A stretch of DNA of 64,000 nucleotides, taken from Candidatus Spongiisociaceae bacterium (GTDB lineage: Bacteria > Actinomycetota > Acidimicrobiia > Spongiisociales > Spongiisociaceae). This document shows, one piece after another, positions 1-64,000 of this stretch. The translations under genes were made by a program, and so were the position numbers. The stretch is from positions 4,384,001 through 4,448,000 of the forward strand of contig OZ253564.1 in assembly GCA_965262915.1 (NCBI GenBank). The letters are read 5' to 3'. Numbering within the stretch: position 1 is the stretch's first letter; each line of letters starts with the position of its first letter. The notes beneath the pieces are model-generated. The model had not been told where the DNA came from. It searched no databases and saw only the letters and a list, made by a program, of their open reading frames with translations.

Positions 1-14
1 TTAGGATTTCACGG

Positions 15-860
15 GTGTCGTTGCTGAACCCTCGACACCTCAACTCCGTGGCACATGTAACGGTGCAGTCTCCTGACCAGCCAGCGGTCGCCAGCAGAGG
101 TACCGCTTTCTGCTTCTTGGATGTCATAGACAACACCGATTCAGGATACATCTATGTTGTGACGTGTGCTCATCTCTTTGAGAACATGTCTCCCACCGCT
201 CAAACTGCCGTCCGCTTCAACACACCCGCTGGACTGCGGAACATGATCGCCGTTCGGCAGGACTGGCGGGAACACCCCATGGCTGACATAGCAGTCCTGC
301 AACTGAACGCAACCTTCTTGGAGGAACAAGGTGTTGAGATTTGGCCATGGCGAAAGGAGCACATGGTCACTCGAGAGAACGCCGAGGCGAAAGGCGCTTA
401 CGAGGGCGAAGAAGTGTTCATCCTCGGGTATCCGATTGGATGGCGACCCGCGACGCTTGACTATCCCGTCGTCCGTGGCGGGATGATCGGGCAGATCCGG
501 AGCTGGATAAACGGACACCATAGCTCCATACTGGTGTCCGGTACTGTCTTCGGGGGCAACAGTGGTAGTCCGGTACTGCTGCGCCCTCAGCCCGGACGTA
601 TAGAAGGCACACCCGTCCTGCGCGAAGTACCTTTGTTGGGGATGGTCTCCAGCTACAAGCTCGTTCCCTCGCCAGACCATCCGAGAGGGGGAGAAAACTC
701 TGGTATAGCTGATATCGTCCCTATGGACACGATTTACTCGCTAATCGAAGCGCATACACGGTCTGACGCGGCTCCTCAATGGACTGTGAGACAAACCAGC
801 TACGCTGTAACGGCGAATGCAGCAGGTCTCAACTGTGACATAACGGTTCCTACGAGGTAG
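15..860 (+). CDS. Trypsin-like serine peptidase
   Basis: Catalytic triad motifs VTCAH, ADIAVL and GGNSGSPV. Confidence 0.8.
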   Translation: MSLLNPRHLNSVAHVTVQSPDQPAVASRGTAFCFLDVIDNTDSGYIYVVTCAHLFENMSPTAQTAVRFNTPAGLRNMIAVRQDWREHPMADIAVLQLNATFLEEQGVEIWPWRKEHMVTRENAEAKGAYEGEEVFILGYPIGWRPATLDYPVVRGGMIGQIRSWINGHHSSILVSGTVFGGNSGSPVLLRPQPGRIEGTPVLREVPLLGMVSSYKLVPSPDHPRGGENSGIADIVPMDTIYSLIEAHTRSDAAPQWTVRQTSYAVTANAAGLNCDITVPTR

Positions 861-875
861 ATGGCTTTGCCAGTG

Positions 876-1370
876 TCAACGCCGTCTGTTCGCCATTCCT
901 CTGAGTGCGCTTAAGAGCCGGGCGATTGGCGAAGACCGTTTAGCGAAGCCCACGTGTGCTCCGCGCGACTTTCCCTCATAGCTGCGCTCTACTAATTCCC
1001 TGTATTCTTTTCGATTGCGTTCGACTTGTGCTTTCGTCCAACGGTCCGCCCAGATCACTTGATTTTCTATAATGAGGTAGTGGGACTGGCAAGGATAACT
1101 CCAGTTTCCAATGGACGGGTCCAATGTAATGGCCACGCCATCAAATGTAAGTTTCCAATCTATAGGGCTTAGCGGCGTTACGATCTCATATCCACATCCA
1201 CATGCACAATTGTGAATTACAGTGGCGTAAGGCATAGAGATATAGAGTATCCCGTCTTCCATGATATCAGGAATATGCGACACGAACTCTAGTGTTATCT
1301 GCCTGATTCTGCTATGACGTCGCATTGATAATGCAGTTACCATCGATTGAATAGATGCTATGAAATTCAT
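876..1370 (-). CDS. DUF6527 family protein (BubB-like Ubl peptidase)
   Basis: HxCACGCG, LSPxDW, PSIGNWSxPCxSHY motifs; downstream of E2-E1 and Ubl genes; true start may be ~1325. Confidence 0.8.
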   Translation of the reverse strand: MNFIASIQSMVTALSMRRHSRIRQITLEFVSHIPDIMEDGILYISMPYATVIHNCACGCGYEIVTPLSPIDWKLTFDGVAITLDPSIGNWSYPCQSHYLIIENQVIWADRWTKAQVERNRKEYRELVERSYEGKSRGAHVGFAKRSSPIARLLSALRGMANRRR

Positions 1371-2499
1371 GTTCCAGATCGCTATAGAAGCCTAAGTACT
1401 TCTTCCACCTGATGATTGCCAAGGCTGCTGTAAGCATGTTCATATCTGCGATCTGGATCGGAGTGTGGTAGTCATCGTCGTTGTCTATCGCGGATGTAGA
1501 CAGATGACCACGGCTGTGGTGGATGACCGATGGCGTTCCGCATGTGATTCTTGCCATGCCCTCTAGGGTGTCGTTAACCTCTCCTATGCCGAGCCCTACG
1601 TCGATGAACGGAAGCTCGTGTTGGATTAAGAGTGCTAGCAATACGTTTCGTGATGGGCCACCGTCAATCGCTACGAATACGAAGTCCATATCGGCAATGT
1701 GGACAAAGTTGTCTTTGTATACGTAATAGGGATGAGGAATAATACGTTTGTGTATGTTCTGGTACAGAGCAGCGAAGTGTGATGCCTTATTTGGTGAGCG
1801 TTGTAAAGTAGTGATGCTGACCGCGCCTGGTGATCTGAAGGCGTTGTGCTGCCTAAGAACGTCACCATCCCAAAGGTGTATTTCCCTGACGGGTGTTTTG
1901 GCAAGCTGATCTACTATGTAGGAGCCAGTTCCGCCGACGCCTATTACCGCTATTCGGTGACCTCTTAGTTTATCGGTATGTGTCCGAATGTTGGATCGGC
2001 TAGACGCTGTATCCAGATAGGCGAAGGGTGTGTCTTCGCCTCCGAGGCCGATCACAGGGAAGGTTCGAGCGGAGCAGCGTGGATCAAGCAGACTAGCATA
2101 GCTGCTCAATATACTGATATATACAGTGAGCTTCTCATAATAGTCGGTGTATAGAGTGATACCTGTGAGAGAGACGGGTTTATGAGAGAAGATGTAGTCG
2201 ATAGCGATGGTAGGCGTTAGTTGTTGCTGGTGTCGTTGGTTGATAATGTGTCCGAGGATCGTTCCCGTATTGTCACAAGGTGCTGACCCGTGGAACATGA
2301 CAGTGTGATCACTGGGTTGAGCGGTGATGTCCCCACCCAGAGTGAGTGTGGAGACGAGTGTGCCTCGCTGGATTGTTCTGGATGCATCGACGTACGGAAC
2401 GTCCGACACCAAGAGGTAACCGTCGCGTACTGAAACGTTATACCCCTCATTGCGGAGTCGGGTGAGATCGGGACTAAGACTTATCAGTTGCTTTGACAT
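1312..2499 (-). CDS. DUF6791 (E2-like)-ThiF/E1 fusion (BubCD-like)
   Basis: N-terminal SPDLxRLRxEGY..VPYV; ThiF motifs GVGGTGS and DGD..HNAFRSPG. Confidence 0.85.
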   Translation of the reverse strand: MSKQLISLSPDLTRLRNEGYNVSVRDGYLLVSDVPYVDASRTIQRGTLVSTLTLGGDITAQPSDHTVMFHGSAPCDNTGTILGHIINQRHQQQLTPTIAIDYIFSHKPVSLTGITLYTDYYEKLTVYISILSSYASLLDPRCSARTFPVIGLGGEDTPFAYLDTASSRSNIRTHTDKLRGHRIAVIGVGGTGSYIVDQLAKTPVREIHLWDGDVLRQHNAFRSPGAVSITTLQRSPNKASHFAALYQNIHKRIIPHPYYVYKDNFVHIADMDFVFVAIDGGPSRNVLLALLIQHELPFIDVGLGIGEVNDTLEGMARITCGTPSVIHHSRGHLSTSAIDNDDDYHTPIQIADMNMLTAALAIIRWKKYLGFYSDLEHEFHSIYSIDGNCIINATS

Positions 2500-2746
2500 T
2501 GAAAATCATGTCGTCGATGATCTTCACGCTCTGGCCCTTCGTCAAGAAACCTTGTGTACCCCGTGGTCCGTTGCGATAAGCGACCGTAATCTCGATGTGA
2601 TCACCTGTTGGGGGGTTCTCAAATGCGAGATGTATGACTTCACTGTACGTGATACGTTCGTTTTCTACCGTCTTCTGTCGAGAGTTGACGATGATCGTGT
2701 ACTTCTTGTGGTCGTCGGGCGTCCCGATAGTGGATGCGTCATCCAT
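2474..2746 (-). CDS. Multiubiquitin-domain ubiquitin-like protein (BubA-like), 90 aa
   Basis: IIVNSRQK..ITYSEVIHLAF..G.L..GQSVKI.D.MIFNVKATDKS; ATG at 2746 with GAGG RBS; overlaps the E1 gene. Confidence 0.8.
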   Translation of the reverse strand: MDDASTIGTPDDHKKYTIIVNSRQKTVENERITYSEVIHLAFENPPTGDHIEITVAYRNGPRGTQGFLTKGQSVKIIDDMIFNVKATDKS

Positions 2747-2896
2747 TGTCAACCTCACTAGATGGGGGGAAGGCCACCGGCGTAATGCGGGCGGAGTGAC
2801 GACAGTATACCGGCTCTTCGGAAATGAGTGGGGAGTAGGGGATCTGCGGGGGGAGTGGTAATCCACTAGAAGTGAGGAGGGGTCCTCCATAATCGG

Positions 2897-4234
2897 GTGT
2901 TGGTAATGACATCCGAGGCAGGAGGACCCCTGTGGAAGCTGATCCCTGCGCGCATGTGCGAGTTGTTGGTAGGCCTAGGTGAGGTTGATCTGGTAGGGAT
3001 CAACGACCCGGGCGAGGGTGCACCGCTTGGGGTGGTGATCGGGTCCCGCAAGCCCCGCCCGTCCTGTGAGGCCTGTGGTGGCCCGGTGTGGTCCAAGGGT
3101 GAGCGGAGCGTGGTGTTGGTGGATTTACCGGCGTTCGGTCGGCCTGTGCGGCTGCGGTGGCGGAAACGTCGGTGGACGTGTCCGAACACCGACTGTGAGA
3201 TCAGATCGTTCATCGAGCAAGACCCCACGATTAGTCCCCAACGGGCGTTGTTGACATCCCGAGCGGCCCGGTGGGTGACCGTCCAGGTGGGTGGGCGGGG
3301 CCGTTCGGTCGACGAGGTCGCCGCAGAACTTGGTTGTGATTGGCATACGGTGAACAACGAGGTCGTCCGCTGGGGCGAAGCACTCCTGGGGGCCGACACC
3401 GATCGGATAGGCGAGGTCGGAGCTGTGGGCATCGACAAGAAGCGTTGTTCTGGCGGAAAGGCCGGTGGCGAACCAAGGTTTGGTGCACTTCTGTCGTCGA
3501 CGTGGGAGGCCACCACCCGGTTCGACATAGTCGGTGGTAGAACAGCAGAAAGCGCCGCAGCCTGGTTCCGGTCACAACCCACCGAATGGTGTGAGGCTAT
3601 CCGCTGGGCGGTGCTGGACATGTCCGGTCCTTACCGGAAGGCGTATAACCGGGTGCTCCCGAACGCTGTGCAGGTAGCGGACCCCTTCCACGTCATCCGC
3701 TTGGCCAACCAGCGTCTCGACGACCTACGACGCCGCACCCAGAACGAAACCCTCGGGCATCGAGGCCGCAAGGACGACCCGCTGTATCGGATACGCCGCC
3801 TCCTAACCGCCGCTTCCGAGAGGATCAGCGACCGGGGTCAAACCCGGCTGCGTGGTCTCCTCGATGCCGGTGACCCCTACGGGGAGGTACGCACCGCCTG
3901 GCACGCCAAGGAAACCGTGAGAGGCATCTACAAGATCGACAGTCCCGCCCTCGCTCTCCGATACACCCTCCAGCTCGCAGACGACCTCCAGGACGAATCC
4001 TGCCCACCCGAGATCAACAAGCTGGGACGTACCATCGCCCGCTGGACCCCCCAGATCACCAACTGGCACATCTCGAAGGTAACCAACAGATGCCACCGAA
4101 GCCCTCAACAACCTCATCAAACGCATCAAACGAGCAGCGTTCGGGTTACCCAACTTCGCGAACTACCGAATCCGCGCCCTTCTCTACGCGGGGAAACCCA
4201 ACTGGGACCTACTCCCATCGGTCACTCCCCACTG
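2897..4234 (+). pseudogene. ISL3 transposase, frameshifted
   Basis: Homologous to the intact copy at 27434-28732; frame breaks near 2945, 3440-3520 and 4090. Confidence 0.85.
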
Positions 4235-4249
4235 AAATCCACTCATACT

Positions 4250-4440
4250 TAGAAGGTTCCTGGGCTGGGACGGGTCTGACCCAACTGAAATCTGGCTTTG
4301 TGCCTTTTCATCGATCTGTCGGCCTGTTCCCAGCTTGGGGGTGTAACCCCCTGACCCGGGGCGGATGTGACCTTATAGGAGCTTTGATCTTCCACCACCG
4401 TGAGTGGTCTGTCCACCGCCTTCCGGGTCCGAGGATTAGG
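4250..4440 (+). ncRNA. Putative IS110 bridge RNA (A1)
   Basis: ACTGAAATC (4284-4292) and TCATCG (4308-4313) match the target; ATAGGAGC (4375-4382) and TGAGTGG (4401-4407) match the element ends; RNA boundaries approximate. Confidence 0.75.
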
Positions 4441-4473
4441 AAGTGATTCTATCCAGCAGAGGAGGAAGGTGTC

Positions 4474-5703
4474 ATGGGAGAAGATGGTCGGGTTGTGTTC
4501 GGTGGGGTTGATACCCATCGTGATACCCATGTGGCGGCGGTGGTTGATGGCGCCGGTCGGGTCCTGGGAACGGCACCGTTCGGAGCTGATCGAGTCGGCT
4601 ATGAGCAACTGGAAGACTGGTTGCGGTTACAGGGTCGCGTTAGCCGGGTAGGAGTGGAGGGCACCGGCAGCTACGGCGCCGGCCTCGCCCGCTATCTGAT
4701 GGCGGCGGGCATCGAGGTGGTAGAAGTGAACCGGCCGAACCGGCAGCTACGCCGCCAGCGGGGCGGCAAGACCGACAGTGTCGACGCCGAGGCGGCAGCT
4801 CGGGCAGCGGCCTCGGGGCAAGCTACCGCAGTTCCCAAATCTGGTGACGGACCGGTTGAGTGCATACGGATGCTGTTGGTGGCCCGCCGCTCGGCTACCA
4901 AGGCCCGCACCCAGGCCGCTAACCAGATACATTCTGTGACCGTTACTGCACCTGAGCCGCTAAAACGCCAGCTCAGAGGTCTCAAGCTCAAGGCTCGGGT
5001 TCGGGTCTGTGCCCGCTGGCGTCCCGGCCAAGCACAGACCACTGCGGCGTACGCGAAGATGGCTCTACGCTACCTGGCCCGCCGATACCAATCCCTCGAC
5101 GCAGAGATCCGCGAACTCGACGTCGAGATCCGTCGCCTCTGCGCCGAGGCTAACCCGGCTCCCTTAGCCGCCACCGGTGTGGGCCCTGACAGCGCTGCTG
5201 CGCTGCTAGTCGCTGCCGGCGACAACCCCGGACGGATGAAATCGGAACGGTCCTTCGCTGCGCTATGCGGCGCCAGCCCCGTCCAGGCATCATCGGGACA
5301 GACCATCCGGCATCGTCTCAACCGGGGCGGCAACCGCCAAGCCAACAACGCACTCTGGCGGATCGCTACCACCCGGATACGCCACGACGCAGCCACCAAC
5401 CAATACGTGGCACGGCGCCAGGGGGAAGGAAAGAACCGAAAAGAGATCATCCGCTGCCTCAAGCGGCACATCGCCCGAGAGGTCTACCGACTGCTGACCA
5501 ACCCGCCACCAACCCCGAACTGCGCCCGGCTCCGCCGCCGACGTCAACACGCCAACATCACCGTCACCCAGGCCGCCCAACAGCTCGGAACCCACCCCAG
5601 CCGCATCTCCGCACTCGAACGCGGCCGAGACCACAACCACCAACTCGCCAGCCGATACCAGACCTGGCTCCTAACCCACCAACCGGCCCCATCACCGACT
5701 TGA
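4474..5703 (+). CDS. IS110 DEDD recombinase with C-terminal XRE-like HTH
   Basis: GVDTH, GVEGTGSYG, KTDSVDA, ASSG, RGGNRQAN motifs. Confidence 0.92.
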   Translation: MGEDGRVVFGGVDTHRDTHVAAVVDGAGRVLGTAPFGADRVGYEQLEDWLRLQGRVSRVGVEGTGSYGAGLARYLMAAGIEVVEVNRPNRQLRRQRGGKTDSVDAEAAARAAASGQATAVPKSGDGPVECIRMLLVARRSATKARTQAANQIHSVTVTAPEPLKRQLRGLKLKARVRVCARWRPGQAQTTAAYAKMALRYLARRYQSLDAEIRELDVEIRRLCAEANPAPLAATGVGPDSAAALLVAAGDNPGRMKSERSFAALCGASPVQASSGQTIRHRLNRGGNRQANNALWRIATTRIRHDAATNQYVARRQGEGKNRKEIIRCLKRHIAREVYRLLTNPPPTPNCARLRRRRQHANITVTQAAQQLGTHPSRISALERGRDHNHQLASRYQTWLLTHQPAPSPT

Positions 5704-5899
5704 CAACCATAGGAGCATCGAAGAGCCAGTATACCGGCGCCTCTGCGGTTCTTACGCCGTCTGGTAGCGGTTCGAGGGTGTCCCGGCTGAAACCTTGTGG
5801 CTCGAAGCTGGTGGATCAGGGGCGGCGTAGCAGCGCGCATCCGCAGAGCCAGGTTGTGTGGGGGACTCTTTGATCGGTTGATGTCGCTGAGCGGAGGCC

Positions 5900-6106
5900 A
5901 CGGTGAATGCCTGCCGACGTGCCGCTCAACAATGTGAGCTCTTCAAGAATGTTCTGCCGAGTGGCCTCATCGTCGATGAGCAACGCCACGTCACCGCCAA
6001 GGGTGTCCTCGAATAGCGCAGATAGAGCCTGAGGGTCGTTGGTTGCGCAGGTGAATCGGTTCACTGGTGCCGTAGTGGTCGATGCCGATGAGAGTCCGCG
6101 CGTCAT
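5900..6106 (-). pseudogene. Fragment resembling the caspase-like N-terminus of caspase-helicase fusions
   Basis: D.QALSALFEDTLGG..LL.D.EATRQNI; degraded. Confidence 0.35.
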
Positions 6107-6115
6107 GGCTAGCTC

Positions 6116-6331
6116 CTAGAGCTTCGTTCGGCCTGGGGCGTCGTCGAGATTGGCTCGATGGGTCGAAACTGAGACGTTGGTTAGCTCAAGCTCAGGGGCT
6201 CTACCGGAGAGGGCCTCGGTGAGGGCTTGAATTTCGGCTAGGGCGGATTGGAGGTGGTCGGCTATCTGGGCGGCTAGGACGGCTGGGGGTGGGAGGTTGT
6301 CGACGTCTTCTAGGCTTTCGTCGCGGATCCA
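6116..6331 (-). pseudogene. hsdM: C-terminal remnant of type I RM methyltransferase
   Basis: WIRDESLEDVDNLPPPAVLAAQIADHLQSAL; cut exactly at the Tn3-like IR at 6332. Confidence 0.65.
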
Positions 6332-6851
6332 GGGGTTAACGGAATATGTGGACGAAATGTAACGGTTTCGAGTCGTCCTACAGCATGGGGGTCTCCTTCG
6401 CGGTGATCGGGTGGGAGCGTCTCGTCGGATGCGGACTACGCCGGAGGTGCTGTGGCGTAGGGAGTAGAGGGGGTCAGAGTCTTGGTGGAGGGAACGACCG
6501 CCGGCGGTTGTGATGGCGATCCGGAGGCTTTGAAGGCTCAGTGCTCCGAATAGTTCCAACGCGTACCCAAACGAGGTCGCAACGTCGGTCGAGCAAGAGA
6601 TAGCAGAAACCAAAGACGCGGTCTCCCGCCGGCGAACCAAGGACAACGCCGCCGCCGACACACCGGCGGCTAAGACATCCAAGGCGAAACTGTCGCCCTG
6701 CTCACCGACGCCATCATCGCCTGGAGCATCACCTACATCGGACCCGCAACCCAACACCTCACAGCCGCAGAGACCCCCATCCACCAGCCAACTCCGACCC
6801 CTACGAACACCCTGAAACCGTTACATTTCGTCCAAATATTCCAGAGACCCC
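6332..6851. mobile_element. Non-autonomous Tn3-like MITE
   Basis: 38-bp IRs starting GGGG (6332-6369 and 6814-6851); flanks ATCCA/ATCGA (imperfect TSD). Confidence 0.75.
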
Positions 6852-7560
6852 ATCGACGAAGCGATCACCCTCCTGCTCTGGCTGGTCGCCGCGATGTCGG
6901 GCTGTGCCCTGCTCGGTGTCGTAGCCAAGACAGACCCGCCTCCGGGCGTCGCCGGGGCCGTTGTCGGCGGCCTGGTGCCGTTGTCCCTCGTCGCCCCGTC
7001 CGTACCGCTGCTAGTCGGCCTTGTCCTCCGGAAGGGCTGGCAGCTGCTCTCAGCGGCAGCCTCGCCGGGCGAGGACAACGACGCTCACGATGAACCGGGC
7101 GAACTCGCGGCGGGCTGCAGGTAATAGGCGATTACCTGCACCTGGAGGACCCGGCGCATACCGAACAGTCCTGCAAAATCGGGGTTCGGCGGAGGCCGGA
7201 TCGTGCACGAACCGTGCGGATTACCTGCAGTTGACCGCCGAGGCGGCTCTTACGGCCCGGCGCCCGCGACGCCGATCCCCACGTCGAGGAGCACCCACAT
7301 CTGGTAGACGACCACGACCAGCAGCGCCGGCCCCGCTCACGACGAACACACCACCGACGGTCCCGGTGGGCTACCGACGCCTAGGCGGTGCGTACCGCGC
7401 AAAGGTCGCCAGGGCGAACAGCAGGACGAAGCCCCACAGCCTCGCGGCGGATGGACCTGGGGTGGTGAACAGGTCGGCAACGTCGTGGATCACCTGAAGC
7501 ACAGCTCGACCCTACCAGCAGCACCCTCGCCGGACTCGGCCCCTGCACGGCGGGTAGGGT

Positions 7561-8010
7561 GTGGCGGGTTGTCACATCCTTCGGCTACCTCAAGGTGTAA
7601 CATCCGCAGGCCAAAAGGAGGATACGCTGGCCGACACCACGACTGTCTACTTGCCGGGCCGCTGGCCCGTCACTGTTGACCTCGACGAGTGGGAGTGCCT
7701 GGGCGAGAGCGAAGAAGACGACGACTGCCGCTCCCCCGACCCCGGCAAGCGGAACCAGGCCCTCTGCAGTGGCGAAGGCACCGAGTACGCCATCAAGATG
7801 TACCGGAAGGACGGGCGTTACCTCGTGACCGGGATCCGCACCGGGCGGGACGACGGACACGAAACTGGGCGGCTAGTAGAGGCACACGACGACGCCGTAG
7901 AGGCGATCTGGCTCGTGTCTTACGAGCTGTGTGACGCGGCCCATAACGCGCTGCGGCGCAGGCTCGGCGCCAGGATTATCTTCGGCCTGACGCCGGTCCC
8001 CCTCGACTGA
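7561..8010 (+). CDS. Hypothetical acidic protein
   Basis: Protein-like composition; AAGGAGG RBS suggests start near 7627. Confidence 0.5.
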   Translation: MAGCHILRLPQGVTSAGQKEDTLADTTTVYLPGRWPVTVDLDEWECLGESEEDDDCRSPDPGKRNQALCSGEGTEYAIKMYRKDGRYLVTGIRTGRDDGHETGRLVEAHDDAVEAIWLVSYELCDAAHNALRRRLGARIIFGLTPVPLD

Positions 8011-8152
8011 ACGCCCGCCCCCGCGTCACTGGCCCAGCGACCGCTCGCCCGCAGCCGTGGCCGCGCCAGGTCACCGCAGCCCCTCGGGCACTCCAGGGGC
8101 GTGTGAGGCGGCAGGCGTCGCCCCTCCGTCGGGTAGAAGCCGCCGGTGTCTG

Positions 8153-8605
8153 TCACGCTGTCAGCGCCGTGACCCTCATCGCTGCCAGGCCGGCCGCCAC
8201 CAACTGTGCTGTCACCACTAGCGTCGCGACCGCCTCGGTGTGGCTGTCCCGGTCACCGGCGATGCTCGCCCCCAGCCACAGCAGTCCGCTACCGGCAGCG
8301 ACAGCCCACGCGACCAGCGCCGCCGAAAGCCAGTCCAGAGCTTCCCCGTCCAGCCAGGGCAGCACGAGGACACCGAAGAAACCGACCAGGAGCAGCAGCG
8401 GCGGGGCCTTGACCAGCACCCCACCCAGCTGGCGCATAGCCGCCTCGCACCAGCGGCGGTACGGAGCCAGCCGGTAGAGGATCACCGACGCCAAGACGGG
8501 TACCACCAGCCCGTATACGTTCTGGAGGGCGGCCCCGCTCACGGGCTCAGCCCGTCTCTTTCCCCGGCCCCGGGGACCCGGTGACCCCCGCCGACGGGAC
8601 CCCAT
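8153..8605 (-). CDS. Hypothetical membrane protein
   Basis: Several hydrophobic segments. Confidence 0.5.
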   Translation of the reverse strand: MGSRRRGSPGPRGRGKRRAEPVSGAALQNVYGLVVPVLASVILYRLAPYRRWCEAAMRQLGGVLVKAPPLLLLVGFFGVLVLPWLDGEALDWLSAALVAWAVAAGSGLLWLGASIAGDRDSHTEAVATLVVTAQLVAAGLAAMRVTALTA

Positions 8606-8823
8606 CCGCTAGGCGGCCGGGGCACGGCTAACTGTCGGCCCTTCCCCCCTCCGGTTCATCCGGCGGGTCGCCAGCACCCGTGCGCACGACGGTCACCGCA
8701 AGCGACGCGCCGCGAGCCGCCGCCGCGTCGATCATGGCCGCCGCCAGGTCCAAGGCTTCCTCTCCGGGTACCCCCGCCCCGGAAACCAGGCGTACTTCAG
8801 TGACCATGCCGACACACTTCTCC

Positions 8824-9813
8824 CTACAGACGGTCGAGGACGGCCGTGACCGCACGGGCTTTGTCGGCGGCGGTGGGCAGGCTGTAGAGCTGGGTGGTTT
8901 CTACCCGGCTGTGCCCGGCCAGGTCAGCGACGAGGAACGCGTCGGTGCCCGCCCGGACCAGGCTGGTGATGAACGTGTGGCGCAGTGTGTGGGCGGTGAG
9001 CCCCTTGATGCGGGCCGCCCGCCCTGCCCGGGCTATGACTTCGCGGATCGCCCTAGCACTGAGCTGGTTCCCCAGCCGTGAGACCCACAGGGCATCGCCG
9101 CGGGCGTCGGCCCGTATCCTCAACCCAGCCCGTCGGGCCTGCCAGTCCTGCAGTGCCCGGCGGCACTCGGCGGCGATAGGCACCGTCCGGGAGCGGTTGC
9201 CTTTGCCGGATCGGACGGTGAGCACCCCCTTGCGGGCGGTGATCGCCAGGTCACCGGTCCGGAGGGCGGCCAGTTCACCGCGGCGCAGCCCCGTGTAGAG
9301 GAATGTCAGGATGATGGCCCGGTCCCGCGTGGCCATCCCCGCCGCGGCCCGGCGCAACGCCCGCACCTCGGCCTCAGCGAGGGCCTGTGGAGCCTGTTTG
9401 GGTAGCCGCTCGGGCGGCGCAGCGACCTGCAGGCCTCGGGACAGGTAGAAGTTCGACACCGCCGACAGCGCCTGGTTCACCGTGCGGGCCGCCAGGCGGC
9501 GTTCGACGAGCATCCACCGCTTGTACTCCCTCACCGCCCACTCCGCACTCCGCCGCTCGGCCTCCCGGCGGTCCTGCTCCGCCTCAGCCCGAGGCCCCCA
9601 AGCGACACTGACCACCCCCGTCGTGTGGTCAGGTATGAGCGACTCGTAGTCGTCGGGGGTCACCAGCCAGCCGAGGTAGGAGCGAGTCAGTGACAGGTAG
9701 GAGGCCTTGGTCCTCTCAGCGAGCGGCTGTCGCTCCAGCCACGTCCCGTAGCGCGTGTACGCCGACACAGCCGCGGGGGCGTCCAGGTCGCGGAGCGGTG
9801 TCGGCCGGGTCAT
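8824..9813 (-). CDS. Tyrosine recombinase
   Basis: TGLRRGEL, GKG, HTLRH, LAGH..TTQLY catalytic motifs. Confidence 0.92.
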   Translation of the reverse strand: MTRPTPLRDLDAPAAVSAYTRYGTWLERQPLAERTKASYLSLTRSYLGWLVTPDDYESLIPDHTTGVVSVAWGPRAEAEQDRREAERRSAEWAVREYKRWMLVERRLAARTVNQALSAVSNFYLSRGLQVAAPPERLPKQAPQALAEAEVRALRRAAAGMATRDRAIILTFLYTGLRRGELAALRTGDLAITARKGVLTVRSGKGNRSRTVPIAAECRRALQDWQARRAGLRIRADARGDALWVSRLGNQLSARAIREVIARAGRAARIKGLTAHTLRHTFITSLVRAGTDAFLVADLAGHSRVETTQLYSLPTAADKARAVTAVLDRL

Positions 9814-10149
9814 TGGGGCTCCGTTCGGTGGGGGCAGCAACTCGGAGGGGTGGGGTCGGGTCCCCTATTGGTGGCCGTTCGTTTCGGCCCTTCACCCCGG
9901 TTCTCGAGCCGATTGTAGGCCGTTCGACCCCCCACGTTCGGCATTCAATGGGCATTGTCGGACGGTCCTGCCCCGTGTCGGTTGGGGCTCTACCTCGCCA
10001 GCGTCGCTGTCATTGCCCGTGCCCCATCAGCGACATTCACCCGCACGGCTCTCCCATCTTGGCCGAGCCCACCTATCAGTCCGATGTTGGGGGTGGAGGA
10101 CAGAGTGGCTATCTTGGGGGTGGTGGGTTTGTTCCGAGAGTGGTGTTGA

Positions 10150-10848
10150 GTGGCTCCGTGTGTTGGAGCCGTTCCGGAGTTGGGTGAGTTAGCGACACGG
10201 GCGCATAGGCGTTATAGCACGGTGCAGGAGGCGGCCACGGCTGCGATACGCGACGCGATCCTGTCGGGGGTGTTCGGTCCTGGGGACCGGCTGCGTCAAG
10301 AGCACTTGGCTCGGGAGTTGATGGTGTCCCGTGTTCCGGTGGCGACTGCTCTGCGGGCTCTTGAGACGGAAGGCCTGGTGGTGTCTGTTCCTCATCGGGG
10401 GGCGACGGTGCGTATCGTCGAACCCGCGGAGGTGGACGAGATATACCGGTTGCGGGTCGTGTTGGAGTCGTTCGCTCTGCGGTCAGCGGTCGGACGGATC
10501 ACTGCTGATGAGGTTGAGGAACTCGCGGCGCTGGCGCAGTTGATCGACGGGGTGGGAGACGGTGAGGGGGCTCGTGTCCTCAACGACCAGTTGTACGACC
10601 GTCTCTATACGATAGGTAACTGCCCGCTGACCGCTGACATCGTTACGCGGTTGCGCGCCAACGTGGGGCGATACTGGCGGGGGCTGAGGGTGGTCCCGCA
10701 TGACCATTCCCCGCACCGTGTTCTTGTCGACGCGATCCGGTCGGGGGACTCTGCTCGGGGCGAGGAGTGGATCGCTTCCCACCTGGCGAAGGTCTCGTCC
10801 GAGTTGCAGCAACGTATCGTGGCCTACCGTTCGGGTACCGGGGCGTAA
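10150..10848 (+). CDS. GntR/FCD transcriptional regulator
   Basis: IRDAILSGVFGPGDRLRQEHLARELMVSRVPV wHTH plus FCD domain. Confidence 0.9.
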   Translation: MAPCVGAVPELGELATRAHRRYSTVQEAATAAIRDAILSGVFGPGDRLRQEHLARELMVSRVPVATALRALETEGLVVSVPHRGATVRIVEPAEVDEIYRLRVVLESFALRSAVGRITADEVEELAALAQLIDGVGDGEGARVLNDQLYDRLYTIGNCPLTADIVTRLRANVGRYWRGLRVVPHDHSPHRVLVDAIRSGDSARGEEWIASHLAKVSSELQQRIVAYRSGTGA

Positions 10849-10907
10849 ACACCCGCCCCGTTGGGGCTGTGCCCCCTTCTGCTGGGGTGTGGGTGGTGTA
10901 TACCGTC

Positions 10908-10972
10908 CTATCTAGCGAACCCCCGTTTTGTACACGATGTGCAAAGTGTCTGTTCTGTATTTTGGATGCAAT
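10908..10972 (+). promoter_or_regulatory. Conserved upstream element (copy 1), candidate GntR operator/promoter
   Basis: Near-identical to 14009-14071; core TGTATWTTGGATGCAAT. Confidence 0.55.
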
Positions 10973-11099
10973 GGGTCTCCGTAAAGGTTTCCCGCCCTGT
11001 TGCCTTCAGGGCCTGTCCTCCGGGTCTTATCCTGAACGTTAATGGCAGTGATAGCCCACTTTGGGTTTAGGAGGTAGGTACACATCGTAGGAAGGGGAC

Positions 11100-11274
11100 C
11101 AGGACGGAACTTCGACGATCTACCGAATACGCGCCCTCCTCTGCGTCTGGATACCCAACTGGGAATCTACTCGCATCGGTCAGTCCCCCCTAAATTACGC
11201 GCCCTCCTCTGCGTCTGGATACCCAACTGGGAATCTACTCGCATCGGTCAGTCCCCCCTAAATACCGATGAGCC
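11100..11274 (+). mobile_element. ISL3 3' relic with 68-bp tandem duplication
   Basis: Resembles the ISL3 C-terminus, ends CCGATGAGCC; repeat units start at 11128 and 11196. Confidence 0.7.
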
Positions 11275-11316
11275 TATTATACCGAAACGTGTTGGCTGCT
11301 CGGAAGGGAACAAGTT

Positions 11317-11949
11317 ATGAAACGAAGTTTGAGACTGCTGACGCTGGTAGTTCCGATAGTGCTATCGGTGTTGCCCGCAGCAGCCGCCGAGACGTCGGAG
11401 GCTGACTCTGACGTGTTCGCCGTGGAGCATGACATCACGGCGATCATCGAGGCTTGGAACTCGGACGGGCTGATCCTCGTGTGGGTTTCCCACGCTGATG
11501 TTGAGGTTACGGCACCGGACGGTACGACGGCGACCGCCCTGTGGACAGGCGAACTGTCGGACGGGGACAGGCTAGCGGCTGAGAGTCTGATGGACGGTTA
11601 CTTCACCTGCACCCGAAGGGTCTGGCGTCCCCGCAAGGACGCCGACTCGTGGATACACTCGAAAATCCGTCAAGTGTGTTACGGCAACCTTGCCGAGTCC
11701 CATTGGGCCGGCGTGCGGTTGCAGCGGGACGACCCCGGCGGCTGGTGGACCAGGGCCGAAGCTGAGAGTGGTTGGACTCCGGCAGACGCAGGCTGGTGGA
11801 TACACCAGCCGGTAGAGCAGCAATGCGCCTTCAATACACCTAAGCTGGACTGGCGGGCGCAGGGATACGGTGAGGTAAGGATGTCCACCGGGGATTTCTT
11901 CGAGCTTCACGATCTGAACTCTCCGGTCAGACAGAACGTCTGTACCTAA
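11317..11949 (+). CDS. Secreted hypothetical protein (4 Cys)
   Basis: Signal peptide MKRSLRLL..AAA; RBS; downstream hairpin. Confidence 0.75.
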   Translation: MKRSLRLLTLVVPIVLSVLPAAAAETSEADSDVFAVEHDITAIIEAWNSDGLILVWVSHADVEVTAPDGTTATALWTGELSDGDRLAAESLMDGYFTCTRRVWRPRKDADSWIHSKIRQVCYGNLAESHWAGVRLQRDDPGGWWTRAEAESGWTPADAGWWIHQPVEQQCAFNTPKLDWRAQGYGEVRMSTGDFFELHDLNSPVRQNVCT

Positions 11950-11975
11950 GCTGCCCCGCACAGAGGCAACAGGCA

Positions 11976-12004
11976 GAAGGAACCCCCGGTGTGGGGGTTC
12001 CTTC
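11976..12004 (+). terminator. Hairpin terminator
   Basis: GAAGGAACCCCC-loop-GGGGGTTCCTTC. Confidence 0.65.
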
Positions 12005-12028
12005 CGTTTCTGGGGAAGGAGAAACAGA

Positions 12029-12457
12029 ATGAAACGTCAGATTTGGGTAACGGTGGCTGTAGCGTTGGTCACGTTTGTGGTAGGAATGGCGGTGGGGAGC
12101 CTGTTCGCCGTTCGTGGCTGGTCTCCTGCGGCGAGGGAGAGCGAAGCGTTGCTGTGGGCAGTCGATGAGGGATTCTTGGCATACCGGGACGGTGAAGCAA
12201 CGATGAACGAGCTAGCCACCGCCCTGTACCGTTACCATCGCCGTTTCGTCGAGCCGCTACATGAGGCCCAGGTTGATTTGATGGAGAGGGGTCGTCATAT
12301 CTGCGGGATGGAACCGCTGTTCGACCAGAGACCGTTCGATACGGAAACGGTGGGGTATGGGCAGGACGACCATTGGCATGAGATACTTGGTGTGGGGGCT
12401 GAGGTCGCCGGACGGGTGGGAGTTACCTGCGATCACAGAATTACCCAACCGGGTTGA
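12029..12457 (+). CDS. Exported protein with SLH-like segment
   Basis: N-terminal TM; ALLWAVDEG..ELATALYRY resembles the SLH motif in 38371-39192. Confidence 0.6.
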   Translation: MKRQIWVTVAVALVTFVVGMAVGSLFAVRGWSPAARESEALLWAVDEGFLAYRDGEATMNELATALYRYHRRFVEPLHEAQVDLMERGRHICGMEPLFDQRPFDTETVGYGQDDHWHEILGVGAEVAGRVGVTCDHRITQPG

Positions 12458-12752
12458 TCACATTTCCGCGCAGCCTCAACAATTCCAACGGAAAGCGATC
12501 GCAGCGCCGCCCACCACCAGAATGTCGAATCGCCGGAAGGATGAGCGCGTCGGCTCCCTGAACCGGGGTAGCTTGTACGGCGGCTGCCCGGTGTCCTGTC
12601 GATAGCGGTTGGCTGTCGGCTGTGTCACGCCCCCGAGGGTAGCCCTCGTCAGCCGCAAAAGGGGGTCCCCTGCGGATAATGGGCATTGGAGGAAGCGCCG
12701 GTTTTGGGATCTGTCAGGCGGCTACCCAGGGGGGTCGGGTAGGATAAGGGGT

Positions 12753-13787
12753 ATGACTCTCGTTGCCCGGAGTGCGGGTCCGCCGACTGTATCGGACGCT
12801 GCCGTCGCGGCGGAAGCACTTATATCGGCCGGGGCGGAGGAGGTTCTGCTGTTCGGCTCGGTGGCGCGTGGTGACGCCGACGAATCCAGCGACATCGACC
12901 TGGTCGCTTTGTTCGCTGATATCGACTACGGGGCTCGGCGAGAGGTTGCCTGGCGCCTCGAGGTAGCCGCGCGAGAAGTGGCCGGGAGGTGGCCGGTACA
13001 GGTGGTGGTAACCGATCTGCCTGAGTGGCGTAACCGGGTGGCGAACGTGTCTGCCTCGTTTGAGAGTGCGATTAGCTCTGACGCGGTGCTAGTTGCTGAG
13101 GCGGAGTCGAGCGCTCGCCGGCCGGTGCGGTGGAACAAGGAGATGGTGCTGCCCATGAGCAACCCTGACGAAGCACTCAAGCAGTTCTCCGACCGGGTCC
13201 TGTCCCAACTGGCTGGGTTAACAGAGGGGGCAACCGTGTCGTGGGTAGAGGAGGATCTGTCCGCGCCGAGCGGAATGCAGGAAACGGCGCGGCTTCGGCG
13301 GTTGGTACGGGTCTGTACCCACTCGGCTATGGCGGTCGAGGTGGCTCGGAAGTCGCTAGCGGTACTACACGCTACTCCGACACCCCCGGCGAAGGTGCTC
13401 CGCGCGGCAGCACACAGTATCTCAGCGTGCCTGCAACTGCTTCCGCCACCAGTACGCAGCGCGGTGGAGCCACTCGTCACCGGCAGGGGGTTGAGCACGG
13501 ACGATCTGTCACAGTGGCGGATACTCGGCACCTACCCCGAGGATACGGCCTCCGTCCAGGCGCTGGCCGATCAGAAGGTGGACGACTATGTGGTCACCGC
13601 TCTCGACGTATGCGGGTTCGTGGTAAACGACCTCCGAACGGTCTTGGGGGAGACACCGGAAGTGCAGTCAGCGGAATACGAGTGGTACCGGACAGCGGAG
13701 TACCTCGGTGGGATTGACATACGCGTTGGCCGGCCGAAGGTTGGACCCTCGGCGCCCGGCCTCGACCTCCCCGGACTCGACCTCTAG
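12753..13787 (+). CDS. MNT nucleotidyltransferase fused to HEPN-like domain
   Basis: LFGSVARGDADESSDIDL; helical C-terminal half with AVEVARKSL..H..RY-like pattern. Confidence 0.75.
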   Translation: MTLVARSAGPPTVSDAAVAAEALISAGAEEVLLFGSVARGDADESSDIDLVALFADIDYGARREVAWRLEVAAREVAGRWPVQVVVTDLPEWRNRVANVSASFESAISSDAVLVAEAESSARRPVRWNKEMVLPMSNPDEALKQFSDRVLSQLAGLTEGATVSWVEEDLSAPSGMQETARLRRLVRVCTHSAMAVEVARKSLAVLHATPTPPAKVLRAAAHSISACLQLLPPPVRSAVEPLVTGRGLSTDDLSQWRILGTYPEDTASVQALADQKVDDYVVTALDVCGFVVNDLRTVLGETPEVQSAEYEWYRTAEYLGGIDIRVGRPKVGPSAPGLDLPGLDL

Positions 13788-13802
13788 ACCGTCTACCTGC
13801 CT

Positions 13803-13957
13803 CTAATGGGCATTGGTGGACAGTCCCGACGGGGTGCTCGTGTGGGGCGTCGAGGCGCACATCCGCAGGAAGGTTGCCTTACCAGCACCCCAGGTACCGT
13901 CGACCAGCACCGCCGGCGGGGCCACTCTCCGTGCTGAGCGATACTGCTGCTGCCGCC
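13803..13957 (-). repeat. KAP P-loop NTPase relic (copy 1)
   Basis: Encodes VLVDGTWGAGKATFLRM; repeated at ~16847-17001. Confidence 0.55.
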
Positions 13958-14008
13958 GATACCATCCAGATGCTTACCCCGTACCGGAGAGCGTTGGCGC
14001 ATGGCGTT

Positions 14009-14071
14009 CTATCTAAACGGCCCGTTTTGGATGCAATGTGCAAAGTGACTGTTTTGTATATTGGATGCAAT
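14009..14071 (+). promoter_or_regulatory. Conserved upstream element (copy 2)
   Basis: Matches 10908-10972; contains TTGGATGCAAT twice. Confidence 0.55.
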
Positions 14072-14165
14072 AGCCCCTAGTCGAGGGTTTTTGGTGTATA
14101 TCCGTCGGTGTCCGTGCATTCGGGTCTAGCTTTCTACTTACTCAGAGGACTAGGAGGTATCTCTC

Positions 14166-14882
14166 ATGAAGAAACTACTCATGGCCCTGGCGGTGATTGC
14201 CTTGGTGGTTCCGGTGGCCGCTAGCGGTCTGCCGAACGATCCGGCTCCGACGCCTCCGACGGCTACCGAGGGCATGGTCATACAGGCCGATTACGTGGGA
14301 CCATTGTTCGATGGTGAGGTGCCTACGATCGAGGAAGGCGACTCATTCCAGACGGTTGTTGGTAACAGTGGCACTGGCAGTTATGAGGTTGTGTGGGAGG
14401 TCAACGGCGAAGACGGCCTACCGGCACTGCTTAGCACGCAGGAGCTAGACCAGATTCGGCTCCGGGTAGGCGGGCTGCTTGGCGGTACGGGAGGCGCCTA
14501 CGCCTATGACGACGACCCCGACTACTCGTGCGGTATCTTCATCCCTAGGCCAACCGTTACTGAAGACGAAGCGGAGGCGACTGTTGAGGGGACGTGCTGG
14601 CTTGCTGACGACGAGGACGTGCGCCTGGAGCATCGGGTTTGGGGAGGGCTACTCAGGCCAGTCATCTGGCCGCATTACGTCCCGGTCAGCTCCAACTACT
14701 CGTACCCTTGGAGTCAGGAAGATGACGACGCCGAGGTAACTGCCGACAGGTCGTGCTCCACTGACGACTCGACTAGGTGGAAGACACGGGGCCGGTCGGA
14801 AGTGAGGTTCATCCCCGGCTCGGGCACTAACGAGCACCCCTGGGTCAGGTCAGGTTATACCAGGGGACCGTGCGACGTATAA
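14166..14882 (+). CDS. Secreted acidic hypothetical protein (4 Cys)
   Basis: AGGAGG RBS; signal peptide. Confidence 0.75.
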   Translation: MKKLLMALAVIALVVPVAASGLPNDPAPTPPTATEGMVIQADYVGPLFDGEVPTIEEGDSFQTVVGNSGTGSYEVVWEVNGEDGLPALLSTQELDQIRLRVGGLLGGTGGAYAYDDDPDYSCGIFIPRPTVTEDEAEATVEGTCWLADDEDVRLEHRVWGGLLRPVIWPHYVPVSSNYSYPWSQEDDDAEVTADRSCSTDDSTRWKTRGRSEVRFIPGSGTNEHPWVRSGYTRGPCDV

Positions 14883-14906
14883 GGCCGCAACCTACCAATC
14901 CGAGAC

Positions 14907-14936
14907 GAGGCGAGGGGCCAACCGGCCCTTCGCCTC
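14907..14936 (+). terminator. Hairpin terminator
   Basis: GAGGCGAGGGGCC-loop-GGCCCTTCGCCTC. Confidence 0.6.
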
Positions 14937-15219
14937 TTGGCTACGAGCCGTCCTAGGCACCCCGGCTACCCCCCGTCCGCACGGAGAGACGACCCTAGCG
15001 ACCCTCTACGGGCCGCAACCCCGCTAGTTCACTCCGTCCTCACCCCCCTCCGCCCGTTAGCGACGATCCTGGTCGTCTCCCGGTACGACCCCGACTATCC
15101 CCGGCTGGGGGTTCTTGCGGGTGCTGACCCCCGTAACGTGAAGCACCCCAGGGCTAGGCGTTGGCGGGGGTGACAGTTCGTCATCGGAGAGGCTGTGTGG
15201 TTGTGGCTATGGTGCTGAT

Positions 15220-15983
15220 GTGATTTGGTCGGTGGGAGGTTTGGGTGAACTCGCGATCCGAGCGCATAGCCGTTCCGGCACGGTGGAGCAGGCGGTCACG
15301 GCTACGTTACGCGATGCGATCGTGTTGGGGGTGTTCCAACCTGGTGACAGGTTGCGTCAGGAGTATCTGGCTGGGGAGTTGATGGTTTCTCGGGTTCCGG
15401 TGGTGGCGGCTCTGCATACTCTTGAAGCGGAGGGCTTGGTGGTGTCTGCTCCGTATCGGGGCGCGACGGTGCGGATCGTCGAACCCGCAGAGATCGAGGA
15501 GATCTACCAGTTGCGGATCATGTTGGAGTCCTTCGCGGTGCGGGCCGTGATCAAGCGGATTACGGACGATGAGATCGACGAGCTCGCGGCACTGGCACAG
15601 CAGATCGACGACTCGGTGGACGGTGACCGGGCTCGGGTCCTCACCGAGCAGTTGTACCGGCGCATCTACGCCAGCAGATCGACGACTCGGTGGACGGTGA
15701 CCGGGCTCGGGTCCTCACCGAGCAGTTGTACCGGCGCATCTACGCCATAGCTGACCGCCCGTTGACCGCTGAGTTCGTTGCGAGGCTCCGCGCCAACGTG
15801 GGCCGATACTGGCTTGGTCTCAGGGTGGTGCCGCATCATCACTCAACGCACAGAGCGATCGTTGACGCGATTCGGGCGCGGGACGCTACACACGCCGAGG
15901 AATGGATCTCCGCCCACTTGACGAAGGTTTCGACCGAGCTGCAACAGCGCATCGTGAGCAGCCGTTCGGGGACCTTGGCGTAG
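15220..15983 (+). pseudogene. GntR/FCD paralog frameshifted by a 74-bp tandem duplication
   Basis: Paralog of 10150-10848; duplication 15598-15671/15672-15745. Confidence 0.85.
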
Positions 15984-16846
15984 GTGCTACCACGCGGGTG
16001 TGGCGCCGTCCGGGTGCTCGTTTCGTAGCGGTCGCCCGGCTGGTAGCTGCTGTACGGTCCCGCTCCCGCGTCCGCCTGGTACTAATCATCTAGCCCGCAG
16101 GACCTCGGTTAGGCGGTACGGGCTGCGATCACGACCGGCCGGGTATCCAACGGACCCCTCGAAGGGATCAACAACCTCCTCCAAGTCCTACGACGCGAGA
16201 TGGATCGAATAACCACCCGATCGGGTTGGTTGGATGATTGACCGGTGGCGAGAGTAACACTACGGCGGGCCGGAATCGTTTCTACCGTTCGGGGGGCTTC
16301 TATGATTGCTCGATGGGCCGTGTTGGATGGGCGGTATTCACCGTCGGACTGCTGATGATCCTGCTATCGGTATACGTAGGGGTAGATGTCAACGGTGTTG
16401 TGGGTGGGATTTTGGCGGGTGTGGGTGGGTTAGCTGTGATACTGGCGGGTTGGGTTGACCGGGGTCACCACTAGGTAGCCGGGGGGAGGGCGGTCGCCCC
16501 GTCAACAACCCATACCGCGCTGCAGGGATAGCTAGGGCCTGTCGTCCACAACCCGTGCAATACGTCGTCGGACGTTTGCTGCACCCCGAACGGCGGAGAC
16601 GGAGACGGAGGGCGTGTTCTCCTGGCTGGGCAACGAGGCCCGGCTGGTGGACGTGTCCGAGTTCCTCACCGATGACATGCCGACCTGGGACCGGACCAAG
16701 TGGGTAGCGACCGCGGGCCGAACTTGCACCCGGTCGGATGTCGGGTGAGCGGCTGTGGTGGGTTGCTGATCGGGAGTTCGGCGGACCGCTACCGACCCGG
16801 CGCGGCGGCCCGGGTCGGAACAGAAACCGCCGAGACGGACTGACCT

Positions 16847-17001
16847 CCAATGGGCATTGGTGGACGGTCCCGACGGGGTGCTCGTGTGGGGCGGCCAGGC
16901 GCACATCCGCAGGAACGTTGCCTCACCAGCACCCCAGGTACCGTCGACCAACACCGCCGGCGGGGCCACTCTCCGTGCTGAGCGATACCGCTGCTGCCGC
17001 C
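16847..17001 (-). repeat. KAP P-loop NTPase relic (copy 2)
   Basis: Direct repeat of 13803-13957; Walker A Lys mutated (GAGEAT). Confidence 0.55.
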
Positions 17002-17112
17002 GTTGCACTGCTGCCCGGCCCATGTCCGTCCAGGTTCGAGCCAGGCTAGCCCCGGCTCCGAGGGACACTGCCACTCAACGGCATTGGCGGATGCGCGACT
17101 AGGGTACGTAAC

Positions 17113-17713
17113 ATGGTGGTGGCCTCCGAATCCAGCGGCCCGGCTGCCGTTGATCTTTTCTGCGGTGCAGGGGGCCTTTCCTACGGGATGCAGAGGGCGG
17201 GCGTGAACATCGTAGCTGGGATTGATGTCGACCCGGCCTGCCGTTATCCATTCGAAACAAGCGTCTCGTCCCCCTTCCATGAGCGGGACATCAGTAGTTT
17301 ATCGGCGGATTTCGTAGCGTCGCTGTTCCCGAAGACCGGCTCCCGAGTCCTCGCCGGTTGCGCTCCGTGTCAACCATTCTCGACCTATACCAACGGCCGG
17401 GACACCGGAAACGGGCGATGGCTCCTGCTCGACAAGTTCGGCGAGCTCGCCGCTGAGCTAAAGCCGGAGGTTGTCACGATGGAGAATGTCCCGCGTTTGA
17501 CCGTTCGTCCGGTGTTCGAGAGGTTCCTGTCCGTTCTCCGGGAGGCGGGCTACCACTGTACGCACCGCATCGTCCGGTGCGCGGCGTATGGAGTCCCTCA
17601 GACAAGGTCGCGTCTGGTGCTGCTGGCGTCGCGGCTGGGGAGCATTGAACTGGTAGCACCCACTCATCCGGATGGCAGAGTGGTGACGGTTAGGGACACT
17701 ATTGGGCATTTAG
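17113..17713 (+). pseudogene. dcm: C5 cytosine methyltransferase, N-terminal half
   Basis: DLFCGAGG, GCAPCQPFS, ENV, PQTRSR; cut by IS1380. Confidence 0.9.
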
Positions 17714-19529
17714 CCTGAATCCACCGGTAGATATTCTGTGGTTGGGGGTGGATAGACGCGGAAAGTGCCTCTGATCTGGGACAATAGCCATACGAAACAT
17801 GGTGATTGGCTCGGAGTCTGGAGGCACTTCCTGTGAGTGGAGTATTGCAGAATATCGACCGGTATGAGGCGGTTTTCGATGATGAGGGGCTGGTGGCCGA
17901 CGCTGGGTTGTTGGCGGCCGGGACGTTGATGGGTCGTTTGGGTTTGGAAGGTTTGGTGGATCGGACGGTGCGGTTGGGCGGCCGGGTGGGTGGCGCGCAT
18001 CCGGGTCGTAAGGTATGCACGTTGGTAGCTGCGATGCTGGTGGGCGCCTCCCATATTGACCATGTGGATCGGCTCCGGGCCGGTTCCACCGACCGGGTGC
18101 TGCCCCATGCGGTGATGGCCCCGTCCACTGTGGGAACCTTCCTGCGTTCGTTCACCTGGGGTCATGTACGCCAGTTGGAGAAGGTGGTGACCGTAGCGCT
18201 GGGCCGTGCGTGGGGGGCGGGCGCCGGTCCCGGCAAGGGAGCGGTGACCCTCGATGTGGACTCGACGATCTGTGAGGTGTCTGCCAAGACCGAACAAGGG
18301 GCCGCCTATGGCTACACCAAAGAGTTGGGTTATCACCCGCTGTTGGCGTTCCGAGCCGATACGGGGGAAGTGGTCGGCGCCCGTCTGCGGGAAGGAGCAT
18401 CGCAGAGGGGTGTGGTCCATTTCGTTGGGGAGACAGTGCGGCGTGTGCGACGGGCCGGGGCCAGGGGCCCGGTGAGCGTGCGGGCCGATTCGGGGTTCTG
18501 GTCCTATGGCCTCTTGGCCGCCCTCGACCGCCTCGGGGTGGGCTGGTCGATCACCTGCCCGCTGAATGCCAAGATTAGGACACTGATCAGCAATATCGAC
18601 GAAGACGCGTGGACCCCCATTGCCTATCCCGAAGGCGGGCTGGCACAAGTGGGGGAAACAGTCCTGGAGATGACCAACCCCAAGAAACGGTCGCAGAAAC
18701 GCCGGGTTCGCCTCGTGGTGCGCCGCACCCGCCTGCTCGGTTCCCAAGCCGAGCTGTGGCCCGACTGGCGATACCACGCGTTCGTCACCAACCTGGACCT
18801 GCCCGCGGCAGAAGCCGACCGGCGCCACCAACCCCGGGCCGGACAAGACGACACCGGCCACCAACCCCGCCGCGGAGAACAAGACACCGAACCGGCCGAA
18901 CTGCCGGTGGTAGAGATCGGTGACAACCCTGGGGAAGCGCACAGCCCGCTGCCCGCGGTCGAAATCGACCGGTACCACCGCCGCCACGCCACATGCGAAC
19001 TCGCCATCCGCGACCTCAAAGACTCCGGGGGTCTCGCCCACCTACCCTCCGGCGTCTTCGCAGCTAACGCCGCCTGGCTGATCTGCGCCGCCCTAGCCCA
19101 TAACCTCTACCGGCAGATAGCCCTCCTCGGGGGTACGCAGCCGCCCGGGCGGCTGGTCTGTGGACGTACCATCCGTACCCGACTGTTCGGACTCCCTGGA
19201 CGCCTCGTCAACCACGGCGGACGCCGCCTCCTGCGTCTACCCGCCCGATGGCCCTGGGCCGGCGCCTACCTAACCACCCTCACTAACCTCCGGGCGCTGC
19301 CCCAACTCAGCTGACCCGGCCCGACGGACCCGCCGCAACCATAACCAACCACCCAAACCCCGACCACACACGCCCGAAACCATCCCAACCAGCCTCCAAC
19401 ACTACCTAACCCACCAAACCACACCCACCACACCCCCGAAACCCCCCGAATCCAACCAGCCCCAACCCCTCAACCCCCCACCAACCGCACCCCGGACCAC
19501 CCCCCGGGGAGGCCGTCGGTGGATTCAGG
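17714..19529 (+). mobile_element. IS1380-family element A
   Basis: IRs CCTGAATCCACCG. Confidence 0.9.
17806..19314 (+). CDS. IS1380 transposase
   Basis: LDVDST, GYHPL, VRADSGF, E..IRDLK, F.ANAAW. Confidence 0.92.
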   Translation: MARSLEALPVSGVLQNIDRYEAVFDDEGLVADAGLLAAGTLMGRLGLEGLVDRTVRLGGRVGGAHPGRKVCTLVAAMLVGASHIDHVDRLRAGSTDRVLPHAVMAPSTVGTFLRSFTWGHVRQLEKVVTVALGRAWGAGAGPGKGAVTLDVDSTICEVSAKTEQGAAYGYTKELGYHPLLAFRADTGEVVGARLREGASQRGVVHFVGETVRRVRRAGARGPVSVRADSGFWSYGLLAALDRLGVGWSITCPLNAKIRTLISNIDEDAWTPIAYPEGGLAQVGETVLEMTNPKKRSQKRRVRLVVRRTRLLGSQAELWPDWRYHAFVTNLDLPAAEADRRHQPRAGQDDTGHQPRRGEQDTEPAELPVVEIGDNPGEAHSPLPAVEIDRYHRRHATCELAIRDLKDSGGLAHLPSGVFAANAAWLICAALAHNLYRQIALLGGTQPPGRLVCGRTIRTRLFGLPGRLVNHGGRRLLRLPARWPWAGAYLTTLTNLRALPQLS

Positions 19530-19799
19530 CTAAACAACCGACCACGCCAGATCCTCGGCTGGCAAACACCCCACCAAGCATTAACAGCCGTAACCAAACA
19601 AACATCTTGAACACTCCGATGCCCACGGCGTTGGTCATTGAGACGACCCACGACCACAAGGAGCCTCCACGGAGATATCGCGACGAAACACTCCTCTAAA
19701 CCTCACACGGCCGAAACAACGGGGACTGACACGCCGCTTCACTACCTCAACTCTAAGCTACAAGACAGCCATCCGTTGCGTTCACCGATTGAGACCACC
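19530..19799 (+). mobile_element. IS30-family 3' relics
   Basis: LNNRPRQILGWQTP; end GTTGCGTTCACCGATTGAGACCACC. Confidence 0.65.
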
Positions 19800-20861
19800 G
19801 ACAAAACACAACGGTTTGGGTGCGTATCTGTGTATGAACTCGGCCATGGGTGTGGTCTCAGCGACCGAAGCTCCCTGTGTCGGGTTTTGGTCCCGCGACC
19901 GGTGTGCCTGGTGATAATGCGACTCGATCCACCGCCGCCAGTCGTTGATCTGTGCCACCCCTGTCCGGGTGTGCTGGTCAAAGTGATCCTTTGTTTTCAG
20001 CACCACGCAAGAGTCGGGTGTTTCGAGTTCTACCAGTACCCAACGTATCCCGTTCGAGTCGATATCCGCGAGCAGGAAGTCAGCGACATACTTATCGCCG
20101 AAGTGGACCTTCGGGCGGCAGTACCGTGACGGTCCTCGCAGCAGTGAGGCAAATAGTTGGGGACGTTCCTCCAATAGTTCCTGGATCGGTTTCTCACAAG
20201 TCGCTTCGTCAATGACTCGTCTTAGCTCTTCAATGTCCGCGTCGGTCACGTCGTCGGTTACCGCGTAGGGCTCCAACGCGGCCAGCTTCTCCTTGGAGAT
20301 CGTCTTTGTGCGTGCGCGTTTCGCGGCCCGGTTCTTGGCGATCTGACGCGCTTGGGTGCTGTCCTCTGAGTTGTCGCCGTGCCCGGCGATCATTGTCAGT
20401 TGGTCGGGCCAAGCGCCGGCACCTCGGCCGCCGGTGAAATACACCCGTCCGTCATCTCCGATCGACGAGACCTCATCGAACCGCCTGGCAGACGGGTTTC
20501 GTGACACCACGTCACCCTTCGCCAACCGGAGCTGCTCCAACGACTGCAGGCGTTGTCTCAAGTACAAACACCGGATCCATGCTTCGGCTTCCTCATAGCT
20601 GTCAACCGCGGCTGGTATCGCGACAGACATCGTCGCGGCCAGCTCCGCCATGAACTCCTGCTGCGCATCGGTGCTCTTGCGCGGAGCGACCCCGAAATGG
20701 CTGTCCACAGCCGAACGCACCCGGGCTGCAGCCACCAGTTGTGGCAGGCTCTCGGGCAACTCCACACCTACAGACGACGCGAACGCCCGAGAGTCTTCGT
20801 CACAGCGGGCAATCGTGCGGCGAATAGCCGCTACAGCACCTTCCCAGCTTGTACGCGCCAA
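19782..20861 (-). pseudogene. DUF4263/Shedu-like nuclease, C-terminally truncated
   Basis: EKPIQELLE..ADFL..LVELETP..QINDW; 3' end replaced by mobile-element sequence. Confidence 0.7.
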
Positions 20862-21099
20862 CCGTTCTCCTCCCGACTCGGCGACGGTAGCCGTCTGTGA
20901 CCGGACCGTCTACAGGTTGACAGGATGACCGCCCTTCGAATAGTGGCTTCGGTGCCAAGCACATCGTCGTAGCCCACCTATGATGCTGATCGCCCATCTG
21001 CCCTGGACCAGAGAACCGCCGCCCGGATCGCCCATCGTCGGTAGGACATTAAGGATCTTCCGTAGTCTGGGTTCTCAGCAACCGCCTGGTCTAGGGTTC

Positions 21100-23035
21100 C
21101 TACCCGATGCCGGCCGCTGGACTAAGTGCTTCAACGTCTCGGTCCGAGATTCGCTGGATCAGTCGGTAGACCCTTCCTGCTTTAACTGCGCCATCCACAT
21201 AGTCTTGGTAGGCCTGCAAGGCGTTCTCGATCAGTTCGTCGTACATCACCACTCTCGCGCTGGACGCGCCAAGCACTTCTCGAGAACGCCGCTCACTCGT
21301 AGAAGTATCGCCCCAATCGCTTAGTGGTCTGCCGACGACGCAGACTATCTCTACGGGTTCGTTGCTCCGGCCGGCTGCGGCGAGTATTTTCTCAGCGGCA
21401 GTGTAATATTTTGATACTTGCTCGTTCAGAGCATTGGTAGTGATGCGTCTCTGCGCCCGTTTGAGTTCAATGATGACGTGCTTGTTCCCGGTGGTGCTGT
21501 ACTTGACATCCACCCTTGCCCGCTTCTGTTCTGCGGTCAGCGCATCGCACACCTCGTCGAGAGCGGTTTGCATGCTTCTTTCCATGTGCTCGGTGCGGGT
21601 TGCTCTCTCCCAGGAAGGGTCTAGCAGCCAGAGATGCTTGTACAGGTGCTCCTGCATCGCCCGCTCCTTGGCGTTCTGCTGCAGGACGTCTAGGTTATGC
21701 GTCCGAGGTCGTCCAGTTGGACGAACACCTGCTGATCTGGTCCAGTCTGTGGAGCAGGTTCCTGAGCTTGAGGCTCTCGAAAGCGAGGACACCACTCACG
21801 ACGAGTTGTCTCTTGTTGGGCTCGCCCTCAATCGGCAATTCGTTGATGCGACCGAATAGCCGCCGGGCGGCCACCTTCTGGTCAGGGTCCAGTTCTGTGA
21901 ACCACTCTTGGATCCCCGGGTAAGCAACGGCCTGCTTCGTTCCCTGTGACCTGCGCAGTTCGGTCCATCGACTCTGGACGTACTTCAGCTCATACCGTAG
22001 CTTGGTCTTGAGGGCTTGGTAGCGGGGGTCCTCTTCGATGAGCTTCTGGCGGCTTGTGGTGGCTATGTCCTCTTCGTCATCCATGTCAAGGAAGTCGGCG
22101 TGGATCTCGCCGAGTATGTACTTGGTGTAGAGGCCGCCCTCGCCGAACTCTTCCAGAATGTCCTCTTGGGCCAGCTTGCCCCGGACGAGGACCACTAGCT
22201 TGTTGATACTTTCGGATGTCTCCGTATCCTTGAGTTGCCCCGCCTTGGAGGCCGTTCCGATCCACCCGTCGATAACCCACTCGGGGTGCCCCTCTATCTC
22301 ACCGGAGCGGGTGTCATGGTTCTCGAGGTTGCTGGCCGTGCTAGCAACGCTTTGGCCTAGGTCACCGAGGGTCCAGATGTACTGGACTTTGTCCTGGTAT
22401 TCGCGGTCGGTTGCCGTTATCGGGTGGCCGTCCAGTGTGATCTCGAACCGGTGTTCTGGTCCGATGATGCTGAATCGCCGGGCGAGGCGCCTTCTCAACG
22501 GCTTGCCTGTCCACTGGAGTTGGCGCTTCATGTCCGTAAGGGTGATGCGGGTGCCTTGGTCGAGGTCGACCTCATGCGCAACCGGGTCAGGCTCGTATTG
22601 TCCTTCGGCGCCGTTTCGGAGTTTCGTCTTGATGTCTTCCGCGTTCATGACGAAGCCGTGCTTCTGGCCACGGGCAACGCTCTCGACTTGGACGGTACGG
22701 GTGATCGAGAACAGGGACAGCTTCCCGATTCCCTTGCGTCCCATGACCGCTCGACCGAACCGCGGGGTCAGGGGTTCGGTGTTGCGCCGCTCGTATCCGA
22801 CGTGCAAGTACTTCTGGTTGGCGTCTTCAACCGTCATGCCGTGCCCGTCGTCCTCAATCACCACCCGGCCCTCAGTCGCATTGATGGATATCCGAACATG
22901 CTCAGCGTCGGCATCCCACGAGTTAGCAACCACCTCCGAAAGTACTGCAGCCACGTTCGAGTACAGCCCGAGGCCCAGGTGCCGGAGCACGTTCAAGCTC
23001 ACAGTCATCTGATACTTCGGACGGCCGGTACTCAC
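21100..23035 (-). pseudogene. GHKL-ATPase restriction enzyme (BbrUII/HgiDII-like), frameshifted near 21715
   Basis: LYSN..EVVANSWDADA, DDGHGM, GRKGIGK; C-terminal D..IIELKRA; coupled to dcm. Confidence 0.8.
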
Positions 23036-23491
23036 TCCGTCTCCTCCAGGTGAGCTACGATCGAGCTACCGATCGCCTCGCCTAGTTGGACCGGGACAGC
23101 ATTACCGATGAGGCGAGCCATAGGCTTTATCTTCACAGCGGTACCTTCAGGAACGAACGAGTAGTCGGCCGGGAAGGTCTGGAGTAGGGCACCCTCTCGC
23201 AGGGAGATAGCACGATCCTGTTCGGGATGGCCGAACCGTCCGTTCCCAAAGCCAGGGAACTGTGTGGTGATGGTAGGGGCCGGACGGTCCCACTCCATTC
23301 GCCCATAAACCCCCGGATAGGTACGCCCGCTGGGTCTGGTATGGCAGGCGGCCCGTAGAGACTTGTCCCAGTCCCGCCACGTTCCGCCAGCCTTGGCCTC
23401 GCGGATGCGCCTGAGGTTCTTGCTGGAGAGCCCCCTCGCCTTGTGTAGAGGATCAGACTTGCCGACGCCACCAGCCGGGATCGACTCTAAA
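23032..23491 (-). pseudogene. dcm: C5 cytosine methyltransferase, C-terminal half (inverted)
   Basis: YGRMEWDRPAPTIT, HPEQDRAISLREGALLQTFP, IGNAVP. Confidence 0.9.
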
Positions 23492-25307
23492 CCTGAATCC
23501 ACCGACGGCCTCCCCGGGGGGTGGTCCGGGGTGCGGTTGGTGGGGGGTTGAGGGGTTGGGGCTGGTTGGATTCGGGGGGTTTCGGGGGTGTGGTGGGTGT
23601 GGTTTGGTGGGTTAGGTGGTGTTGGAGGCTGGTTGGGATGGTTTCGGGCGTGTGTGGCTGGGGTTTGGGTGGTTGGTTATGGTTGTGAGGGGTCCGTCGG
23701 GCCGGGTTAGCTGAGTTGGGGCAGCGCCCGGAGGTTAGTGAGGGTGGTTAGGTAGGCGCTGGCCTAGGGCCATCGGGCGGGTAGACGCAGCAGGCGGCGT
23801 CCGCCATGGTTCACGACCCGTCCAGGGAGCCCGAACAGTCGGGTACGGATAGTTCGTCCACAGACCAGCCGCCCAGCCCGATGCGTACCCCCGAGGAGGG
23901 CTATCTGCCGGTAGAGGTTATGAGCTAGGGCGGCGCAGATCAGCCAGGCGGCGTTAGCTGCGAAGACGCCGGAGGGTAGGTGGGCGAGACCCCCGGAGTC
24001 TTTGAGGTCGCGGATGGCGAGTTCGCATGTGGCGTGGCGGCGGTGGTACCGGTCGGCTTCGACCGCGGGCAGCGGGCTGTGCGCCTCCCCAGGGTTGTCA
24101 CCGGTCTCTACCGCCGACAGTTCGGCCACTTCGGTGTCTTGTTCGCCTCGGCGGGGTTGGTGGCCGGTGTCGTCTTGTCCGGCCCCGGGTTGGTGGTGCC
24201 GGTCGGCTTCGACCGCGGCTAGGTCCAGGTTGGTGACCAAGGTGTGGTACCGCCAGTCGGGCCATAGCTGGGCTTGGGAACCGAGCAGGCGGGTGCGGCG
24301 CACCACGAGACGGACCCGGCGCCGCTGCGACCGTTTCTTGGGGTTGGTCATCTCCAGGACGGTTTCCCCCACTTGTGCTTCGCCGCCCCGGGGATAGTCG
24401 ATGGGGGTCCACGCGTCTTTGTCGATATTGCTGATCAGTGTCCTGACCTTGTCGTTCACCTGGGTGGTGATCGACCATCCCACCCCGAGGTGGTCGAGGG
24501 CGGCCAAGAGGGCATAGGACCAGAACCCAGAATCGGCCCGCACGCTCACCGGGCCCCTGGCCCCGGCCCGTCGCACACGCCGGATCGTCTCCCCAACGAA
24601 ATGGACCACACCCCGCTGCGATGCTCCTGCACGCAGACGGGCACCGACCACCTCCCCCGTATCGGCTCGGAACGCCAACAGAGGGTGATAACCCAACTCC
24701 TTGGTGTAGCCGTAAGCGGCCCCTTGTTTGGTCTTGCCCGACACCGCACAGATCGTCGAGTCCAAATCAACGGTCACCGCTCCCTTACCGGGACCGGCGC
24801 CCGCCCGCCACGCACGACCCAGCGTCAAGGTCACCACCTTCTCCAACTGGCGTACATGACCCCAGGTGAACGAACGCAGGAAGGTTCCCACCGTGGAAGG
24901 GGCCATCACCGCATGGGGCAACACCCGATCAGTGGAACCCGCCCGGAGCCGACCCACATGATCAATATGAGAGGCGCCCACCAGCATCGCAGCTACCAAC
25001 GTGCACACCTTACGACCCGGATGCGCGCCACCCACCCGGCCGCCCAACCGCACCGTCCGATCCACCAAACCTTCCAAACCCAAACGGTCCATCAACGTCC
25101 CGGCCGCCAACAACCCAGCGTCGGCCACCAGCCCCTCATCATCGAAAACCGCCTCATACCGGTCGATATTCTGCAATACTCCACTCACAGGAAGTGCCTC
25201 CAGACTCCGAGCCAATCACCATGTTTCGTATGGCTATTGTCCCAGATCAGAGGCACTTTCCGCGTCTATCCACCCCCAACCACAGGATATCTACCGGTGG
25301 ATTCAGG
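23492..25307 (-). mobile_element. IS1380-family element B (transposase 23764-25215, premature stop)
   Basis: Same IRs as copy A; TGG>TAG near the C-terminus. Confidence 0.9.
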
Positions 25308-25344
25308 CTTAGCGGGTGACTGGGACGTGGTTGTTCGTGTTTGT

Positions 25345-25860
25345 TTATGTCCACCCGACGGTGAGTTTGCGTAGTAGGGCAGTGAGGGCTGCTTGTTCGT
25401 CTTTGTTAAGTACGTCGAGTCGTTGTAGGCGGTTGCGGGTGCGTGTCTGCACCATGCGCTCGGCGCTGGCGATGCCGTCAGGGGTGATGGCAAGGTTGGT
25501 TGACCGGCGGTCGGTAGGGTGGGGCACTCGTCTTGCGTACCCGCGTTGTTCGAGGCGGTCTATTCGGCTGACCATCGTTGCAGTGGTCATGCCTAGGTGT
25601 TTGGACACGTCGGTTGCGGTCACTGACTCGCCGTGGTGTCGGGCTGTGCGCAGGTACGCGAGTACTTGGTAGTCGCCTTGGTTGGCTAGTCCCTCGGTGG
25701 CGGCTATTTGGTCCATTGCCTCTCCTAGGAGGCTGGCGAGTTGCTCGATTCGGGCTGCTGGTTCGATCTCCCATACGGAGTTGTCTGACAGCGCCCGTTC
25801 CCATCTGCGGATCTTGCGTGTGATGATGTCTTCGGTGTGCTGTGTGGTTTCGCTGCGCAT
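25345..25860 (-). CDS. MarR-family regulator
   Basis: IDRLEQRGYARRVPHPTDRRS. Confidence 0.88.
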   Translation of the reverse strand: MRSETTQHTEDIITRKIRRWERALSDNSVWEIEPAARIEQLASLLGEAMDQIAATEGLANQGDYQVLAYLRTARHHGESVTATDVSKHLGMTTATMVSRIDRLEQRGYARRVPHPTDRRSTNLAITPDGIASAERMVQTRTRNRLQRLDVLNKDEQAALTALLRKLTVGWT

Positions 25861-25965
25861 TCTCCCTTGCTCCGGTTCGTATCGGGAACGCGGCTGGTTT
25901 CACGGCGATGTTTCCGGCCGTGAAACCAGTGCCGCCCCGGTGTGGACGGGTGTGTTTGGTTGGCT

Positions 25966-26631
25966 TTACGAGGAGGCTGGCTGTGCGTTCTGTAGTTGTG
26001 TCCGCATTCCGTCAAGGTCGGTGGGGACGGTTCCGGTGGTGAACCGCTCCGGCATCCGCGACTCCACGGTCCCGCTGTCGGAGACATCGAACACGCCGTT
26101 GTCGAGGCCCAGCGTTATGTAATAGGTTTGGTCGAGTGCGCTGCTGGTGCCGGGGAACTGCAGTCGGGGTGATGCTTCCTCCAGGCTGCGGCCTTTGAGG
26201 AACAGCAGCACTTTCTGGCCTGATCCGAGTGGGGTGAGACCGTCAGCTATGACCACCTGCTCGGTGTCGATGCGCCAGATGAGGACCGTGTCGCTGTGCT
26301 GGCCCTTGAGCGTCTCGGACACAGCAACCTCGTAGAACACAATGGGTATTGGGGTTATCCCGGCTCGTTCGTAGTCGGTCCTTTCGTTCGGGTCGGCAGT
26401 GCGATAGTCCTTCGCTCGTGCCGCCACTCCGGAAACGGTACCGACTACTACCAGGTCGGATGAGGTTGCCAGTTCGTCCAGCGACTGGTACACGAGGGAG
26501 CTGAACGCCATGTGCCGAACACCGGTGTCGTCGTCGCGCAGCAGTGTTACTGCCGCCGCTGCGGCCACCATGGCTGCGAGGGCCACGACGATGAGCATCC
26601 TTGCTCGGTAGAGCTGTCTGCTTGCTGTCAT
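25966..26631 (-). CDS. Exported hypothetical protein
   Basis: N-terminal TM; SLDELATSSDLVVVGTV motif. Confidence 0.7.
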   Translation of the reverse strand: MTASRQLYRARMLIVVALAAMVAAAAAVTLLRDDDTGVRHMAFSSLVYQSLDELATSSDLVVVGTVSGVAARAKDYRTADPNERTDYERAGITPIPIVFYEVAVSETLKGQHSDTVLIWRIDTEQVVIADGLTPLGSGQKVLLFLKGRSLEEASPRLQFPGTSSALDQTYYITLGLDNGVFDVSDSGTVESRMPERFTTGTVPTDLDGMRTQLQNAQPASS

Positions 26632-26697
26632 CTTTATCGTCCTCCCTTTCGTGGTTGGGTGGGCACGTCGGCTCGTGTTGTCCTACTCACTCGTGCA

Positions 26698-27315
26698 TCA
26701 GGGGTAAACGTCCCTCACGCCCGCCCGGTCGTCAGCCGCCGGGAATGACGTGCAAGCGTTCAGGGCTTCGGGGACGTTCATGACCCGGCACGCCCAGGAG
26801 CGCTCGTCAAGCCCGTAGGCATGCCCGAGTTCATGTACGGCAATGACGACCCGTTGGGCGTCTGTGAGCGACCCGGTGTTGCTGGCATCGAAATCGATCG
26901 TGACCTCGTTGCCGCTGTACTCCCCACTGCTGCAGGCCCAGGACGCTAAGGCGTAGTTGTCGCTGCTGTAGGACCCGTCAATGACGTTGATCTCGGGATC
27001 CGGCGACGCTGACCGCTCGCTGAAGTGCCCGGGTACGTCATACGCCGAATCCCAGTCCGCCTGTCCGTCGCCGAACGCGTCCTCGTGGTCGTCGCTCACG
27101 GAGAAGAAGCGGTAGGAAATGGGGCTGATCGAATCCGGGTCGTACTTGCATCCGTGCAGCTCGTAGGCGGCAGCCGCCTTCGGTAACACCACCATCAAGG
27201 CGAGGGCAGCAAACAGGGCGGCAACCGCGGCCACCTCGATCCTCCAGTACGGCGACCCCGACACGACTCGGCAGGCAGGCGCGCCGGTCTCTTTGTGGCG
27301 GTTGAGATACCTCAT
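26698..27315 (-). CDS. Secreted matrixin-like zinc metallopeptidase
   Basis: HELGHAYGLD and VM Met-turn; signal segment. Confidence 0.75.
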   Translation of the reverse strand: MRYLNRHKETGAPACRVVSGSPYWRIEVAAVAALFAALALMVVLPKAAAAYELHGCKYDPDSISPISYRFFSVSDDHEDAFGDGQADWDSAYDVPGHFSERSASPDPEINVIDGSYSSDNYALASWACSSGEYSGNEVTIDFDASNTGSLTDAQRVVIAVHELGHAYGLDERSWACRVMNVPEALNACTSFPAADDRAGVRDVYP

Positions 27316-27420
27316 CTGCTCCCTCTCCTTCCCAGCCCCGCTGAGGGACTGTCTAGAAGCCTTCCCACACCGGAGGCCCGATATAGTACGGAGTCAGATT
27401 ACTCGAAGCTGAACTATCGT

Positions 27421-28853
27421 GGCTCATCGGATTTCAGTGGGGAGTGACCGATGGGAGTAGGTCCCAGTTGGGTTTCCCCGCGTAGAGAAGGGCGCGGATT
27501 CGGTAGTTCGCGAAGTTGCGGAACCCGAACGCTGCTCGTTTGATCCGTTTGATGAGGTTGTTGAGGGCTTCGGTGGGTCCGTTGGTTACCTTCGAGATGT
27601 GCCAGTTGGTGATCTGGGGGGTCCAGCGGGCGATGGTACGACCCAGCTTGTTGATCTCGGGTGGGCAGGATTCGTGTTGGAGGTCGTCTGCGAGCTGGAG
27701 GGTGTATCGGAGAGCAAGGACCGGACTCTCGATCCCGTAGATGCCTCGTACCGTCTCTTTCGCGTGCCAGGCTGTGCGCACTTCCCCGTAGGGGTCACCA
27801 GCATCGAGGAGACCACGCAGCCGTATTTGACCCCGGTCGCTGATCCTCTCATGCGCAGCGGTTAGGAGCCGCCGTATCCGATACAGCGGGTCATCCTTGC
27901 GGCCTCGATGCCCGAGGGTTTCGTTTTGGACTCTTCGTCGTACCTCGTCGAGACGCTGGTTGGCGAGGCGGATGACGTGGAACGGGTCCGCTACCTGCAG
28001 CGCGTGCGGCAGCACCCTGTCATACGCCTTCCGATACGAACCGGACATGTCCAACACCGCCCAGCGGATAGCCTCACACCATTCGGTGGGTTGTGACCGG
28101 AACCAGGCTGCGGCGCTTTCTGCTGTTCTACCAGGGACTATGTCGATCAGCTGGTGGCCGCCAACGTCGACGACAGAGGTGCACCAGACTTTGGTACGCC
28201 AACGGCCCCGACGCCAGAACAACGTCTCGTCCACTCCCACAGCTTCGACGGTCCCGACCCGATCGGTGTCTGCTTCCAGCAGCGCTTCGCCCCAGCGGCC
28301 AACCTCTTTGTTCACCGTATGCCAATCACAACCAAGTTCTGCGGCGACCTCGTCGACCGAACGGCCCCGCCCACCCACCTGGATGGTCACCCACCGGGCC
28401 GCTCGGGATGTCAACAACGCCCGTTGGGGACCAATCTTGGGGTCTTGTTCGATGAACGATCTGAGCGCACAGTCGGGGTTCGGACATGTCCAGCGCCGTT
28501 TCCGCCACCGCAGCCGCACAGGCCGGCCGAACGCCGGTAAATCCACCAACACAACCGTCCGATAGCCCTTCGACCACACCGACCCGCCACAGGACTCACA
28601 CAACGGCCGGGGCTTGCGGGACCGGATCACCACCTCCAACGGTGCCTCCTCGCCCGGGTCGTTGATCCCTACCAGATCAACCTCACCTAGGCCTACCAAC
28701 TTCTCGCACATGCGCGTAGGATCAGCTTCCACAGGGGTCCTCCTGCCTCGGATGTCATTACCAACACCCGATTATGGAGGACCCCTCCTCACTTCTGGTG
28801 GATTCCAACTCCCCCTGGCAGATCCCCTACTCCCCACTCATTTCCGAAGAGCC
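27421..28853 (-). mobile_element. ISL3-family IS (copy 2, intact)
   Basis: IRs GGCTC..; perfect TSD ACTATCGT at 27413-27420 and 28854-28861. Confidence 0.95.
27434..28732 (-). CDS. ISL3 transposase
   Basis: Zn finger, GVDE, DM, DPFH, TNGPTEALN, GFRN. Confidence 0.95.
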   Translation of the reverse strand: MEADPTRMCEKLVGLGEVDLVGINDPGEEAPLEVVIRSRKPRPLCESCGGSVWSKGYRTVVLVDLPAFGRPVRLRWRKRRWTCPNPDCALRSFIEQDPKIGPQRALLTSRAARWVTIQVGGRGRSVDEVAAELGCDWHTVNKEVGRWGEALLEADTDRVGTVEAVGVDETLFWRRGRWRTKVWCTSVVDVGGHQLIDIVPGRTAESAAAWFRSQPTEWCEAIRWAVLDMSGSYRKAYDRVLPHALQVADPFHVIRLANQRLDEVRRRVQNETLGHRGRKDDPLYRIRRLLTAAHERISDRGQIRLRGLLDAGDPYGEVRTAWHAKETVRGIYGIESPVLALRYTLQLADDLQHESCPPEINKLGRTIARWTPQITNWHISKVTNGPTEALNNLIKRIKRAAFGFRNFANYRIRALLYAGKPNWDLLPSVTPH

Positions 28854-29182
28854 ACTATCGTGCAACTAGTAGTGTGCACGGCGAGCTGGCAGCATAACCC
28901 CATCCCGGCCTTGGGACCGTGCACGCTGCGAACCGCGCACTTGCCAGAGCAAGCACGTGGGGGGAGCAGAGCTACAAGGTATCCCCCGTGTACGTGAGGG
29001 CCCCGCCCATCTTTGGCGACCTGGTTCAGCCCTCATCGCGTCGGTAAGGACTGCTCGCCCTCTACCGGCGCATGCCGCACAACCCGAGGCCTCGCGTACG
29101 TCCGACAATGGGGATTGGCGGCCGGTATGGCGAAACGCCAGTCTACGCCCCGTCTACGACGGCACCGCCGGCGGTGTGTCTG

Positions 29183-29595
29183 TCAGCACAGCCCACAGTC
29201 ATCGCCCCGGGCATGTGACGAAACGGGTCCGGCAGTAGCAGCCACACCACAGCGATGAGGAACAGCGGGCCGAGAGCGACCACCTCCCACGACAGCCCGC
29301 GGAGGAGCACCACCCCTATCGCACCTGGCACGGCGAACGCCGCTGCAGCGCCGCGGGCCAGGGTCCGAAAGTAGGCCTGGATCCCGCTCAGCAGTAGATT
29401 GGCAGACCCGAAAGCCACAACCAAGCGCCACAGCGGCGCAGGGTCCTCGCCGGCTTGGCCCACATAGACCAAGAGGTAGCCCATCCCTGCCTGGAAGGTT
29501 TCCCAGAACGCCAACGTACACAGCGCCCCGAGAACGGTGTACGTCAGCAGTTGCCCGGGCAGGTAGACGGCATCGAAGAAGGCCCTCCACCACAA
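29183..29595 (-). CDS. Hypothetical membrane protein
   Basis: Hydrophobic ORF; boundaries uncertain. Confidence 0.45.
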
Positions 29596-29627
29596 GGGAG
29601 ACGTGGGACGAGGGAGGCTAAAGGGGT

Positions 29628-30137
29628 TCAGCTGGATACAGCCTGTTGCCCTGGAGACTGCTCGGCCGTACCGCCGACGGGCGGGAACATCTCCACGGTT
29701 TCCCCTACGAGATCGTCGCGGACCTGACCCACCGCTATGGCGAACACGCCTTGCCCTCGGCGGAGCACGTTCATCAGGTGGCGCTGCGTCTCGGCAGGGT
29801 GGGAGCCCAGCCAGATGTCGATGCCATCGGACAGCAGCGTGGACTCGTGGAGGGAGCTGCCGTCGGGCATCTCGGCCCTGAGCCAGTCAACCGCCTTGCG
29901 GATCTTGGCGAGGCTGACCCCGGTGGCGCGCAGCCGCTTGACGACACGCAACCGCACGAGGTCCAAGAACGAGTACAAGCGCAGGCTGCCTGAGCCGTCG
30001 GCGGCCTGTAGGGAAGGCACTATCAGCCCCGTCCTGGCCCAATAGTCAAGCTGGCGGTAGGAGATCCCGACGATCTTGCAGACTTGCGGTGCCCGGTACC
30101 CGTCAGTGGGGATGTTCGTCGAACTCAAAAGAACCAC
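29628..30137 (-). CDS. MerR-family regulator (actinobacterial type)
   Basis: GYRAPQVCKIVGISYRQLDYWARTGLI.PS...GSGS.RLYSF. Confidence 0.9.
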   Translation of the reverse strand: MVLLSSTNIPTDGYRAPQVCKIVGISYRQLDYWARTGLIVPSLQAADGSGSLRLYSFLDLVRLRVVKRLRATGVSLAKIRKAVDWLRAEMPDGSSLHESTLLSDGIDIWLGSHPAETQRHLMNVLRRGQGVFAIAVGQVRDDLVGETVEMFPPVGGTAEQSPGQQAVSS

Positions 30138-30347
30138 TCCTTATAGCGTGACCGCCCCACTAAGAAGGGTCACGGGTTGGCAAGGACGGCCTACACGGCC
30201 GTAATTCCACCTGCGTCACGGACCATAACATGGGCTTATCTACACCGGTCTGCCAAGGCGTCCGACGGCGGCCGCAAGCTTCGGCAGCCCTGGGCGGAGC
30301 AGCTCGGACAGATGGTGTCAGCAGCCACCCTGGTCAGTACCCTCGGG

Positions 30348-31260
30348 TCAGGGCTGACCGCCATACCTCATGCTGGACTCCAACGACGCGGGGCAGAGGA
30401 CCGTCGAGTTCCAAGAAGATAAACCAGGTGCTCCAGTCGGCGGCGTTTGGTTCCGGGTCGTCCCCTCAGCTGTACATGGCCACATGGGCGAAGTTCGCGA
30501 AGGCCGTCGACACTTCACTACGCCCGCCGATGCCGCCACCGACGACGACGAACTCGGTCTCCACGTTGTGGTAGTGGGCCAGGAAAGGAACGGCTATCAG
30601 CTCGGCAGCCGAGGGCCGGGCACCGTTACCGGCTCGATGGAGTCTCGCCCCGAAGTCCCAGGTCGCGATTGGCGTCTTGTCGTCGAACATGGTGGGTAGC
30701 TGGTCGGGCTTCCACCAGTGGTGTTGACGATCATCGAAACTACCCAGACCTGATCATCGAAAATCCCCGCCATGAGACCGCATCGGCCAGATCGCCGGCG
30801 CGTAACAGCGCCTCCACGAACCGGTCCAGGGCCGTCTCCCAGTCCCACACAGCTGTCACTTCCTCGTCGGCCCAGGTCTCTGTGATGTAGCGTCCGTGGA
30901 CCCACCCTGTGATCTCCCCCGCAGTGACTTCGTACCACGGGCGGCCGTCCACGGAGGACACCCGCCCGGTCGGGAACACCTTGATTTGGGTGCGGTGCAG
31001 GGTGCCCAGGATTGGGCCGGCCACTCCCGGCCACTCCCGAACGTTCAGGGCACCTCAATCAGAGGGTCTATCAGTACGACACCCCAGCTCCGGGGTTCCG
31101 GAGCGGCGGCACACTGTCGGGTCGGGGGTTGGTTCGGTGGTGGCTCCTGGTCTGGTGGAGTTGGGTGGGGTGAACGCGGGTGGCTCGACGGGCTGCTCCT
31201 CCGGCCGGGGGGCTCTCGGGTCAGCGCAGGCGATGCTCAGAAGCACACACCAGAACCACG
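30348..31260 (-). pseudogene. Degraded SH3b-domain lipoprotein-like gene
   Basis: WYEVTAGEITGWVHGRY; several frame breaks. Confidence 0.45.
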
Positions 31261-31536
31261 AGACATCGACGGCGGTGGACAGAGACGGCTTCCACGAGCG
31301 CCAGTTTGCCACACCCCGGTCTCTGACCGTGCAATCCACAACGGTCGGGCTGTCTAGGTCATGCCAGCAGGCTCCCGGCCCTTACATCGGCTTCGAGGCG
31401 TTTGGGTTAGGTTGGTTAACGATCTCGAGGGCGGTGTCGGCTTGTGTCGGTCCGTTTCCGGCGGAAACGTTGCCTGGGTTCTGGCCGGTGTTAGATTCCC
31501 TTTAGTAGTGAATTCCGTCGTCTAGGGAGGTTCGGG

Positions 31537-32058
31537 GTGCCATACCAGTCGTTGCACGCCGGAGCGAGGGGCGGCGTGTGGGATCGGCGTCTGCCTGAGC
31601 TGCCGATGAAGCCCGCCGAGCCGGGCGAGCCCGATCTGGAGTGGGTCCCACAGCCTCCTATGACCGCGGCGGTGCTGCCCCCGATGATGGTGGTTCCCGA
31701 CCCGCGCGGCCCGTACCGGTATCCTTTGTTGCAGTTCATATTCGACTGGAACCGTTACCCCGACCGCGCCGGGCGGATAGCCGAGGCTCCTTGCTATGAC
31801 GGTGACGATCCGGTCCTGTTGCCTGCGATCGCGGTGGTGGTACACGCTTTGGCTGAACGTGACGGCGTACCGGTACCGGAGTGGGTGTTCGACCATCGCG
31901 CTCCCGATGTGATAGTCCTGTTCTTACGAAACCCTGACAGTGACTACGGCCTTTGGCTTCGCCGCCGCTCTGTGCCACAGTCGGCCTACCACCGGGTACA
32001 CATCCATCCTCAGATGCTCGACAAAGGCACCCCCGACTCGTGGCTGCCCTGGGACTGA
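31537..32058 (+). CDS. Putative antitoxin partner of the DUF6036 NTase
   Basis: AIAVVVHALAERDGVPVPEWV..S.YHRV pattern; directly upstream of the NTase. Confidence 0.55.
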   Translation: MPYQSLHAGARGGVWDRRLPELPMKPAEPGEPDLEWVPQPPMTAAVLPPMMVVPDPRGPYRYPLLQFIFDWNRYPDRAGRIAEAPCYDGDDPVLLPAIAVVVHALAERDGVPVPEWVFDHRAPDVIVLFLRNPDSDYGLWLRRRSVPQSAYHRVHIHPQMLDKGTPDSWLPWD

Positions 32059-33734
32059 CCCCCACCGGGAAGGGTCTGACACCCGACCAGATCAAGGGTC
32101 TGCTACGTATCCTCGACAGGGAGCTGGGTCGCGCTATGGACCTGGATGAGCCGCTGACGATGCTGGTGGTGGGCGGGGCGGCTATCTCTATGCAATGGGA
32201 TCCTGGGCGGTACACCAAAGACGTTGACGTGGTGTCCCAGGGCCTACCCCCGATGCTGTGGAAGGTGGTGGCCGACGTGGCCAAAAGCCGGGAAGGCGTG
32301 GCACTTGATTGGCTCAACGACGCCGCCCAGCTCATGGTGCCTGTCCCAGACTTCGACCCGGAGCCCACCCTGGTCTACGAAGGTCAGAACATCCACGTCT
32401 ACGGGGCGTCCGCCCGCTATGTGCTAGCCATGAAAGCTGTCTCCGCCAGGGTCACCGACATCGAGGACTTGCCCACCCTACTGACGGCCGGAGAGTTCGA
32501 CAGTTTCGACGAGGTGCTGGAGACGGTCGCTCAGGCACACGGCCGCACCCAGCTACCCGCCGTGACTCAGAACAAGCTCCGGCAGGCTTGGGACGACGCT
32601 CTCACCGCCGCCGCTATGCCCGAACGTGGGTACCTGTCGGTGAACCCCGACTACGACAACGCCTGGGGTTGGCAGCTAGTCGCACGGCATCCCGACGGTG
32701 AACCTATCGAACGGTCGGCCACCTACCCGACGAAAGAAGCAGCACGGTCGGTAGCCGATCTAGCGGTGGCCATACTCGACCCGGGGCAGCCGCTCTCGTT
32801 CGTCCCCTGGGCACCGGCGGTTCCCCCACCCGCCCCCATAGGCCGCGGACCCGCTGTTCGGGTCAGCGTCGCCCACAAGGACGAGGCGTGGCAGATACGG
32901 GCCGTCGACGCCGACGGTTACCTGACCGCCCTGTCCCAGCCCTACACGTCGCATCAGGAAGCCAACGAGGACCTGGCGTTCCTCGCAACGGTCAGCCAAG
33001 TGTGTCGCGTCGAGGTGGACTCACAGGGCCGCGGGGCCCGGTTACCCGTACAGGTCCACGACACCTGCGCCTGTGTCGATACCAACGCCTGCCGACACTA
33101 CGAGACCGCACCTCGGGTACTGGTCCACCACCAACCCGTCCCTGCTAACCCGATCACCGTTTCGGTGCGGGCAGACCGGGCTTCGACGTGGGGCTGGGAA
33201 CTGGTAGCGAACGACCCGGACGGGTCACCCCGCCAGGTCAACGGTCCCTACCCGACGGCGGAGACGGCAGAAGCGGCCCGTGACTTCGCTATGAGCGTTG
33301 TCAACAAGGACGCCCCCCTCCGAGTCGTCGGGTGGTCACCCGCAGATGTTACCGGCTGGGACGACACCGATTACACCGCCCCGGCAGCCGACGTTGCGGT
33401 CACCATCCAGCTGGCACCCGCAGCCGGGGTTGACACCTGGCAGCTGCAAGCAGCCGACCCCGACGGTACGGTGTTTGCGACGTCGCAGGAGTACCAGGGA
33501 TGGCAAACCGTCGCCGCCGCCCGCCACTGGCTGGGAATGCTGGGCGTCATGGCCGGTGACACCGCAGTGAACGGTCCGGTGAGGGACACGACCCTCCCCA
33601 CCAGTCGGGTCTGCGGTTGCGAGTCCCGTGGAGCCGAATGTCACCATCACAACCTCGCACCGGGAACCACATTGGAGGACCTGGCCCACCAGACCCGCCA
33701 GGAGCGACACCGCGGGCCGTCCCTCGGTCTCTGA
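31953..33734 (+). CDS. DUF6036-like nucleotidyltransferase fused to YegP/DUF1508-like repeats
   Basis: VVGGAA..TKDVD, WLND, LAMK..R..D.ED; four W.W/QL.A.dG..s..Y repeats; true start probably ~32060-32080. Confidence 0.7.
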   Translation: MASPPLCATVGLPPGTHPSSDARQRHPRLVAALGLTPTGKGLTPDQIKGLLRILDRELGRAMDLDEPLTMLVVGGAAISMQWDPGRYTKDVDVVSQGLPPMLWKVVADVAKSREGVALDWLNDAAQLMVPVPDFDPEPTLVYEGQNIHVYGASARYVLAMKAVSARVTDIEDLPTLLTAGEFDSFDEVLETVAQAHGRTQLPAVTQNKLRQAWDDALTAAAMPERGYLSVNPDYDNAWGWQLVARHPDGEPIERSATYPTKEAARSVADLAVAILDPGQPLSFVPWAPAVPPPAPIGRGPAVRVSVAHKDEAWQIRAVDADGYLTALSQPYTSHQEANEDLAFLATVSQVCRVEVDSQGRGARLPVQVHDTCACVDTNACRHYETAPRVLVHHQPVPANPITVSVRADRASTWGWELVANDPDGSPRQVNGPYPTAETAEAARDFAMSVVNKDAPLRVVGWSPADVTGWDDTDYTAPAADVAVTIQLAPAAGVDTWQLQAADPDGTVFATSQEYQGWQTVAAARHWLGMLGVMAGDTAVNGPVRDTTLPTSRVCGCESRGAECHHHNLAPGTTLEDLAHQTRQERHRGPSLGL

Positions 33735-33744
33735 TCTTCGGTAG

Positions 33745-33830
33745 TTAGCAGACGGCCCATCACAACACCTCCTACCCATCCCGACTGGTATTTCCAGACC
33801 TAGGTGTTGCGTTGACCCTCTGAGGCCACA
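33745..33830 (-). mobile_element. IS30-like left-end relic
   Basis: TGTGGCCTCAGAGGGTCAACGCAACAC; homologous to 43828-43910. Confidence 0.55.
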
Positions 33831-33852
33831 GTCCAAATATTCCGTTAACCCC
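33831..33852. repeat. Outer half of a Tn3-like IR
   Basis: Reverse complement GGGGTTAACGGAATATTTGGAC is 21/22 identical to 6332-6353. Confidence 0.7.
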
Positions 33853-34025
33853 ATCGAGGCGGCGGGACGCATCCGATCATTGACAGTGCTGGCGGTGGCA
33901 TCAGCGGCCACTTGGCCGGTGACCGCCACGACCAGGGGCCATACCTCGGGTCTCTGACCGTGTAGCCCACAACGGTCAGGTTGTCCGATCATTGGCGGTT
34001 GGCGGCACGGGCGCGGCGGTCAGGC

Positions 34026-35024
34026 TCAGAGGCTCAGCCCGCCGGATGGTCTAACCAGCTGTGGGGTGCTGTCGCGCGACCGGATCCGCACCCGCCGCTG
34101 GTAGAGCTCTTGGAGAGCGTCCCACGCGGTGCGGAGACGGGGATGAGCATCGAACAGTCTGTCGAGGTGCGCCTGGTGGGCTTCGGTTAGGTGATCGGCC
34201 CGGCGCAGGAGGGTGAAGCGGGCTCGGAACAGGTCCGGCTCGAACGTTGGGGGACGCCGGTGGGGGTCGCGGCGCTGCAGCTCTCTGCGTACCAGAGTGA
34301 GGCCTTGGGTGAACCAGCGTACGACGTGGAACCGGTCGAGCACATGGCGAGCAGCTGGCAGATACTGTGCGATTGCGGCCTGATATGAGCGGGACCCGTC
34401 GCTCACGACTATCTCCACCTGCCGGCACCACTGGGGTCCTTGATCCCTAAAGAACCTGGACAGCGACCCTTTCGTGCGACCTGGGATCATCGCCAGCACC
34501 TTGCCGCTGTCGCCACAGGCGACCACAGTCACATACCGGTGACGGCGCCGTATCGACGTTTCGTCGACCAACAGCACACGACACGGCCGGGCCCGGCGAC
34601 GCTGCGCCACCCGCTCCGAGTGGGCTCTCACCAACCCCATTATCCGATGCCACCCAACCCCGTGATGGCGGGACGCTGCCCGAATCGACATCACCGTTGC
34701 ATCCGCCACCAGGCGACGGGCGAACCGGCGGGTTAGGCCAGCTTCGAACTGGTCGTGGTCCTCGAGGTGCCGCTCGCCACAGTTCCCACATTCGAACCGG
34801 CGTCGCCGCCACACCAGCGTGGTGCGGCGGCCGCTCACCTCCAAGTCACGAACCCTCTTGGATCGCCGATCCCACACCCGTCGGCATTTGAACCCGCAAT
34901 GGCGGCACCGCGACCACTCCCGAGCCGATTCCACTTCGACCTCGAGACGCTCAACAGTGTCGACCCCCACCCTCATCACGCGAACACCCGACAAGTGCAG
35001 ACGAACGGACATAACATCAGACAT
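34026..35024 (-). pseudogene. Second ISL3-type transposase, truncated; its left IR is displaced to 38069-38084
   Basis: Zn finger, LVDE, SD, DRFH; C-terminus missing. Confidence 0.85.
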
Positions 35025-36499
35025 CGAGGCCTCTCCCTGGATCGGCGATGTTGGCTATTCACCGATTCCAGCGGGGCCTCACCCCCATTCCAAGGATTTC
35101 ACCCCACCCAACCCACGATGCTCCTATGTTTTGCAAATCGGTTGTTGGGTGAGCCAGTGTTGGTATCGGGTAGCGAGGTGGTGGTTGTGGTGGAGGCCTC
35201 GTTCGAGTTGTGATAGGACGGTGGGCTGCGTGTCGAGGTGGTGGGCGGCGCGGGTGAGGGTGATTCGGGCTTGGGTTCGGCGGTGGCGTAGGTCGGTTCC
35301 GTGGGGTGTTGGGGGCGGGTCGGTGAGGAGGTGGTATATCTCGCGGGCGATGTGGCGTTTCAGGCAGCGGATTATTTCGGTGTGGGTTTTTCCTTCCGCT
35401 TCGCGTCTGGTGACATATTCTTTGGTGGCAGCGTCGGTGCGCATTCGGTTGGTAGCGCATCGGCCATAGCGCGTTGTTTGCTTGGCGGTTGCCGCCTCGG
35501 TTGAGACGGTGCCGCACTATCGGTCCCGATGATGCGGCTACGGGGCTGAGGGCGCAGAGGGCCGCGAAGGCTGCTTCTGAGTTCATACGTCGTGGGTTGT
35601 CACCAGCAGCGACCAGGAGAGCAGCGGCGGTGTCGGGTCCTACTCCGTAGGCGGCCAGCAACGCAGGGTTGGCCCGTGCGCAGAGACCGCGGATCTGTTT
35701 GTCGACCTGTGTGATCTCGGTGTCTAGATTCTGGTATCGGCGGGCTAGAAGCCGCAGTGCCCGCTTGGCGTATGCCGCAGTGGTCTGCGCTGTGGCTGGA
35801 CGGAAGCGGGCACAGACCTTGACCTGTGTCCGGGTCGGGAGATCCCGGAGTTGGTGTTTGACCTGCTCAGGAGCGGTTACTACCAGAGCGTGCAGCTGGT
35901 TGGCGGCCTGGGTGCGGGCTTTGACCGCGGAGCGGCGAACTACCCGCAGCATCCTGGTGGCTTCTACCGGTCCGTCGCCCGTCTTGGGTAGGGCGGTCGC
36001 TTCACCGTTGAGAGCAGCCCGGGCTGCTGCCTCAGCGTCGGTGGTGTCATCCTTGCCCCGCCGCCGGCGAAGCTGGCGGTTGGGACGGTTCACCTCCACC
36101 ACACCGATACCCGCCTCGGTGAGATGACGTGTGAGCCCAGCGCCGTAGCTGCCCGTTCCCCCCACCCCGACCCGGCAGATCCGACCCCACGACTCCATCG
36201 GGGCGACCAGTTGGGCATAACCGGAGGTATCAGCCCCGAACTGGGCGGATCCCAACAGGCGACCCGCGCCATCCACCACCGCCCCAACGTGGAAATCCCG
36301 ATGTGTGTCCACCCCGCCAACCACACCTACCCCATCGGCCCTAACTTGCTCCGCCATGTGCTCGCCTTTCGTCGGCTGCCTAGAATCCAACCCCCGGAGC
36401 CGGGCAGAGCGGCGGACAGAACACTCACGGTGCAAAAGTCGAAGGCTCCTAATGGGGGTCCACCACTTCTGCCGGTGTTTCTGGGAGGGTGTGGTGGTT

Positions 36500-36660
36500 G
36501 AGCTGGCTGGCCGGTGAGTACTCCAGGCTCCTGGAACGTTGATTCCTGCTGATAGATCGTGCCCCGGCCGGTGAGTGAGGGCCGCTTGTAGCGCTCATGG
36601 GGTGGCGTGCCACAGAGCACTGATCCATTAGGTCGCCGCCAGGCGTTCTCCACAGCTCAG
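36500..36660 (+). ncRNA. Putative bridge RNA of IS110-B
   Basis: AGGCTCCT and TGATAG match the target; TGGGGTG and CCATTAG match the donor; boundaries approximate. Confidence 0.78.
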
Positions 36661-36694
36661 CAGAGAGTGGACCCGCGCAAGGAAGGGGCGAAGG

Positions 36695-37915
36695 ATGATC
36701 TTTGTGGGTAACGACTGGGCTGAGGGACATCACGATGTGTATCTCATGGACGAGGAGGGAGCCCGCCTGGGGTTCTCCCGTCTACCGGAGGGCCTGGCGG
36801 GTGTGGCCCGCTTGCACGAGATGGTCGCCAAACACGCATCGGATGCGGCCGAGGTGGTGGTAGGGATCGAGACCGACCGTGGTCTGTGGGTCGGTGCTCT
36901 GGTCGGGGCGGGTTATCAGGTGTATGCGATCAACCCGATGGCAGTTTCCCGTTACCGGGACCGTCACCGCCAGGGTGGAGCCAAATCAGACCGAGGAGAC
37001 GCCAAGGTGTTAGCCGATCTGGTACGCACCGACCGTCACAACCACCGTCCGGTAGCCGGGGACAGCCCCGAATCGGAAGGTATCAAGATCATGGCCCGTG
37101 CCCATCAGAACCTGATCTGGGCGCGGACCCGCCACACCAACCAGATGCGCAACGCGCTGCGCGAGTACTACCCTGCAGCCCTGGAAACGTTCGATGACCT
37201 GGCCCATCGCGACGCCCTAGCCATACTCGGTCGGGCACCCACCCCCACCCGGGGCGCCCGCCTGACACTTCCCCAGATCAGAGCAGCGGTACAGAGAGGC
37301 GGACGGAAACGCAACCTCGACAAGGTTGCCCGCCGCATACAGAAAGGCCTCAGAGGTGCCCACCTCACCGCACCCGGGCCGGTCGCGGACGCCTTCGGGA
37401 CGATCGTTGCTTCGCTGGTCAAGATCATCGCGGAAACCAACCGCCAGATCGCCGACCTCGAAGAAACCCTCGAGACCCATTTTGAAGAACACCCGGACGC
37501 CGTCATCTACCACTCCCAGCCAGGACTCGGTACCGTGCTCGGCGCCCGGGCGCTCGGTGAGTTCGGGGATGACCCCGACCGCTACACCAGCGCCAAGTCT
37601 CGCAGAAACTACGCCGGCACGTCGCCCATCACCATCGCATCAGGCCGCAAACACGCCGTCGTTGCCCGCCAGGTCCGCAACCGGCGACTCCCCAACGCTT
37701 TGGACCAATGGGCATTCTGTTCCCTCAACAACAGTCCAGGAGCGCGAGCCTTCTACGACCAACGAAAAGCAGCCGGCGACCTCCACCACCAAGCACTACG
37801 AGCCCTCGCCAACCGGCTCGTCGGCATCCTCCACGGCTGCCTCAAACACCGAACCCCCTACGACGAACACACCGCCTGGGCACACCGAACCATGCTCGAC
37901 CGAGCCGCAGCTTGA
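36695..37915 (+). CDS. IS110 recombinase (different clade, intact ORF)
   Basis: GNDWA, GIET, KSDRGDA, ASG. Confidence 0.92.
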   Translation: MIFVGNDWAEGHHDVYLMDEEGARLGFSRLPEGLAGVARLHEMVAKHASDAAEVVVGIETDRGLWVGALVGAGYQVYAINPMAVSRYRDRHRQGGAKSDRGDAKVLADLVRTDRHNHRPVAGDSPESEGIKIMARAHQNLIWARTRHTNQMRNALREYYPAALETFDDLAHRDALAILGRAPTPTRGARLTLPQIRAAVQRGGRKRNLDKVARRIQKGLRGAHLTAPGPVADAFGTIVASLVKIIAETNRQIADLEETLETHFEEHPDAVIYHSQPGLGTVLGARALGEFGDDPDRYTSAKSRRNYAGTSPITIASGRKHAVVARQVRNRRLPNALDQWAFCSLNNSPGARAFYDQRKAAGDLHHQALRALANRLVGILHGCLKHRTPYDEHTAWAHRTMLDRAAA

Positions 37916-38109
37916 CATTTACGCTCCTGGGGTGTCTATCAAGTCACCCCGCTCCCCGGTTCAGGGTTCCCACCCGGGGCCAGGTCGACAGATCGTGGGA
38001 AAGGCACCAAAGGCCAGTTTTCGCGTGAGTCAGACCCGGCCCCAACCGGAAACCCTATAAGTATGAGTGTTTCCGCGCAGGGCCAACTACTCATCTAGGC
38101 TAGGCTGTC

Positions 38110-38349
38110 ATGTGGCACAACAATCCGAAGGTCCACTACAAGTGTGAGGGCCTCGAGTCGGGTCCTTGTGAAAAGCGGCATCATGACCTTATGACAGCGG
38201 TTCACCATACGGACAAGTACAACCGGCGGGTTTCGATGGACAATCCGAGGGCGGTGGGGGATCGGGTAGTGATCGCCCATGGCGACCTTGATCCGTTGCC
38301 CTATCCAGTGCGGGCCGCACAACCCTGCGACTGCCCCACCGATCATTGA
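38110..38349 (+). CDS. Small His/Cys-rich hypothetical protein
   Basis: 79-aa ORF just upstream of the SLH gene. Confidence 0.35.
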   Translation: MWHNNPKVHYKCEGLESGPCEKRHHDLMTAVHHTDKYNRRVSMDNPRAVGDRVVIAHGDLDPLPYPVRAAQPCDCPTDH

Positions 38350-38370
38350 GGCCGGGAGACGGGGAACGGT

Positions 38371-40336
<1,966 letters not shown>

Positions 40337-40779
40337 AACACCCCCCAGGCCATCTCTGTGACAGGGGGACAGAGCCCTGCCCGCCGAGGGATCACCGTAT
40401 GGAGCCGCTCGGACCGCTGGCGGCCCGGCTCCGGCCAATCGCTCCGCTCCAGATCGTCGGGCTCCACGGCGGCCACCACCACGTACTCGTCGGCCACCGT
40501 CACCAGGAGACCCGAGTGGCCGAGGTCGTAGCCGGTATAAGCCACCACCCGCCGGCCCACTAGCCAGCGGAGCAACGTGTGCAGGTCTACGGGCGGGTCA
40601 GCCATGCCGGCGGACCCTACTACTGGGAGGCGTTGAGGTCCACGGGGCTCAAACTCCGTGCCACCGGAGGACCCTTCCGCTGTGGGCTTCTGGGGGCCGG
40701 GCCACCGACGGGGCCAACCGCCACGACAGCGTCCTGTTCAAACCCACCCTTGACCAGGTGATTCCCGAGGTCTCGTTCT

Positions 40780-41157
40780 CGACATCGAGACCCTGCACCT
40801 AGACCGGGCCTATGACAGCAAAGCGGTGCAGGCTCTCTGCGAAGCCGCCGGGATCACCGATGTGATATGCGCCAAAAAACGGCCACGAGGCCAAGCCAAC
40901 CACACCAAGCAACCAACCCCCCTCGGGTATGCGCTGGACCGTCGAGCGGACCAACTCATGGCTCTCCAACTACGGGCAACTCCGCCGCAACACCAACCGG
41001 CGTATCCAACACCGGCTAACACAACTCGCCCTCGCCATCGTACTGATCATCACCATCAAACTCATCAACTGGTGAAACCGCTGGAACCCCACCAACTAAC
41101 CTATCCGCGCACGTTCTCAACCAAAACAGTCTCCGATGAAACCCGGGTGCGGTTCAA
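40780..41157 (+). mobile_element. IS5-family 3' relic followed by an IS3 right-end relic
   Basis: LDRAYDS..RWTVERTNSWL; IR ..CCGGGTGCGGTTCA at 41157. Confidence 0.6.
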
Positions 41158-41193
41158 TCTCAATGTATACCACGTCTGAACGGAGAGGCTCCT

Positions 41194-42942
41194 GTGGCTA
41201 AAGGATCGGAAGAACCACGACGCCGAGGTCCCCATCCGTTGCTGGCCGCGGCTCTTTCCGTGGTCTGGCCTGGATTGGGGCACTTCGGACATGATACCCG
41301 CCGAGGGCTGATGCTAGCCAGCGCAACGCTTGTCACCGTCGTGATCGGACTCGTCTACACCTTAACGCGGGGCGTGACGACTCTGCTTGCTTGGAGCGTG
41401 ACTCGGTTATCGCTCCAGGTTCTCATCGCCGGCGTTCTATGTGTTCTGGTGTTTCGGGTCGTGGTTACTGTTGACGCATACAGAACTGTGGCACGTGGGT
41501 GCCGACCGCAACATTGGAGCGCGCACCGCCGATTCGGAACCTTGGCCATGCTCGTGTTGCTGGCCGTGATCGTCGCCGTGCCACATGTCATCGCTATCCG
41601 ATTCGCTGTAGCTCAGCTTGGCCTGTTGTCCGGCGTCTTCGATGCAACAGACACGCAGACCGCGATTGCGACTCCAGTTCCCATCACCATCGTTCCGGCG
41701 ACTCTGCCTCTGGCTGCTACGACCGGACTGCCCGAATCGTCTGTTCCGGTTGCGCAGACGACCTCTGTGCCCTCGACTATGGCTCCTTCCACGACGGTGC
41801 CGCCACCTGCTCGCGACGGAGCTGATCGACTGGCCAGCGCCGTCGCGATGCCCGAATCGTCTGTTCCGGTTGCGCAGACGACCTCTGTGCCCTCGACTAT
41901 GGCTCCTTCCACGACGGTGCCGTCACCTGCTCGCGACGGAGCTGATCGACTGGCCAGCGCCGTCGCGATGCCCGAATCGTCTGTTCCGGTTGCGCAGACG
42001 ACCTCTGTGCCCTCGACTATGGCTCCTTCCACGACGGTGCCGTCACCTGCTCGCGACGGAGCTGATCGACTCACGATTGCTTTGCTTGGAGGCGACGGCG
42101 GATTCGGCCGCACAGGCGTACGAACCGATACGATCATCGTACTGTCGATCGATACGGTCACCGGCGACGCCGCCGCGTTCAACGTGCCGCGTAACTGGAG
42201 CCGTCTCACGTTCCCCGATGGGACACCCGCATCCCAACGATGGCCCGACGGTTACCCGGATCTCGCCAACGCGGTGTACGGCGCGGGGTTGAGATTCCCT
42301 GGGGTGTTCCCGGGTGTCGAGGATACAGCCGGCCATGCGATCAAGTCAGCCCTCGCTCAACTGACCGGGCTCCCCATCCAATACTATGTGCTCGTCGACA
42401 TGGTGGGATTTGTTGACGCTATCGACTTGTTCGGCGGTATCGACATACATGTCACCGAAGCGATCAACGACCGGATCAAGCCCATCGAACCCAACGGCCC
42501 ACACATCGACATTGTGGTTAAGCCCGGCGACTACCACTTCGACGGTCTGACCGCCCTCGGTTACGTGCGTTCCCGAACCACGAGCTCGGACTACCACCGC
42601 ATGACCCGCCAACGATGCGTGGTGGAAGCATTGATCGACCAGATCACGCTCGCAGAGATGCTGGCAAACTTCCTGGCGCTCACCGACATCATCTCCGACC
42701 ACATCAAAACCGACATACCACTCGACCGGCTAAACGAACTCATCATCCTCGGAGATAAGCTTGACACTTCCAGAATTGTCACCGTCAACTTCATCCCCCC
42801 CGAGTTCCCGCGCGGTCGTGCACCGATCACCCGAGTACGCGAGGCTGTCACCCAAGCACTTCAAGGCGCCACGAACCAGACCAACAGTTCTCTCGTCGAC
42901 AGCTGCCACGGGCCACAGGGACTACCCCACCGCCTTCACTAG
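41194..42942 (+). CDS. LCP (LytR-CpsA-Psr) family protein
   Basis: TM helices; LLGGD..RTDTI, PRN, YVRSR..SDYHRM.RQ. Confidence 0.9.
   Translation: MAKGSEEPRRRGPHPLLAAALSVVWPGLGHFGHDTRRGLMLASATLVTVVIGLVYTLTRGVTTLLAWSVTRLSLQVLIAGVLCVLVFRVVVTVDAYRTVARGCRPQHWSAHRRFGTLAMLVLLAVIVAVPHVIAIRFAVAQLGLLSGVFDATDTQTAIATPVPITIVPATLPLAATTGLPESSVPVAQTTSVPSTMAPSTTVPPPARDGADRLASAVAMPESSVPVAQTTSVPSTMAPSTTVPSPARDGADRLASAVAMPESSVPVAQTTSVPSTMAPSTTVPSPARDGADRLTIALLGGDGGFGRTGVRTDTIIVLSIDTVTGDAAAFNVPRNWSRLTFPDGTPASQRWPDGYPDLANAVYGAGLRFPGVFPGVEDTAGHAIKSALAQLTGLPIQYYVLVDMVGFVDAIDLFGGIDIHVTEAINDRIKPIEPNGPHIDIVVKPGDYHFDGLTALGYVRSRTTSSDYHRMTRQRCVVEALIDQITLAEMLANFLALTDIISDHIKTDIPLDRLNELIILGDKLDTSRIVTVNFIPPEFPRGRAPITRVREAVTQALQGATNQTNSSLVDSCHGPQGLPHRLH
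41729..42071 (+). repeat. Three 120-bp (40-aa) tandem repeats in the LCP linker
   Basis: PESSVPVAQTTSVPSTMAPSTTVP.PARDGADRL x3. Confidence 0.95.
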
Positions 42943-43024
42943 AACAATAATAGCCACCATCACCAAGTCACGTCCAAGCATATCCCCCTCAGAAGTCGCC
43001 AGCACCCGACCACGGCGGGGGGCA

Positions 43025-43112
43025 TCACACCCCAGGCCGGAGACAGGCCGACAGATCATAGAAAAGGCACAACGGCCAGTTTGTCAAAGGGTCAGACCTG
43101 TCCCCGGCCCAA
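43025..43112 (-). ncRNA. Orphan IS110-A-type target-binding hairpin
   Basis: Scaffold aligns with A1-A3; different guides; no recombinase nearby. Confidence 0.6.
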
Positions 43113-43199
43113 GACCGCTACCGGTACGGTTCAGTCCGCACTTCGGGCAAGCCGATACGGGGTTGGCTGAGCATCGGCGCCAAATCGGGGTTACCGTCG

Positions 43200-43387
43200 A
43201 ACATGGACAAAGGACAACGGTTTCGTTCAGCCACTCGCGCCCCACTGCCATACCGCCGGTTGATCACCTCAGCAAAGTCGTGAGATGTGAGAGTGAAGCA
43301 CCGCCCCAAGTCGTCGGTATCAACATGGTTCGGGAACCTGGCCAAGACGTCGCGGTCGGCTACTTTGAGAAACCCTCCACGCCCCAA
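43200..43387 (-). pseudogene. Tn3-family transposase N-terminal (DUF4158-like) relic
   Basis: FL...R..L.RFP......DL.R.FTL...D...I.RR. Confidence 0.55.
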
Positions 43388-43429
43388 GAATCCCCCCTAG
43401 CGAGGTAGAGATACCCCACCGACTACCAC

Positions 43430-43610
43430 CAGGCCGGCTTCGGTGGCCAGTTCCTCCAATGACCCGAACACCGGGCCGGCAGCCTCCATATACCCGATAC
43501 CCGGGCCGTCGGCCTTCAGCAGCAGTACCCACCAACCCGCCGATCACCGCAGCTGTAACCGCGACGACCGCGAGCATCCTCGCCTTGTAGAGCTGCCTAC
43601 TCACTTGCAT
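43430..43610 (-). pseudogene. Remnant paralog of 25966-26631
   Basis: MQVSRQLYKARMLAVVA versus MTASRQLYRARMLIVVA. Confidence 0.6.
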
Positions 43611-44048
43611 GCCTCTCGTCTCCCCTCGGCGTCTACAAGTGGGTCCCCCTGGTCTGGTCACTAGTAGAGAGCGTCCACGCCGTTCTGGACGTCGGCGGCA
43701 GAGAACGACCTCCAGAAGTTCAGCGCCTAGGCGATGTTCATGACCCACACAGGGAGCGTCGATCGCTGAGACCACACCCATGGCCGAGTCCATACACCGA
43801 TACGCACCCAAACCGTTGTGTTTTATCTGTGGCCTCAGAGGGTCAACGCAACACCCTGGGCTGGAAATACCGGCTGGGATGAGTTGGAGGTGTCGTGGTG
43901 GGCCGCCAGACGGACGATCCGGTGTGAAGCAGTACGAGATGGACGCACCTGTCTTTGGCAGAATGGACTTGAAGTCGGGAACGTGTCTAGCTGACCGGTT
44001 GCGATGCCTTGCTCGGAGTGGTGTCACGTCCTGAGATTGTGGGGGATG

Positions 44049-45218
44049 TCAGTTGATCTTGAGTGAGGGTACGTAGTGGCCGTCAGCTCTGTGGTATACG
44101 GTCACTCGTTCAAGTACCTGTGGGTTGATGGCTTGGCCGACGGTGACCGCGGCCGAGAGGGGTATGGCTGCGGTGAGGTGGATGTTGCGGGTCTGTTTGT
44201 GGTTGTGTTCGATCGCTGCGAAGACGTCGTAGCAGGTTGAGCGGAAGTGGTCGAGTGTGGCGCGGGATTCGATGGCGTTGGCGTGGGGCGGGCTGTCACC
44301 GGCTAAGCGGATGGTGTAGGTGGGGAGGTCCTGGAGGTCGGCAGGGAGTTCGGCTCTGTGGATGGATCCGGACACGTTGATAACGACATTGACGGCGGTG
44401 GCAGGTGAGGGTGCTGGTGTCTCGACGACGAAGTCGCTCTCGTCGGCGGTGTCGGGCCAGTCCCAGGACTGGGTACGACGCGAGCGCTGGTAGATGTCGG
44501 TGCTGAAACTGTCGTCGAGTTTGGAGCCGAGGTAGACGAGCAGGGGTAGGCGGGCGAACGCAAAGACGCTGACGTGGCCGATGTGGTCGCGGGCGATGCC
44601 GTCTCGGAGACGTCCGTCGACGAGTTCGTCGATGGCTAGGCACGCGTCGGCGAAGTATGTGTCGCTGCTGGCCTGTTCGCTGGGGCGGCCGCGTAGATCG
44701 CATTCGATGGTGGCGTGGTCAACGGCGAGCGCGAAGTCGGGGAAGCGGTCGCCGGTTCTGAGGCAGGCGCTGGTGGCTTCGAGTCGGGTGCACTGCACGG
44801 TGTTGCCGTAGATATCGCCGATGACGCGGAGGACGACGGTTCGTTCGCGTTTGACCATCGCGGTGGCCTTGCGGATTCGGCGTTCGTGGTGACGTTTCGC
44901 TGTTTTGAGGGTGTCCACATCGAAGGCGGCGAGGTTGGCGGTGGCGTCGATCTGGGGATGGTGGTATGGGCATAGGAGCATGAGGTTGTCGGGGTCGTCG
45001 GGATCCTCGCCGGGGAGTAGATATTCATGGCGAGGCGACCTCGACTTGGTAGGCGAGGCCGGTTCGTGTCGGCGGGTGCGTCTCTTGCCCTTGATGTGGG
45101 CCACCTCGCCGACGTTGGGCGTGGCGGATCCGATGTCGCCGTCGAGGAGGTAGGTGTTGCACACTACGCACCGGCCGCCTGAGCGAACCCAGACTTTTCG
45201 TCGGTCCGAGTCCTTCAC
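44049..45218 (-). CDS. cap5: HNH-SAVED effector (Cap5-like)
   Basis: GGRCVVC, AHI, NLMLLCPYHH..ID; SAVED motifs FAFARLPLLVYLG, YQR, W.WP; GTG start overlaps the cap2 stop. Confidence 0.88.
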   Translation of the reverse strand: MKDSDRRKVWVRSGGRCVVCNTYLLDGDIGSATPNVGEVAHIKGKRRTRRHEPASPTKSRSPRHEYLLPGEDPDDPDNLMLLCPYHHPQIDATANLAAFDVDTLKTAKRHHERRIRKATAMVKRERTVVLRVIGDIYGNTVQCTRLEATSACLRTGDRFPDFALAVDHATIECDLRGRPSEQASSDTYFADACLAIDELVDGRLRDGIARDHIGHVSVFAFARLPLLVYLGSKLDDSFSTDIYQRSRRTQSWDWPDTADESDFVVETPAPSPATAVNVVINVSGSIHRAELPADLQDLPTYTIRLAGDSPPHANAIESRATLDHFRSTCYDVFAAIEHNHKQTRNIHLTAAIPLSAAVTVGQAINPQVLERVTVYHRADGHYVPSLKIN

Positions 45219-46945
45219 TGGTCGTACTCGAGGTAGCGATGGCCGGGGAGGTTGATGCCGGAGTGCGGCATGTTGATGAGGTGCATGCCAACAGTGTGGG
45301 CGCCGATGTGGCCCGCGATGAGGTTCAGCATTGTCGCGGCGAGGCCTGCAGCGTCGGCGGCCGAGCCGTGGAACGTCGGTGTCGAGCATCCCGGCATGGG
45401 CAGGACCAGGTCTCCAGGGTTCGGGTCGGTCCAGAACCGGTGGAACGGTTCGAGGCCACCTTGTGCGAGTACGGCCTGGCTCAGTTCGGTTTGGACGTGC
45501 ATGGGCGAGACCGCTCCGGAGCCGACGACGACTATGCCGAGGGTTGCTGATTGTGCGTCGGTTGCGACTGACGCTACGACCGGACCAGTAGTTGGAGTGT
45601 CGGCCATCGCAGCCTGCAGGAATGCGCCAACGGACTCGGAGACCGTGGCGTCGATGAGGAGGTCGCAGTCGGGGACAGCGCCGGCGCCGACTGCGGATCC
45701 GGGCTTGGCGTCGATTTGTGCGAGGTCGGCTATGGCGTCAAGGCGGGCCTTCAGTTGGGTGGCCTTGGCGAAGCCGACGTCGTCCTCGGTGAAGTTCTGG
45801 CGGACAAGGAGGTCGCCTTGGACGCCGCCGTGGTCTCTGAGCGTGAGGTGTGCGACACCGGCTCGGATCAGGTATTCGCCGAGCCAGGAGCCGAGTCCGC
45901 CGCAGCCCCACAGCTCGACGGCGCGGCCGCGTAGCGCAGTGACGGGCCTGGTTTCGTCGCGTCGGGTTGCGTGTTCGGGTCGTTGATCCGACATGTTGCA
46001 CCATTCGATGGGAGTGTCGTGTCCGATTGCTAGGGATATCTCCGCTGGGGAGCGCGCAGCTGGGTTCCAGGAGTCAGATCGGATCGTGATGCGTCCGACG
46101 CACAGGTGCCAACCCGGCTCGGGAAGCGATGGCTGGCGGGCGACGGCCAACACGACGTAGAGGAGGCCGCTGGGGCCGTCGGCTGCGTGGGTCCGTTCGA
46201 GCGCGCCGGCGATCGCGTGCCAGGGCGGCCCGCCTGCGGCCTTAAGCGCTGCTCGGAGTTGGCCGACGGTGTTTCCGGGCCCGTAGGGCATGCGGTCGGG
46301 GACCGAGATGGTGAGCACACGAAGCGCTGGGCGCACAGCGTTCTTGGCAGGCGGGTCGATGTCGATGCGGCGGGCCGTGCGGGGCGTGGCGGATCCGAGC
46401 GATAGGGGCTTTCCTGGGATGCCGGGGAATCGGCGTACGACTGTGGTCGGCGCTCCACTGGTCACGGGGTTTCGGCCGCCGATGGGGTGGAACAGCGCGG
46501 TCGCGGCGTCGAAGCGGTCGTTGGCGGCGTTGTCGAGGAACTTCCAGATCTGTTCGAGGACATCGCGCATCCCACCAGATGGATGCCACTCGCGGTCTTC
46601 GTCGAGATAGATGCAGAGCTCTTTGCCGTAGAGGACGTGGACGACGTCGACGAAGCGGTTGTGCTGGACGTACACCGTGGGCGTTTTCGCCGGGAAGCGA
46701 GGCCCGACGACGATGGTTACGTCCTCTTGGTCGGCCAGTAGTTCCGAAGCCGATGGCGCGTCGATCGTGCGTGTCGAAAGGGAGACGTCCACTGCCAGAT
46801 AGGCGTGCTCTGCAGTGGGGGATGTTATGCATTGGGGTTGGCCGACAGCGACTATGTCATGCGGCTTCGCGGCGGCGAGGTCGCGCAGTTCAGCGAGTGC
46901 GGCCTTCTGGCCGGGGGACCACGCCGGTTTGCGGGAGCGCCTCAT
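45215..46945 (-). CDS. cap2: CBASS E2-E1 fusion (Cap2-like)
   Basis: E2 FP...P..HV...LC.Y; ThiF GCGGLGS, LVRQNF, K; PGCSTPTFHGS. Confidence 0.88.
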   Translation of the reverse strand: MRRSRKPAWSPGQKAALAELRDLAAAKPHDIVAVGQPQCITSPTAEHAYLAVDVSLSTRTIDAPSASELLADQEDVTIVVGPRFPAKTPTVYVQHNRFVDVVHVLYGKELCIYLDEDREWHPSGGMRDVLEQIWKFLDNAANDRFDAATALFHPIGGRNPVTSGAPTTVVRRFPGIPGKPLSLGSATPRTARRIDIDPPAKNAVRPALRVLTISVPDRMPYGPGNTVGQLRAALKAAGGPPWHAIAGALERTHAADGPSGLLYVVLAVARQPSLPEPGWHLCVGRITIRSDSWNPAARSPAEISLAIGHDTPIEWCNMSDQRPEHATRRDETRPVTALRGRAVELWGCGGLGSWLGEYLIRAGVAHLTLRDHGGVQGDLLVRQNFTEDDVGFAKATQLKARLDAIADLAQIDAKPGSAVGAGAVPDCDLLIDATVSESVGAFLQAAMADTPTTGPVVASVATDAQSATLGIVVVGSGAVSPMHVQTELSQAVLAQGGLEPFHRFWTDPNPGDLVLPMPGCSTPTFHGSAADAAGLAATMLNLIAGHIGAHTVGMHLINMPHSGINLPGHRYLEYDQ

Positions 46946-47952
46946 CCGCCTTGTGGCTTGCGATACGACGCGCTCGCGACCGCGCCAACGCCGAGGCGAT
47001 TCGAGTTCTTCTTAGGCGCCGGCGCCGGGAAGCCGTCACCGAAGACCTCTTTCCAGAGCTTGACCGACTCGTCGCTGTCGGACTCAAGGTATGCGGCTTC
47101 GATATCGGCGGCGTGCTTGTGGATCTCGTTGCGGAACGTGTCGTAGGCGGCTTGGTCCCAGCGATGGTCGAAGTCGACGGGGGTGCCGTCGGGACGTTGA
47201 GCCCCGGAGGGGTCAACGATGGTCGGTACTTCGGCGTTGTCTTGCAGGTAGTCGTCGAGGTCTTTGACGATGTGCAACAGTGCGGTCGGGAGGTTGTCGT
47301 AGTAGCCGGGGTCGGCGGCTTTGCGGTCGGCGGTGACTTGGGCCCCAACCAGTGCCGTCAAGATGACTGATGGTGTGCCTTCGAAGGTGCCGTGGTGGTC
47401 GCGGAGGTACTTCAGGAGCCGGATGACCTTGCGCATGTTGTGGTTGGCGATCTTGTCCTTGGCGTGCATCCAGGCGGTAAAGCCTTCGGGGTCGGTGTCT
47501 TCCCAGTCGTCGATGTCTCGATTGACAATGACCTTGCGACCGTCGTCAAGGATTCGGTAGGGGACGAGGTCGACGTGGTGCTCGCTGGCGTAGATCACCC
47601 GGACGCAGCGCGACTTGGTGTCGTCGTCGACCATGTCGCTGTAGGTTCCGTGGCGAGCGAGGGCCGCTTCGAGTTCGACGAGATACGAGCTTGGGCTGCC
47701 GTCCCAGTCAGGATGCCCGTCAAGCTTGATTAGGACGTCTGCGTCGAACTCGTGGCCTTCGATCGGTTTGATGATCGTTTCATGAGGCCATGACCCCTGC
47801 GGGATCTTGTCGACGACATAGGGGCCGAACGTGTCGTCACCGCTGAGGGCATCGAAGATAGCGTCGACGTTGGTTTCTAGTTCGTCGAGGCGTGTCTGGT
47901 TGATGTTGACGACGTTGTCCATGAATTCGGTGAACGACGAGATGTGCATCAT
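46942..47952 (-). CDS. CD-NTase (SMODS cyclic oligonucleotide synthase)
   Basis: QGSW...TIIKP....EFDADV, KSRCV, HVDLVP, IRLLKYLRD; C-terminal GG. Confidence 0.92.
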   Translation of the reverse strand: MMHISSFTEFMDNVVNINQTRLDELETNVDAIFDALSGDDTFGPYVVDKIPQGSWPHETIIKPIEGHEFDADVLIKLDGHPDWDGSPSSYLVELEAALARHGTYSDMVDDDTKSRCVRVIYASEHHVDLVPYRILDDGRKVIVNRDIDDWEDTDPEGFTAWMHAKDKIANHNMRKVIRLLKYLRDHHGTFEGTPSVILTALVGAQVTADRKAADPGYYDNLPTALLHIVKDLDDYLQDNAEVPTIVDPSGAQRPDGTPVDFDHRWDQAAYDTFRNEIHKHAADIEAAYLESDSDESVKLWKEVFGDGFPAPAPKKNSNRLGVGAVASASYRKPQGG

Positions 47953-47958
47953 CGGAGG

Positions 47959-48291
47959 TCAGCCTTTCTGCTGAGATCGGGAGTGCCCCGAGCGCTGTTC
48001 GCCCGTGGTCTGAGACCACTTCGCGGTCAGTATGACGACGGGGTGTGACAGTCGCGATGTGAGCGTCGGCGGAGAGACGGCCCTCGTGCCGGTGCGCAAG
48101 TACCTCCCATTTCGACCCTGCACGACGCGGATCCCGGTACCTCCAAACTCCCACGGCACGTGGTACACGTGGGTCTTGGCGTCGATGTCGCGGATCCCGG
48201 TCGGCTTGGAGACGGACGAGCAGGTCGAGGACCGGTTGCGCAGATGGGTGATCGCGCCGTCTTTGCCGGATCGGGTCACTGCTCTGTTCAT
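47959..48291 (-). CDS. DUF3892-like small protein with degenerate C-terminus
   Basis: VT..GKDG.ITHL..IRDID..YHV..IRVV.G..GRYLRT; GGAG RBS. Confidence 0.6.
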   Translation of the reverse strand: MNRAVTRSGKDGAITHLRNRSSTCSSVSKPTGIRDIDAKTHVYHVPWEFGGTGIRVVQGRNGRYLRTGTRAVSPPTLTSRLSHPVVILTAKWSQTTGEQRSGHSRSQQKG

Positions 48292-48305
48292 CGGGACTCC
48301 CTGTG

Positions 48306-48417
48306 GTTCACTATCCAAAACACGGTGGTTTGTGGTAACGAACATACAGGCTCGGGCCGCCGATGTCAACCATCGCGCGCAGAAATGTTTGAGATTGCGA
48401 ACGAGTGGTGCCATAAT
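48306..48417. promoter_or_regulatory. Divergent sigma70 promoters with three GTTY-N8-RAAC boxes
   Basis: Minus strand TTGACA-17-TATGTT (48369-48341); plus strand TTGAGA-17-CATAAT (48389-48417); boxes at 48306, 48328, 48387. Confidence 0.7.
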
Positions 48418-48424
48418 CTGTTGC

Positions 48425-48814
48425 ATGGCGACGAACTCACTGGCCGGCCGGCTCCGCGATGTGCGTACTGTGCAGTCGCTTTCGCTTACGGAGGTCGCAA
48501 CTCGCGCTCGGATCTCCAAGGGGTATCTTTCCCAACTCGAACACGGTGCCTCGACGACGCCGAGCCATGATGTGTTACGTCGTTTGGCGACGGCGTTGGG
48601 TACCTCGATCGCTGATCTGACGGGCACCTCTGAAACCTGGCAGCCAGGCGAAGCCGACAAGCTGCCGGCGGCGCTTCGGGCCTTCGCCCGCAGCGCCAAG
48701 ATCCCCGAGGCCGACGTTGAGATGCTGGCCGGGATTCACTACCGAGGTAAGCAACCAGGAGAACCCGACGATTGGGCCCACATCTATGAAACGATCAAGC
48801 GCACAATCCGCTAA
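48425..48814 (+). CDS. XRE HTH repressor, CapH-like
   Basis: ISKGYLSQLEHG..PS; C-terminal LAGIHYRGKQP...DW..IYETIK; divergent from CBASS. Confidence 0.8.
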   Translation: MATNSLAGRLRDVRTVQSLSLTEVATRARISKGYLSQLEHGASTTPSHDVLRRLATALGTSIADLTGTSETWQPGEADKLPAALRAFARSAKIPEADVEMLAGIHYRGKQPGEPDDWAHIYETIKRTIR

Positions 48815-48825
48815 CAGGGAGAACC

Positions 48826-49311
48826 ATGACTCTTCGTGAACACATTTCTGGCGTAGAAAGCGTCGCGAGTCTGACGGGGCTGGGACGGCTGGCTGATCGA
48901 GCGGCGCTGGCGGTGCACCGGGCCGAGATCGGCGCGCTTGACGACGACGGTCGTAAGGCACTCCACGACGCCCGAACCCTACTAGTGCAGTTGCAGAGCT
49001 TCGCAGGGATGACTGTGCCGACTCGCGCGGCCCTGCAGGCTATGGGCCCCATCTCAGTACTCGAAGAGACGTTCGGAGCTGCGTCGCGAACGAACGACCA
49101 AGTCGATGTCGGCTCGTTCGTTGAGCAGCTGATCGAGTCGATCGACTCGATCGTCGCGGGATCAGGAACCGCCGAACAAACTCGCGTCGTCGCCACGTTC
49201 TTCGATGGCCTCGGCGCGGCGACCCTCGATCGCGCGATGTCGATGGCACGGCGCGGCCCGGAACGGAGACAAAGATGGATGAGCGAGGCCTTGAGCTCGT
49301 CAAACGCCTGA
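48826..49311 (+). CDS. Hypothetical helical protein
   Basis: GGAG RBS; 11 nt after the HTH stop. Confidence 0.7.
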   Translation: MTLREHISGVESVASLTGLGRLADRAALAVHRAEIGALDDDGRKALHDARTLLVQLQSFAGMTVPTRAALQAMGPISVLEETFGAASRTNDQVDVGSFVEQLIESIDSIVAGSGTAEQTRVVATFFDGLGAATLDRAMSMARRGPERRQRWMSEALSSSNA

Positions 49312-50534
49312 TCGCTGGCCACATCGGCAGCGCGCTTCGAGGGCAACCGAAGAGCCACTCCGGCCGAGGCGCCCGGCTCTTTGACCTGCACCGCCGAGTG
49401 ATCGAACAGGCCGAAGAGACACTTTCAGACGTTGACGCCAAACTCGAAGCCAGCGACGACGCCAAGATCCGGCGCTACGCGGAGCGGGCGCTGCATCGGA
49501 CGCTGACAGAGGTCGAGATCATTCTGCCGTTTCTGCGACCGCTGATGGAAAGCGTTCGCAGAGATGACGTACCGATCGGCATGCTGGTAGCGCTCGACTC
49601 GGCTATCGAAGCGTTGCTGCCCGCAGGCGCGGACCCCGTTGTCCACTTCGACAGCGCCCACATGTACTCGACGCTCGACCTGTACGAGATGCTCAACTGG
49701 CCACAGGAGAACGAGCCAACACCGGTCGCGTTCTTCGTGCCGGTGCTGAGCCCGTTCAACGCTCTCATGACCCCGCTGCTCGTCCACGAGATCGGACATA
49801 CTGCGATCCTCCAAGCGAACCTGGGGAGCGCTGCGGTGAGCGTTGCGAGCGACGAGCTCAACAGGTTGCTCGCGCGGTACGTCTCCGATGCAGAAACCAA
49901 AACCCGCTTCGAGGTCCAAACCCAGCTTGTGGGCTGGGTTGACGAGCTGCTCTGTGACAGCTTGGCGACAGCGATCTGTGGTCCTAGCTACCTCTTTTCC
50001 GCGGCCTCATTCCTTCCGGCCACGGCGCACGACGACCCCGCGAGCAGCCACCCCTTCCCGAGCGACCGACTCCGCTTCTCCCTGGCGTCGTTGGAGGCCA
50101 GCGGCTGGAGCGACTTCATGGAGGCCACATGTCCCGAGACCGTCGGATGGCTCCGGCGGCGGGCGACTCCCCGCACGCCAACATCGGGACATGAGCGGTT
50201 CCTGCGCGAGGCATGCGAGGCACTGGCGCCGGCGATCGAGTCGACAGTCTCTAAACATGTCTCGGAGGCGATTGACGCCGAGGGGTACGCCGCGGTCGCT
50301 CCGCACGCCTTGGATCAACTGCGCATGCGCGTGCCAGCAAGTGAGATCAACCAGAAGCCCATCGAACCGTGGCAGATCCTGGTGCTGGGATGGCAGTGGT
50401 CCTTCGAGGTTCACGGCGACTCACCGGCAACCCTGGCTCAGGCGCCAAACGACCCCGAGCTGAGCCGAGTGCTGTTACGCGCCATCGAGATGGCGCAGAT
50501 CCGTCGCCTATGGAGCGATCACGATGCTGTCTGA
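49275..50534 (+). CDS. HExxH (gluzincin-like) protein
   Basis: LLVHEIGH, WVDELLCD...GPSY, SHP...R; overlaps both neighbours. Confidence 0.7.
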   Translation: MDERGLELVKRLIAGHIGSALRGQPKSHSGRGARLFDLHRRVIEQAEETLSDVDAKLEASDDAKIRRYAERALHRTLTEVEIILPFLRPLMESVRRDDVPIGMLVALDSAIEALLPAGADPVVHFDSAHMYSTLDLYEMLNWPQENEPTPVAFFVPVLSPFNALMTPLLVHEIGHTAILQANLGSAAVSVASDELNRLLARYVSDAETKTRFEVQTQLVGWVDELLCDSLATAICGPSYLFSAASFLPATAHDDPASSHPFPSDRLRFSLASLEASGWSDFMEATCPETVGWLRRRATPRTPTSGHERFLREACEALAPAIESTVSKHVSEAIDAEGYAAVAPHALDQLRMRVPASEINQKPIEPWQILVLGWQWSFEVHGDSPATLAQAPNDPELSRVLLRAIEMAQIRRLWSDHDAV

Positions 50535-51162
50535 CATCGCCATCCGCGCCGTCCTCAACCATCACGATGCGGACCAGCGGCTTGTCGTGTGCCCGATGCT
50601 CGACGCCGAACAGATCGGCTCGGCATCGATCGATCTTCGCCTCGGCACCGAGTTCATGGAAGTACAGCGAACGAAGCAAGGCGTCCTCGACCCGTTCTCT
50701 GAACACGATGAGCAGCGCTTCAACGTCCCGTTTGGCAACCAACTCATCATCCACCCGGGCCAGTTTCTGTTGGGGTCGACACTCGAGTACCTACGAGTAC
50801 CGCGCCAGCTCGCAGGCCAAATCCTGAACCGGTCTTCATGGGCCCGCAACGGTCTCCTCGTCGCCACAGCAGTGAGCGTGCACCCGGGGTTCACTGGCGC
50901 GCTGACACTCGAACTGGTCAACGGCGGAACCGTTCCCCTCAACCTCATCACCGGAACTCGGATCTGCCAACTCGTGCTCTGGAAACTCGACCAGGAGACC
51001 TCACAGCCATATCCCGACTCTGCCAAGTACGACACACCCCTCGGCCCGCAGCCATCAAGACTCAGCCGAGAGGCCGAGGAACAGACCCGGATCATGGCCG
51101 TCGGTAACCGGCTCCGGGGCCTCTTCCCGAAAGCAAGCGAAACCGATACACACGCAGAATGA
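50524..51162 (+). CDS. dcd: dCTP deaminase (dUTPase fold)
   Basis: MLSD, ASIDLRLG, F.LG.TLE, RSSWAR.G, PGF.G.LTLEL, RICQL, KY. Confidence 0.9.
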   Translation: MLSDIAIRAVLNHHDADQRLVVCPMLDAEQIGSASIDLRLGTEFMEVQRTKQGVLDPFSEHDEQRFNVPFGNQLIIHPGQFLLGSTLEYLRVPRQLAGQILNRSSWARNGLLVATAVSVHPGFTGALTLELVNGGTVPLNLITGTRICQLVLWKLDQETSQPYPDSAKYDTPLGPQPSRLSREAEEQTRIMAVGNRLRGLFPKASETDTHAE

Positions 51163-51585
51163 GCGCGAACCGCAACTTGGAGTCTTACCCCATCCATACA
51201 CACATATGTAACTGCACAACCGCAAATAGGTGAACCCAACGGGGATCGACGGTGCCCGAGAACTCCCACTACTGGTCTGCCCAGACTTATGCCGCGGTCG
51301 AGATAGAAGAATCTCGAACCAGGCCATCCACCACAGGGGCTTGGAGCCAGAGGGTTCTCCGCTCTCATCACAGACACCACCCCAGACATCCAGCTTCGCC
51401 TCGTTTCGGCGCCGAGGTTGGCCGGTGTTCGGAGGCCGATTTCGGGTGCTGTCCCGCCGAAACGTGGTACTAAAAGTGGGACGTGACCACTCGACCGTTG
51501 CCTAGCACACCCTGTTAGCTGGCTGTTCGCCGTTGTGGGCAGCGGAGTACCCCTCCGCTGGGGACTCAGGGGAGCCAAGACCACC

Positions 51586-52095
51586 CTACGGCTGCCCGTC
51601 GACCTCGTGGGGGATCATCGGGGACATACCGGCCGCAGCCGCCACGTCCTGCTGGGGATGCTCGGCGGAGAGCGCGACGGAGAGGGCCTCATACCAGCGC
51701 TGGCGGGCGATGTCCAGGGCCCCGGTAGCCACGTCCTGCTGGGGATGCCCGGCGGAGAGCGCGACGGAGAGGGCCTCATACCAGCGCTGGCGGGCGATGT
51801 GCAGGGCCCCGGTAGCCGCTGCGAGGTTCTCTAGGTCGGTGGGTGGTTGCCGCCCGCAGCCGCCCTTCTCTTCGGCCTCGCGGCGACGCTCGTCGGTTCG
51901 GTAGTCGATGTGTTGGTCGGCTTTCCGTTGGTTGCAGGGTCGGCAGAGGGTTTGGAGGTTGTTCCAACCGCTCTTCCCGTCGGCGGCTTTGGGGAGTATG
52001 TGGTCTACCTGAAGCTTGCTGCTGCTTCTACAGTAGAGGCAGCGTTTCTTATCGAGGTGACGGACCTGTCGTTTACGCTTTGGTGTGATGGCCAT
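51586..52095 (-). CDS. HNH endonuclease with an 87-bp in-frame duplication
   Basis: CLYC..VDHILP..NLQTLCRPCN.RK; 29-aa repeat at ~51640-51817. Confidence 0.8.
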   Translation of the reverse strand: MAITPKRKRQVRHLDKKRCLYCRSSSKLQVDHILPKAADGKSGWNNLQTLCRPCNQRKADQHIDYRTDERRREAEEKGGCGRQPPTDLENLAAATGALHIARQRWYEALSVALSAGHPQQDVATGALDIARQRWYEALSVALSAEHPQQDVAAAAGMSPMIPHEVDGQP

Positions 52096-52350
52096 TCGCC
52101 GGAGCATAGGGGGACACTGTGACGCCCTCCCGCAGCGGAGACAGGTTTTGGGGTGTTTTCGCCCGAAACTGACGGCTCGAAAACGCTTGGAGGCTGAGGC
52201 CGGGTCTGGCCTGGCCCTTCCCCGCTGCCAACAACGGACGACCCTTCCGCTGCGGGAATTAGGCAGGCCGGGCATCTCAGGACAGCCAGCGCCACAGCCC
52301 CCCGTCCAGATCCTCGCCGGAGGTGATGACCTCGGATCCGGCGTGTAGCT

Positions 52351-52688
52351 GGGGTGACCGTAGTAAATGGACAAAGTGTTACGGTTTCGGGGGGATCCGT
52401 AGGGGTCGGAGTTGGCCGTGGGGTGGTGGTGCGGGGTTGGTGAAGTCGTATCGGCCGTAGAGGTTGATGTGTTTGTGGGTGGCGGGGGAGAGATGGGTGA
52501 GGTGATGGTCGGGGGGGTGTGTTCCGGTTGCTTTGAGGTCGGACGGCCAACAGCCAAGTCCGAAACCCCGCCTCCCTGCATCGCCGCTACTCCTGGTCAG
52601 GAGCCGACTGCGGCAGCAGGTACTGGCCGCTGGTCATGAAACCGTAACATTTTGTCTGTGGCCTCCGTCCATTTACTACGGTCACCCC
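52351..52688. mobile_element. Second Tn3-like MITE
   Basis: IR GGGGTGACCGTAGTAAATGGAC..GTTACGGTTTC; right IR carries a 10-bp insert. Confidence 0.7.
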
Positions 52689-52891
52689 GCTCCCTTCTGC
52701 CCAGGTGAAGATCCGCCGGGTCGGCGTCGTGCGGACGCTGATATCGAGGATGACAAGTGACCAGTCTTGGCGGGTGGCGCGGTCGGCTAGGGCGAGGATG
52801 TCGGAGGAGTTACGGCCGAAGACGGGAGACGACCGACACGTCAGCCCGGCCTTCGTTGAGGCCCTGGAGGATGCGCCTTATTGGGCTCATC

Positions 52892-54367
52892 GATGCTCCT
52901 ATGGTTGTCAAATCGATGATGGGGCGGTTTGGTGGGTGTGCAGCCAGTTCTGGTATCGGGTGGCGAGGTGGTGGTTGTGGTCTCGGCCGTGTTCGAGTGC
53001 TGAGATGCGATTGGGGTGGGTTCCGACGGCTTGGGCGGTCTGGGTGAGGGTGATGCCGCGTTGTTGGCGTCGGGTGCGTAGGCGGGCGCAGTTCGGGGTT
53101 GGGTGCGGGTTGGTGAGGAGCCGGTAGATTTCTCGGGCGATGTGCCGCTTGAGGCAGCGGATGATCTCCTTTTTCTTCTTGCCCTCGGCCTTGCGTCGTG
53201 CCACGTAGGCTTTGGTGGCGGCGTCGGTGCGCATCCGGGTGGTAGCGATCCGCCATAGCGCGTTGTTGGCTTGGCGGTTGCCGCCCCGGTTGAGACGATG
53301 CCGAAGGGTTCGTCCTGATGACGCCTGGACGGGGCTGGCGCCGCACAGCGCCGCGAAAGACCGTTCCGATTTCATTCGCTTGGGGTTGTCGCCGGCGGCG
53401 ACCAACAACGCGGCGGCTGTGTCAGGACCGACACCTTCTGTGGCCAGCAGGGCCGGGTTGGCCTGGGCGCAGAGACGCCGGATCTCGGCTTCGAGTTGGG
53501 CGATCTCTACGTCGAGGGCCTGATACCGGCGGGCCAAATGCTGTAGGGCACGCTTCGCATACGCGGTGGTGGTGTGGTCTGTGCCGGGTCGGAACCGGGC
53601 ACAGGTTTTGACCCGTGCTTTGAGATTCATGCCCTTTAGCTGGTGTTTTAGCGGCTCGGGAGCTGTTACGACCAGCGCATGTATCTGGTTAGCGGCCTGG
53701 GTGCGGGCCTTGACCGCGGAGCGGCGCACCACCCACAGCATCCGTATGCACTCGACCGGGCCCACACCGGACTTGGGAACCGCGGTTGCTTCGCCCGAGG
53801 CAGCTGCCCGAGCTGCCGCCTCGGCGTCGACGCTGTCGGTCTTGCCGCCCTTCTGGCGGCGTAGTTGGCGGTTGGGGCGGTTGACCTCCACCACCTCGAT
53901 GTTCATCTCGGTCAGGTAACGGGCCAGGCCGGCGCCGTAACTACCCGTTCCTTCCACCCCAACCCGAACCAACTGTCCCCGCGACTCGAACCAGGTGACC
54001 ATTCGCCGATAACCGGATTCCTCCACCGCGAAAGACTCCGATCCCAGTACCCGCCCGACGCCATCCACCACCGCTGCTACGTGGACGTCCCGATGGGTGT
54101 CAACCCCACCGTAGATAATCTGGTCTGCTTCTCCCATGATGCTCTTCTCCTCTAGGGGATAGAATCATTTCCGATCCCCGGACCCGTGTGCGGTTGGACA
54201 GGCCACTCACGGTGGAGAAGTTGAAGGCTCCTATTAGGTCACATCCGCCCCGGGTCAGGGGGTTACGCCCCAGGCCGGGAACGGGCCGACAGATCGATGA
54301 AAAGGCACAAGGCCAGATTTCAGTTGGGTCAGACCCGCCCTAGCCCAGGAACCCTCTAATTATGAGT
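52892..54367 (-). mobile_element. IS110 element A2
   Basis: Same ends and same insertion point as A1. Confidence 0.9.
52908..54137 (-). CDS. IS110 recombinase with C-terminal XRE-like HTH
   Basis: Diverged paralog of 4474-5703. Confidence 0.92.
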   Translation of the reverse strand: MGEADQIIYGGVDTHRDVHVAAVVDGVGRVLGSESFAVEESGYRRMVTWFESRGQLVRVGVEGTGSYGAGLARYLTEMNIEVVEVNRPNRQLRRQKGGKTDSVDAEAAARAAASGEATAVPKSGVGPVECIRMLWVVRRSAVKARTQAANQIHALVVTAPEPLKHQLKGMNLKARVKTCARFRPGTDHTTTAYAKRALQHLARRYQALDVEIAQLEAEIRRLCAQANPALLATEGVGPDTAAALLVAAGDNPKRMKSERSFAALCGASPVQASSGRTLRHRLNRGGNRQANNALWRIATTRMRTDAATKAYVARRKAEGKKKKEIIRCLKRHIAREIYRLLTNPHPTPNCARLRTRRQQRGITLTQTAQAVGTHPNRISALEHGRDHNHHLATRYQNWLHTHQTAPSSI

Positions 54368-55862
54368 GGATTTCAGTGGGGAGTGACCGATGGGAGTAGG
54401 TCCCAGTTGGGTTTCCCCGCGTAGAGAAGGGCGCGGATTCGGTAGTTCGCGAAGTTGGGTAACCCGAACGCTGCTCGTTTGATCCGTTTGATGAGGTTGT
54501 TGAGGGCTTCGGTGGGTCCGTTGGTTACCTTCGAGATGTGCCAGTTGGTGATCTGGGGGGTCCAGCGGGCGATGGTACGACCCAGCTTGTTGATCTCGGG
54601 TGGGCAGGATTCGTGTTGGAGGTCGTCTGCGAGCTGGAGGGTGTATCGGAGAGCAAGGACCGGACTCTCGATCCCGTAGATGCCTCGTACCGTCTCTTTC
54701 GCGTGCCAGGCTGTGCGCACTTCCCCGTGGGGGTCACCAGCGTCGAGGAGACCACGCAGCCGTATTTGACCGCGGTCGCTGATCCTCTCATGCGCAGCGG
54801 TTAGGAGCCGCCGTATCCGATACAGCGGGTCATCCTTGCGGCCTCTGTGTCCCAGGGTTTCGTTTTGGACTCTTCGTCGTACCTCGTCGAGACGCTGGTT
54901 GGCGAGGCGGATGACGTGGAACGGGTCCGCTACCTGCAGCGCGTGCGGTAACACCCTGTCATACGCCTTCCGATACGAACCGGACATGTCCAACACCGCC
55001 CAGCGGATAGCCTCACACCATTCGGTGGGTTGTGACCGGAACCAGGCTGCGGCGCTTTCTGCTGTTCTACCAGGGACTATGTCGAACCGGCTGGTGGCCG
55101 CCAACGTCGACGACAGAGGTGCACCAGACTTTGGTACGCCAACGGCCCCGACGCCAGAACAACGTCTCGTCCACTCCCACAGCTTCGACGGTCCCGACCC
55201 GATCGGTGTCTGCTTCCAGCAGCGCTTCGCCCCAGCGGCCAACCTCTTTGTTCACCGTATGCCAATCACAACCAAGTTCTGCGGCGACCTCGTCGACCGA
55301 ACGGCCCCGCCCACCCACCTGGATGGTCACCCACCGGGCCGCTCGGGATGTCAACAACGCCCGTTGGGGACCAATCTTGGGGTCTTGTTCGATGAACGAT
55401 CTGAGCGCACAGTCGGTGTTCGGACATGTCCAGCGCCGTTTCCGCCACCGCAGCCGCACAGGCCGGCCGAACGCCGGTAAATCCACCAACACCACACTCC
55501 GATAGCCCTTCGACCACACCGACCCGCCACAGGCCACACACAACGGCCGGGGCTTGCGGGACCGGATCACCACCTCCAACGGTGCCTCCTCGCCCGGGTC
55601 GTTGATCCCTACCAGATCAACCTCACCTAGGCCTACCAACTTCTCGCACATGCGCGCAGGGATCAGCTTCCACAGGGGTCCTCCTGCCTCGGATGTCATT
55701 ACCAACACCCGATTATGGAGGACCCCTCCTCACTTCTGGTGGATTCCAACTCCCCCTGGCAGATCCCCTACTCCCCACTCATTTCCGAAGAGCCGGTTAT
55801 TGATACTTGGTTTGAGGGCGTTCCTGGTGGTTGCTGCTGTAGGGATGACCGGATCCATCCAT

Positions 55863-56657
55863 CTACGGTGGTAATTCAGGTCCGCCGAAGTCGAGTAGCT
55901 TGACAAAGTCAGCTAACTTTCTCCGGTGTTCCAGATACTTCTGAGGTCTGTCCTCGCACTCGAAATGAAAGATGGCGTTCCGGGCCTTGGTTGCTTCCTT
56001 GAATAGACTACCGAACTCTGGGTGGCTTACGCCCTGCCACGGGCCCGACTTCACCATGCGAGTCCAAGTATCAGTCTCCGCTACGAGCTTTTTCCTGTAG
56101 TAACGGAAGTTCATCTTCTCAGGCGGCGTACCCTTATTCTCTGCGAAGGCATTGCAGAGCTCCCTCAGCCGCAACTCCAAGCGGCGAACCTCTACGAGTC
56201 CCATCGCGTGTTGATCTGTCCAGCGCACCAGATCGGCCGAAGTCATGACCCCGAAGAAGCTCCCATCCTTATCGTATGTCAGGATGAAGTCATTCTCGAA
56301 CAGGACACTGATAACGTCGACGACCGACTTATCGACAGAGAACTGCTGGAATCTCTCGGGTGGATCGCAGGCATCTCTACAGACAGGCAACCGACCACCA
56401 AGGTCGGAGAGAAGAGAGCGAGTGATCGACTTCCACGTGACTATACCTTGCAACTGTACAGGCCCATTGGAGTGGTCCACTGACTCAACGCGAACCGGCA
56501 TCTGGGAGTACTCGTGAGCGATCATGCGGGTGAGAGCCAACGACACCTCGTCATCGGGGTGAACGTACACTAGGCGGTCGTCCTTCACAGTTGCGTGAGG
56601 GATTCTTCGCAGTGCGAATTCAGAGTCTTGGCTCAACAAGGAGAACGCCGGTTTCAA
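55863..56657 (-). CDS. CBS-domain protein with C-terminal HEPN-like RxxxxH
   Basis: YSQMPV..GIVTWKSI, GVMTSADL; E.RLR, ARNAIFH. Confidence 0.7.
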   Translation of the reverse strand: MKPAFSLLSQDSEFALRRIPHATVKDDRLVYVHPDDEVSLALTRMIAHEYSQMPVRVESVDHSNGPVQLQGIVTWKSITRSLLSDLGGRLPVCRDACDPPERFQQFSVDKSVVDVISVLFENDFILTYDKDGSFFGVMTSADLVRWTDQHAMGLVEVRRLELRLRELCNAFAENKGTPPEKMNFRYYRKKLVAETDTWTRMVKSGPWQGVSHPEFGSLFKEATKARNAIFHFECEDRPQKYLEHRRKLADFVKLLDFGGPELPP

Positions 56658-56895
56658 GCTACAACCTCCAATCGCAACCGGTCCGTGCCATTCATGATGC
56701 TATACCTACCCTGCCGATTGCCTGATCGTTTAGCTGAAGCGCTTCGGAAGAACGACAAGCAATGTAATCCAAGGTACCCGAACTCAACAGATGGATGACT
56801 ACGAGGTCGGATGGCCCTGATACGATGTCGAATAGGCCTGAACACAGGATTCGAGGTTAGGAGAAACAGGTGCGGCCCGGCGGTTCGGTCTCTCA

Positions 56896-59800
56896 TTAGC
56901 CCGTGATGGTTTTTGGCGGATCGGCCTGTCCGCGATCGTTCGATCCCCAGCAGAAGATGGACCCGTTGGTACGCACTCCACAAAAATGCCCTCTCCCAAC
57001 AGCGACCGAAGTGAATTGGCCGGAGGGTATGTCAGGATGGTCCGGCCAGCAGACGAGGCTACCGTCCGCGTGTATCCCACACGTACGGGCCGCGCCAACG
57101 GCTATGGTAGTAAACCGGCCGGGCGGGGAATCCAATTGGCCGCGTGCGTTGCTGCCCCAGCAGACGACCTCCCAGTCGACTCGGATCGCACAGGAATGGT
57201 CGGCACGGGAGCCAGACACGATCTGCTCAAAGCGGCCGGACGGTGCGTCTGTCTGCCCCTGTCTATTGTCGCCCCAGCACGTGACCGAGCCGTCTGGACC
57301 TATCGCACAGGAATGGCTATCACCGGCGGCTATGTCAGTGTAGTGGCCAGATGGCGGATCGACCTGGCCCCAGTCCCTGTTGTGCCAAGGATCCCGGGAT
57401 GCGTTCGGTTCGCCCCAGCAGACAGATGTACCGTCGGTGCGTATCGCGCACGAGCCTTCGCCGCCTGCGGCGATGGCAATGAATCGACCCGGGGGAGCTT
57501 CTATCCGAGAACTATCGTATACCCAGCAGGCTATCGTGCCGTCGGTACGTATCGCACAGGTATGGACAAATCCTGTGGCTATAGCTGTGAATCTGCCATC
57601 GCGTGGTTCATTTCGGCGGTGTAAGTCGTTCCCTCCCCAACACACTAGGTTACCCTCGGTGTGTATGCCGCGGATGCCGCAGGAGTAACCGGAACCGGCT
57701 GCTATGGCTGTGAACCGGCCTGTCGGGGCTTCAGCCTGGCCGTTATTGTTGATACCCCAGCATTCGGCGGTGCCGTCTGTGCGTATTCCGCACGTGTGAT
57801 CGCTCGTGGCGGATAGCGCCTTGAATGTTCCGGTCGGGGCGGTTGCTTGCCCGGAGTCGTTATTACCCCAGCACGCGGCGGTGCCGTCTGTGCGTATCCC
57901 ACATGCGTGAGAGCCGCCCGTTGCTACAGCGTCGAAAGTCCCAGGGGGCGCTACTAACTTGCCGGTGAGCAGTCCCCCACCCCAGCAGATAACGGAGCGG
58001 TCGCTGCTGAGAATCGCGCATGTGTGGTTGTCCCCAGCGGACACGGCCGTGAACGTTCCGGTCGGGGCGTCCAAGCGACCACTTTGGTCGCTGCCCCAGC
58101 AGGCGATCGTTCCGCCGCTACGGATCGCACAGGAATGGAACGATCCGACGGCAATCGTGGGCGAACCGAGGGGCGCAGTGTCTGTTGCCGTCGGGATACC
58201 AGGCCCGGTACCCACTGTTGTCAGAGCCCGGATCAGCAGTGATGCGAGTTGGGCACGGGTCACGTGCTTGTCGGGGCAGAACCGGGGAGGGTCGGTGTCG
58301 CATCCCTTCGTCACATCCGCCGCAGCAAGCGCCTCGATAGCGAGAAGGTACGGATGGTCGGCGGGAACGTCGGTGAACCTACCCGCAGCAGTGGACGCCT
58401 TTGGGACAGTGGGCAGGAGCTGGGCTATGAACTCAGCTACTTCTCCCCGTTTGGCCGGGTCGTTGGGGCGAAAAGTACCTTGTGGGTTCGTCCATGCCTG
58501 GCCGGCGAACCGTTCCACATGTCGTGCATACCAGGCATCCGCCGCAACGTCGGAGTACACGTTCCCCGTGGCTGCGGGCAGCGAAGTATCGCCATCGGTA
58601 GCGCGGACCAGCATGACAACAAGCTGGGCGCGAGTAACCGGCCGGTGTGGGCAGAACAAGTCGAGATCCGCGTCGCATCCCCGCGTGATGGACTCCTGCG
58701 CGAGGGCTTCTATGTTCACTTCGTGGACACTTCCGTCGTCGTCACGGAACGCGCCCCCAAACGGGGGGCCGATCACCACGTCGAAAGAATCCCCGACCCG
58801 CCGTTTCACCGTCACAACTCTTGCACCCGGTGTTCCGTCGCTGTAGATGATGGGGATGCTCAGAGCTTCACCCGGCCCCAGCACGTGATCCGCCGTGTCA
58901 GCCGCTCCCCGCTGCCAGACTCTCCGATTCAGGGAGACACAGGCCAGTTCGTTGTCGCATAGCTCCGCTCGCTGGTCAACCCGGTACACCTCGACACCCT
59001 CCCTGGGAATATCGAGGTCATACCCTCCCCGAACCCTGGCACCGAGCGCATCGAATACACCGTCCTCGGTGTAGGTCATCGCAACCATCTGCTTCCCGCC
59101 ACCAGTGCGAACTCCGATAGGGTCGATACGGAACTTGACCACACCCTTCGCCGAGAACCATATCGCCACGTCGTCAGGATCCACCCACCCCGCCGCGTAA
59201 CGGTTCACCGCCGGGGTTGCTCTCCACTCCCGCTTCCCGTCGTTGGTCGGCGACCCCATAACATCCATCGGGTTGTCGTACTCCCAGCTAGCCGCCCGAC
59301 TGAAGGAATGCGGCCAATGCAGAGCATGTCCAATCTCGTGCACGTAAGTGTCGGCGAACGCGTCGCCGCCCACGATCGCCCACCGGTCGTTGCCGGGAAA
59401 CGAGGCGCAATCGTCGGCGAGACACCACTCACTCGGACCTGCCCAGCCCTCCTCACTTGAGCTTGTGTCAATAATGAGCGCACCATCGGCGCCTCCCGGC
59501 GACGCCTCCTTGACATGATCAACACAATCCGACCACTGGACGGACTGGTCGGACGTATAACGGCTGTACTCCGAGAAGGTCAACGAAGACACGTCAGGCT
59601 CGACAGTTCCACCGACCCGGAACGTCGGCCGATACCGATTCCCGGACAGCCACCGGAAATACGGGATCACGTCAGACTCGTCGTTGAGCCACTTGGTAAG
59701 GCGTTTGGGGTCATGAATGTTCGCGACTGACTCGCCAGGCGTCCAACAGATCCAAACCTCCCATGTATCGGTTCCGCTGCCATATACGGACATCCAGGGC

Positions 59801-60006
59801 AGCAAGGAGATGAGACCGTGCGGATCGAAGGTATAAGCGTTCTCGTCATACCAGTCCGGCGGCTGGGACTGGGCCCCCACCGAGATCGCGAACGAGAGCC
59901 CTAAGGCGATCGTGAACAACGAAACGGTGATCCATCCACGCCGAGAGGTGCCAGTACTGCAAGTAGGGATCATGCAGGGACACTTACTGTTTAACGGATC
60001 CATCAA
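56896..60006 (-). CDS. Secreted metallopeptidase-SLH-RCC1-repeat protein
   Basis: HEIGHALHWPH; three SLH repeats (FCP...TRAQL); many AG..H.C.IR.DG...CWG repeats. Confidence 0.88.
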   Translation of the reverse strand: MMDPLNSKCPCMIPTCSTGTSRRGWITVSLFTIALGLSFAISVGAQSQPPDWYDENAYTFDPHGLISLLPWMSVYGSGTDTWEVWICWTPGESVANIHDPKRLTKWLNDESDVIPYFRWLSGNRYRPTFRVGGTVEPDVSSLTFSEYSRYTSDQSVQWSDCVDHVKEASPGGADGALIIDTSSSEEGWAGPSEWCLADDCASFPGNDRWAIVGGDAFADTYVHEIGHALHWPHSFSRAASWEYDNPMDVMGSPTNDGKREWRATPAVNRYAAGWVDPDDVAIWFSAKGVVKFRIDPIGVRTGGGKQMVAMTYTEDGVFDALGARVRGGYDLDIPREGVEVYRVDQRAELCDNELACVSLNRRVWQRGAADTADHVLGPGEALSIPIIYSDGTPGARVVTVKRRVGDSFDVVIGPPFGGAFRDDDGSVHEVNIEALAQESITRGCDADLDLFCPHRPVTRAQLVVMLVRATDGDTSLPAATGNVYSDVAADAWYARHVERFAGQAWTNPQGTFRPNDPAKRGEVAEFIAQLLPTVPKASTAAGRFTDVPADHPYLLAIEALAAADVTKGCDTDPPRFCPDKHVTRAQLASLLIRALTTVGTGPGIPTATDTAPLGSPTIAVGSFHSCAIRSGGTIACWGSDQSGRLDAPTGTFTAVSAGDNHTCAILSSDRSVICWGGGLLTGKLVAPPGTFDAVATGGSHACGIRTDGTAACWGNNDSGQATAPTGTFKALSATSDHTCGIRTDGTAECWGINNNGQAEAPTGRFTAIAAGSGYSCGIRGIHTEGNLVCWGGNDLHRRNEPRDGRFTAIATGFVHTCAIRTDGTIACWVYDSSRIEAPPGRFIAIAAGGEGSCAIRTDGTSVCWGEPNASRDPWHNRDWGQVDPPSGHYTDIAAGDSHSCAIGPDGSVTCWGDNRQGQTDAPSGRFEQIVSGSRADHSCAIRVDWEVVCWGSNARGQLDSPPGRFTTIAVGAARTCGIHADGSLVCWPDHPDIPSGQFTSVAVGRGHFCGVRTNGSIFCWGSNDRGQADPPKTITG

Positions 60007-60258
60007 TATCGGCCTCCTAGATGAGTAGTTCGGCGTGACCGATCCGGTCGCCTAGCGGATGCGCTCCACTCCCAGACGGCCAGCTCCAGGCTCATGGCAC
60101 AGCAACCCGAGAACAATATCGTCCGGACCACAATCCAAGCGGTGGCGGCCCTCGGAAGGCACCCAGTCCCGTCATACCAACGCCTTCGATGAAACGTTAG
60201 GCCTCCCCACCGAGCATTCGGCCACCATCGCCCTCCTGACCAAGCAGATTCTGGCGGC

Positions 60259-61295
60259 CTAGATGAATAGTTCCAAGGGGTGCGGGGGCGAAATCCACCG
60301 TTTCGGGGCTTGAGGGGTCCAAGATCCAGGGTATCAAACCTTCCCCGATCCGAAAGGGCCCGGTATGGGCCCGGACCTCGACACCCTCGCTACCACACTA
60401 TACGTGACAGTCGATGATCTGTTGATCCAGCACCCCGAATGGGCGCCCCAGCGTCCCGCGGTGGGGATCGCTCCCCGACTGTCCGACGCCGAGTTGGTCA
60501 CCCTAGCGGTGATCGGGGTGCTGCTCAGGTTCGATACCGAAGCCCGTTTCCTGCGCTACGCCCACGCCCATCTGGGACCCTGGTTCCCCTATCTGCCCGC
60601 CCGGGCTGGTTACAACAAGCGGCTGCGCCGCAGCGCCGGGCTTCTCCAACATGTGATCCGGTGGCTGGCCAGAGACTCCCCGAGTTGGTGGGACGATGTT
60701 TGGCTAGTGGATTCCACCCCGGTCGAGTGCGGCCGCAGCCGCGAGACCGCCCAGCGCTCTGACCTGGGAGGATGGGCGGAATACGGCTACTGCGCGTCGC
60801 ATTCCCGCTACTTTTGGGGACTGCGTCTCCATCTCGTCGCTACACCGTCCGGTTTACCGATCACGTTCGCTCTCGCCGGCGCCAAAGCCGACGAACGCGA
60901 CATCTGCTCTGCCATGCTGTCCCACGCCCAGATAGCCCGCCAAGGCCAGACGCTCATGGCGGACAAGGGATACAAGAGCGGCCCCTTTGAGGAAGACCTC
61001 AAGACGGCTGGGATCAGCCTCATCCGACCCGCCACCAAAACAGAAACACCACGGGCGGGCAAACAGCTCCTCAAAGCGTTCCGTCAAACCATCGAATCGG
61101 TCTACGACACCCTCAAAGACCAACTCGGGCTCCAACGCCACGGCGGACGCACCCGAACCGGTGTCTGGGTACGCGTACTACAGCGCATACTCGCCCTCAC
61201 CGCCGTCATCTGGCACAACCAAACCACCCAACGGCCCGGCCCGGCCCGCTCCCTGATCGCATATGACCACTAAAACCTTGGAACAGATCATCTAG
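60259..61295 (+). mobile_element. IS982-family element
   Basis: IRs TAGATGAATAGTTCCAAGG / CCTTGGAACAGATCATCTA; CTAG at both ends. Confidence 0.85.
60365..61273 (+). CDS. IS982 transposase
   Basis: LSDAELVTLAV, VDSTP, GYCASHSRYFWG, ADKGY, RQTIES. Confidence 0.92.
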   Translation: MGPDLDTLATTLYVTVDDLLIQHPEWAPQRPAVGIAPRLSDAELVTLAVIGVLLRFDTEARFLRYAHAHLGPWFPYLPARAGYNKRLRRSAGLLQHVIRWLARDSPSWWDDVWLVDSTPVECGRSRETAQRSDLGGWAEYGYCASHSRYFWGLRLHLVATPSGLPITFALAGAKADERDICSAMLSHAQIARQGQTLMADKGYKSGPFEEDLKTAGISLIRPATKTETPRAGKQLLKAFRQTIESVYDTLKDQLGLQRHGGRTRTGVWVRVLQRILALTAVIWHNQTTQRPGPARSLIAYDH

Positions 61296-61540
61296 TAGGG
61301 CGTTACCGATACCGACGGTACGTGACCGAGTTCGCGCTCGTCACAACGTCGGCCATCCGGACACTACTGACCAGATGGCCGCCCGAGCGAAGCGAACGGA
61401 AGGCCGCTGGCTCCGCTACGACCAGCTCATCGCCAGCACGCCGGTACGTGGTCTACGACCAAAGATTGTCTGAACAGGGTTCGTTGGACCCACCCCCAGG
61501 TTACATTCCACCTGAATCCCCGAGTACCGAAGGAGGGCTC

Positions 61541-61867
61541 ATGCACCACGATCTCGACTCCAGGATAAGTACCCACATCAACGCTTTCGCGCACCATTTC
61601 GAACGTCCGCCTGACTGCTCCATCCTCCACCAGCCTCTCAAGGACACATTCGTGGAACTCCGAGAGTACGGCCAGGCCCCCGACCCGGCGGCGCATCGCC
61701 AATTCGCCGAGGACCACACCATCGCTCCCGACTTCGATCACCTCATCACCCACGTCGGCGACTCCGATCACGACGCCCACTACCACATTGAGCAGCTCCG
61801 CTCGCTGTGGGATACGGGCGACTGCACACCGGAATGCACGTGCCCCGAATACCCTTCGTTCGGATGA
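61541..61867 (+). CDS. His-rich hypothetical protein
   Basis: AAGGAGG RBS before the ATG; followed by an IS3 orfA relic (~61865-61965). Confidence 0.4.
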   Translation: MHHDLDSRISTHINAFAHHFERPPDCSILHQPLKDTFVELREYGQAPDPAAHRQFAEDHTIAPDFDHLITHVGDSDHDAHYHIEQLRSLWDTGDCTPECTCPEYPSFG

Positions 61868-62479
61868 GTTTCCGCGATCGAACAGATCGCCGCCCACTCA
61901 GAGCGATGCTCCCCCGGTGCTCCAACACCAGGCGAACCGCCCGCTCCCCAACCTCCGGACGCCGACCGCGAAGCCCACCAAGCGGAAGCCACCGCCGCCT
62001 ACGCCCGGCTGGTGTTCGAGGTTGGGGACCGGCTGGAAACCGTCGAGGGGGCCACCGTGTGCGACACCGCCCTGCGGGCCCTGGCACTGGCCCTGGGCAG
62101 CCTGCATCGGGTACCGGACGGGGATCGGCTCATCCCCATCCCCCACGACCACACCACCCGCGACATCGCCTGGCAGTACCCACCCGAAGCTATCGCCGCG
62201 GTCGACGCCCCGACCCTGGCACGGGCGTTCATCCGCCAAAAGATCGACCGTCTGCTCCACCACCACTGGTGGGCCGACCGCCACCCCACGAGTACAACAT
62301 CATCGCAGGGCTAGCCGCCCAGCTTGGCCTCTACGAACCCGCCACCGACGACGGCGGCGCCGGCGGGGATGGGGGTAGGCTCCCCCCGATGGCGCCAACC
62401 AGCCACCCCCACGGTCAACCCCCCAATCCGTCGGTGGATTCAGGCTTATTCTCACCGCTGACATTCGACTCGAATTACT

Positions 62480-62517
62480 ACTAGATAGCTAGGTAATCAA
62501 TTGCTAGCATATCTAGC
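62480..62517. promoter_or_regulatory. Imperfect palindrome, candidate MarR operator
   Basis: CTAGATAGCTAG..CTAGCATATCTAG upstream of the secreted gene; an IS1380 end relic finishes at ~62445. Confidence 0.45.
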
Positions 62518-62538
62518 ACCAGTCAAAGGGGGTAGGAT

Positions 62539-63289
62539 ATGATCCTTGATCACCGTAGGCGTTCACCATTCCGTGGACGACCCTTGGCCCTAGCGGTTGC
62601 TGTGCTTGCCATCTGTGCGCTCAATGGCACACCTGCCAACGCCGACCCGGGTCGCTCAGCGGCACAGGCAGCCACTCCGAGTGAGGCCGACAACGCGCAG
62701 GAGTTGCTTGCTCTGATGCAACGAGCGGGTATCGATGTTCAAGACACCAATGACGCAACGGAGCTTGTCCAAGCCGCTGGCGTGTCGGCGGCCGATGCCG
62801 TAGATTTGCTACGCAGCGATGAGCGCTATGCAGATGCGTTCGTGGCTCCGGTGGTCACAGCCTCGGTTGCCACCTATCGAAGTGAGACGACTTACCAACA
62901 GGCTGCGGGCAGCGACCAGCAATGTGGATGGGCAACAACACGAGTCAGCATAAAGGGCGGAACCACTGCACTTCGAAGTGCAGTGGTTCCGCTTGCGCAC
63001 GGACTGGTGTTGGACTCTCGACGAGACAGAGATCGTGGGAACGCCGACCAACGACCCTGTCACGTTTGGCGGTACAGCTTACGGCACAGCGCTGGGATAC
63101 ACGTGGACCTCGGATCCATCAATTGACTCCCATCAGTGGGTAACCGACGGTTGGAAGTACCGAATCTCGGTCAGGGGCACGTCGAAGATATGCCCACTCC
63201 GCCTCAACAGCTGCTTCTCGACAAAGACACCGTGGCTGATCCATGACATGTACGGTAACGGAACAGTCGGCAAGCAGTCGGGAACCTAA
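62539..63289 (+). pseudogene. Secreted Cys-containing protein, frameshifted near 62975
   Basis: Signal peptide in 62539-63126; continues in the 62978-63289 frame. Confidence 0.6.
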
Positions 63290-63293
63290 CCAG

Positions 63294-63536
63294 ATGAGTC
63301 AGAGCCCTTGGTTCCAATTGAGATGGCCCCCAGTACTCGCAGCAGTCCTGACAGGATGGTTCTTACCGATCATCGCTCTACAAGCTGCAGTCATCATCTC
63401 TGTGTTCTCTCTGTGGGTGTGGAGATTCCACGGCAGACATCAAGCCGGGCGGCTACTAGGCGTCGCTTTAGCCCTCGCGGTAGCGGCCGGACTCCATCTG
63501 CTATTGGCCCTACCCGTAGTCGTTGAGTTGACGTAG
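63294..63536 (+). CDS. Small membrane protein
   Basis: 80 aa, hydrophobic, 4 nt after the upstream stop. Confidence 0.6.
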   Translation: MSQSPWFQLRWPPVLAAVLTGWFLPIIALQAAVIISVFSLWVWRFHGRHQAGRLLGVALALAVAAGLHLLLALPVVVELT

Positions 63537-63693
63537 CGACCCGGTTACGGTTCAAAGTGGGCCGTGACCAACCGACCACCACGGCGGATGCCAGAACCAA
63601 CCACCACAGAAAATAGGGGTGGCGTACCGGCCAGCCCGCGAAGCGGCCACACCCGTAGACAGCACACGCGGGTCAGTCCACGGAGAGACCAAG

Positions 63694-64000
63694 ATGACAG
63701 AAGCGACCGGCAGGATCACCAACGACCCAATCGACTGGAAGATCCACAACTGGGAACAAGTACTCCCCGGTACGGGATTCGACAGAATCGAAGCAGCCGC
63801 CCGCCTGGTACAACTCGGGGCCGCCTTAACCGAACCACTGGACCAAATCGCGAGGCAAGAAGGCCTGGCAAACCAGGGTGACTACCAAGTCCTCTCGATA
63901 CTCCGACTCGCACACCACCAAGGCCAGCTCGTCACCGCCACCGACGTGGCAACCAAGCTCCAAATGACCACTGCAACAATGGTAAACCGCATAGACCGAC
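63694..64000 (+). CDS. MarR regulator (partial; paralog of 25345-25860)
   Basis: EGLANQGDYQVL..VTATDVA..MTTATMVNRIDR; runs off the window. Confidence 0.8.
   Translation, partial: MTEATGRITNDPIDWKIHNWEQVLPGTGFDRIEAAARLVQLGAALTEPLDQIARQEGLANQGDYQVLSILRLAHHQGQLVTATDVATKLQMTTATMVNRIDR

Follow-up and report, generated by a model that had tools for sequence, protein, structure and literature searches.

What determines the insertion points of three related insertion sequences (ISs), A1, A2 and A3, each of which lies inside the terminal inverted repeat (IR) of an ISL3 element in the window, i.e. the whole stretch of 64,000 nucleotides analyzed here? An initial annotation had suggested that guides in the non-coding ends of these elements change together with their targets, and had marked 4231-5735. 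Element A1 is found there, with boundaries of 4241-5719 once its junctions are compared with an empty site, and the remainder of the marked span includes the two halves of its target. The parts of A1 and of its surroundings are as follows.

2812-4240: ISL3-1 copy hosting A1
4231-4240, + strand: left target half of A1, ACTGAAATC followed by core C, within the right IR of the ISL3-1 host
4241-5719, + strand: A1, a complete IS110-group element of 1479 bp
4262-4335, + strand: target-binding stem-loop of A1 as predicted by a consensus fold (outer stem, internal loop of 13+13 nt, inner GGC/GCC hairpin)
4284-4292, + strand: left target guide (LTG) ACTGAAATC, in the same sense as the left flank
4308-4313, + strand: right target guide (RTG) TCATCG, antisense to core C followed by GATGA
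4375-4382, + strand: candidate donor guide ATAGGAGC, agreeing in sense with the right end (CATAGGAGCATC)
4401-4406, + strand: candidate donor guide TGAGTG, reverse complement of core C plus ACTCA (left end)
4474-5703, + strand: recombinase gene, 409 aa, with DEDD_Tnp_IS110, Transposase_20 and a C-terminal HTH
5700-5705, + strand: TTGACA in the right end of A1, a candidate -35 box read from the sequence
5720-5727, + strand: right half of the A1 target, the 8 bp severed from the tip of the right IR in ISL3-1, GAAGAGCC

Elsewhere in the window there are two further elements, a remnant of a fourth scaffold, and an ISL3-1 copy that has stayed empty.

27421-28853: intact, empty ISL3-1 copy
27424-27438, - strand: unoccupied target of guide group G1, ACTGAAATC-C-GATGA, in the right IR of that intact copy
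35059-36357, - strand: A3 recombinase gene
35117-38068, - strand: A3, an element of guide group G2, 2952 bp with its nested IS110 counted
approximately 36448-37937, + strand: clade-B IS110 nested in the left end of A3 (donor-binding loop), which it interrupts
37994-37999, - strand: A3 RTG CCCACG
38017-38025, - strand: A3 LTG CGCGAAAAC
38069-38084, - strand: 16-bp tip of the ISL3-2 left IR, GGCCCTGCGCGGAAAC, severed by A3
43049-43098, - strand: remnant with a fourth scaffold copy, guides TTGACAAAC and TCTATG
52884-52891: ISL3-1 tip severed by A2, GATGAGCC, which is the right flank of A2
52892-54367, - strand: A2, a complete element of 1476 bp
52908-54137, - strand: A2 recombinase gene
54295-54300, - strand: A2 RTG TCATCG
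54316-54324, - strand: A2 LTG ACTGAAATC
54368-55794: ISL3-1 copy hosting A2

By their domains and layout we assign A1, A2 and A3 to the IS110 family, IS110 group. Pfam models PF01548 (DEDD RuvC-like, N-terminal) and PF02371 (transposase, C-terminal) match all three recombinases as well as that of the nested element, and the cut-off of 140 bits for NF033542 ("IS110 family RNA-guided transposase") is exceeded by A1 (197 bits), A2 and the nested element, with 210 bits being the other score reported. The layout is that of the IS110 group, with a long left end (233 nt in A1) upstream of the gene that contains the RNA region and a short right end (16 nt in A1), which leaves no downstream non-coding region of the IS1111 kind; nor were the 11-13 bp subterminal IRs of that group found. 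The termini, ACTCAT... on the left and ...GGAGCATC on the right, are not inverted repeats of one another. A search of Rfam at gathering score returned four matches in the window, none of them on the left ends of A1-A3. The A3 recombinase gene is probably frameshifted, and its alignment to A1 stops at residue 295.

The junctions of A1 read ...ACTGAAATCC|ACTCAT...GGAGCATC|GAAGAGCC, and the left flank of A2 is identical to that of A1, as are its guides, even though the two recombinases share just 77% identity (313/407 residues); the earlier statement that diverged recombinases use one insertion site is thus borne out. A3 has different guides and a different site, with junctions ...CGCGGAAAC|ACTCAT...GGAGCATC|GTGGGT. 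Each of the four guide strings that had been pointed out in A1, A2 and A3 occurs at the position given for it, and the empty site at 27421-27438 has ACTGAAATCCGATGAGCC as its reverse complement. The scaffold, guides and ISL3 left IR of A3 had also been recognized correctly, with the split of this element by the nested IS110 going unrecorded. Beyond A3, the body of ISL3-2 resumes below 35116 (GTGGGTTGGG...), and its right end is absent at the position predicted for a full-length copy. No left end or gene was recognizable around the remnant scaffold.

The left ends of A1, A2 and A3 contain one common RNA scaffold (4273-4321 in A1) with a variable internal loop, of which the 5' side repeats 9 nt of the left flank in sense, and the 3' side, read as its reverse complement, gives core C followed by 5 nt of the right flank. 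Modeling of the non-coding ends had been proposed as a check, and in the consensus fold of 94 loop-region sequences the 13+13 nt loop lies within 20 predicted pairs, of which 10 show compensatory changes; the loop columns are variable in the same alignment. The scaffold pattern (49-51 nt) occurs four times in the window against 0.00 expected, and ACTGAAATC five times against 0.24 expected, a count reached by 0/100 shuffles, so that a chance origin of the guide and scaffold strings is excluded. On the donor side, ATAGGAGC and TGAGTG agree with the right and left ends of the element itself, and across groups an A/G change at the first donor-guide base is mirrored at the right end, GTAGGAGC in the loop going with GTAGGAGC at that end. 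When entire bridge regions were folded with RNAalifold, no convincing donor-binding loop emerged, and the left end of A1 folded as a single sequence had an unremarkable energy (z = -1.4), and is therefore uninformative.

The relation between guide and flank extends well beyond the window. The genome holds 34 scaffolds with at least nine guide pairs; the LTG matches at 8/9 or better in 28/33 scaffolds having a left end, and the RTG at 5/6 or better in 29/31 having a right end. When both guides are summed, own flanks score 15/15 in seven groups and 14/15 in one, versus a maximum of 12/15 (mean 7.4) for the flanks of other groups, and empty sites with the sequence predicted from the guides were found for G1 (16), G2 (6), G3 (9), G4 (2) and G7 (6). 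In related genomes, 7/11 elements have a guide match of at least 8/9. A comparison of guides and flanks across homologs had been recommended, and in our scan of public genomes an element's own guide (at least 8/9) lies directly upstream in 82/109 elements versus 38/2180 controls, or, counted by guide pair, 56/77. One element in another genome (L171) has the same guides and is inserted in the same ISL3 IR, and for L167 the left junction is present and the right end was not found. Exceptions are one off-target G1 copy (G000:C1:3663625-3665109; left target 5/9, right target 2/6) and four further elements with a guide match of just 4-7/9. In group G8 (G000:C1:287-292 kb), a nest of clade-A and clade-B elements allows two readings, and its right flank is not firm. 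The claim that guides change with the target thus holds in the genome, its relatives and public genomes.

All resolved targets in this genome are inside other mobile elements: in ISL3-1 the right IR, in ISL3-2 the two IRs together with the two subterminal ends, in an IS3-family element the left IR, in an IS21-family element the left end, and in another IS110 the 3' portion of its transposase gene. A1 and A2 cut 8 bp from the tip of the ISL3-1 right IR, and A3 16 bp from the tip of the ISL3-2 IR. The specialization on IS ends proposed for this lineage is therefore broader than had been claimed. Such a target class appears to be new, though IS ends may already figure in the target tables that supplement the bridge-RNA papers. 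A Pfam survey of left flanks across the broader scaffold family found DDE_Tnp_1 in 3 and Zn_ribbon_ISL3 in 3 of 138 ORFs (72 flanks), counts per family that are lower bounds and not rates.

The base common to donor and target is a single C, the donor reading TC and the targets AC, CC or TC, in agreement with the initial annotation, which had described a single-C core rather than CT. The CT core of the IS621-like subgroup was not found in clade A (donor junction ...CAT-C-ACT...); the nested clade-B element has one. The register difference of one C between A1/A2 and A3 is likewise real. In groups G2, G4, G5, G7 and G8 the core is covered by both guides, and this canonical register fits the 14-nt, 7+2+5 geometry of IS621, whereas in G1 (A1, A2), G3, G6 and G9 the 9-nt LTG ends one base short of the core, a +1 shift for which no counterpart is stated for IS621. 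For coverage of the core by both guides, which is the rule in IS621, loop position 10 (U or C) would have to face the core in these four groups. The trinucleotide preceding the LTG (CCA vs TCA) was considered as a predictor of the register and rejected, since L052, from a related genome, combines CCA with the canonical register and the public-genome scan contains mixed cases.

We consider it likely, with a probability of roughly 0.85, that A1-A3 are IS110 elements which combine a recombinase with a bridge RNA in the left end, the guides of which have been naturally reprogrammed to the ends of other ISs. Each element would encode a DEDD/serine recombinase (a class read from domain matches) and a bridge RNA, the latter within the left end of 233 nt, with the internal loop of the first stem-loop taking the role of target-binding loop, and a second conserved region carrying the donor guides ATAGGAGC (right end) and TGAGTG (complement of the left end); one scaffold would thereby come to spell the ends of different ISs. 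By analogy with IS621, we infer that the element is excised as a circle and integrates by recombination at the single shared C. Across the putative circle junction, TTGACA lies 17 nt upstream of CATACT (4244-4249 in A1; CATAAT in A2), and this right-end/left-end junction would form a promoter driving expression of the RNA, which is predicted to begin shortly past CATACT/CATAAT and to measure about 150-190 nt. One assembled contig from an RNA library spans 4232-4419, which is also compatible with DNA carry-over.

Two alternatives deny a guiding role to the RNA, or a repeated one. The strings could be passive copies of target DNA, the protein alone picking the site, e.g. via the C-terminal HTH (HTH_31/HTH_3) that A1 and A2 have, and of which the Pfam scan reported none in A3. 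This we hold to be extremely improbable, as each string keeps its place within a loop that covarying stems enclose, one in sense and the other in antisense as in IS621, and vary with the flank on a constant scaffold across 77 guide pairs, while the A1 and A2 proteins differ by 23% and have guides and site in common. Alternatively, ISL3::IS110 composites could have been transposed or duplicated as units, as might be suspected from the on-target G1 copies (16/17), every one of which adjoins an ISL3-1 right end, and from a weakly positive correlation of ISL3 and IS110 pairwise identities (r=0.20). Spread of this kind is highly unlikely to account for the A1/A2 copies: the observed r was reached in 117/2000 Mantel permutations, 15 pairs combine IS110 copies at least 99% identical with ISL3 hosts only 88-98.5% identical, and 0/78 pairs of occupied copies look like a duplicated composite, none being at least 99% identical in both parts. 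Near-identical ISL3 copies also bear different IS110 subtypes, and the 16 empty G1 sites have the exact target. Repeated, independent insertion directed by the guides fits these observations.

A different matter is what insertion means for the host element. It parts the IR tip from the remaining ISL3, so that the copy is probably disabled, and it is plausible, as the initial annotation had proposed, that IS110 insertion immobilizes its host. Against this, IS ends may be neutral multi-copy safe harbors, to which IS110s are programmed because insertions elsewhere have been purged, with occupation making no real difference to the host or to how ISL3 moves, and no antagonism or immobilization involved. 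Other members of the IS110 and IS1111 groups do use repeated harmless sites (REP, attC, Tn21 IRs; PMC11208160, PMC11187229), and across the scaffold family at large, transposase domains were seen in just a minority of the left flanks. Transposase frames are intact in 3/13 occupied versus 15/24 empty ISL3 copies (p=0.038), a difference that is not robust, since with ten identical empty copies collapsed to one it becomes 6/15 for the empty copies (p=0.43). A neutral harbor is nevertheless unlikely in our judgment, given that a cut 8 or 16 bp inside the IR displaces the tip by approximately 1.5 kb from the remaining end, that duplicated composites are lacking among the occupied pairs, and that ten 100%-identical ISL3-1 copies, evidently copied recently, are all unoccupied, with just one identical copy occupied. 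Extending the view that occupation silences hosts, we can imagine an RNA-guided "food web" of ISs, in which guide variants target other ISs, this antagonism influencing how heavily the genome is loaded with them. One IS110 scaffold would have radiated against four sites in two ISL3 types, as well as the IR of an IS3, the end of an IS21 and the gene of an IS110; guides of a second IS110 clade would aim at the donor-guide motif and right end of the first, and those of one first-clade variant match the right end of the second (a candidate locus). Five ISL3-1 copies read ACTGAAACGCGATGA, all of them empty, and would be escape mutants. This picture is speculative, and we regard it as doubtful.

The RNA-guided elements described here are specialized on the terminal repeats of other ISs, and even on one another, and if occupation truly disables the host element, this would be a built-in brake on IS expansion. 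As a natural reprogramming series, in which one compact scaffold carries at least nine guide pairs in this one genome and 77 in public genomes, with empty and occupied sites, they reveal which loop positions tolerate change, suggest that an xC core works in nature, and point to a left guide that can take either of two registers separated by one base, knowledge that might help in designing guides for bridge recombinases. With the mechanism already established, their value is as a resource and for natural history: targeting of this kind is not new, having been published as bridge RNA or seekRNA (IS621; Durrant et al. 2024, Hiraizumi et al. 2024), and was itself found through guide/target covariation of a like kind (PMC11208160).

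The E. coli element IS621 resembles ours in both protein domains, in a long left end encoding the RNA (here a putative one) with a variable first internal loop and a conserved second (here a candidate), in its guides (5' sense, 3' antisense, with donor guides, here candidates, copying the element's own ends), and in the boxes of a candidate junction promoter, -35 in the right end and -10 in the left end (PMC11208158, PMC11208160). In IS621, base-pairing by the 5' loop side takes up 8-9 nt of the bottom strand and that by the 3' side 4-7 nt of the top strand (PMC11208160), and of the two core bases the first varies and the second is near-invariant (PMC11208158). The elements differ in their core (CT there, a single shared C here), in the pairing of G1, G3, G6 and G9 one base further from the core, in A1-type left ends that lack a separate 5' stem-loop, and in their targets, which are REP elements there and, as known from sequence alone, the ends of other ISs here.

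A second parallel is with IS4321/IS5075, which Partridge and Hall reportedly described in 2003 as targeting the terminal IRs of Tn21-family transposons. Mentioned in the seekRNA study (PMC11187229), they are IS110-superfamily elements that insert at a fixed point inside the terminal IR of another transposon, as ours do, but as members of the IS1111 group they have subterminal IRs and an RNA that lies downstream of the gene, and their targets are 38-bp IRs of the Tn3 family on proteobacterial plasmids, whereas the elements here are of the IS110 group and target ISL3, IS3, IS21 and IS110 within one chromosome. The same study presents ISEc11/ISXne4 and ISEc21/ISMch6, with transposases approximately 72% identical, a common scaffold, and different target segments and sites (PMC11187229; Siddiquee et al. 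2024). Those are single pairs from different hosts, whereas here at least nine guide pairs occur in one genome, together with many empty and occupied sites.

The three clade-A IS110 elements of the window (A1, A2 and A3), all inserted in ISL3 ends and adjoining ISL3-family transposase genes, start with ACTCAT and end with GGAGCATC:

4241-5719, + strand, A1
52892-54367, - strand, A2
35117-38068, - strand, A3, 2952 bp long because a second IS110 is nested inside it

The genes of all three carry DEDD_Tnp_IS110 and Transposase_20 domains, and those of A1 and A2 score 197 and 210 bits, respectively, with the NCBIfam model NF033542, "IS110 family RNA-guided transposase" (cut-off 140). The A1 and A2 proteins are 77% identical (313/407); A3 is 70% identical to A1, and its recombinase gene is probably frameshifted, since the alignment ends at A1 residue 295. 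All strings quoted in the initial annotation are present where it placed them, and ACTGAAATC occurs five times in the window versus 0.24 expected.

The left ends of A1, A2 and A3 align over one common scaffold, the core of which, GGTCTGAC-13 nt-GGC...GCCTT-7 nt-ATCTGTCG, occurs four times in the window (0.00 expected). A consensus fold of 94 non-identical copies (3 from the window and 91 from public genomes) consists of an outer stem, a 13+13 nt internal loop and a small GGC/GCC hairpin, with 20 predicted pairs, 10 of which keep their pairing through two-sided changes. The guides described earlier correspond to two variable stretches of this loop, 9 nt of its 5' side and 6 nt of its 3' side, i.e. 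the left and right target guides (LTG and RTG) of a bridge RNA. Two further motifs downstream of the target loop are kept in all copies: [A/G]TAGGAGC, which has the same sense as the right end (...[A/G]TAGGAGCATC) and whose A/G base covaries with that end, and TGAGTG, the complement of C+ACTCA at the left end. By analogy with IS621, the reference bridge-RNA system, these would be the donor guides; the fold of a second (donor) loop was not recovered in our folding attempts. The fourth scaffold copy in the window (43049-43098, - strand; guides TTGACAAAC and TCTATG) lacks both an identifiable left end and a downstream recombinase gene, and is therefore a remnant.

Across the genome, a single contig of 5.06 Mb, there are 34 scaffold copies, 33 of them with a recognisable left end, bearing nine guide pairs (G1-G9; A1 and A2 belong to G1 and A3 to G2). 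The LTG matched the left flank at 8 or more of 9 positions in 28/33 copies, and the complement of the RTG matched the core C together with 5 nt of the right flank at 5 or more of 6 positions in 29/31. One of the two right-flank misses, at 4462393+, is an artefact in which the right end of a nested copy was scored; behind its own right end the flank reads CCCAC. The other is a true off-target G1 copy (3663625-3665109 of the same contig), which has intact guides, lies outside any ISL3 between ...CCAAAGAACCCC and ACCGCCGTC, matches its guides at 5/9 and 2/6 positions and represents a natural off-target insertion. The refuting case named in the initial annotation, the same guides at unrelated sites, is therefore absent from 16 of 17 G1 copies and present in one. 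When guides and targets were tabulated 9x9, own pairs scored 15/15 in seven groups and 14/15 in one, versus a best of 12 and a mean of 7.4 across groups, which bears out, over nine pairs, the claim that guides vary together with the target. Exact guide-predicted empty sites number 16 for G1 (GATGA 12, GAAGA 4), 6 for G2, 9 for G3, 2 for G4 and 6 for G7.

The donor junction (...GCAT-C-ACTCAT...) and the targets have only the base C in common, as the initial annotation had proposed; immediately before it the donor carries T, and the targets carry A, C or T. Read alongside IS621 data, this points to an "xC" core, with C instead of T as the putative invariant second position. The one-base register difference, first noted among A1, A2 and A3, proved to be systematic across guide groups. 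The ninth LTG base is the core C in G2, G4, G5, G7 and G8, as in the 7+2+5 geometry of IS621, whereas the nine LTG bases stop just short of the core in G1, G3, G6 and G9, where the loop base that follows, U or C, would lie opposite it. G6, with T as ninth guide base and a target reading T-C, shows this shift to be real. The empty G2 sites are all in the canonical register (6, versus 0 in the shifted one), and the matches listed for public genomes include, for left ends of the ACTCAT type, 11 canonical and 5 shifted guide pairs. We looked for a scaffold feature that predicts the register and found none.

Targets of the nine guide pairs (IR, terminal inverted repeat, with the distance of the site from the IR tip in brackets; ISL3-1 and ISL3-2, the two ISL3 types hosting insertions)
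G1: ISL3-1, right IR (8 bp)
G2: ISL3-2, both IRs (16 bp)
G3: an IS3-family element, left IR (12 bp)
G4: ISL3-2, subterminal on the right
G5: another IS110-family transposase gene, internally in its 3' coding part
G6, G9 and several relatives: an IS21-family element, repeated motif lying subterminally in its left end
G7: ISL3-2, subterminal on the left
G8: guides match the right-end tip of a nested clade-B IS110, at a locus with two possible readings

ISL3-1 is 1433 bp long, and its left IR, which differs from the right at three guide positions, is unused; the ISL3-2 protein is about 35% identical to that of ISL3-1. The IS3-family assignment follows from NF033516 (203 bits, cut-off 160), that of the IS21-family element from NF033546 at 157 bits, under the cut-off of 160, plus IstB, and the G5 target gene has a Transposase_20 match (E = 6e-23). 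The wider scaffold family presents mixed flanks: among 138 ORFs in 72 left flanks, transposase domains are in the minority (DDE_Tnp_1 and Zn_ribbon_ISL3 three times each, DDE_3 and DUF4096 twice each, others once each) and ordinary genes are found too, and the ISL3, IS3 or IS21 proteins of this genome have matches in 35/139 loci. Targeting of IS ends is thus strong in this genome's lineage and recurs elsewhere, without being universal for the scaffold. The LTGs of G1 (ACTGAAATC) and G6 (ACTGAAATT) differ by one base and their RTGs are unrelated, and the ISL3-1 IR and IS21-end targets have ...CACTGAAAT... in common; this common half-site may have been a stepping stone in retargeting, an idea for which a "half-match" preprint (10.64898/2026.08.31.748434) offers a comparison.

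Proteins matching A1 at E<1e-60 were found in 19/61 genomes, counting the window's own and one unpublished genome that supports none of the results given here, and among the loci fetched from relatives, 11 elements bear the scaffold, 7 with a left-flank match of 8/9 or better. Scanning one genome per species for the scaffold pattern gave at least 113 stretches, and those listed hold 114 elements, of which 109, with 77 distinct guide pairs, had enough upstream sequence for analysis. Among these listed matches, the element's own LTG recurred at 8/9 or better within 140 nt upstream in 82/109 elements (56/77 guide pairs), usually 31-36 nt ahead of the scaffold and abutting the left end, versus 38/2180 in a control with LTGs of unrelated elements. 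In another genome, one element (L171) has the guides of G1 and occupies the same right IR of ISL3, with GATGAGCC following. Another (L167; guides CGAGATTTC and TCTTCG) adjoins an ISL3 gene 68% identical to ISL3-1, and its site, for which we found a left junction (...CCCGAGATTTCC followed directly by ACTCAT) and no right one, is the homologous IR position with altered letters. Public-run evidence consists of assembled contigs: those of two DNA-type runs and one RNA-library run match ISL3 up to 4240 and continue with GATGAGCC... or GAAGAGCC...; these are empty ISL3 ends and locate the break precisely at the core C. A contig of the RNA library spans the junction and target loop (4232-4419), which is no proof of transcription.

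The 37 full-length ISL3-1 copies comprise 13 occupied (IS110-bearing) and 24 empty ones. A transposase frame of at least 425 codons is kept in 3/13 occupied versus 15/24 empty copies (p=0.038). The intact empties include ten identical copies, and collapsing these changes the comparison to 3/13 versus 6/15 (p=0.43). These ten were evidently copied recently; one more identical copy is occupied. Of the 78 pairs that the occupied copies form, not one reaches 99% identity in the ISL3 and IS110 parts alike, and in 15 pairs IS110s at least 99% identical sit inside ISL3 hosts 88-98.5% identical, which argues that the IS110s entered diverged ISL3 copies one by one, with no sign of a moved composite. 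In a Mantel test of ISL3 against IS110 identities, the observed correlation was reached in 117/2000 permutations. One-by-one entry of this kind is what immobilisation of the ISL3 predicts, and speaks for it indirectly. The ISL3-1 copy occupied by A1 (2897-4252, compared with 27434-28732) has an extra base in its transposase gene at about 4091-4092, and its DDE match is the weaker one (2e-35, versus 1e-57 in the empty copy); it is probably a pseudogene. Five ISL3-1-like copies (at 479336, 1720264, 1601850, 3227218 and 179705 of the genome contig), all empty and with broken transposase frames, read ACTGAAACGCGATGAGCC at the target, with two guide mismatches beside the core; they could be escape variants or merely an old subfamily.

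The element nested in A3 belongs to a second group, clade B, and several Rfam families reach the gathering score in the window:

36448-37937, + strand, clade-B IS110 with a CT-type core, nested in A3 at its donor-guide region; its recombinase (406 aa) is encoded at 36695-37915
37516-37597, - strand, Ms_AS-4, inside and antisense to the clade-B recombinase gene
17715-17832, - strand, Ms_IGR-7
25189-25306, + strand, Ms_IGR-7
39887-40006 (about 39.9 kb), - strand, ALIL pseudoknot

The ALIL pseudoknot we take to be the frameshift element of IS3-type elements, and the "sRNA" families in the window appear to be pieces of insertion sequences. Clade B has 11 full copies in the genome. Three lie in clade-A donor loops, where the target (...AAGGCTCC/TATCAAG, the slash marking the junction) is the A guide ATAGGAGCC in reverse complement; another directly adjoins the right end of a clade-A element, and the other seven lie within or next to heptamer repeats, (GACACCT)n. 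In the clade-B left end, two variable segments covary with these three target classes, which means that clade A is in turn a programmed target of clade B. A nest at 287000-292000 of the genome contig combines a clade-A element carrying G8 guides (ACTAGACAC and CTGGGG) with two clade-B copies beside the left IR of an IS3. The tip of the clade-B right end, AGACAC/CCCAGG, agrees with the G8 guides, which suggests reciprocal targeting between the clades, and the order of events in the nest has two possible readings.

Neither our full-text literature search nor the passages of the papers cited here describe an IS110-group element that is programmed to ends of ISL3, IS3 or IS21; supplementary target tables may hold such cases. 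The passages available from three 2024 papers supply the comparison. Siddiquee et al. report natural cases of redirection among related elements and refer to IS4321/IS5075 as elements whose targets are Tn21-family IRs (PMC11187229). Durrant et al. tied the IS110 RNA to its target by covariation over 5,511 target-RNA pairs, and the core is part of both pairings of the IS621 bridge RNA (PMC11208160). According to Hiraizumi et al., the second core base is almost invariant and the first less conserved, GT, AT and TT cores are functional, and the top strand is cleaved after position 9 (PMC11208158). The observation of the initial annotation is thus confirmed and its interpretation largely right. 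The mechanism is not new, because the window elements agree with the published IS110 bridge-RNA scheme point by point; the system is a member of this family in which the core is xC and the register varies naturally by one base.

What the first reader, a model, noticed from the sequence alone, without database searches (positions are those of the whole stretch)
35112..38084. IS110 whose bridge RNA appears programmed against another IS110's bridge-RNA gene (triple nesting: ISL3 > IS110-A3 > IS110-B)
Seen: IS110-B (36449-37937, CT core) sits in AGGCTC[CT]ATCAAG, which is the left donor-guide segment of A3's bridge RNA. B's own non-coding end holds AGGCTCCT (36525-36532) and TGATAG (36550-36555), matching both target halves, and TGGGGTG (36598-36604) and CCATTAG (36625-36631), matching its own ends. 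The order is the canonical LTG-RTG-LDG-RDG. Known: IS621-type bridge RNAs work this way. Inference: B is a hyperparasite aimed at a sequence clade A cannot easily change, because the donor guide must match A's own end. A2 carries a near-match (AGGCTCCTATTA).
Basis: partly seen in the sequence, partly recalled or inferred. Interest (0 to 1): 0.85.

Follow-up and report, generated by a model that had tools for sequence, protein, structure and literature searches.

The report
IS110 element aimed at another's guide
A small RNA-guided jumping gene sits exactly inside the guide-RNA gene of a different jumping gene of the same family, at the sequence its own guide RNA spells out, giving a natural case of RNA-guided mobile elements programmed against each other.

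Summary
Confirmed, with small corrections. IS110-B (window 36449-37937) has an intact 406-aa DEDD transposase. Its 5' non-coding end has an IS621-type target-binding loop: covariation supports the stems, and the two guide blocks lie in the internal loop. Those blocks (AGGCTCCT, TGATAG) match the insertion site AGGCTC|CT|ATCA. In this genome that site occurs 5 times, always in the left-donor-guide (LDG) segment of clade-A IS110 elements; 3 of the 5 are occupied by B.

Across 26 non-redundant B elements from several genomes, the two guide blocks are the variable part of the conserved left end. They track each element's own flanks (0 of 10,000 permutations reach the observed match).

Two B guide classes hit clade A's ATAGGAGC motif: one at A's right end, one at the LDG that copies it. 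Another A-type element in the genome, A', is programmed for B's right end and is inserted there.

Cautions: the two A3::B copies probably reflect one insertion that was then copied. Most B classes target non-A sites. Expression and activity are untested. "Hyperparasite" remains an inference.

The parts
34026..35024 (-). ISL3 transposase ORF (332 aa; a second ORF at 33336-33992 suggests the gene is split)
   Evidence: Pfam DDE_Tnp_ISL3, Zn_ribbon_ISL3 and HTH_Tnp_ISL3; ORF list
35040..35116 (.). Inner part of the ISL3 terminal repeat, left of the A3 insertion
   Evidence: Aligns to the ends of other ISL3 copies, which continue directly into TTTCCGCGCAG
38071..38080 (.). Outer tip of the ISL3 terminal repeat (TTCCGCGCAG), right of A3
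   Evidence: Empty ISL3 ends read ...CCCACG/TTTCCGCGCAG
35117..38070 (-). IS110-A3, both core dinucleotides included, interrupted by B
   Evidence: Comparison of 4 copies and their flanks; core logic
35119..35128 (-). A3 right end / left donor (CATAGGAGCA); holds the transposase TAG stop at 35124-35126
   Evidence: RE ...TAGGAGCAT found in 29 of 31 A-clade copies; coordinates; the ORF of intact copies ends ...ICKT*
35124..36357 (-). A3 transposase, broken by a +1-nt frameshift near 35458 in this copy only
   Evidence: Pfam DEDD_Tnp_IS110 + Transposase_20; a 1-nt insertion relative to the 3 other copies
36422..36428 (-). A3 right donor guide (GTGAGTG), complement of the left-end start CACTCA
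36442..36448 (-). 3' half of A3's left donor guide (GAGCCTT in A sense), left flank of B
37936..37943 (-). 5' half of A3's left donor guide (CTTGATAG in A sense; its last two bases are B's right-hand CT)
37992..37999 (-). A3 right target guide plus handshake base (CCCACGAT), complement of the ISL3-side junction ATCGTGGG
38017..38025 (-). A3 left target guide (CGCGAAAAC), equal to ISL3 repeat bases plus core
36449..37937 (+). IS110-B, both CT cores included
36460..36497 (+). 5' hairpin in the B left end (CCACCAC.../...GTGGTGG)
   Evidence: RNAalifold columns 12-49
36506..36521 (+). B target-binding loop, outer stem, 5' arm
   Evidence: helix 1 has compensatory changes in 10 of 14 pairs and 98.1% of cells paired
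36523..36532 (+). B left target guide block (AGGCTCCT = 36525-36532)
   Evidence: Variable block that matches each element's left flank
36533..36546 (+). B target-binding loop, inner hairpin (GGAA-CGTTGA-TTCC)
   Evidence: helix 2 has compensatory changes in 3 of 4 pairs
36549..36556 (+). B right target guide (TGATAG 36550-36555) plus the conserved A at 36556 (candidate handshake base)
   Evidence: the handshake concept comes from PMC11208158
36559..36572 (+). B target-binding loop, outer stem, 3' arm
36592..36604 (+). B left donor guide (CGCTCATGGGGTG), 12 of 13 identical to the right end at 37922-37934
36607..36620 (+). B donor-binding loop, inner hairpin (GTGC-CACAGA-GCAC)
   Evidence: helix 5 100% paired but nearly invariant
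36625..36632 (+). B right donor guide (CCATTAG), complement of the left-end start CTAATGG, plus G at 36632 (candidate handshake base)
36695..37915 (+). B transposase, 406 aa, intact
   Evidence: Pfam PF01548 at 1.9e-35 and PF02371 at 6.5e-9; PDB ISCro4 1.4e-8 and IS621 5.9e-8; intact in all 3 close copies
37922..37937 (+). B right end / left donor (CGCTCCTGGGGTGTCT)

Best explanation
B is an IS110-group bridge-recombinase element. Its 5' non-coding end encodes a bridge RNA whose target-binding loop reads AGGCTC|CT|ATCA. In this genome that sequence exists only in the DNA encoding the left donor guide (LDG) of A3- and A'-type IS110 bridge RNAs.

B therefore inserted there by RNA-guided recombination at the CT core, in the orientation opposite to A. 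The insertion splits A's donor-binding loop. It separates A's target loop from its right donor guide and transposase by 1.49 kb.

The target exists because A's LDG must copy A's own right end (ATAGGAGC). That right end also holds A's stop codon. Each A element therefore offers the motif twice, and a sister B class is programmed for the other copy, at A's right-end junction.

The B family as a whole is a natural reprogramming series: one scaffold with at least five target classes.

Shown:
- the anatomy of B and A3;
- the empty sites;
- guide-flank covariation;
- the stem structure of the target loop;
- the exclusivity of the site in this genome.

Inferred:
- that the RNA is made and bound by the transposase;
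- that B is active;
- that targeting A is selected, for example as a host-neutral, multi-copy, slow-changing harbour, rather than one drift state among many.
For: Family and anatomy
- Pfam finds both the DEDD and Tnp domains. The PDB search matches ISCro4 and IS621 transposases, and S316-G317 aligns to the SG of ISCro4.
- The empty site is seen in 2 intact A3 copies.

Where the target occurs
- The 12-mer AGGCTCCTATCA occurs unoccupied only twice in 5.06 Mb. Both copies are in A3 LDGs; 0.36 are expected by chance.
- With the 3 occupied sites, 5 of 5 sites are in A-type LDGs.
- The B copy at genome position 288788 is 98.5% identical to the window copy. It sits in A', which is only 72% identical to A3, so that insertion is independent.

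Guides track flanks
- In an alignment of the 11 G000 copies, the variable blocks of the left end are the two proposed target guides. They match each copy's own flanks.
- Over 26 non-redundant elements, the own-flank match averages 10.35 of 15. Cross pairings average 6.97, and 0 of 10,000 permutations reach the observed value.

Structure
- RNAalifold places both guides in an internal loop.
- A covariance model built from the B family gave 70 matches over the 68 more distant loci searched.
- On the alignment of those 70 matches, 91.5% of cells pair and 19 of 32 pairs carry compensatory changes. No shuffle of 500 reached this, and slid controls pair only 32-52%.

Clade A
- A's target guides match the flanks in the 7 subclades I compared by eye in the alignment.
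- LDG ATAGGAGC equals the right end. Two subclades carry G at the same position in both places (GTAGGAGC).

Other genomes and samples
- B elements at A-type LDGs also occur in G005, G006, G002 and G001.
- A B footprint in an A-type LDG is present in 2 of 9 metagenome junction contigs.
Against: - The fold of the single sequence is no better than shuffles (z = 0.06).
- No promoter-like or terminator-like site was found in B's left end.
- Evidence for the donor-binding loop is weaker than for the target loop. Helix 4 is only 79% paired and helix 5 hardly varies. RNAalifold also pairs GGGT of the LDG with ATCC beside the right donor guide. B's LDG does not carry a matched core.
- Two of the 3 close B copies have donor-loop variants (GAGGGGGTG; CTGCTAG) that mismatch their own ends.
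- The two B-occupied A3 copies share at least 12 variants against the two empty ones, so they are probably one insertion that was then copied.
- 12 A-type LDGs reading AGGCTCCTATTAGG are unoccupied.
- 5 of 9 metagenome junction contigs, and most B classes, are at non-A sites.
- Related elements are not independent, so the permutation figure overstates significance.
- RNA-library contigs cover B, but they do not show transcription.
Confidence: 0.85

Rival explanations
1. Neutral safe-harbour drift. B lineages wander among any multi-copy, host-neutral sequences. A's LDG is one such site, with no antagonism or selection involving A.
For: - Other B classes target heptamer repeats (GACACCT)n, CACCCTC|CT|AGCCC, GTGAGCTC|CT|ATGT and others.
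- IS110-family elements are known to target repeats and the ends of other elements. This is seen in passages of PMC11187229 and in the abstract of PMC12288879 in the listing.
- Most A copies are untouched.
Against: - Two separate B guide classes converge on A's ATAGGAGC motif, at its two positions.
- A' is programmed for B's right end and is inserted there.
- This rival shares the mechanism of the best explanation. It differs only in the evolutionary reading.
Confidence: 0.4
2. A single accident that was then copied. One chance insertion of B into A was spread as a composite, so there is no recurrent targeting.
For: The window copy and the 3640030 copy of A3::B share variants against the empty copies. 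They sit in ISL3 copies that are only 87.8% alike, which fits copying of the composite.
Against: - A' is 72% identical to A3 yet carries a 98.5% identical B at the same LDG position.
- A-type hosts in G006 and G002 are 79-81% identical to A' and sit at different targets.
- The guides match the site.
Confidence: 0.05
3. The guide matches are coincidence, and the protein alone chooses a CTCCT-like (reverse ribosome-binding-site) motif.
For: All B left flanks but two end in C before the CT, and several classes share GCTCCT.
Against: - Block-by-block agreement of guides and flanks, for example GTGCCAG with CTGGCAC, GTGTCAG with CTGACAC and GTGCTAG with CTAGCAC, within elements that are otherwise more than 85% identical.
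- 0 of 10,000 permutations reach the observed match.
- GCTCCTAT occurs 116 times in the genome, yet B1 sits only in LDGs.
Confidence: 0.02

Closest known systems
IS621 (E. coli) bridge RNA / bridge recombinase; IS110 group
   Same: - DEDD plus Tnp transposase.
- A 5' non-coding RNA with a target-binding loop and a donor-binding loop.
- LTG equals the top-strand left target plus CT core; RTG is the complement of core plus right target.
- Guide order LTG-RTG-LDG-RDG and a CT core in B.
- Bases placed like handshake guides.

Conventions were read in passages of PMC11208160 and PMC11208158.
   Different: - Protein similarity is weak (E 5.9e-8, Tnp domain only).
- B's right target guide covers 4-5 bases beyond the core.
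- B's LDG lacks a matched core.
- The natural target is another IS110's guide gene rather than a REP-type repeat. That REP repeats are IS621's natural target is recalled, not checked here.
IS4321 / IS5075 (IS1111 group), which target the terminal repeats of Tn21-family transposons
   Same: An IS110-superfamily element whose fixed target is the end of another mobile element. This parallels A3 in the ISL3 terminal repeat and the B3 class at A's right end. Seen only as a reference title and one passage in PMC11187229.
   Different: - Those are IS1111-type elements, with a 3' seekRNA and subterminal repeats.
- Their target is a transposon repeat bound by another transposase, not a guide-RNA gene.
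- No reciprocal targeting is known to me.
Expanded / nested IS110 loci (bioRxiv 10.64898/2026.08.14.744561)
   Same: Describes repeated insertion into already occupied IS110 loci, and mobilisation of larger composites (abstract; section 8 read in full). This fits the apparent copying of A3::B as a 3-kb unit.
   Different: In that work, internal boundaries match the host element's own donor ends as half-matches. Here the inserted element is a different lineage whose own target loop matches the site fully.
Actinobacterial IS110 relatives (Rhodococcus, Mycobacterium, Nocardia, Acidimicrobiia MAGs)
   Same: Transposase 61-86% identical. The same RNA model matches upstream of the gene.
   Different: Their targets were not examined here.

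Membership tests
IS110 family, IS110 group (bridge recombinase elements) | N-terminal DEDD RuvC-like domain | tested here: met
   PF01548 covers residues 4-160 over the whole profile, E 1.9e-35. The individual DEDD residues were not mapped.
IS110 family, IS110 group (bridge recombinase elements) | C-terminal Tnp domain with a catalytic Ser-Gly | tested here: met
   PF02371 at 6.5e-9. S316-G317 aligns to the SG of ISCro4 (9t56) in the phmmer alignment. Equivalence to IS621 S241 is inferred.
IS110 family, IS110 group (bridge recombinase elements) | No terminal inverted repeats or target duplication; one core dinucleotide in the empty site and one at each junction | tested here: met
   CT at both ends of B; the empty site has AGGCTC-CT-ATCAAG.
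IS110 family, IS110 group (bridge recombinase elements) | Non-coding RNA gene 5' of the transposase (not 3', as in the IS1111 group) | tested here: met
   246-nt left end and 22-nt right end. The model matches upstream of the gene in the distant loci.
IS110 family, IS110 group (bridge recombinase elements) | Target-binding internal loop flanked by stems, with LTG and RTG matching the target | tested here: met
   stems; guides against flanks.
IS110 family, IS110 group (bridge recombinase elements) | Donor-binding loop whose LDG and RDG match the element's own ends, core included | tested here: inconclusive
   In the window copy, LDG matches 12 of 13 and RDG 7 of 7, core included. However, the LDG core is not matched, the stems are weakly supported (helix 4 is 79% paired), and 2 of 3 close copies carry mismatching variants.
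IS110 family, IS110 group (bridge recombinase elements) | RNA expressed and bound by the recombinase; circular intermediate; recombination activity | not testable with these tools
   Only contigs from RNA libraries are available, and they do not show transcription.
IS1111 group (seekRNA 3' of the gene, subterminal inverted repeats) | Long non-coding region downstream of the transposase | tested here: not met
   Only 22 nt follow the B stop codon. In A the stop lies inside the right end.
Rfam bridge-RNA family | Match to a curated covariance model | tested here: not met
   No bridge-RNA match came back from Rfam 15 for 35000-38200. The only hits were Ms_AS-4, plus a chance RsmW match.

The most novel reading that the evidence does not exclude
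Two IS110 lineages in this sponge-associated Acidimicrobiia genus are in a guide-encoded conflict.

- B lineages have repeatedly retargeted onto the one motif that A must keep twice: its right end, and the LDG that copies it.
- An A lineage (A') has retargeted onto B's own donor end.
- B copies placed at both A sites allow deletion of A's body by homologous recombination. The hybrid flanks of L004 look like such a product.
- B's left target guide RNA (AGGCUCCU) is also perfectly antisense to the LDG of A's bridge RNA (AGGAGCCU). It could therefore interfere with A in trans as RNA.
Probability: 0.25. Interest if true: 0.9.

Novelty: new variant of a known kind. Interest (0 to 1): 0.78.

Why it matters
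- Bridge RNAs are known as programmable guides that send an IS110 to host repeats. Here the guide of one element is set against the guide gene, and the matching end, of another element, and one reciprocal case is present.
- This points to a built-in weak spot of bridge-RNA elements. The donor guide must mirror the element's end, so each element carries two copies of a sequence it cannot change on one side alone.
- The B family is also a natural guide-swap series. The scaffold is more than 85% identical, at least five target classes are present, and the changes are confined to two short blocks. That is directly useful for learning how target loops evolve, and for engineering.

Tried and rejected
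- **Rfam.** Rfam 15 returned no bridge-RNA match.
- **Single-sequence fold.** It was uninformative, z = 0.06.
- **Promoter and terminator scan.** Nothing was found in B's left end. The scan is sigma-70-based and may not suit this phylum.
- **A's core.** I first tried CA and CT as A's core. Both leave extra bases against the empty ISL3 ends. TC fits all junctions, with AC at the left junction where the target has AC.
- **RNAalifold on A's left end.** It recovered the target loop but gave no clear donor-loop fold. The LDG assignment for A therefore rests on guide order, the 8-nt identity and one covarying position.
- **RNA runs.** All four laid runs are contigs. They cover 36448-36658 and parts of the gene. 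They cannot show ends, strand or level, and uncovered parts mean nothing. Three contigs run off into other sequence: a B2-type left target guide, the alternative right donor guide, and (run X4) an A'-type left end after B's right end. This shows variant copies in those samples, not transcription.
- **Window 44973.** The TAGGAGCAT there is a chance match, not an A end.
- **Not tried.** Structure prediction, complex prediction and the large protein searches were not used, because the family is clear.
- **Literature.** Five searches were run: "bridge RNA"+IS110 (51 papers); +nested (6, none relevant by title); IS110+hyperparasit (0); IS4321+IS5075+"inverted repeats" (48); "bridge RNA"/"donor-binding loop"/"other IS110" (24). 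None describes an IS110 programmed against another IS110's guide gene. Subscription journals are not covered. The supplementary target-motif tables of PMC11208160 and PMC11187229 could hold such cases.
- **Unpublished genome.** G043 is flagged unpublished.
Full report
**What is at the locus**

The window is G000:C1:4384001-4448000. Three elements are nested in 34026-38080.

- **ISL3.** An ISL3 transposase ORF lies at 34026-35024 on the minus strand. The ISL3 terminal repeat normally reads ...CCAAGGATTTCACCCCACCCAACCCACG-TTTCCGCGCAG, as seen at other ISL3 ends in the genome.
- **A3.** In the window that repeat is split by an IS110-family element, A3, on the minus strand. Counting the core dinucleotide at both junctions, A3 spans 35117-38070.
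- **B.** A3 is itself split by IS110-B at 36449-37937 on the plus strand.

Pfam finds DEDD_Tnp_IS110 and Transposase_20 in both A3 and B. B's 406-aa ORF is intact in all three close copies in the genome. The window's A3 carries a private 1-nt insertion near 35458 that breaks its reading frame; the other three A3 copies encode a 410-aa protein.

All four short strings are at the coordinates given. Two intact A3 copies, at genome 541927-543411 and 544725-546205, show the uninterrupted site AGGCTC-CT-ATCAAG. B therefore inserted at a CT core with no duplication. The pair AGGCTCCT...TGATAG at loop spacing occurs once in the window and in 0 of 100 shuffles.

**B's left end has a bridge-RNA-like target loop**

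Durrant et al. define the convention: LTG equals the top-strand left target plus core, and RTG is the complement of core plus right target (PMC11208160, passages). B's blocks follow it.

- RNAalifold on 24 B-family left ends places both blocks in one internal loop. The loop lies between an outer stem (36506-21 with 36559-72) and an inner hairpin (36533-46).
- I built a covariance model from the B family. It gave 70 matches over 68 more distant loci from Rhodococcus, Mycobacterium, Nocardia, Acidimicrobiia and others, nearly all just upstream of the transposase gene.
- On the alignment of those 70 matches, 91.5% of cells pair and 19 of 32 pairs carry compensatory changes. The outer stem has 10 of 14 such pairs and the inner hairpin 3 of 4. 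No shuffle of 500 reached these values, and slid controls pair 32-52%.
- That alignment is fitted to the model, which favours the structure. The slid controls still argue that it is real.
- The donor loop is less secure (see "What weakens the case").

**Guides track targets across the family**

The genome holds 11 full-length B copies. In their alignment, the variable blocks of the left end are the two proposed target guides, and each copy's blocks match its own flanks:

| Copies | Site | Guides |
|---|---|---|
| Three copies, at least 98.5% identical | AGGCTC\|CT\|ATCA | CCAGGCTCCT / CTGATAG |
| Seven copies, 85-87% identical | heptamer repeats: GRCAC\|CT\|GGCAC, ...\|GACAC or ...\|AGCAC | RTG GTGCCAG, GTGTCAG or GTGCTAG respectively |
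| One copy | left flank GGATGCTC\|CT | GAATGCTCCT / AACATAG |

B left-end DNA was found in 17 of 61 related genomes, G000 included. Further classes appear there, for example CACCCTC|CT|AGCCC and CCCCC|CT|ACCCG.

Over the 26 non-redundant elements with both flanks, the own-flank match averages 10.35 of 15 positions. Cross pairings average 6.97, and 0 of 10,000 permutations reach the observed mean. The elements are related, so this figure overstates independence. The class-by-class agreement is nonetheless plain.

**The target is clade A's left donor guide**

The genome has 31 A-clade copies of more than 1 kb.

- 29 of the 31 end in ...TAGGAGCAT. All copies with a readable left end start ACTCAT.
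- Junctions fit a TC core. The left junction keeps AC where the target had AC.
- In the left end, two blocks sit in a loop between GGGTCTGAC and CTGTCGRCC. They equal the left flank plus core, and the complement of A-TC plus the right flank. This holds in the 7 subclades I compared by eye in the alignment. Examples are CGCGAAAAC / CCCACGAT for the ISL3 repeat and GGTGAAATC / TCCAAGGAT for a second position in that repeat.
- Downstream come ...ATAGGAGC(C/T)T, identical over 8 nt to the right end, and GTGAGTG, the complement of the left-end start.
- Two subclades have G instead of A at the same position in both the right end and this block (GTAGGAGC).

This is the canonical LTG-RTG-LDG-RDG order. 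B's CT core is the AG inside AT-AG-GAGC, so B splits A3's LDG into 37936-43 and 36442-48.

**Is the targeting recurrent?**

- The 12-mer AGGCTCCTATCA occurs unoccupied only twice in 5.06 Mb, both times in A3 LDGs; 0.36 are expected. With the three occupied sites, 5 of 5 sites are in A-type LDGs.
- The copy at 288788 lies in A', which is only 72% identical to A3, while its B is 98.5% identical to the window's B. That is an independent insertion.
- The two occupied A3 copies share at least 12 variants against the two empty ones, yet sit in ISL3 copies only 87.8% alike. Most likely B inserted once and the 3-kb A3::B composite was then copied, presumably with A functions supplied in trans.
- I found 7 elements with this guide pair. 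All 7 have at least one flank in an A-type LDG: G000 x3, L005, L006, L019 and L030. L019's left flank is not A-type, and L019 lies inverted 5 kb from L030.
- Of 9 metagenome contigs holding the junction GCTC|CT|B-left-end, 2 show a short B footprint inside an A-type LDG. Another 2 are at an A-type right end, and 5 are elsewhere with matching guides.

**A second B class, and a reciprocal case**

- Elements with LTG GGATGCTCCT and RTG AACATAG sit at GGATGCTC|CT|ATGTT, which is A's right end plus its flank. They are L002, L042, the left flank of the 291611 copy, and L007 in a different A context.
- Conversely, A' has a target loop reading ACTAGACAC / GCTGGGGAT. It is inserted in CCTGGGG^TGTCTA, the right end of the 291611 B copy, matching 8 of 9 and 8 of 9 positions.
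- Relatives of A' keep the same right target guide but have other left guides and other flanks. The left half therefore looks retargeted in G000. This is a single instance.

**What weakens the case**

- The single-sequence fold is no better than shuffles.
- No promoter-like site was found.
- The donor-loop stems are poorly supported. RNAalifold pairs 4 bases of the LDG with bases beside the right donor guide.
- Two of three close B copies carry donor-loop variants that mismatch their own ends. This is unexplained.
- 12 A-type LDGs reading AGGCTCCTATTAGG are unoccupied.
- The family is not tied to A.
- RNA-library contigs cover B but do not show transcription.

**Comparison with what is known**

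- B works like IS621 and meets the family's sequence-level features. The donor loop is only partly met, and activity could not be tested.
- The conserved A after B's RTG would pair with the T before B's own core. The conserved G after its RDG would pair with the C that precedes CT in nearly all B targets. Both fit the handshake guides of Hiraizumi et al. (PMC11208158, passages). This fit is inferred by eye.
- Elements of this superfamily that target other mobile elements' ends are known. IS4321 and IS5075 are seen here only as a reference title and one passage.
- Nested or expanded IS110 loci are described in a 2026 preprint (section 8 read).
- In five literature searches I found no report of an IS110 whose target loop is set against another IS110's guide gene, nor of reciprocal targeting. 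Supplements were closed.

**Verdict**

The "hyperparasite" reading is plausible but unproven. This is a new variant of a known kind. The host belongs to a group whose close relatives are titled Acidimicrobiia / Candidatus Spongiisociaceae MAGs.

Noticed in passing
window 37516-37597 (-): Rfam Ms_AS-4 (an Actinobacteria sRNA) matches at 86.9 bits, E 2.4e-13, antisense inside the B transposase gene. This Rfam family may simply be a conserved stretch of IS110 transposase genes.
   Followed up: no
G000:C1 about 287100-291611 (locus L127): A second triple nest. A decayed B copy (B3, ORF 344 aa) has A' inserted 5 nt from its right end, and A' in turn carries an intact B1 in its LDG.
   Followed up: partly
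G000:C1 371390-372875, 737777-739262, 719800-721288, 1359845-1361329, 1850586-1852071, 1873956-1875450, 2093377-2094861: Seven B copies with a different guide set sit in GACACCT/GGCACCT heptamer sequence; five flanks show tandem arrays, two only one or two units. The origin and role of these repeats is unknown.
   Followed up: partly
window 36592-36632 and the other B copies: Two alternative donor-loop states, CATGGGGTG...CCATTAG and GAGGGGGTG...CTGCTAG, recur across B classes and genomes. One hybrid copy is at 3640030. The second state mismatches the element's own left end at 3 positions. It could reflect recombination between copies or an unknown function.
   Followed up: no
window 35124-35126 (-): A's TAG stop codon lies inside the right-end motif ATAGGAGC. 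That motif is therefore constrained by the protein end, by donor recognition and by the LDG copy.
   Followed up: partly
L004 (G001), L136 and L137 (metagenome): B copies whose left flank is an A right-end junction. In L004 the right flank is an A LDG, and the guides match neither flank. This looks like homologous recombination between B copies that deleted the A body.
   Followed up: no
L133 and L139 (metagenome): An A-type LDG carries only the first 21 nt or so of a B left end, and 3 target bases are lost. This is a scar of a former B insertion.
   Followed up: partly
window about 4240-5720 (+) and 52891-54390 (-): Two further A-clade IS110 copies lie in the window. They belong to the large subclade targeting ...CACTGAAATC|...|CGATGAGCC, and their LDG reads AGGCTCCTATTAGG or AAGCTCCTATAAGG.
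   Followed up: partly
G000:C1 541927-546205: The two empty A3 copies are near-identical and lie inverted 1.3 kb apart, like a composite.
   Followed up: no
window 33336-35024 (-) and 38371-39192 (+): The ISL3 transposase appears split into two ORFs. An SLH-domain protein gene follows the nest.
   Followed up: no

What the first reader, a model, noticed from the sequence alone, without database searches (positions are those of the whole stretch)
43025..43112. Orphan bridge-RNA target loop whose guide matches the IS110 right end itself
Seen: the scaffold GGTCTGACCC-[guide]-TGGCC..TGTGCCTTTT-[guide]-ATCTGTCGGCC is present with no recombinase and no clear donor loop. Guides TTGACAAAC (43079-43087) and CTATG (43057-43061) predict the target TTGACAAACATAG, 12/13 identical to the A1/A2 right end TTGACAACCATAG, which contains the -35 box of the circle-junction promoter. 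Inference: either a relic of an IS110 that inserts into sibling IS110 ends, or a trans-acting decoy guide that redirects the recombinase onto its own donor or promoter.
Basis: partly seen in the sequence, partly recalled or inferred. Interest (0 to 1): 0.75.

Follow-up and report, generated by a model that had tools for sequence, protein, structure and literature searches.

The report
Relic guide loop of sibling-targeting IS110
This is a broken-off piece of a jumping gene's guide RNA whose lineage is programmed to insert into the tail end of related jumping genes; intact copies doing this occur in two other genomes, and here only a stranded fragment is left.

Summary
Observation confirmed. On the minus strand, 43114-43030 holds a complete IS110-type bridge-RNA target-binding loop. 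It has no donor loop and no recombinase remnant within about 1-2 kb on either side (window 42001-45000 searched).

The same genome has 27 copies of this loop scaffold in 7 guide classes; the orphan's guide pair is unique. I calibrated the guide-to-target rule on occupied and empty sites of sibling classes.

In this genome the predicted target has 0 exact matches. All 23 one-mismatch matches are IS110 right ends.

The decisive evidence comes from two other Acidimicrobiia genomes. There, elements with the same guides (9 of 10 left-guide and 5 of 5 right-guide letters identical) and their own recombinase sit in sibling right ends, between TTGACAAxC and ATAGGAGCATC. There are three insertions: two with both junctions and one with the right junction only.

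The orphan is therefore most likely a relic of a sibling-end-targeting IS110. It is cut at its 5' side, where the -10 region is lost. At its 3' side it is followed by 61 nt of another IS110 lineage's left end.

I found no evidence that it acts in trans. None of the 23 candidate right ends in this genome is occupied, no promoter was found, and no RNA data exist. The fragment is ordinary. The lineage's guide-programmed insertion into sibling ends looks like a new variant of a known kind.

The parts
43030..43114 (-). Whole extent of homology to IS110-family left ends: the orphan target-binding loop with its outer stem
   Evidence: blastn gives 79% to A1, 89% to X_G045 and 91% to X_G002, and nothing beyond these limits. 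Fold z = -5.78. All 32 invariant columns of the 13-sequence loop alignment are kept.
43089..43098 (-). Conserved scaffold GGTCTGACCC (5' side of the inner stem)
43079..43088 (-). Left target guide TTTGACAAAC
   Evidence: It occupies the position of the left guide in 7 sibling classes. In those classes its last 9 nt equal the left flank of the element. It is 9/10 identical to the guides of X_G002 and X_G045.
43062..43078 (-). Central hairpin of the loop (TGGCCGT TGTGCCTTTT)
   Evidence: The GGC/GCC pairs are invariant in 13 of 13 sequences.
43057..43061 (-). Right target guide CTATG (reverse complement CATAG)
   Evidence: In all 7 calibrated classes the reverse complement of this 5-mer equals the 5 nt that follow ...GGAGCAT at the right junction.
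43046..43056 (-). Conserved scaffold ATCTGTCGGCC (3' side of the inner stem)
42978..43038 (-). 61 nt that are 82-85% identical to the first bases of the left end of a different IS110 lineage ('Z'). Z copies lie at genome positions 699524, 718395, 2339463 and 4009826 and in other genera. This segment replaces the donor loop.
   Evidence: The ORF downstream of the Z copy at 699584 begins with what I recognise (recalled, no domain search run) as an IS110-type DEDD N-terminus.
43121..43133 (+). CCGGTACGGTTCA: 13 of 13 match to the terminal bases of another insertion sequence ('IS-Y', itself the target of IS110 class c962). It abuts the 5'-truncated left end of the orphan.
   Evidence: The -10 region (CATACT in X_G002) is lost here.
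5700..5712 (+). Right-end 13-mer TTGACAACCATAG of resident element A1, the predicted one-mismatch target, unoccupied
52899..52911 (-). Right-end 13-mer TTGACAACCATAG of resident element A2, unoccupied
4273..4324 (+). Target loop of A1 (guides AACTGAAATC / CATCG), upstream of recombinase 4474-5703. Used for calibration.
54284..54335 (-). Target loop of A2 (same guides), upstream of recombinase 52908-54137
37983..38036 (-). Target loop of a class-C element (ACGCGAAAAC / CCACG). A nested IS110 of another lineage (36695-37915, +) separates it from its donor loop and recombinase.

Best explanation
The feature is a dead fragment: the target-binding loop of the bridge RNA gene of an IS110-family element ('X'). 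I infer, by analogy with IS621, that in an intact X the bridge RNA is transcribed from the left end and bound by the DEDD recombinase. Its target loop then pairs with TTGACAAxC (bottom strand) and CATAG (top strand), and the circular element is inserted at the shared C.

That target is the right end of sibling IS110 elements, 11 bp from their terminus. It covers their TTGACA hexamer and the first 4 nt of the sequence that their donor loop recognises (ATAGGAGC). Insertion therefore makes head-to-tail sibling-X arrays: ...TTGACAAxC | X | ATAGGAGCATC.

In this window only the loop survives. The first roughly 12 nt of the left end, including the -10 region, are replaced by the tip of another IS. 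Everything 3' of the loop's outer stem (donor loop, recombinase, right end) is gone, and 61 nt of another IS110 lineage's left end follow.

Shown: the loop's anatomy, the guide-to-target rule in siblings, and the insertions of X relatives in sibling ends. Inferred: the RNA-guided mechanism itself, the order of the truncating events, and that the fragment is inert.
For: (1) The scaffold and fold are intact, but homology is confined to 85 nt, with no recombinase or donor loop.

(2) Calibration in this genome. The left guide's last 9 nt equal the left flank. The reverse complement of the right guide equals the 5 nt after ...GGAGCAT in 7 of 7 classes examined. Empty sites show that the two guide matches share one C, giving a 13-nt target, in class C (3 empties), c4997 (2 empties) and c2009 (3 empties).

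(3) The predicted 13-mer has 0 exact and 23 one-mismatch matches in the genome. All 23 are IS110 right ends: 20 read TTGACAACCATAG and 3 read TTGACAATCATAG. Chance P = 0.0003-0.004.

(4) Relatives. In G002/G046, X (ATTGACAAAC/CTATG) shows both junctions inside a sibling right end of exactly the type present 20 times here (TTGACAAC-C|ATAG). The same genome has 3 unoccupied right ends with the exact target TTGACAAACATAGGAGC. In G045 there is an intact sibling-X tandem with a 9/9 left match, plus a second X copy with the right junction GGAGCATC|ATAGGAGCGTC.

(5) Both X lineages lack the core C in their own right ends (TTGACAAA-A-ATAG and TTGCACAA-T-ATAG), so they are not their own targets.

(6) No sigma-70-like site lies upstream of the orphan. 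The X_G002 -10 hexamer position is occupied by foreign sequence.

(7) None of the 23 candidate right ends in this genome is occupied. There are 0 left-junction and 0 true right-junction signatures.
Against: The orphan's own left flank is not a sibling right end. So nothing at this locus shows that this particular copy ever sat in a sibling, and its history (insertion site, deletions) is reconstructed, not seen.

The loop is undamaged. All invariant scaffold positions, the stems and the guides are kept, which is also what selection for function would give. At 85 nt and 91% identity to X_G002 this cannot be told from a recent origin.

Contigs of a second, independent sample also tile the locus, so it is stably inherited.

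Separate target and donor loops support IS621 recombination in vitro (PMC11208158, passage read), so a lone loop is not inert in principle.

The register of guide and target is not uniform in the family: 13 nt in three or four classes, 14 nt in classes A and c962.

The covariation control 'slide +1' scores nearly as high as the true structure (0.193 against 0.203).
Confidence: 0.85

Rival explanations
1. The lone loop is retained and transcribed, by read-through from the upstream minus-strand ORFs. It then works in trans with resident sibling recombinases and their donor loops. It would either send siblings into each other's right ends or occupy those ends as a decoy, damping the junction promoter.
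For: Scaffold, stems and guides are intact. Family recombinases are 66-82% identical and share the scaffold. Separate target and donor loops work for IS621 in vitro (PMC11208158). The one-mismatch target type present 20 times here was really used in G002. The locus is also present in an independent sample.
Against: No promoter-like site lies upstream and the native -10 region is lost. None of the 23 candidate right ends is occupied. It is a single copy, truncated on both sides by other IS debris. It was found in 2 of 29 family genomes, and in the other genome it is part of a full element.
Confidence: 0.07
2. The match to the right end is not targeting. It would be a chance or homology-derived resemblance, and the true target of these guides lies elsewhere.
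For: There is no exact match to the predicted target in this genome. The orphan's own flank is not a right end. The 14-nt register used by classes A and c962 would give no match at 1 mismatch or fewer.
Against: Three insertions of elements with these guides sit at exactly the predicted position in sibling right ends in two other genomes. The exact target is present as a right end 3 times in G046. Chance P is at most 0.004.
Confidence: 0.03
3. It is part of a non-autonomous, separately mobile RNA module, like the unlinked ssr9 copies of ISPpu9, which the family's recombinase moves on its own.
For: Unlinked small-RNA modules flanked by end-like boxes exist for ISPpu9 (PMC12288879, passages read).
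Against: No right-end motif (TAGGAGC) or left-end start (ACTCATA) flanks the fragment. It is a single copy. Both borders are junctions with other IS fragments.
Confidence: 0.03

Closest known systems
IS621 / IS110-group bridge RNA target-binding loop (Durrant et al. 2024, PMC11208160; Hiraizumi et al. 2024, PMC11208158)
   Same: It is an internal loop between two stems. A 5' guide is identical to the left target (top strand) and a 3' guide is complementary to the right target. It is encoded in the left end upstream of a DEDD recombinase in full-length relatives. A donor loop of the same build follows, and a TTGACA hexamer in the right end is placed 17 nt from a -10-like hexamer across the joint.
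   Different: Here the loop stands alone. In this family the two guide matches share one C (13-nt targets), or none (14-nt targets of classes A and c962), rather than a CT dinucleotide. The base before the C differs between donor (T) and many targets (A). The recombinases carry a C-terminal helix-turn-helix.
[quoted passage not shown]
   Same: A site-specific DEDD-type IS that uses the end of another mobile element as its insertion site. Class A of this genome does the same with the right inverted repeat of an ISL3-type IS: 15 sites occupied, 16 empty and 1 variant among 32.
   Different: X targets the end of members of its own family, at the hexamer that would serve as -35 of their junction promoter and overlapping their donor recognition site.
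[quoted passage not shown]
   Same: Head-to-tail IS110 arrays.
   Different: Those arrays are ascribed to donor-loop half-matches at element boundaries. Here the joint lies 11 bp inside the sibling's end and matches both guides of the target loop (9/9 or 8/9, plus 5/5 or 4/5), so it is canonical target-loop-guided insertion of a different lineage.
Unlinked ('orphan') ssr9 copies of ISPpu9 in Pseudomonas putida (PMC12288879, passages read)
   Same: A small-RNA gene of an IS110-family element found away from any transposase gene.
   Different: The ssr9 copies keep end-like A'/B' boxes, occur three times, and ssr9-only circles were detected. The fragment here has no end boxes and is a single truncated piece.

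Membership tests
IS110-family bridge RNA, target-binding loop | Conserved scaffold sequence shared with loops that lie upstream of IS110 recombinases | tested here: met
   27 scaffold copies in the genome. The orphan keeps all 32 invariant columns of a 13-sequence alignment.
IS110-family bridge RNA, target-binding loop | Stem / internal loop / stem fold supported by covariation | tested here: met
   Orphan fold z = -5.78. Across 13 loops, 87.8% of cells are paired, 6 of 22 pairs change on both sides, and 0 of 500 shuffles reach the covariation score. The +1 slide control is nearly as high (0.193 against 0.203), so support is moderate.
IS110-family bridge RNA, target-binding loop | The guides match the two flanks of the element's insertion site | tested here: met
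   Met for 7 sibling classes and for the orphan's guide class in relatives X_G002 and X_G045. It is not testable on the orphan copy itself, because its flanks are other IS debris.
IS110-family bridge RNA (complete) | A donor-binding loop follows the target loop | tested here: not met
   Homology ends at 43030, and a foreign 61-nt segment follows.
IS110-family bridge RNA (complete) | Transcribed from a promoter at the left end or across the right-left joint | tested here: inconclusive
   No promoter-like site lies upstream and the -10 region is lost. No RNA run is available. Read-through was not assessed.
Autonomous IS110-family insertion sequence | DEDD recombinase gene (PF01548 + PF02371) next to the RNA gene | tested here: not met
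   No hit in window 42001-45000, about 1 kb below and about 1.9 kb above the fragment. Neighbouring genes are LytR_cpsA_psr and SAVED-HNH.
Autonomous IS110-family insertion sequence | Element ends (ACTCATA... at the left, ...ATAGGAGCATC at the right) | tested here: not met
   Neither motif flanks the fragment.
Rfam families | Match to any curated RNA family | tested here: not met
   0 matches at E <= 1 in 42900-43250. None at gathering score.

The most novel reading that the evidence does not exclude
The stranded target loop is kept because it is useful. Transcribed by read-through, it would load onto the resident sibling recombinases, which share its scaffold, and steer them to the TTGACA-bearing right ends of the roughly 23 resident IS110 copies. 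That would make it a natural, stand-alone anti-transposon guide RNA that blocks or scrambles the siblings' junction promoter, analogous in logic to a CRISPR spacer against a mobile element.
Probability: 0.05. Interest if true: 0.85.

Novelty: new variant of a known kind. Interest (0 to 1): 0.45.

Why it matters
The fragment itself is junk.

Following it uncovered a natural case in which a bridge RNA has been programmed against the conserved right end of its own family. The target is the hexamer that should act as -35 of the junction promoter, and it overlaps the donor recognition site. The result is guide-directed tandem IS110 arrays in two genomes.

This points to conflict or hitch-hiking between sibling RNA-guided transposons. 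The targeting lineage's own right ends lack the core C, which looks like built-in self-immunity.

It also gives natural data on guide rules that bear on engineering bridge recombinases:
- A mismatch next to the core was tolerated in a real insertion.
- The register between left and right guide differs by one base between classes.
- The first core base differs between donor and target.

Finally, lone bridge-RNA loops need not be new regulatory RNAs. They can be dated debris of nested insertions.

Tried and rejected
- Donor-loop reading. I considered that the loop might be a donor-binding loop, since it matches the element's own end. I rejected this. The family's donor loop has a different scaffold (GTGACC-..ATAGGAGC..-GTGAGTG-GTCTGTCC) and reads ATAGGAGC and CACTC.
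- 14-nt register. The predicted target then has no genomic match at 1 mismatch or fewer. The junctions of the X relatives fit the 13-nt register.
- Tandem arrays in this genome. Three apparent arrays (274608/275862, 4464287/4465629, 2805159/2806578) are not X-type. For the first two, the flanks printed show the ISL3 right-inverted-repeat remnant GATGAGCC directly after the first element's right end, which I read as an ISL3+A composite sitting next to or inside another IS110. The single right-junction-like hit (1369581) is a 14-bp tandem duplication, CATAGGAGCATCTT twice, and remains unexplained.
- Synteny. G001 (same genus) matches only to the right of window 43181, so no empty site could be recovered.
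- Wider searches. The guide pattern was found in 2 of 29 family genomes, that is G000 and G002. It was found in 2 records of genome contigs, one being G002's contig and the other G045, and in 0 metagenome contigs. The nested-junction signature was found in 0 of 401 sampled genomes of the class; the sample did not include G002.
- RNA evidence. No RNA holder was listed.
- Laid contigs. These show only that the locus exists in the probable source sample (X1, records 1-2) and in one independent sample (X5, records 10-11). Parts without cover in X6 and X9 say nothing. One X5 contig leaves the orphan at 43109 and runs on into an intact left-end start; I did not follow this up.
- Recombinase relationships. 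X_G002 and X_G045 are 73.5% identical, no closer to each other than to other classes. So I cannot say whether the specificity arose once. No tree was built.
- Literature on target-loop-guided insertion into sibling IS110 ends. I ran the paper search and read passages. None describes it. Supplementary tables were not opened. Those of PMC11208160, PMC11187229 and 10.64898/2026.08.14.744561 may list such targets.

Full report
WHAT IS THERE

The finding lies on the minus strand. Reading 43114 down to 43030 gives an outer stem and GGTCTGACCC (43098-43089). Next come the 10-nt left guide TTTGACAAAC (43088-43079) and a small GGC/GCC hairpin. Then follow the 5-nt right guide CTATG (43061-43057), ATCTGTCGGCC (43056-43046) and the closing strand of the outer stem.

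The 85 nt fold into stem / large internal loop with a central hairpin / stem at -44.2 kcal/mol, z = -5.78, with 0 of 200 shuffles folding as well. No Rfam family matches, even at E <= 1.

THE FAMILY IN THIS GENOME

The window is part of a 5.06-Mb, 64% G+C single-contig genome. A fuzzy regex for the scaffold finds 27 copies in 7 guide classes:
- 17 copies of AACTGAAATC/CATCG (class A, including A1 and A2 of the window);
- 4 copies of ACGCGAAAAC/CCACG (class C);
- 2 copies of AACTGAAATT/TGGGG;
- four singletons.

The orphan pair TTTGACAAAC/CTATG is one of the singletons. Two more scaffold variants appear upstream of recombinases.

tblastn with the A1 protein (409 aa; PF01548 + PF02371 + a C-terminal HTH) finds about 31 recombinase loci. 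None lies near the orphan, and a lenient search of 42001-45000 with 12 family proteins gives only noise, best E = 0.016 over 12 aa. Nucleotide homology to any IS110 left end is confined to 43114-43030. The observation 'target loop without recombinase and without donor loop' is therefore correct.

CALIBRATING GUIDE AGAINST TARGET

In full elements the scaffold is followed by a second loop of the same build: GTGACC-(T/A)ATAGGAGC-...-GTGAGTG-GTCTGTCC. Its guides match the element's own right end (CATAGGAGCATC) and left end (CACTCATA). This is the donor loop.

Right guide. In 7 of 7 classes, the reverse complement of the 5-nt right guide equals the 5 nt that follow ...GGAGCAT at the right junction: CGATG, CGTGG, CCGGG, CATGA, CCCCA, CCTTG, CAACG. 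It always begins with C.

Left guide. Its last 9 nt equal the left flank directly before (C)ACTCATA.

Empty sites fix the register:
- class C inserts in GCGCGAAAAC|GTGG (3 empties);
- c4997 inserts in CCTCGTAAC|ATGA (2 empties);
- c2009 inserts in GGTGAAATC|CTTG (3 empties).

In these classes the two guide matches share one C, giving 13-nt targets.

Class A differs. Its target is the right inverted repeat of an ISL3-type IS...ACTGAAATC-CGATGAGCC. Of 32 such repeats, 15 are occupied, 16 are empty and 1 is a single-C variant. Here, and in class c962, the two matches abut without overlap, giving 14 nt.

[quoted passage not shown] Here one C is shared, and the base before it is T in the donor (GCA-TC) but A in many targets.

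DOES THE PREDICTED TARGET EXIST?

In this genome the 13-mer has no exact match and 23 one-mismatch matches. All 23 are IS110 right ends: 20 read TTGACAACCATAG, including A1 at 5700-5712 and A2 at 52899-52911, and 3 read TTGACAATCATAG. The 14-nt version has none at 1 mismatch or fewer.

A match of this quality anywhere in the A1 element, on either strand, has P between 0.0003 and 0.004 depending on the null model.

The hexamer TTGACA lies 17 nt from CATACT or CATAAT across the deduced right-left joint. This is the geometry of the junction promoter described for IS621. That is an inference; no circles were seen.

RELATIVES SETTLE THE INTERPRETATION

A DNA search of 41 related genomes found a 91% match to the loop in G002, of the same genus.

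In G002 the loop (ATTGACAAAC/CTATG) belongs to an element X with a donor loop and a recombinase. Two nested IS break this element. Its left junction is ...GATTTGACAAC-C|ACTCATACTGG.... This lies directly after the C-terminus of a sibling recombinase, that is, inside the sibling's right end. Its right junction is X's own end ...ATAGGAGCGTC followed by ATAGGAGCATC, the sibling's last 11 nt, and then the sibling's flank.

The site used in G002, TTGACAACCATAG, is exactly the one-mismatch type present 20 times in the window's genome. G046 also has three unoccupied right ends with the exact target TTGACAAACATAGGAGC.

A collection scan found one further genome, G045, an Acidimicrobiia MAG. It holds an intact tandem: sibling recombinase, then TTTGACAAAC|ACTCATAATGG, then the loop CTTGACAAAC/TCTATG, a donor loop, a recombinase, and ...TTGACAAAAATAGGAGCATC|CTAGGAGCATC|flank. 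A second, 5'-truncated X copy there ends ...GGAGCATC|ATAGGAGCGTC|flank.

That makes three insertions at the position the guides predict: two with both junctions and one with the right junction only.

These joints lie 11 bp inside the sibling's end and match both target guides. They are therefore not the donor-arm 'half-match' tandem duplications described in two 2026 preprints.

Both X lineages lack the core C in their own right ends (A in G045, T in G002), so they are not their own targets. That this is an adaptation is my inference from two cases.

The two X recombinases are only 73.5% identical, no closer to each other than to other classes.

Beyond these genomes, the guide pattern was found in 2 of 29 family genomes and 0 metagenome contigs. 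The nested-junction signature was found in 0 of 401 sampled genomes of the class.

HOW THE ORPHAN WAS STRANDED

5' side. X homology fades after about 43114-43120, and 43133-43121 is a 13/13 match to the tip of another IS ('IS-Y'). The stretch where X_G002 has CACTCATACTGG, with its -10 hexamer, is not conserved.

3' side. Directly after the outer stem, 43038-42978 is 82-85% identical to the first 61 nt of the left end of another IS110 lineage ('Z'). That lineage occurs in four copies here and in other genera. The stop codon of a LytR_cpsA_psr gene on the other strand follows about 35 nt later.

The most economical story is this: X was hit by Z just downstream of its target loop, and deletions then removed the rest. 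The order of events, and the join to IS-Y, are unexplained. The orphan's own flank is not a sibling end, so this copy's original insertion site is unknown.

IS IT ACTIVE?

Against activity:
- no promoter-like site lies upstream;
- 0 of 23 candidate right ends is occupied, and there are no X-type junction signatures in the genome;
- it is a single, doubly truncated copy.

For activity:
- the loop is undamaged;
- the family's recombinases share its scaffold;
- separate target and donor loops support IS621 recombination in vitro (PMC11208158);
- the locus is tiled by contigs from an independent sample.

No RNA data exist (reported only as tried). I put the relic reading at 0.85 and a trans-acting role at about 0.05-0.07.

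COMPARISON AND NOVELTY

In build and inferred mechanism this is an IS110-group bridge-RNA target loop. As a member of 'complete bridge RNA' or 'autonomous IS110' it fails the tests for donor loop, recombinase and ends.

Targeting the ends of other mobile elements is known for the sister IS1111 group (IS4321/IS5075 against Tn21-family repeats; title seen). Class A does the same here.

I found no description of a bridge RNA whose target loop is programmed against the right end of its own family (searches; passages 48, 49, 51, 53, 54, 57; supplements not seen). I therefore rate the lineage a new variant of a known kind and the fragment itself ordinary debris.

Noticed in passing
window 36436-38080 (minus-strand element); the same arrangement at genome 3638443-3641339 and upstream of 288883: A class-C IS110 is split inside its own bridge-RNA gene. 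A divergent IS110 (recombinase 36695-37915, +, about 44% identical to A1) sits right after GACTTGATAG, in the left donor guide. So a second lineage also appears to target a conserved sibling sequence (ATAGGAGC). The same upstream sequence precedes three recombinases. The Rfam hit Ms_AS-4 (37516-37597, -) lies antisense inside this nested transposase gene.
   Followed up: partly
window 2810-5724 and 52890-55797; genome-wide: IS110 class A sits in the right inverted repeat of an ISL3-type IS. Of 32 such repeats, 15 are occupied, 16 are empty and 1 is a single-C variant (at genome position 306079). The A1-bearing ISL3 keeps its 8-bp duplication AGTATACC. The uninterrupted copy at 27429-28858 has ACGATAGT.
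   Followed up: partly
calibration sites: The register between left and right guide differs by one base between classes of one family. Targets are 13 nt with a shared C in classes C, c4997 and c2009, and 14 nt without overlap in A and c962. The base before the shared C is T in the donor but A in many targets.
   Followed up: partly
genome 1369581-1369599 (minus strand; outside the window): A right-end relic is followed by a 14-bp tandem duplication, CATAGGAGCATCTT twice. It may be a donor-arm 'half-match' product.
   Followed up: no
window 17712-19529 and 23492-25309: A 1818-nt inverted repeat (94%) has Rfam Ms_IGR-7 hits at its outer ends (17715-17832 -, 25189-25306 +). It is probably another IS whose end encodes a small RNA.
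   Followed up: no
window 44049-45389 (-): An ORF with HNH and SAVED domains, the build of a CBASS-type effector, lies next to the IS debris. The neighbouring ORFs 43118-43387 and 43320-44027 have no Pfam match.
   Followed up: no
window 41729-42088 (+): Three 120-nt tandem repeats (99% and 89%) lie inside the LytR_cpsA_psr gene 41194-42942.
   Followed up: no
window 43181-43237 and 43744-43905: These are further short repeats with copies elsewhere (genome 1466812 and 1270157; window 19775-19883 and 33753-33831). Synteny with the congener G001 starts only at 43181. So the orphan lies at the edge of yet another repeated element.
   Followed up: no
run X5, loose end at window 43109: A contig of an independent sample matches the loop and then continues into an intact left-end start (reverse complement ...ATCACTCATACTGGTAGG...). 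This suggests a full-length relative in that sample.
   Followed up: no
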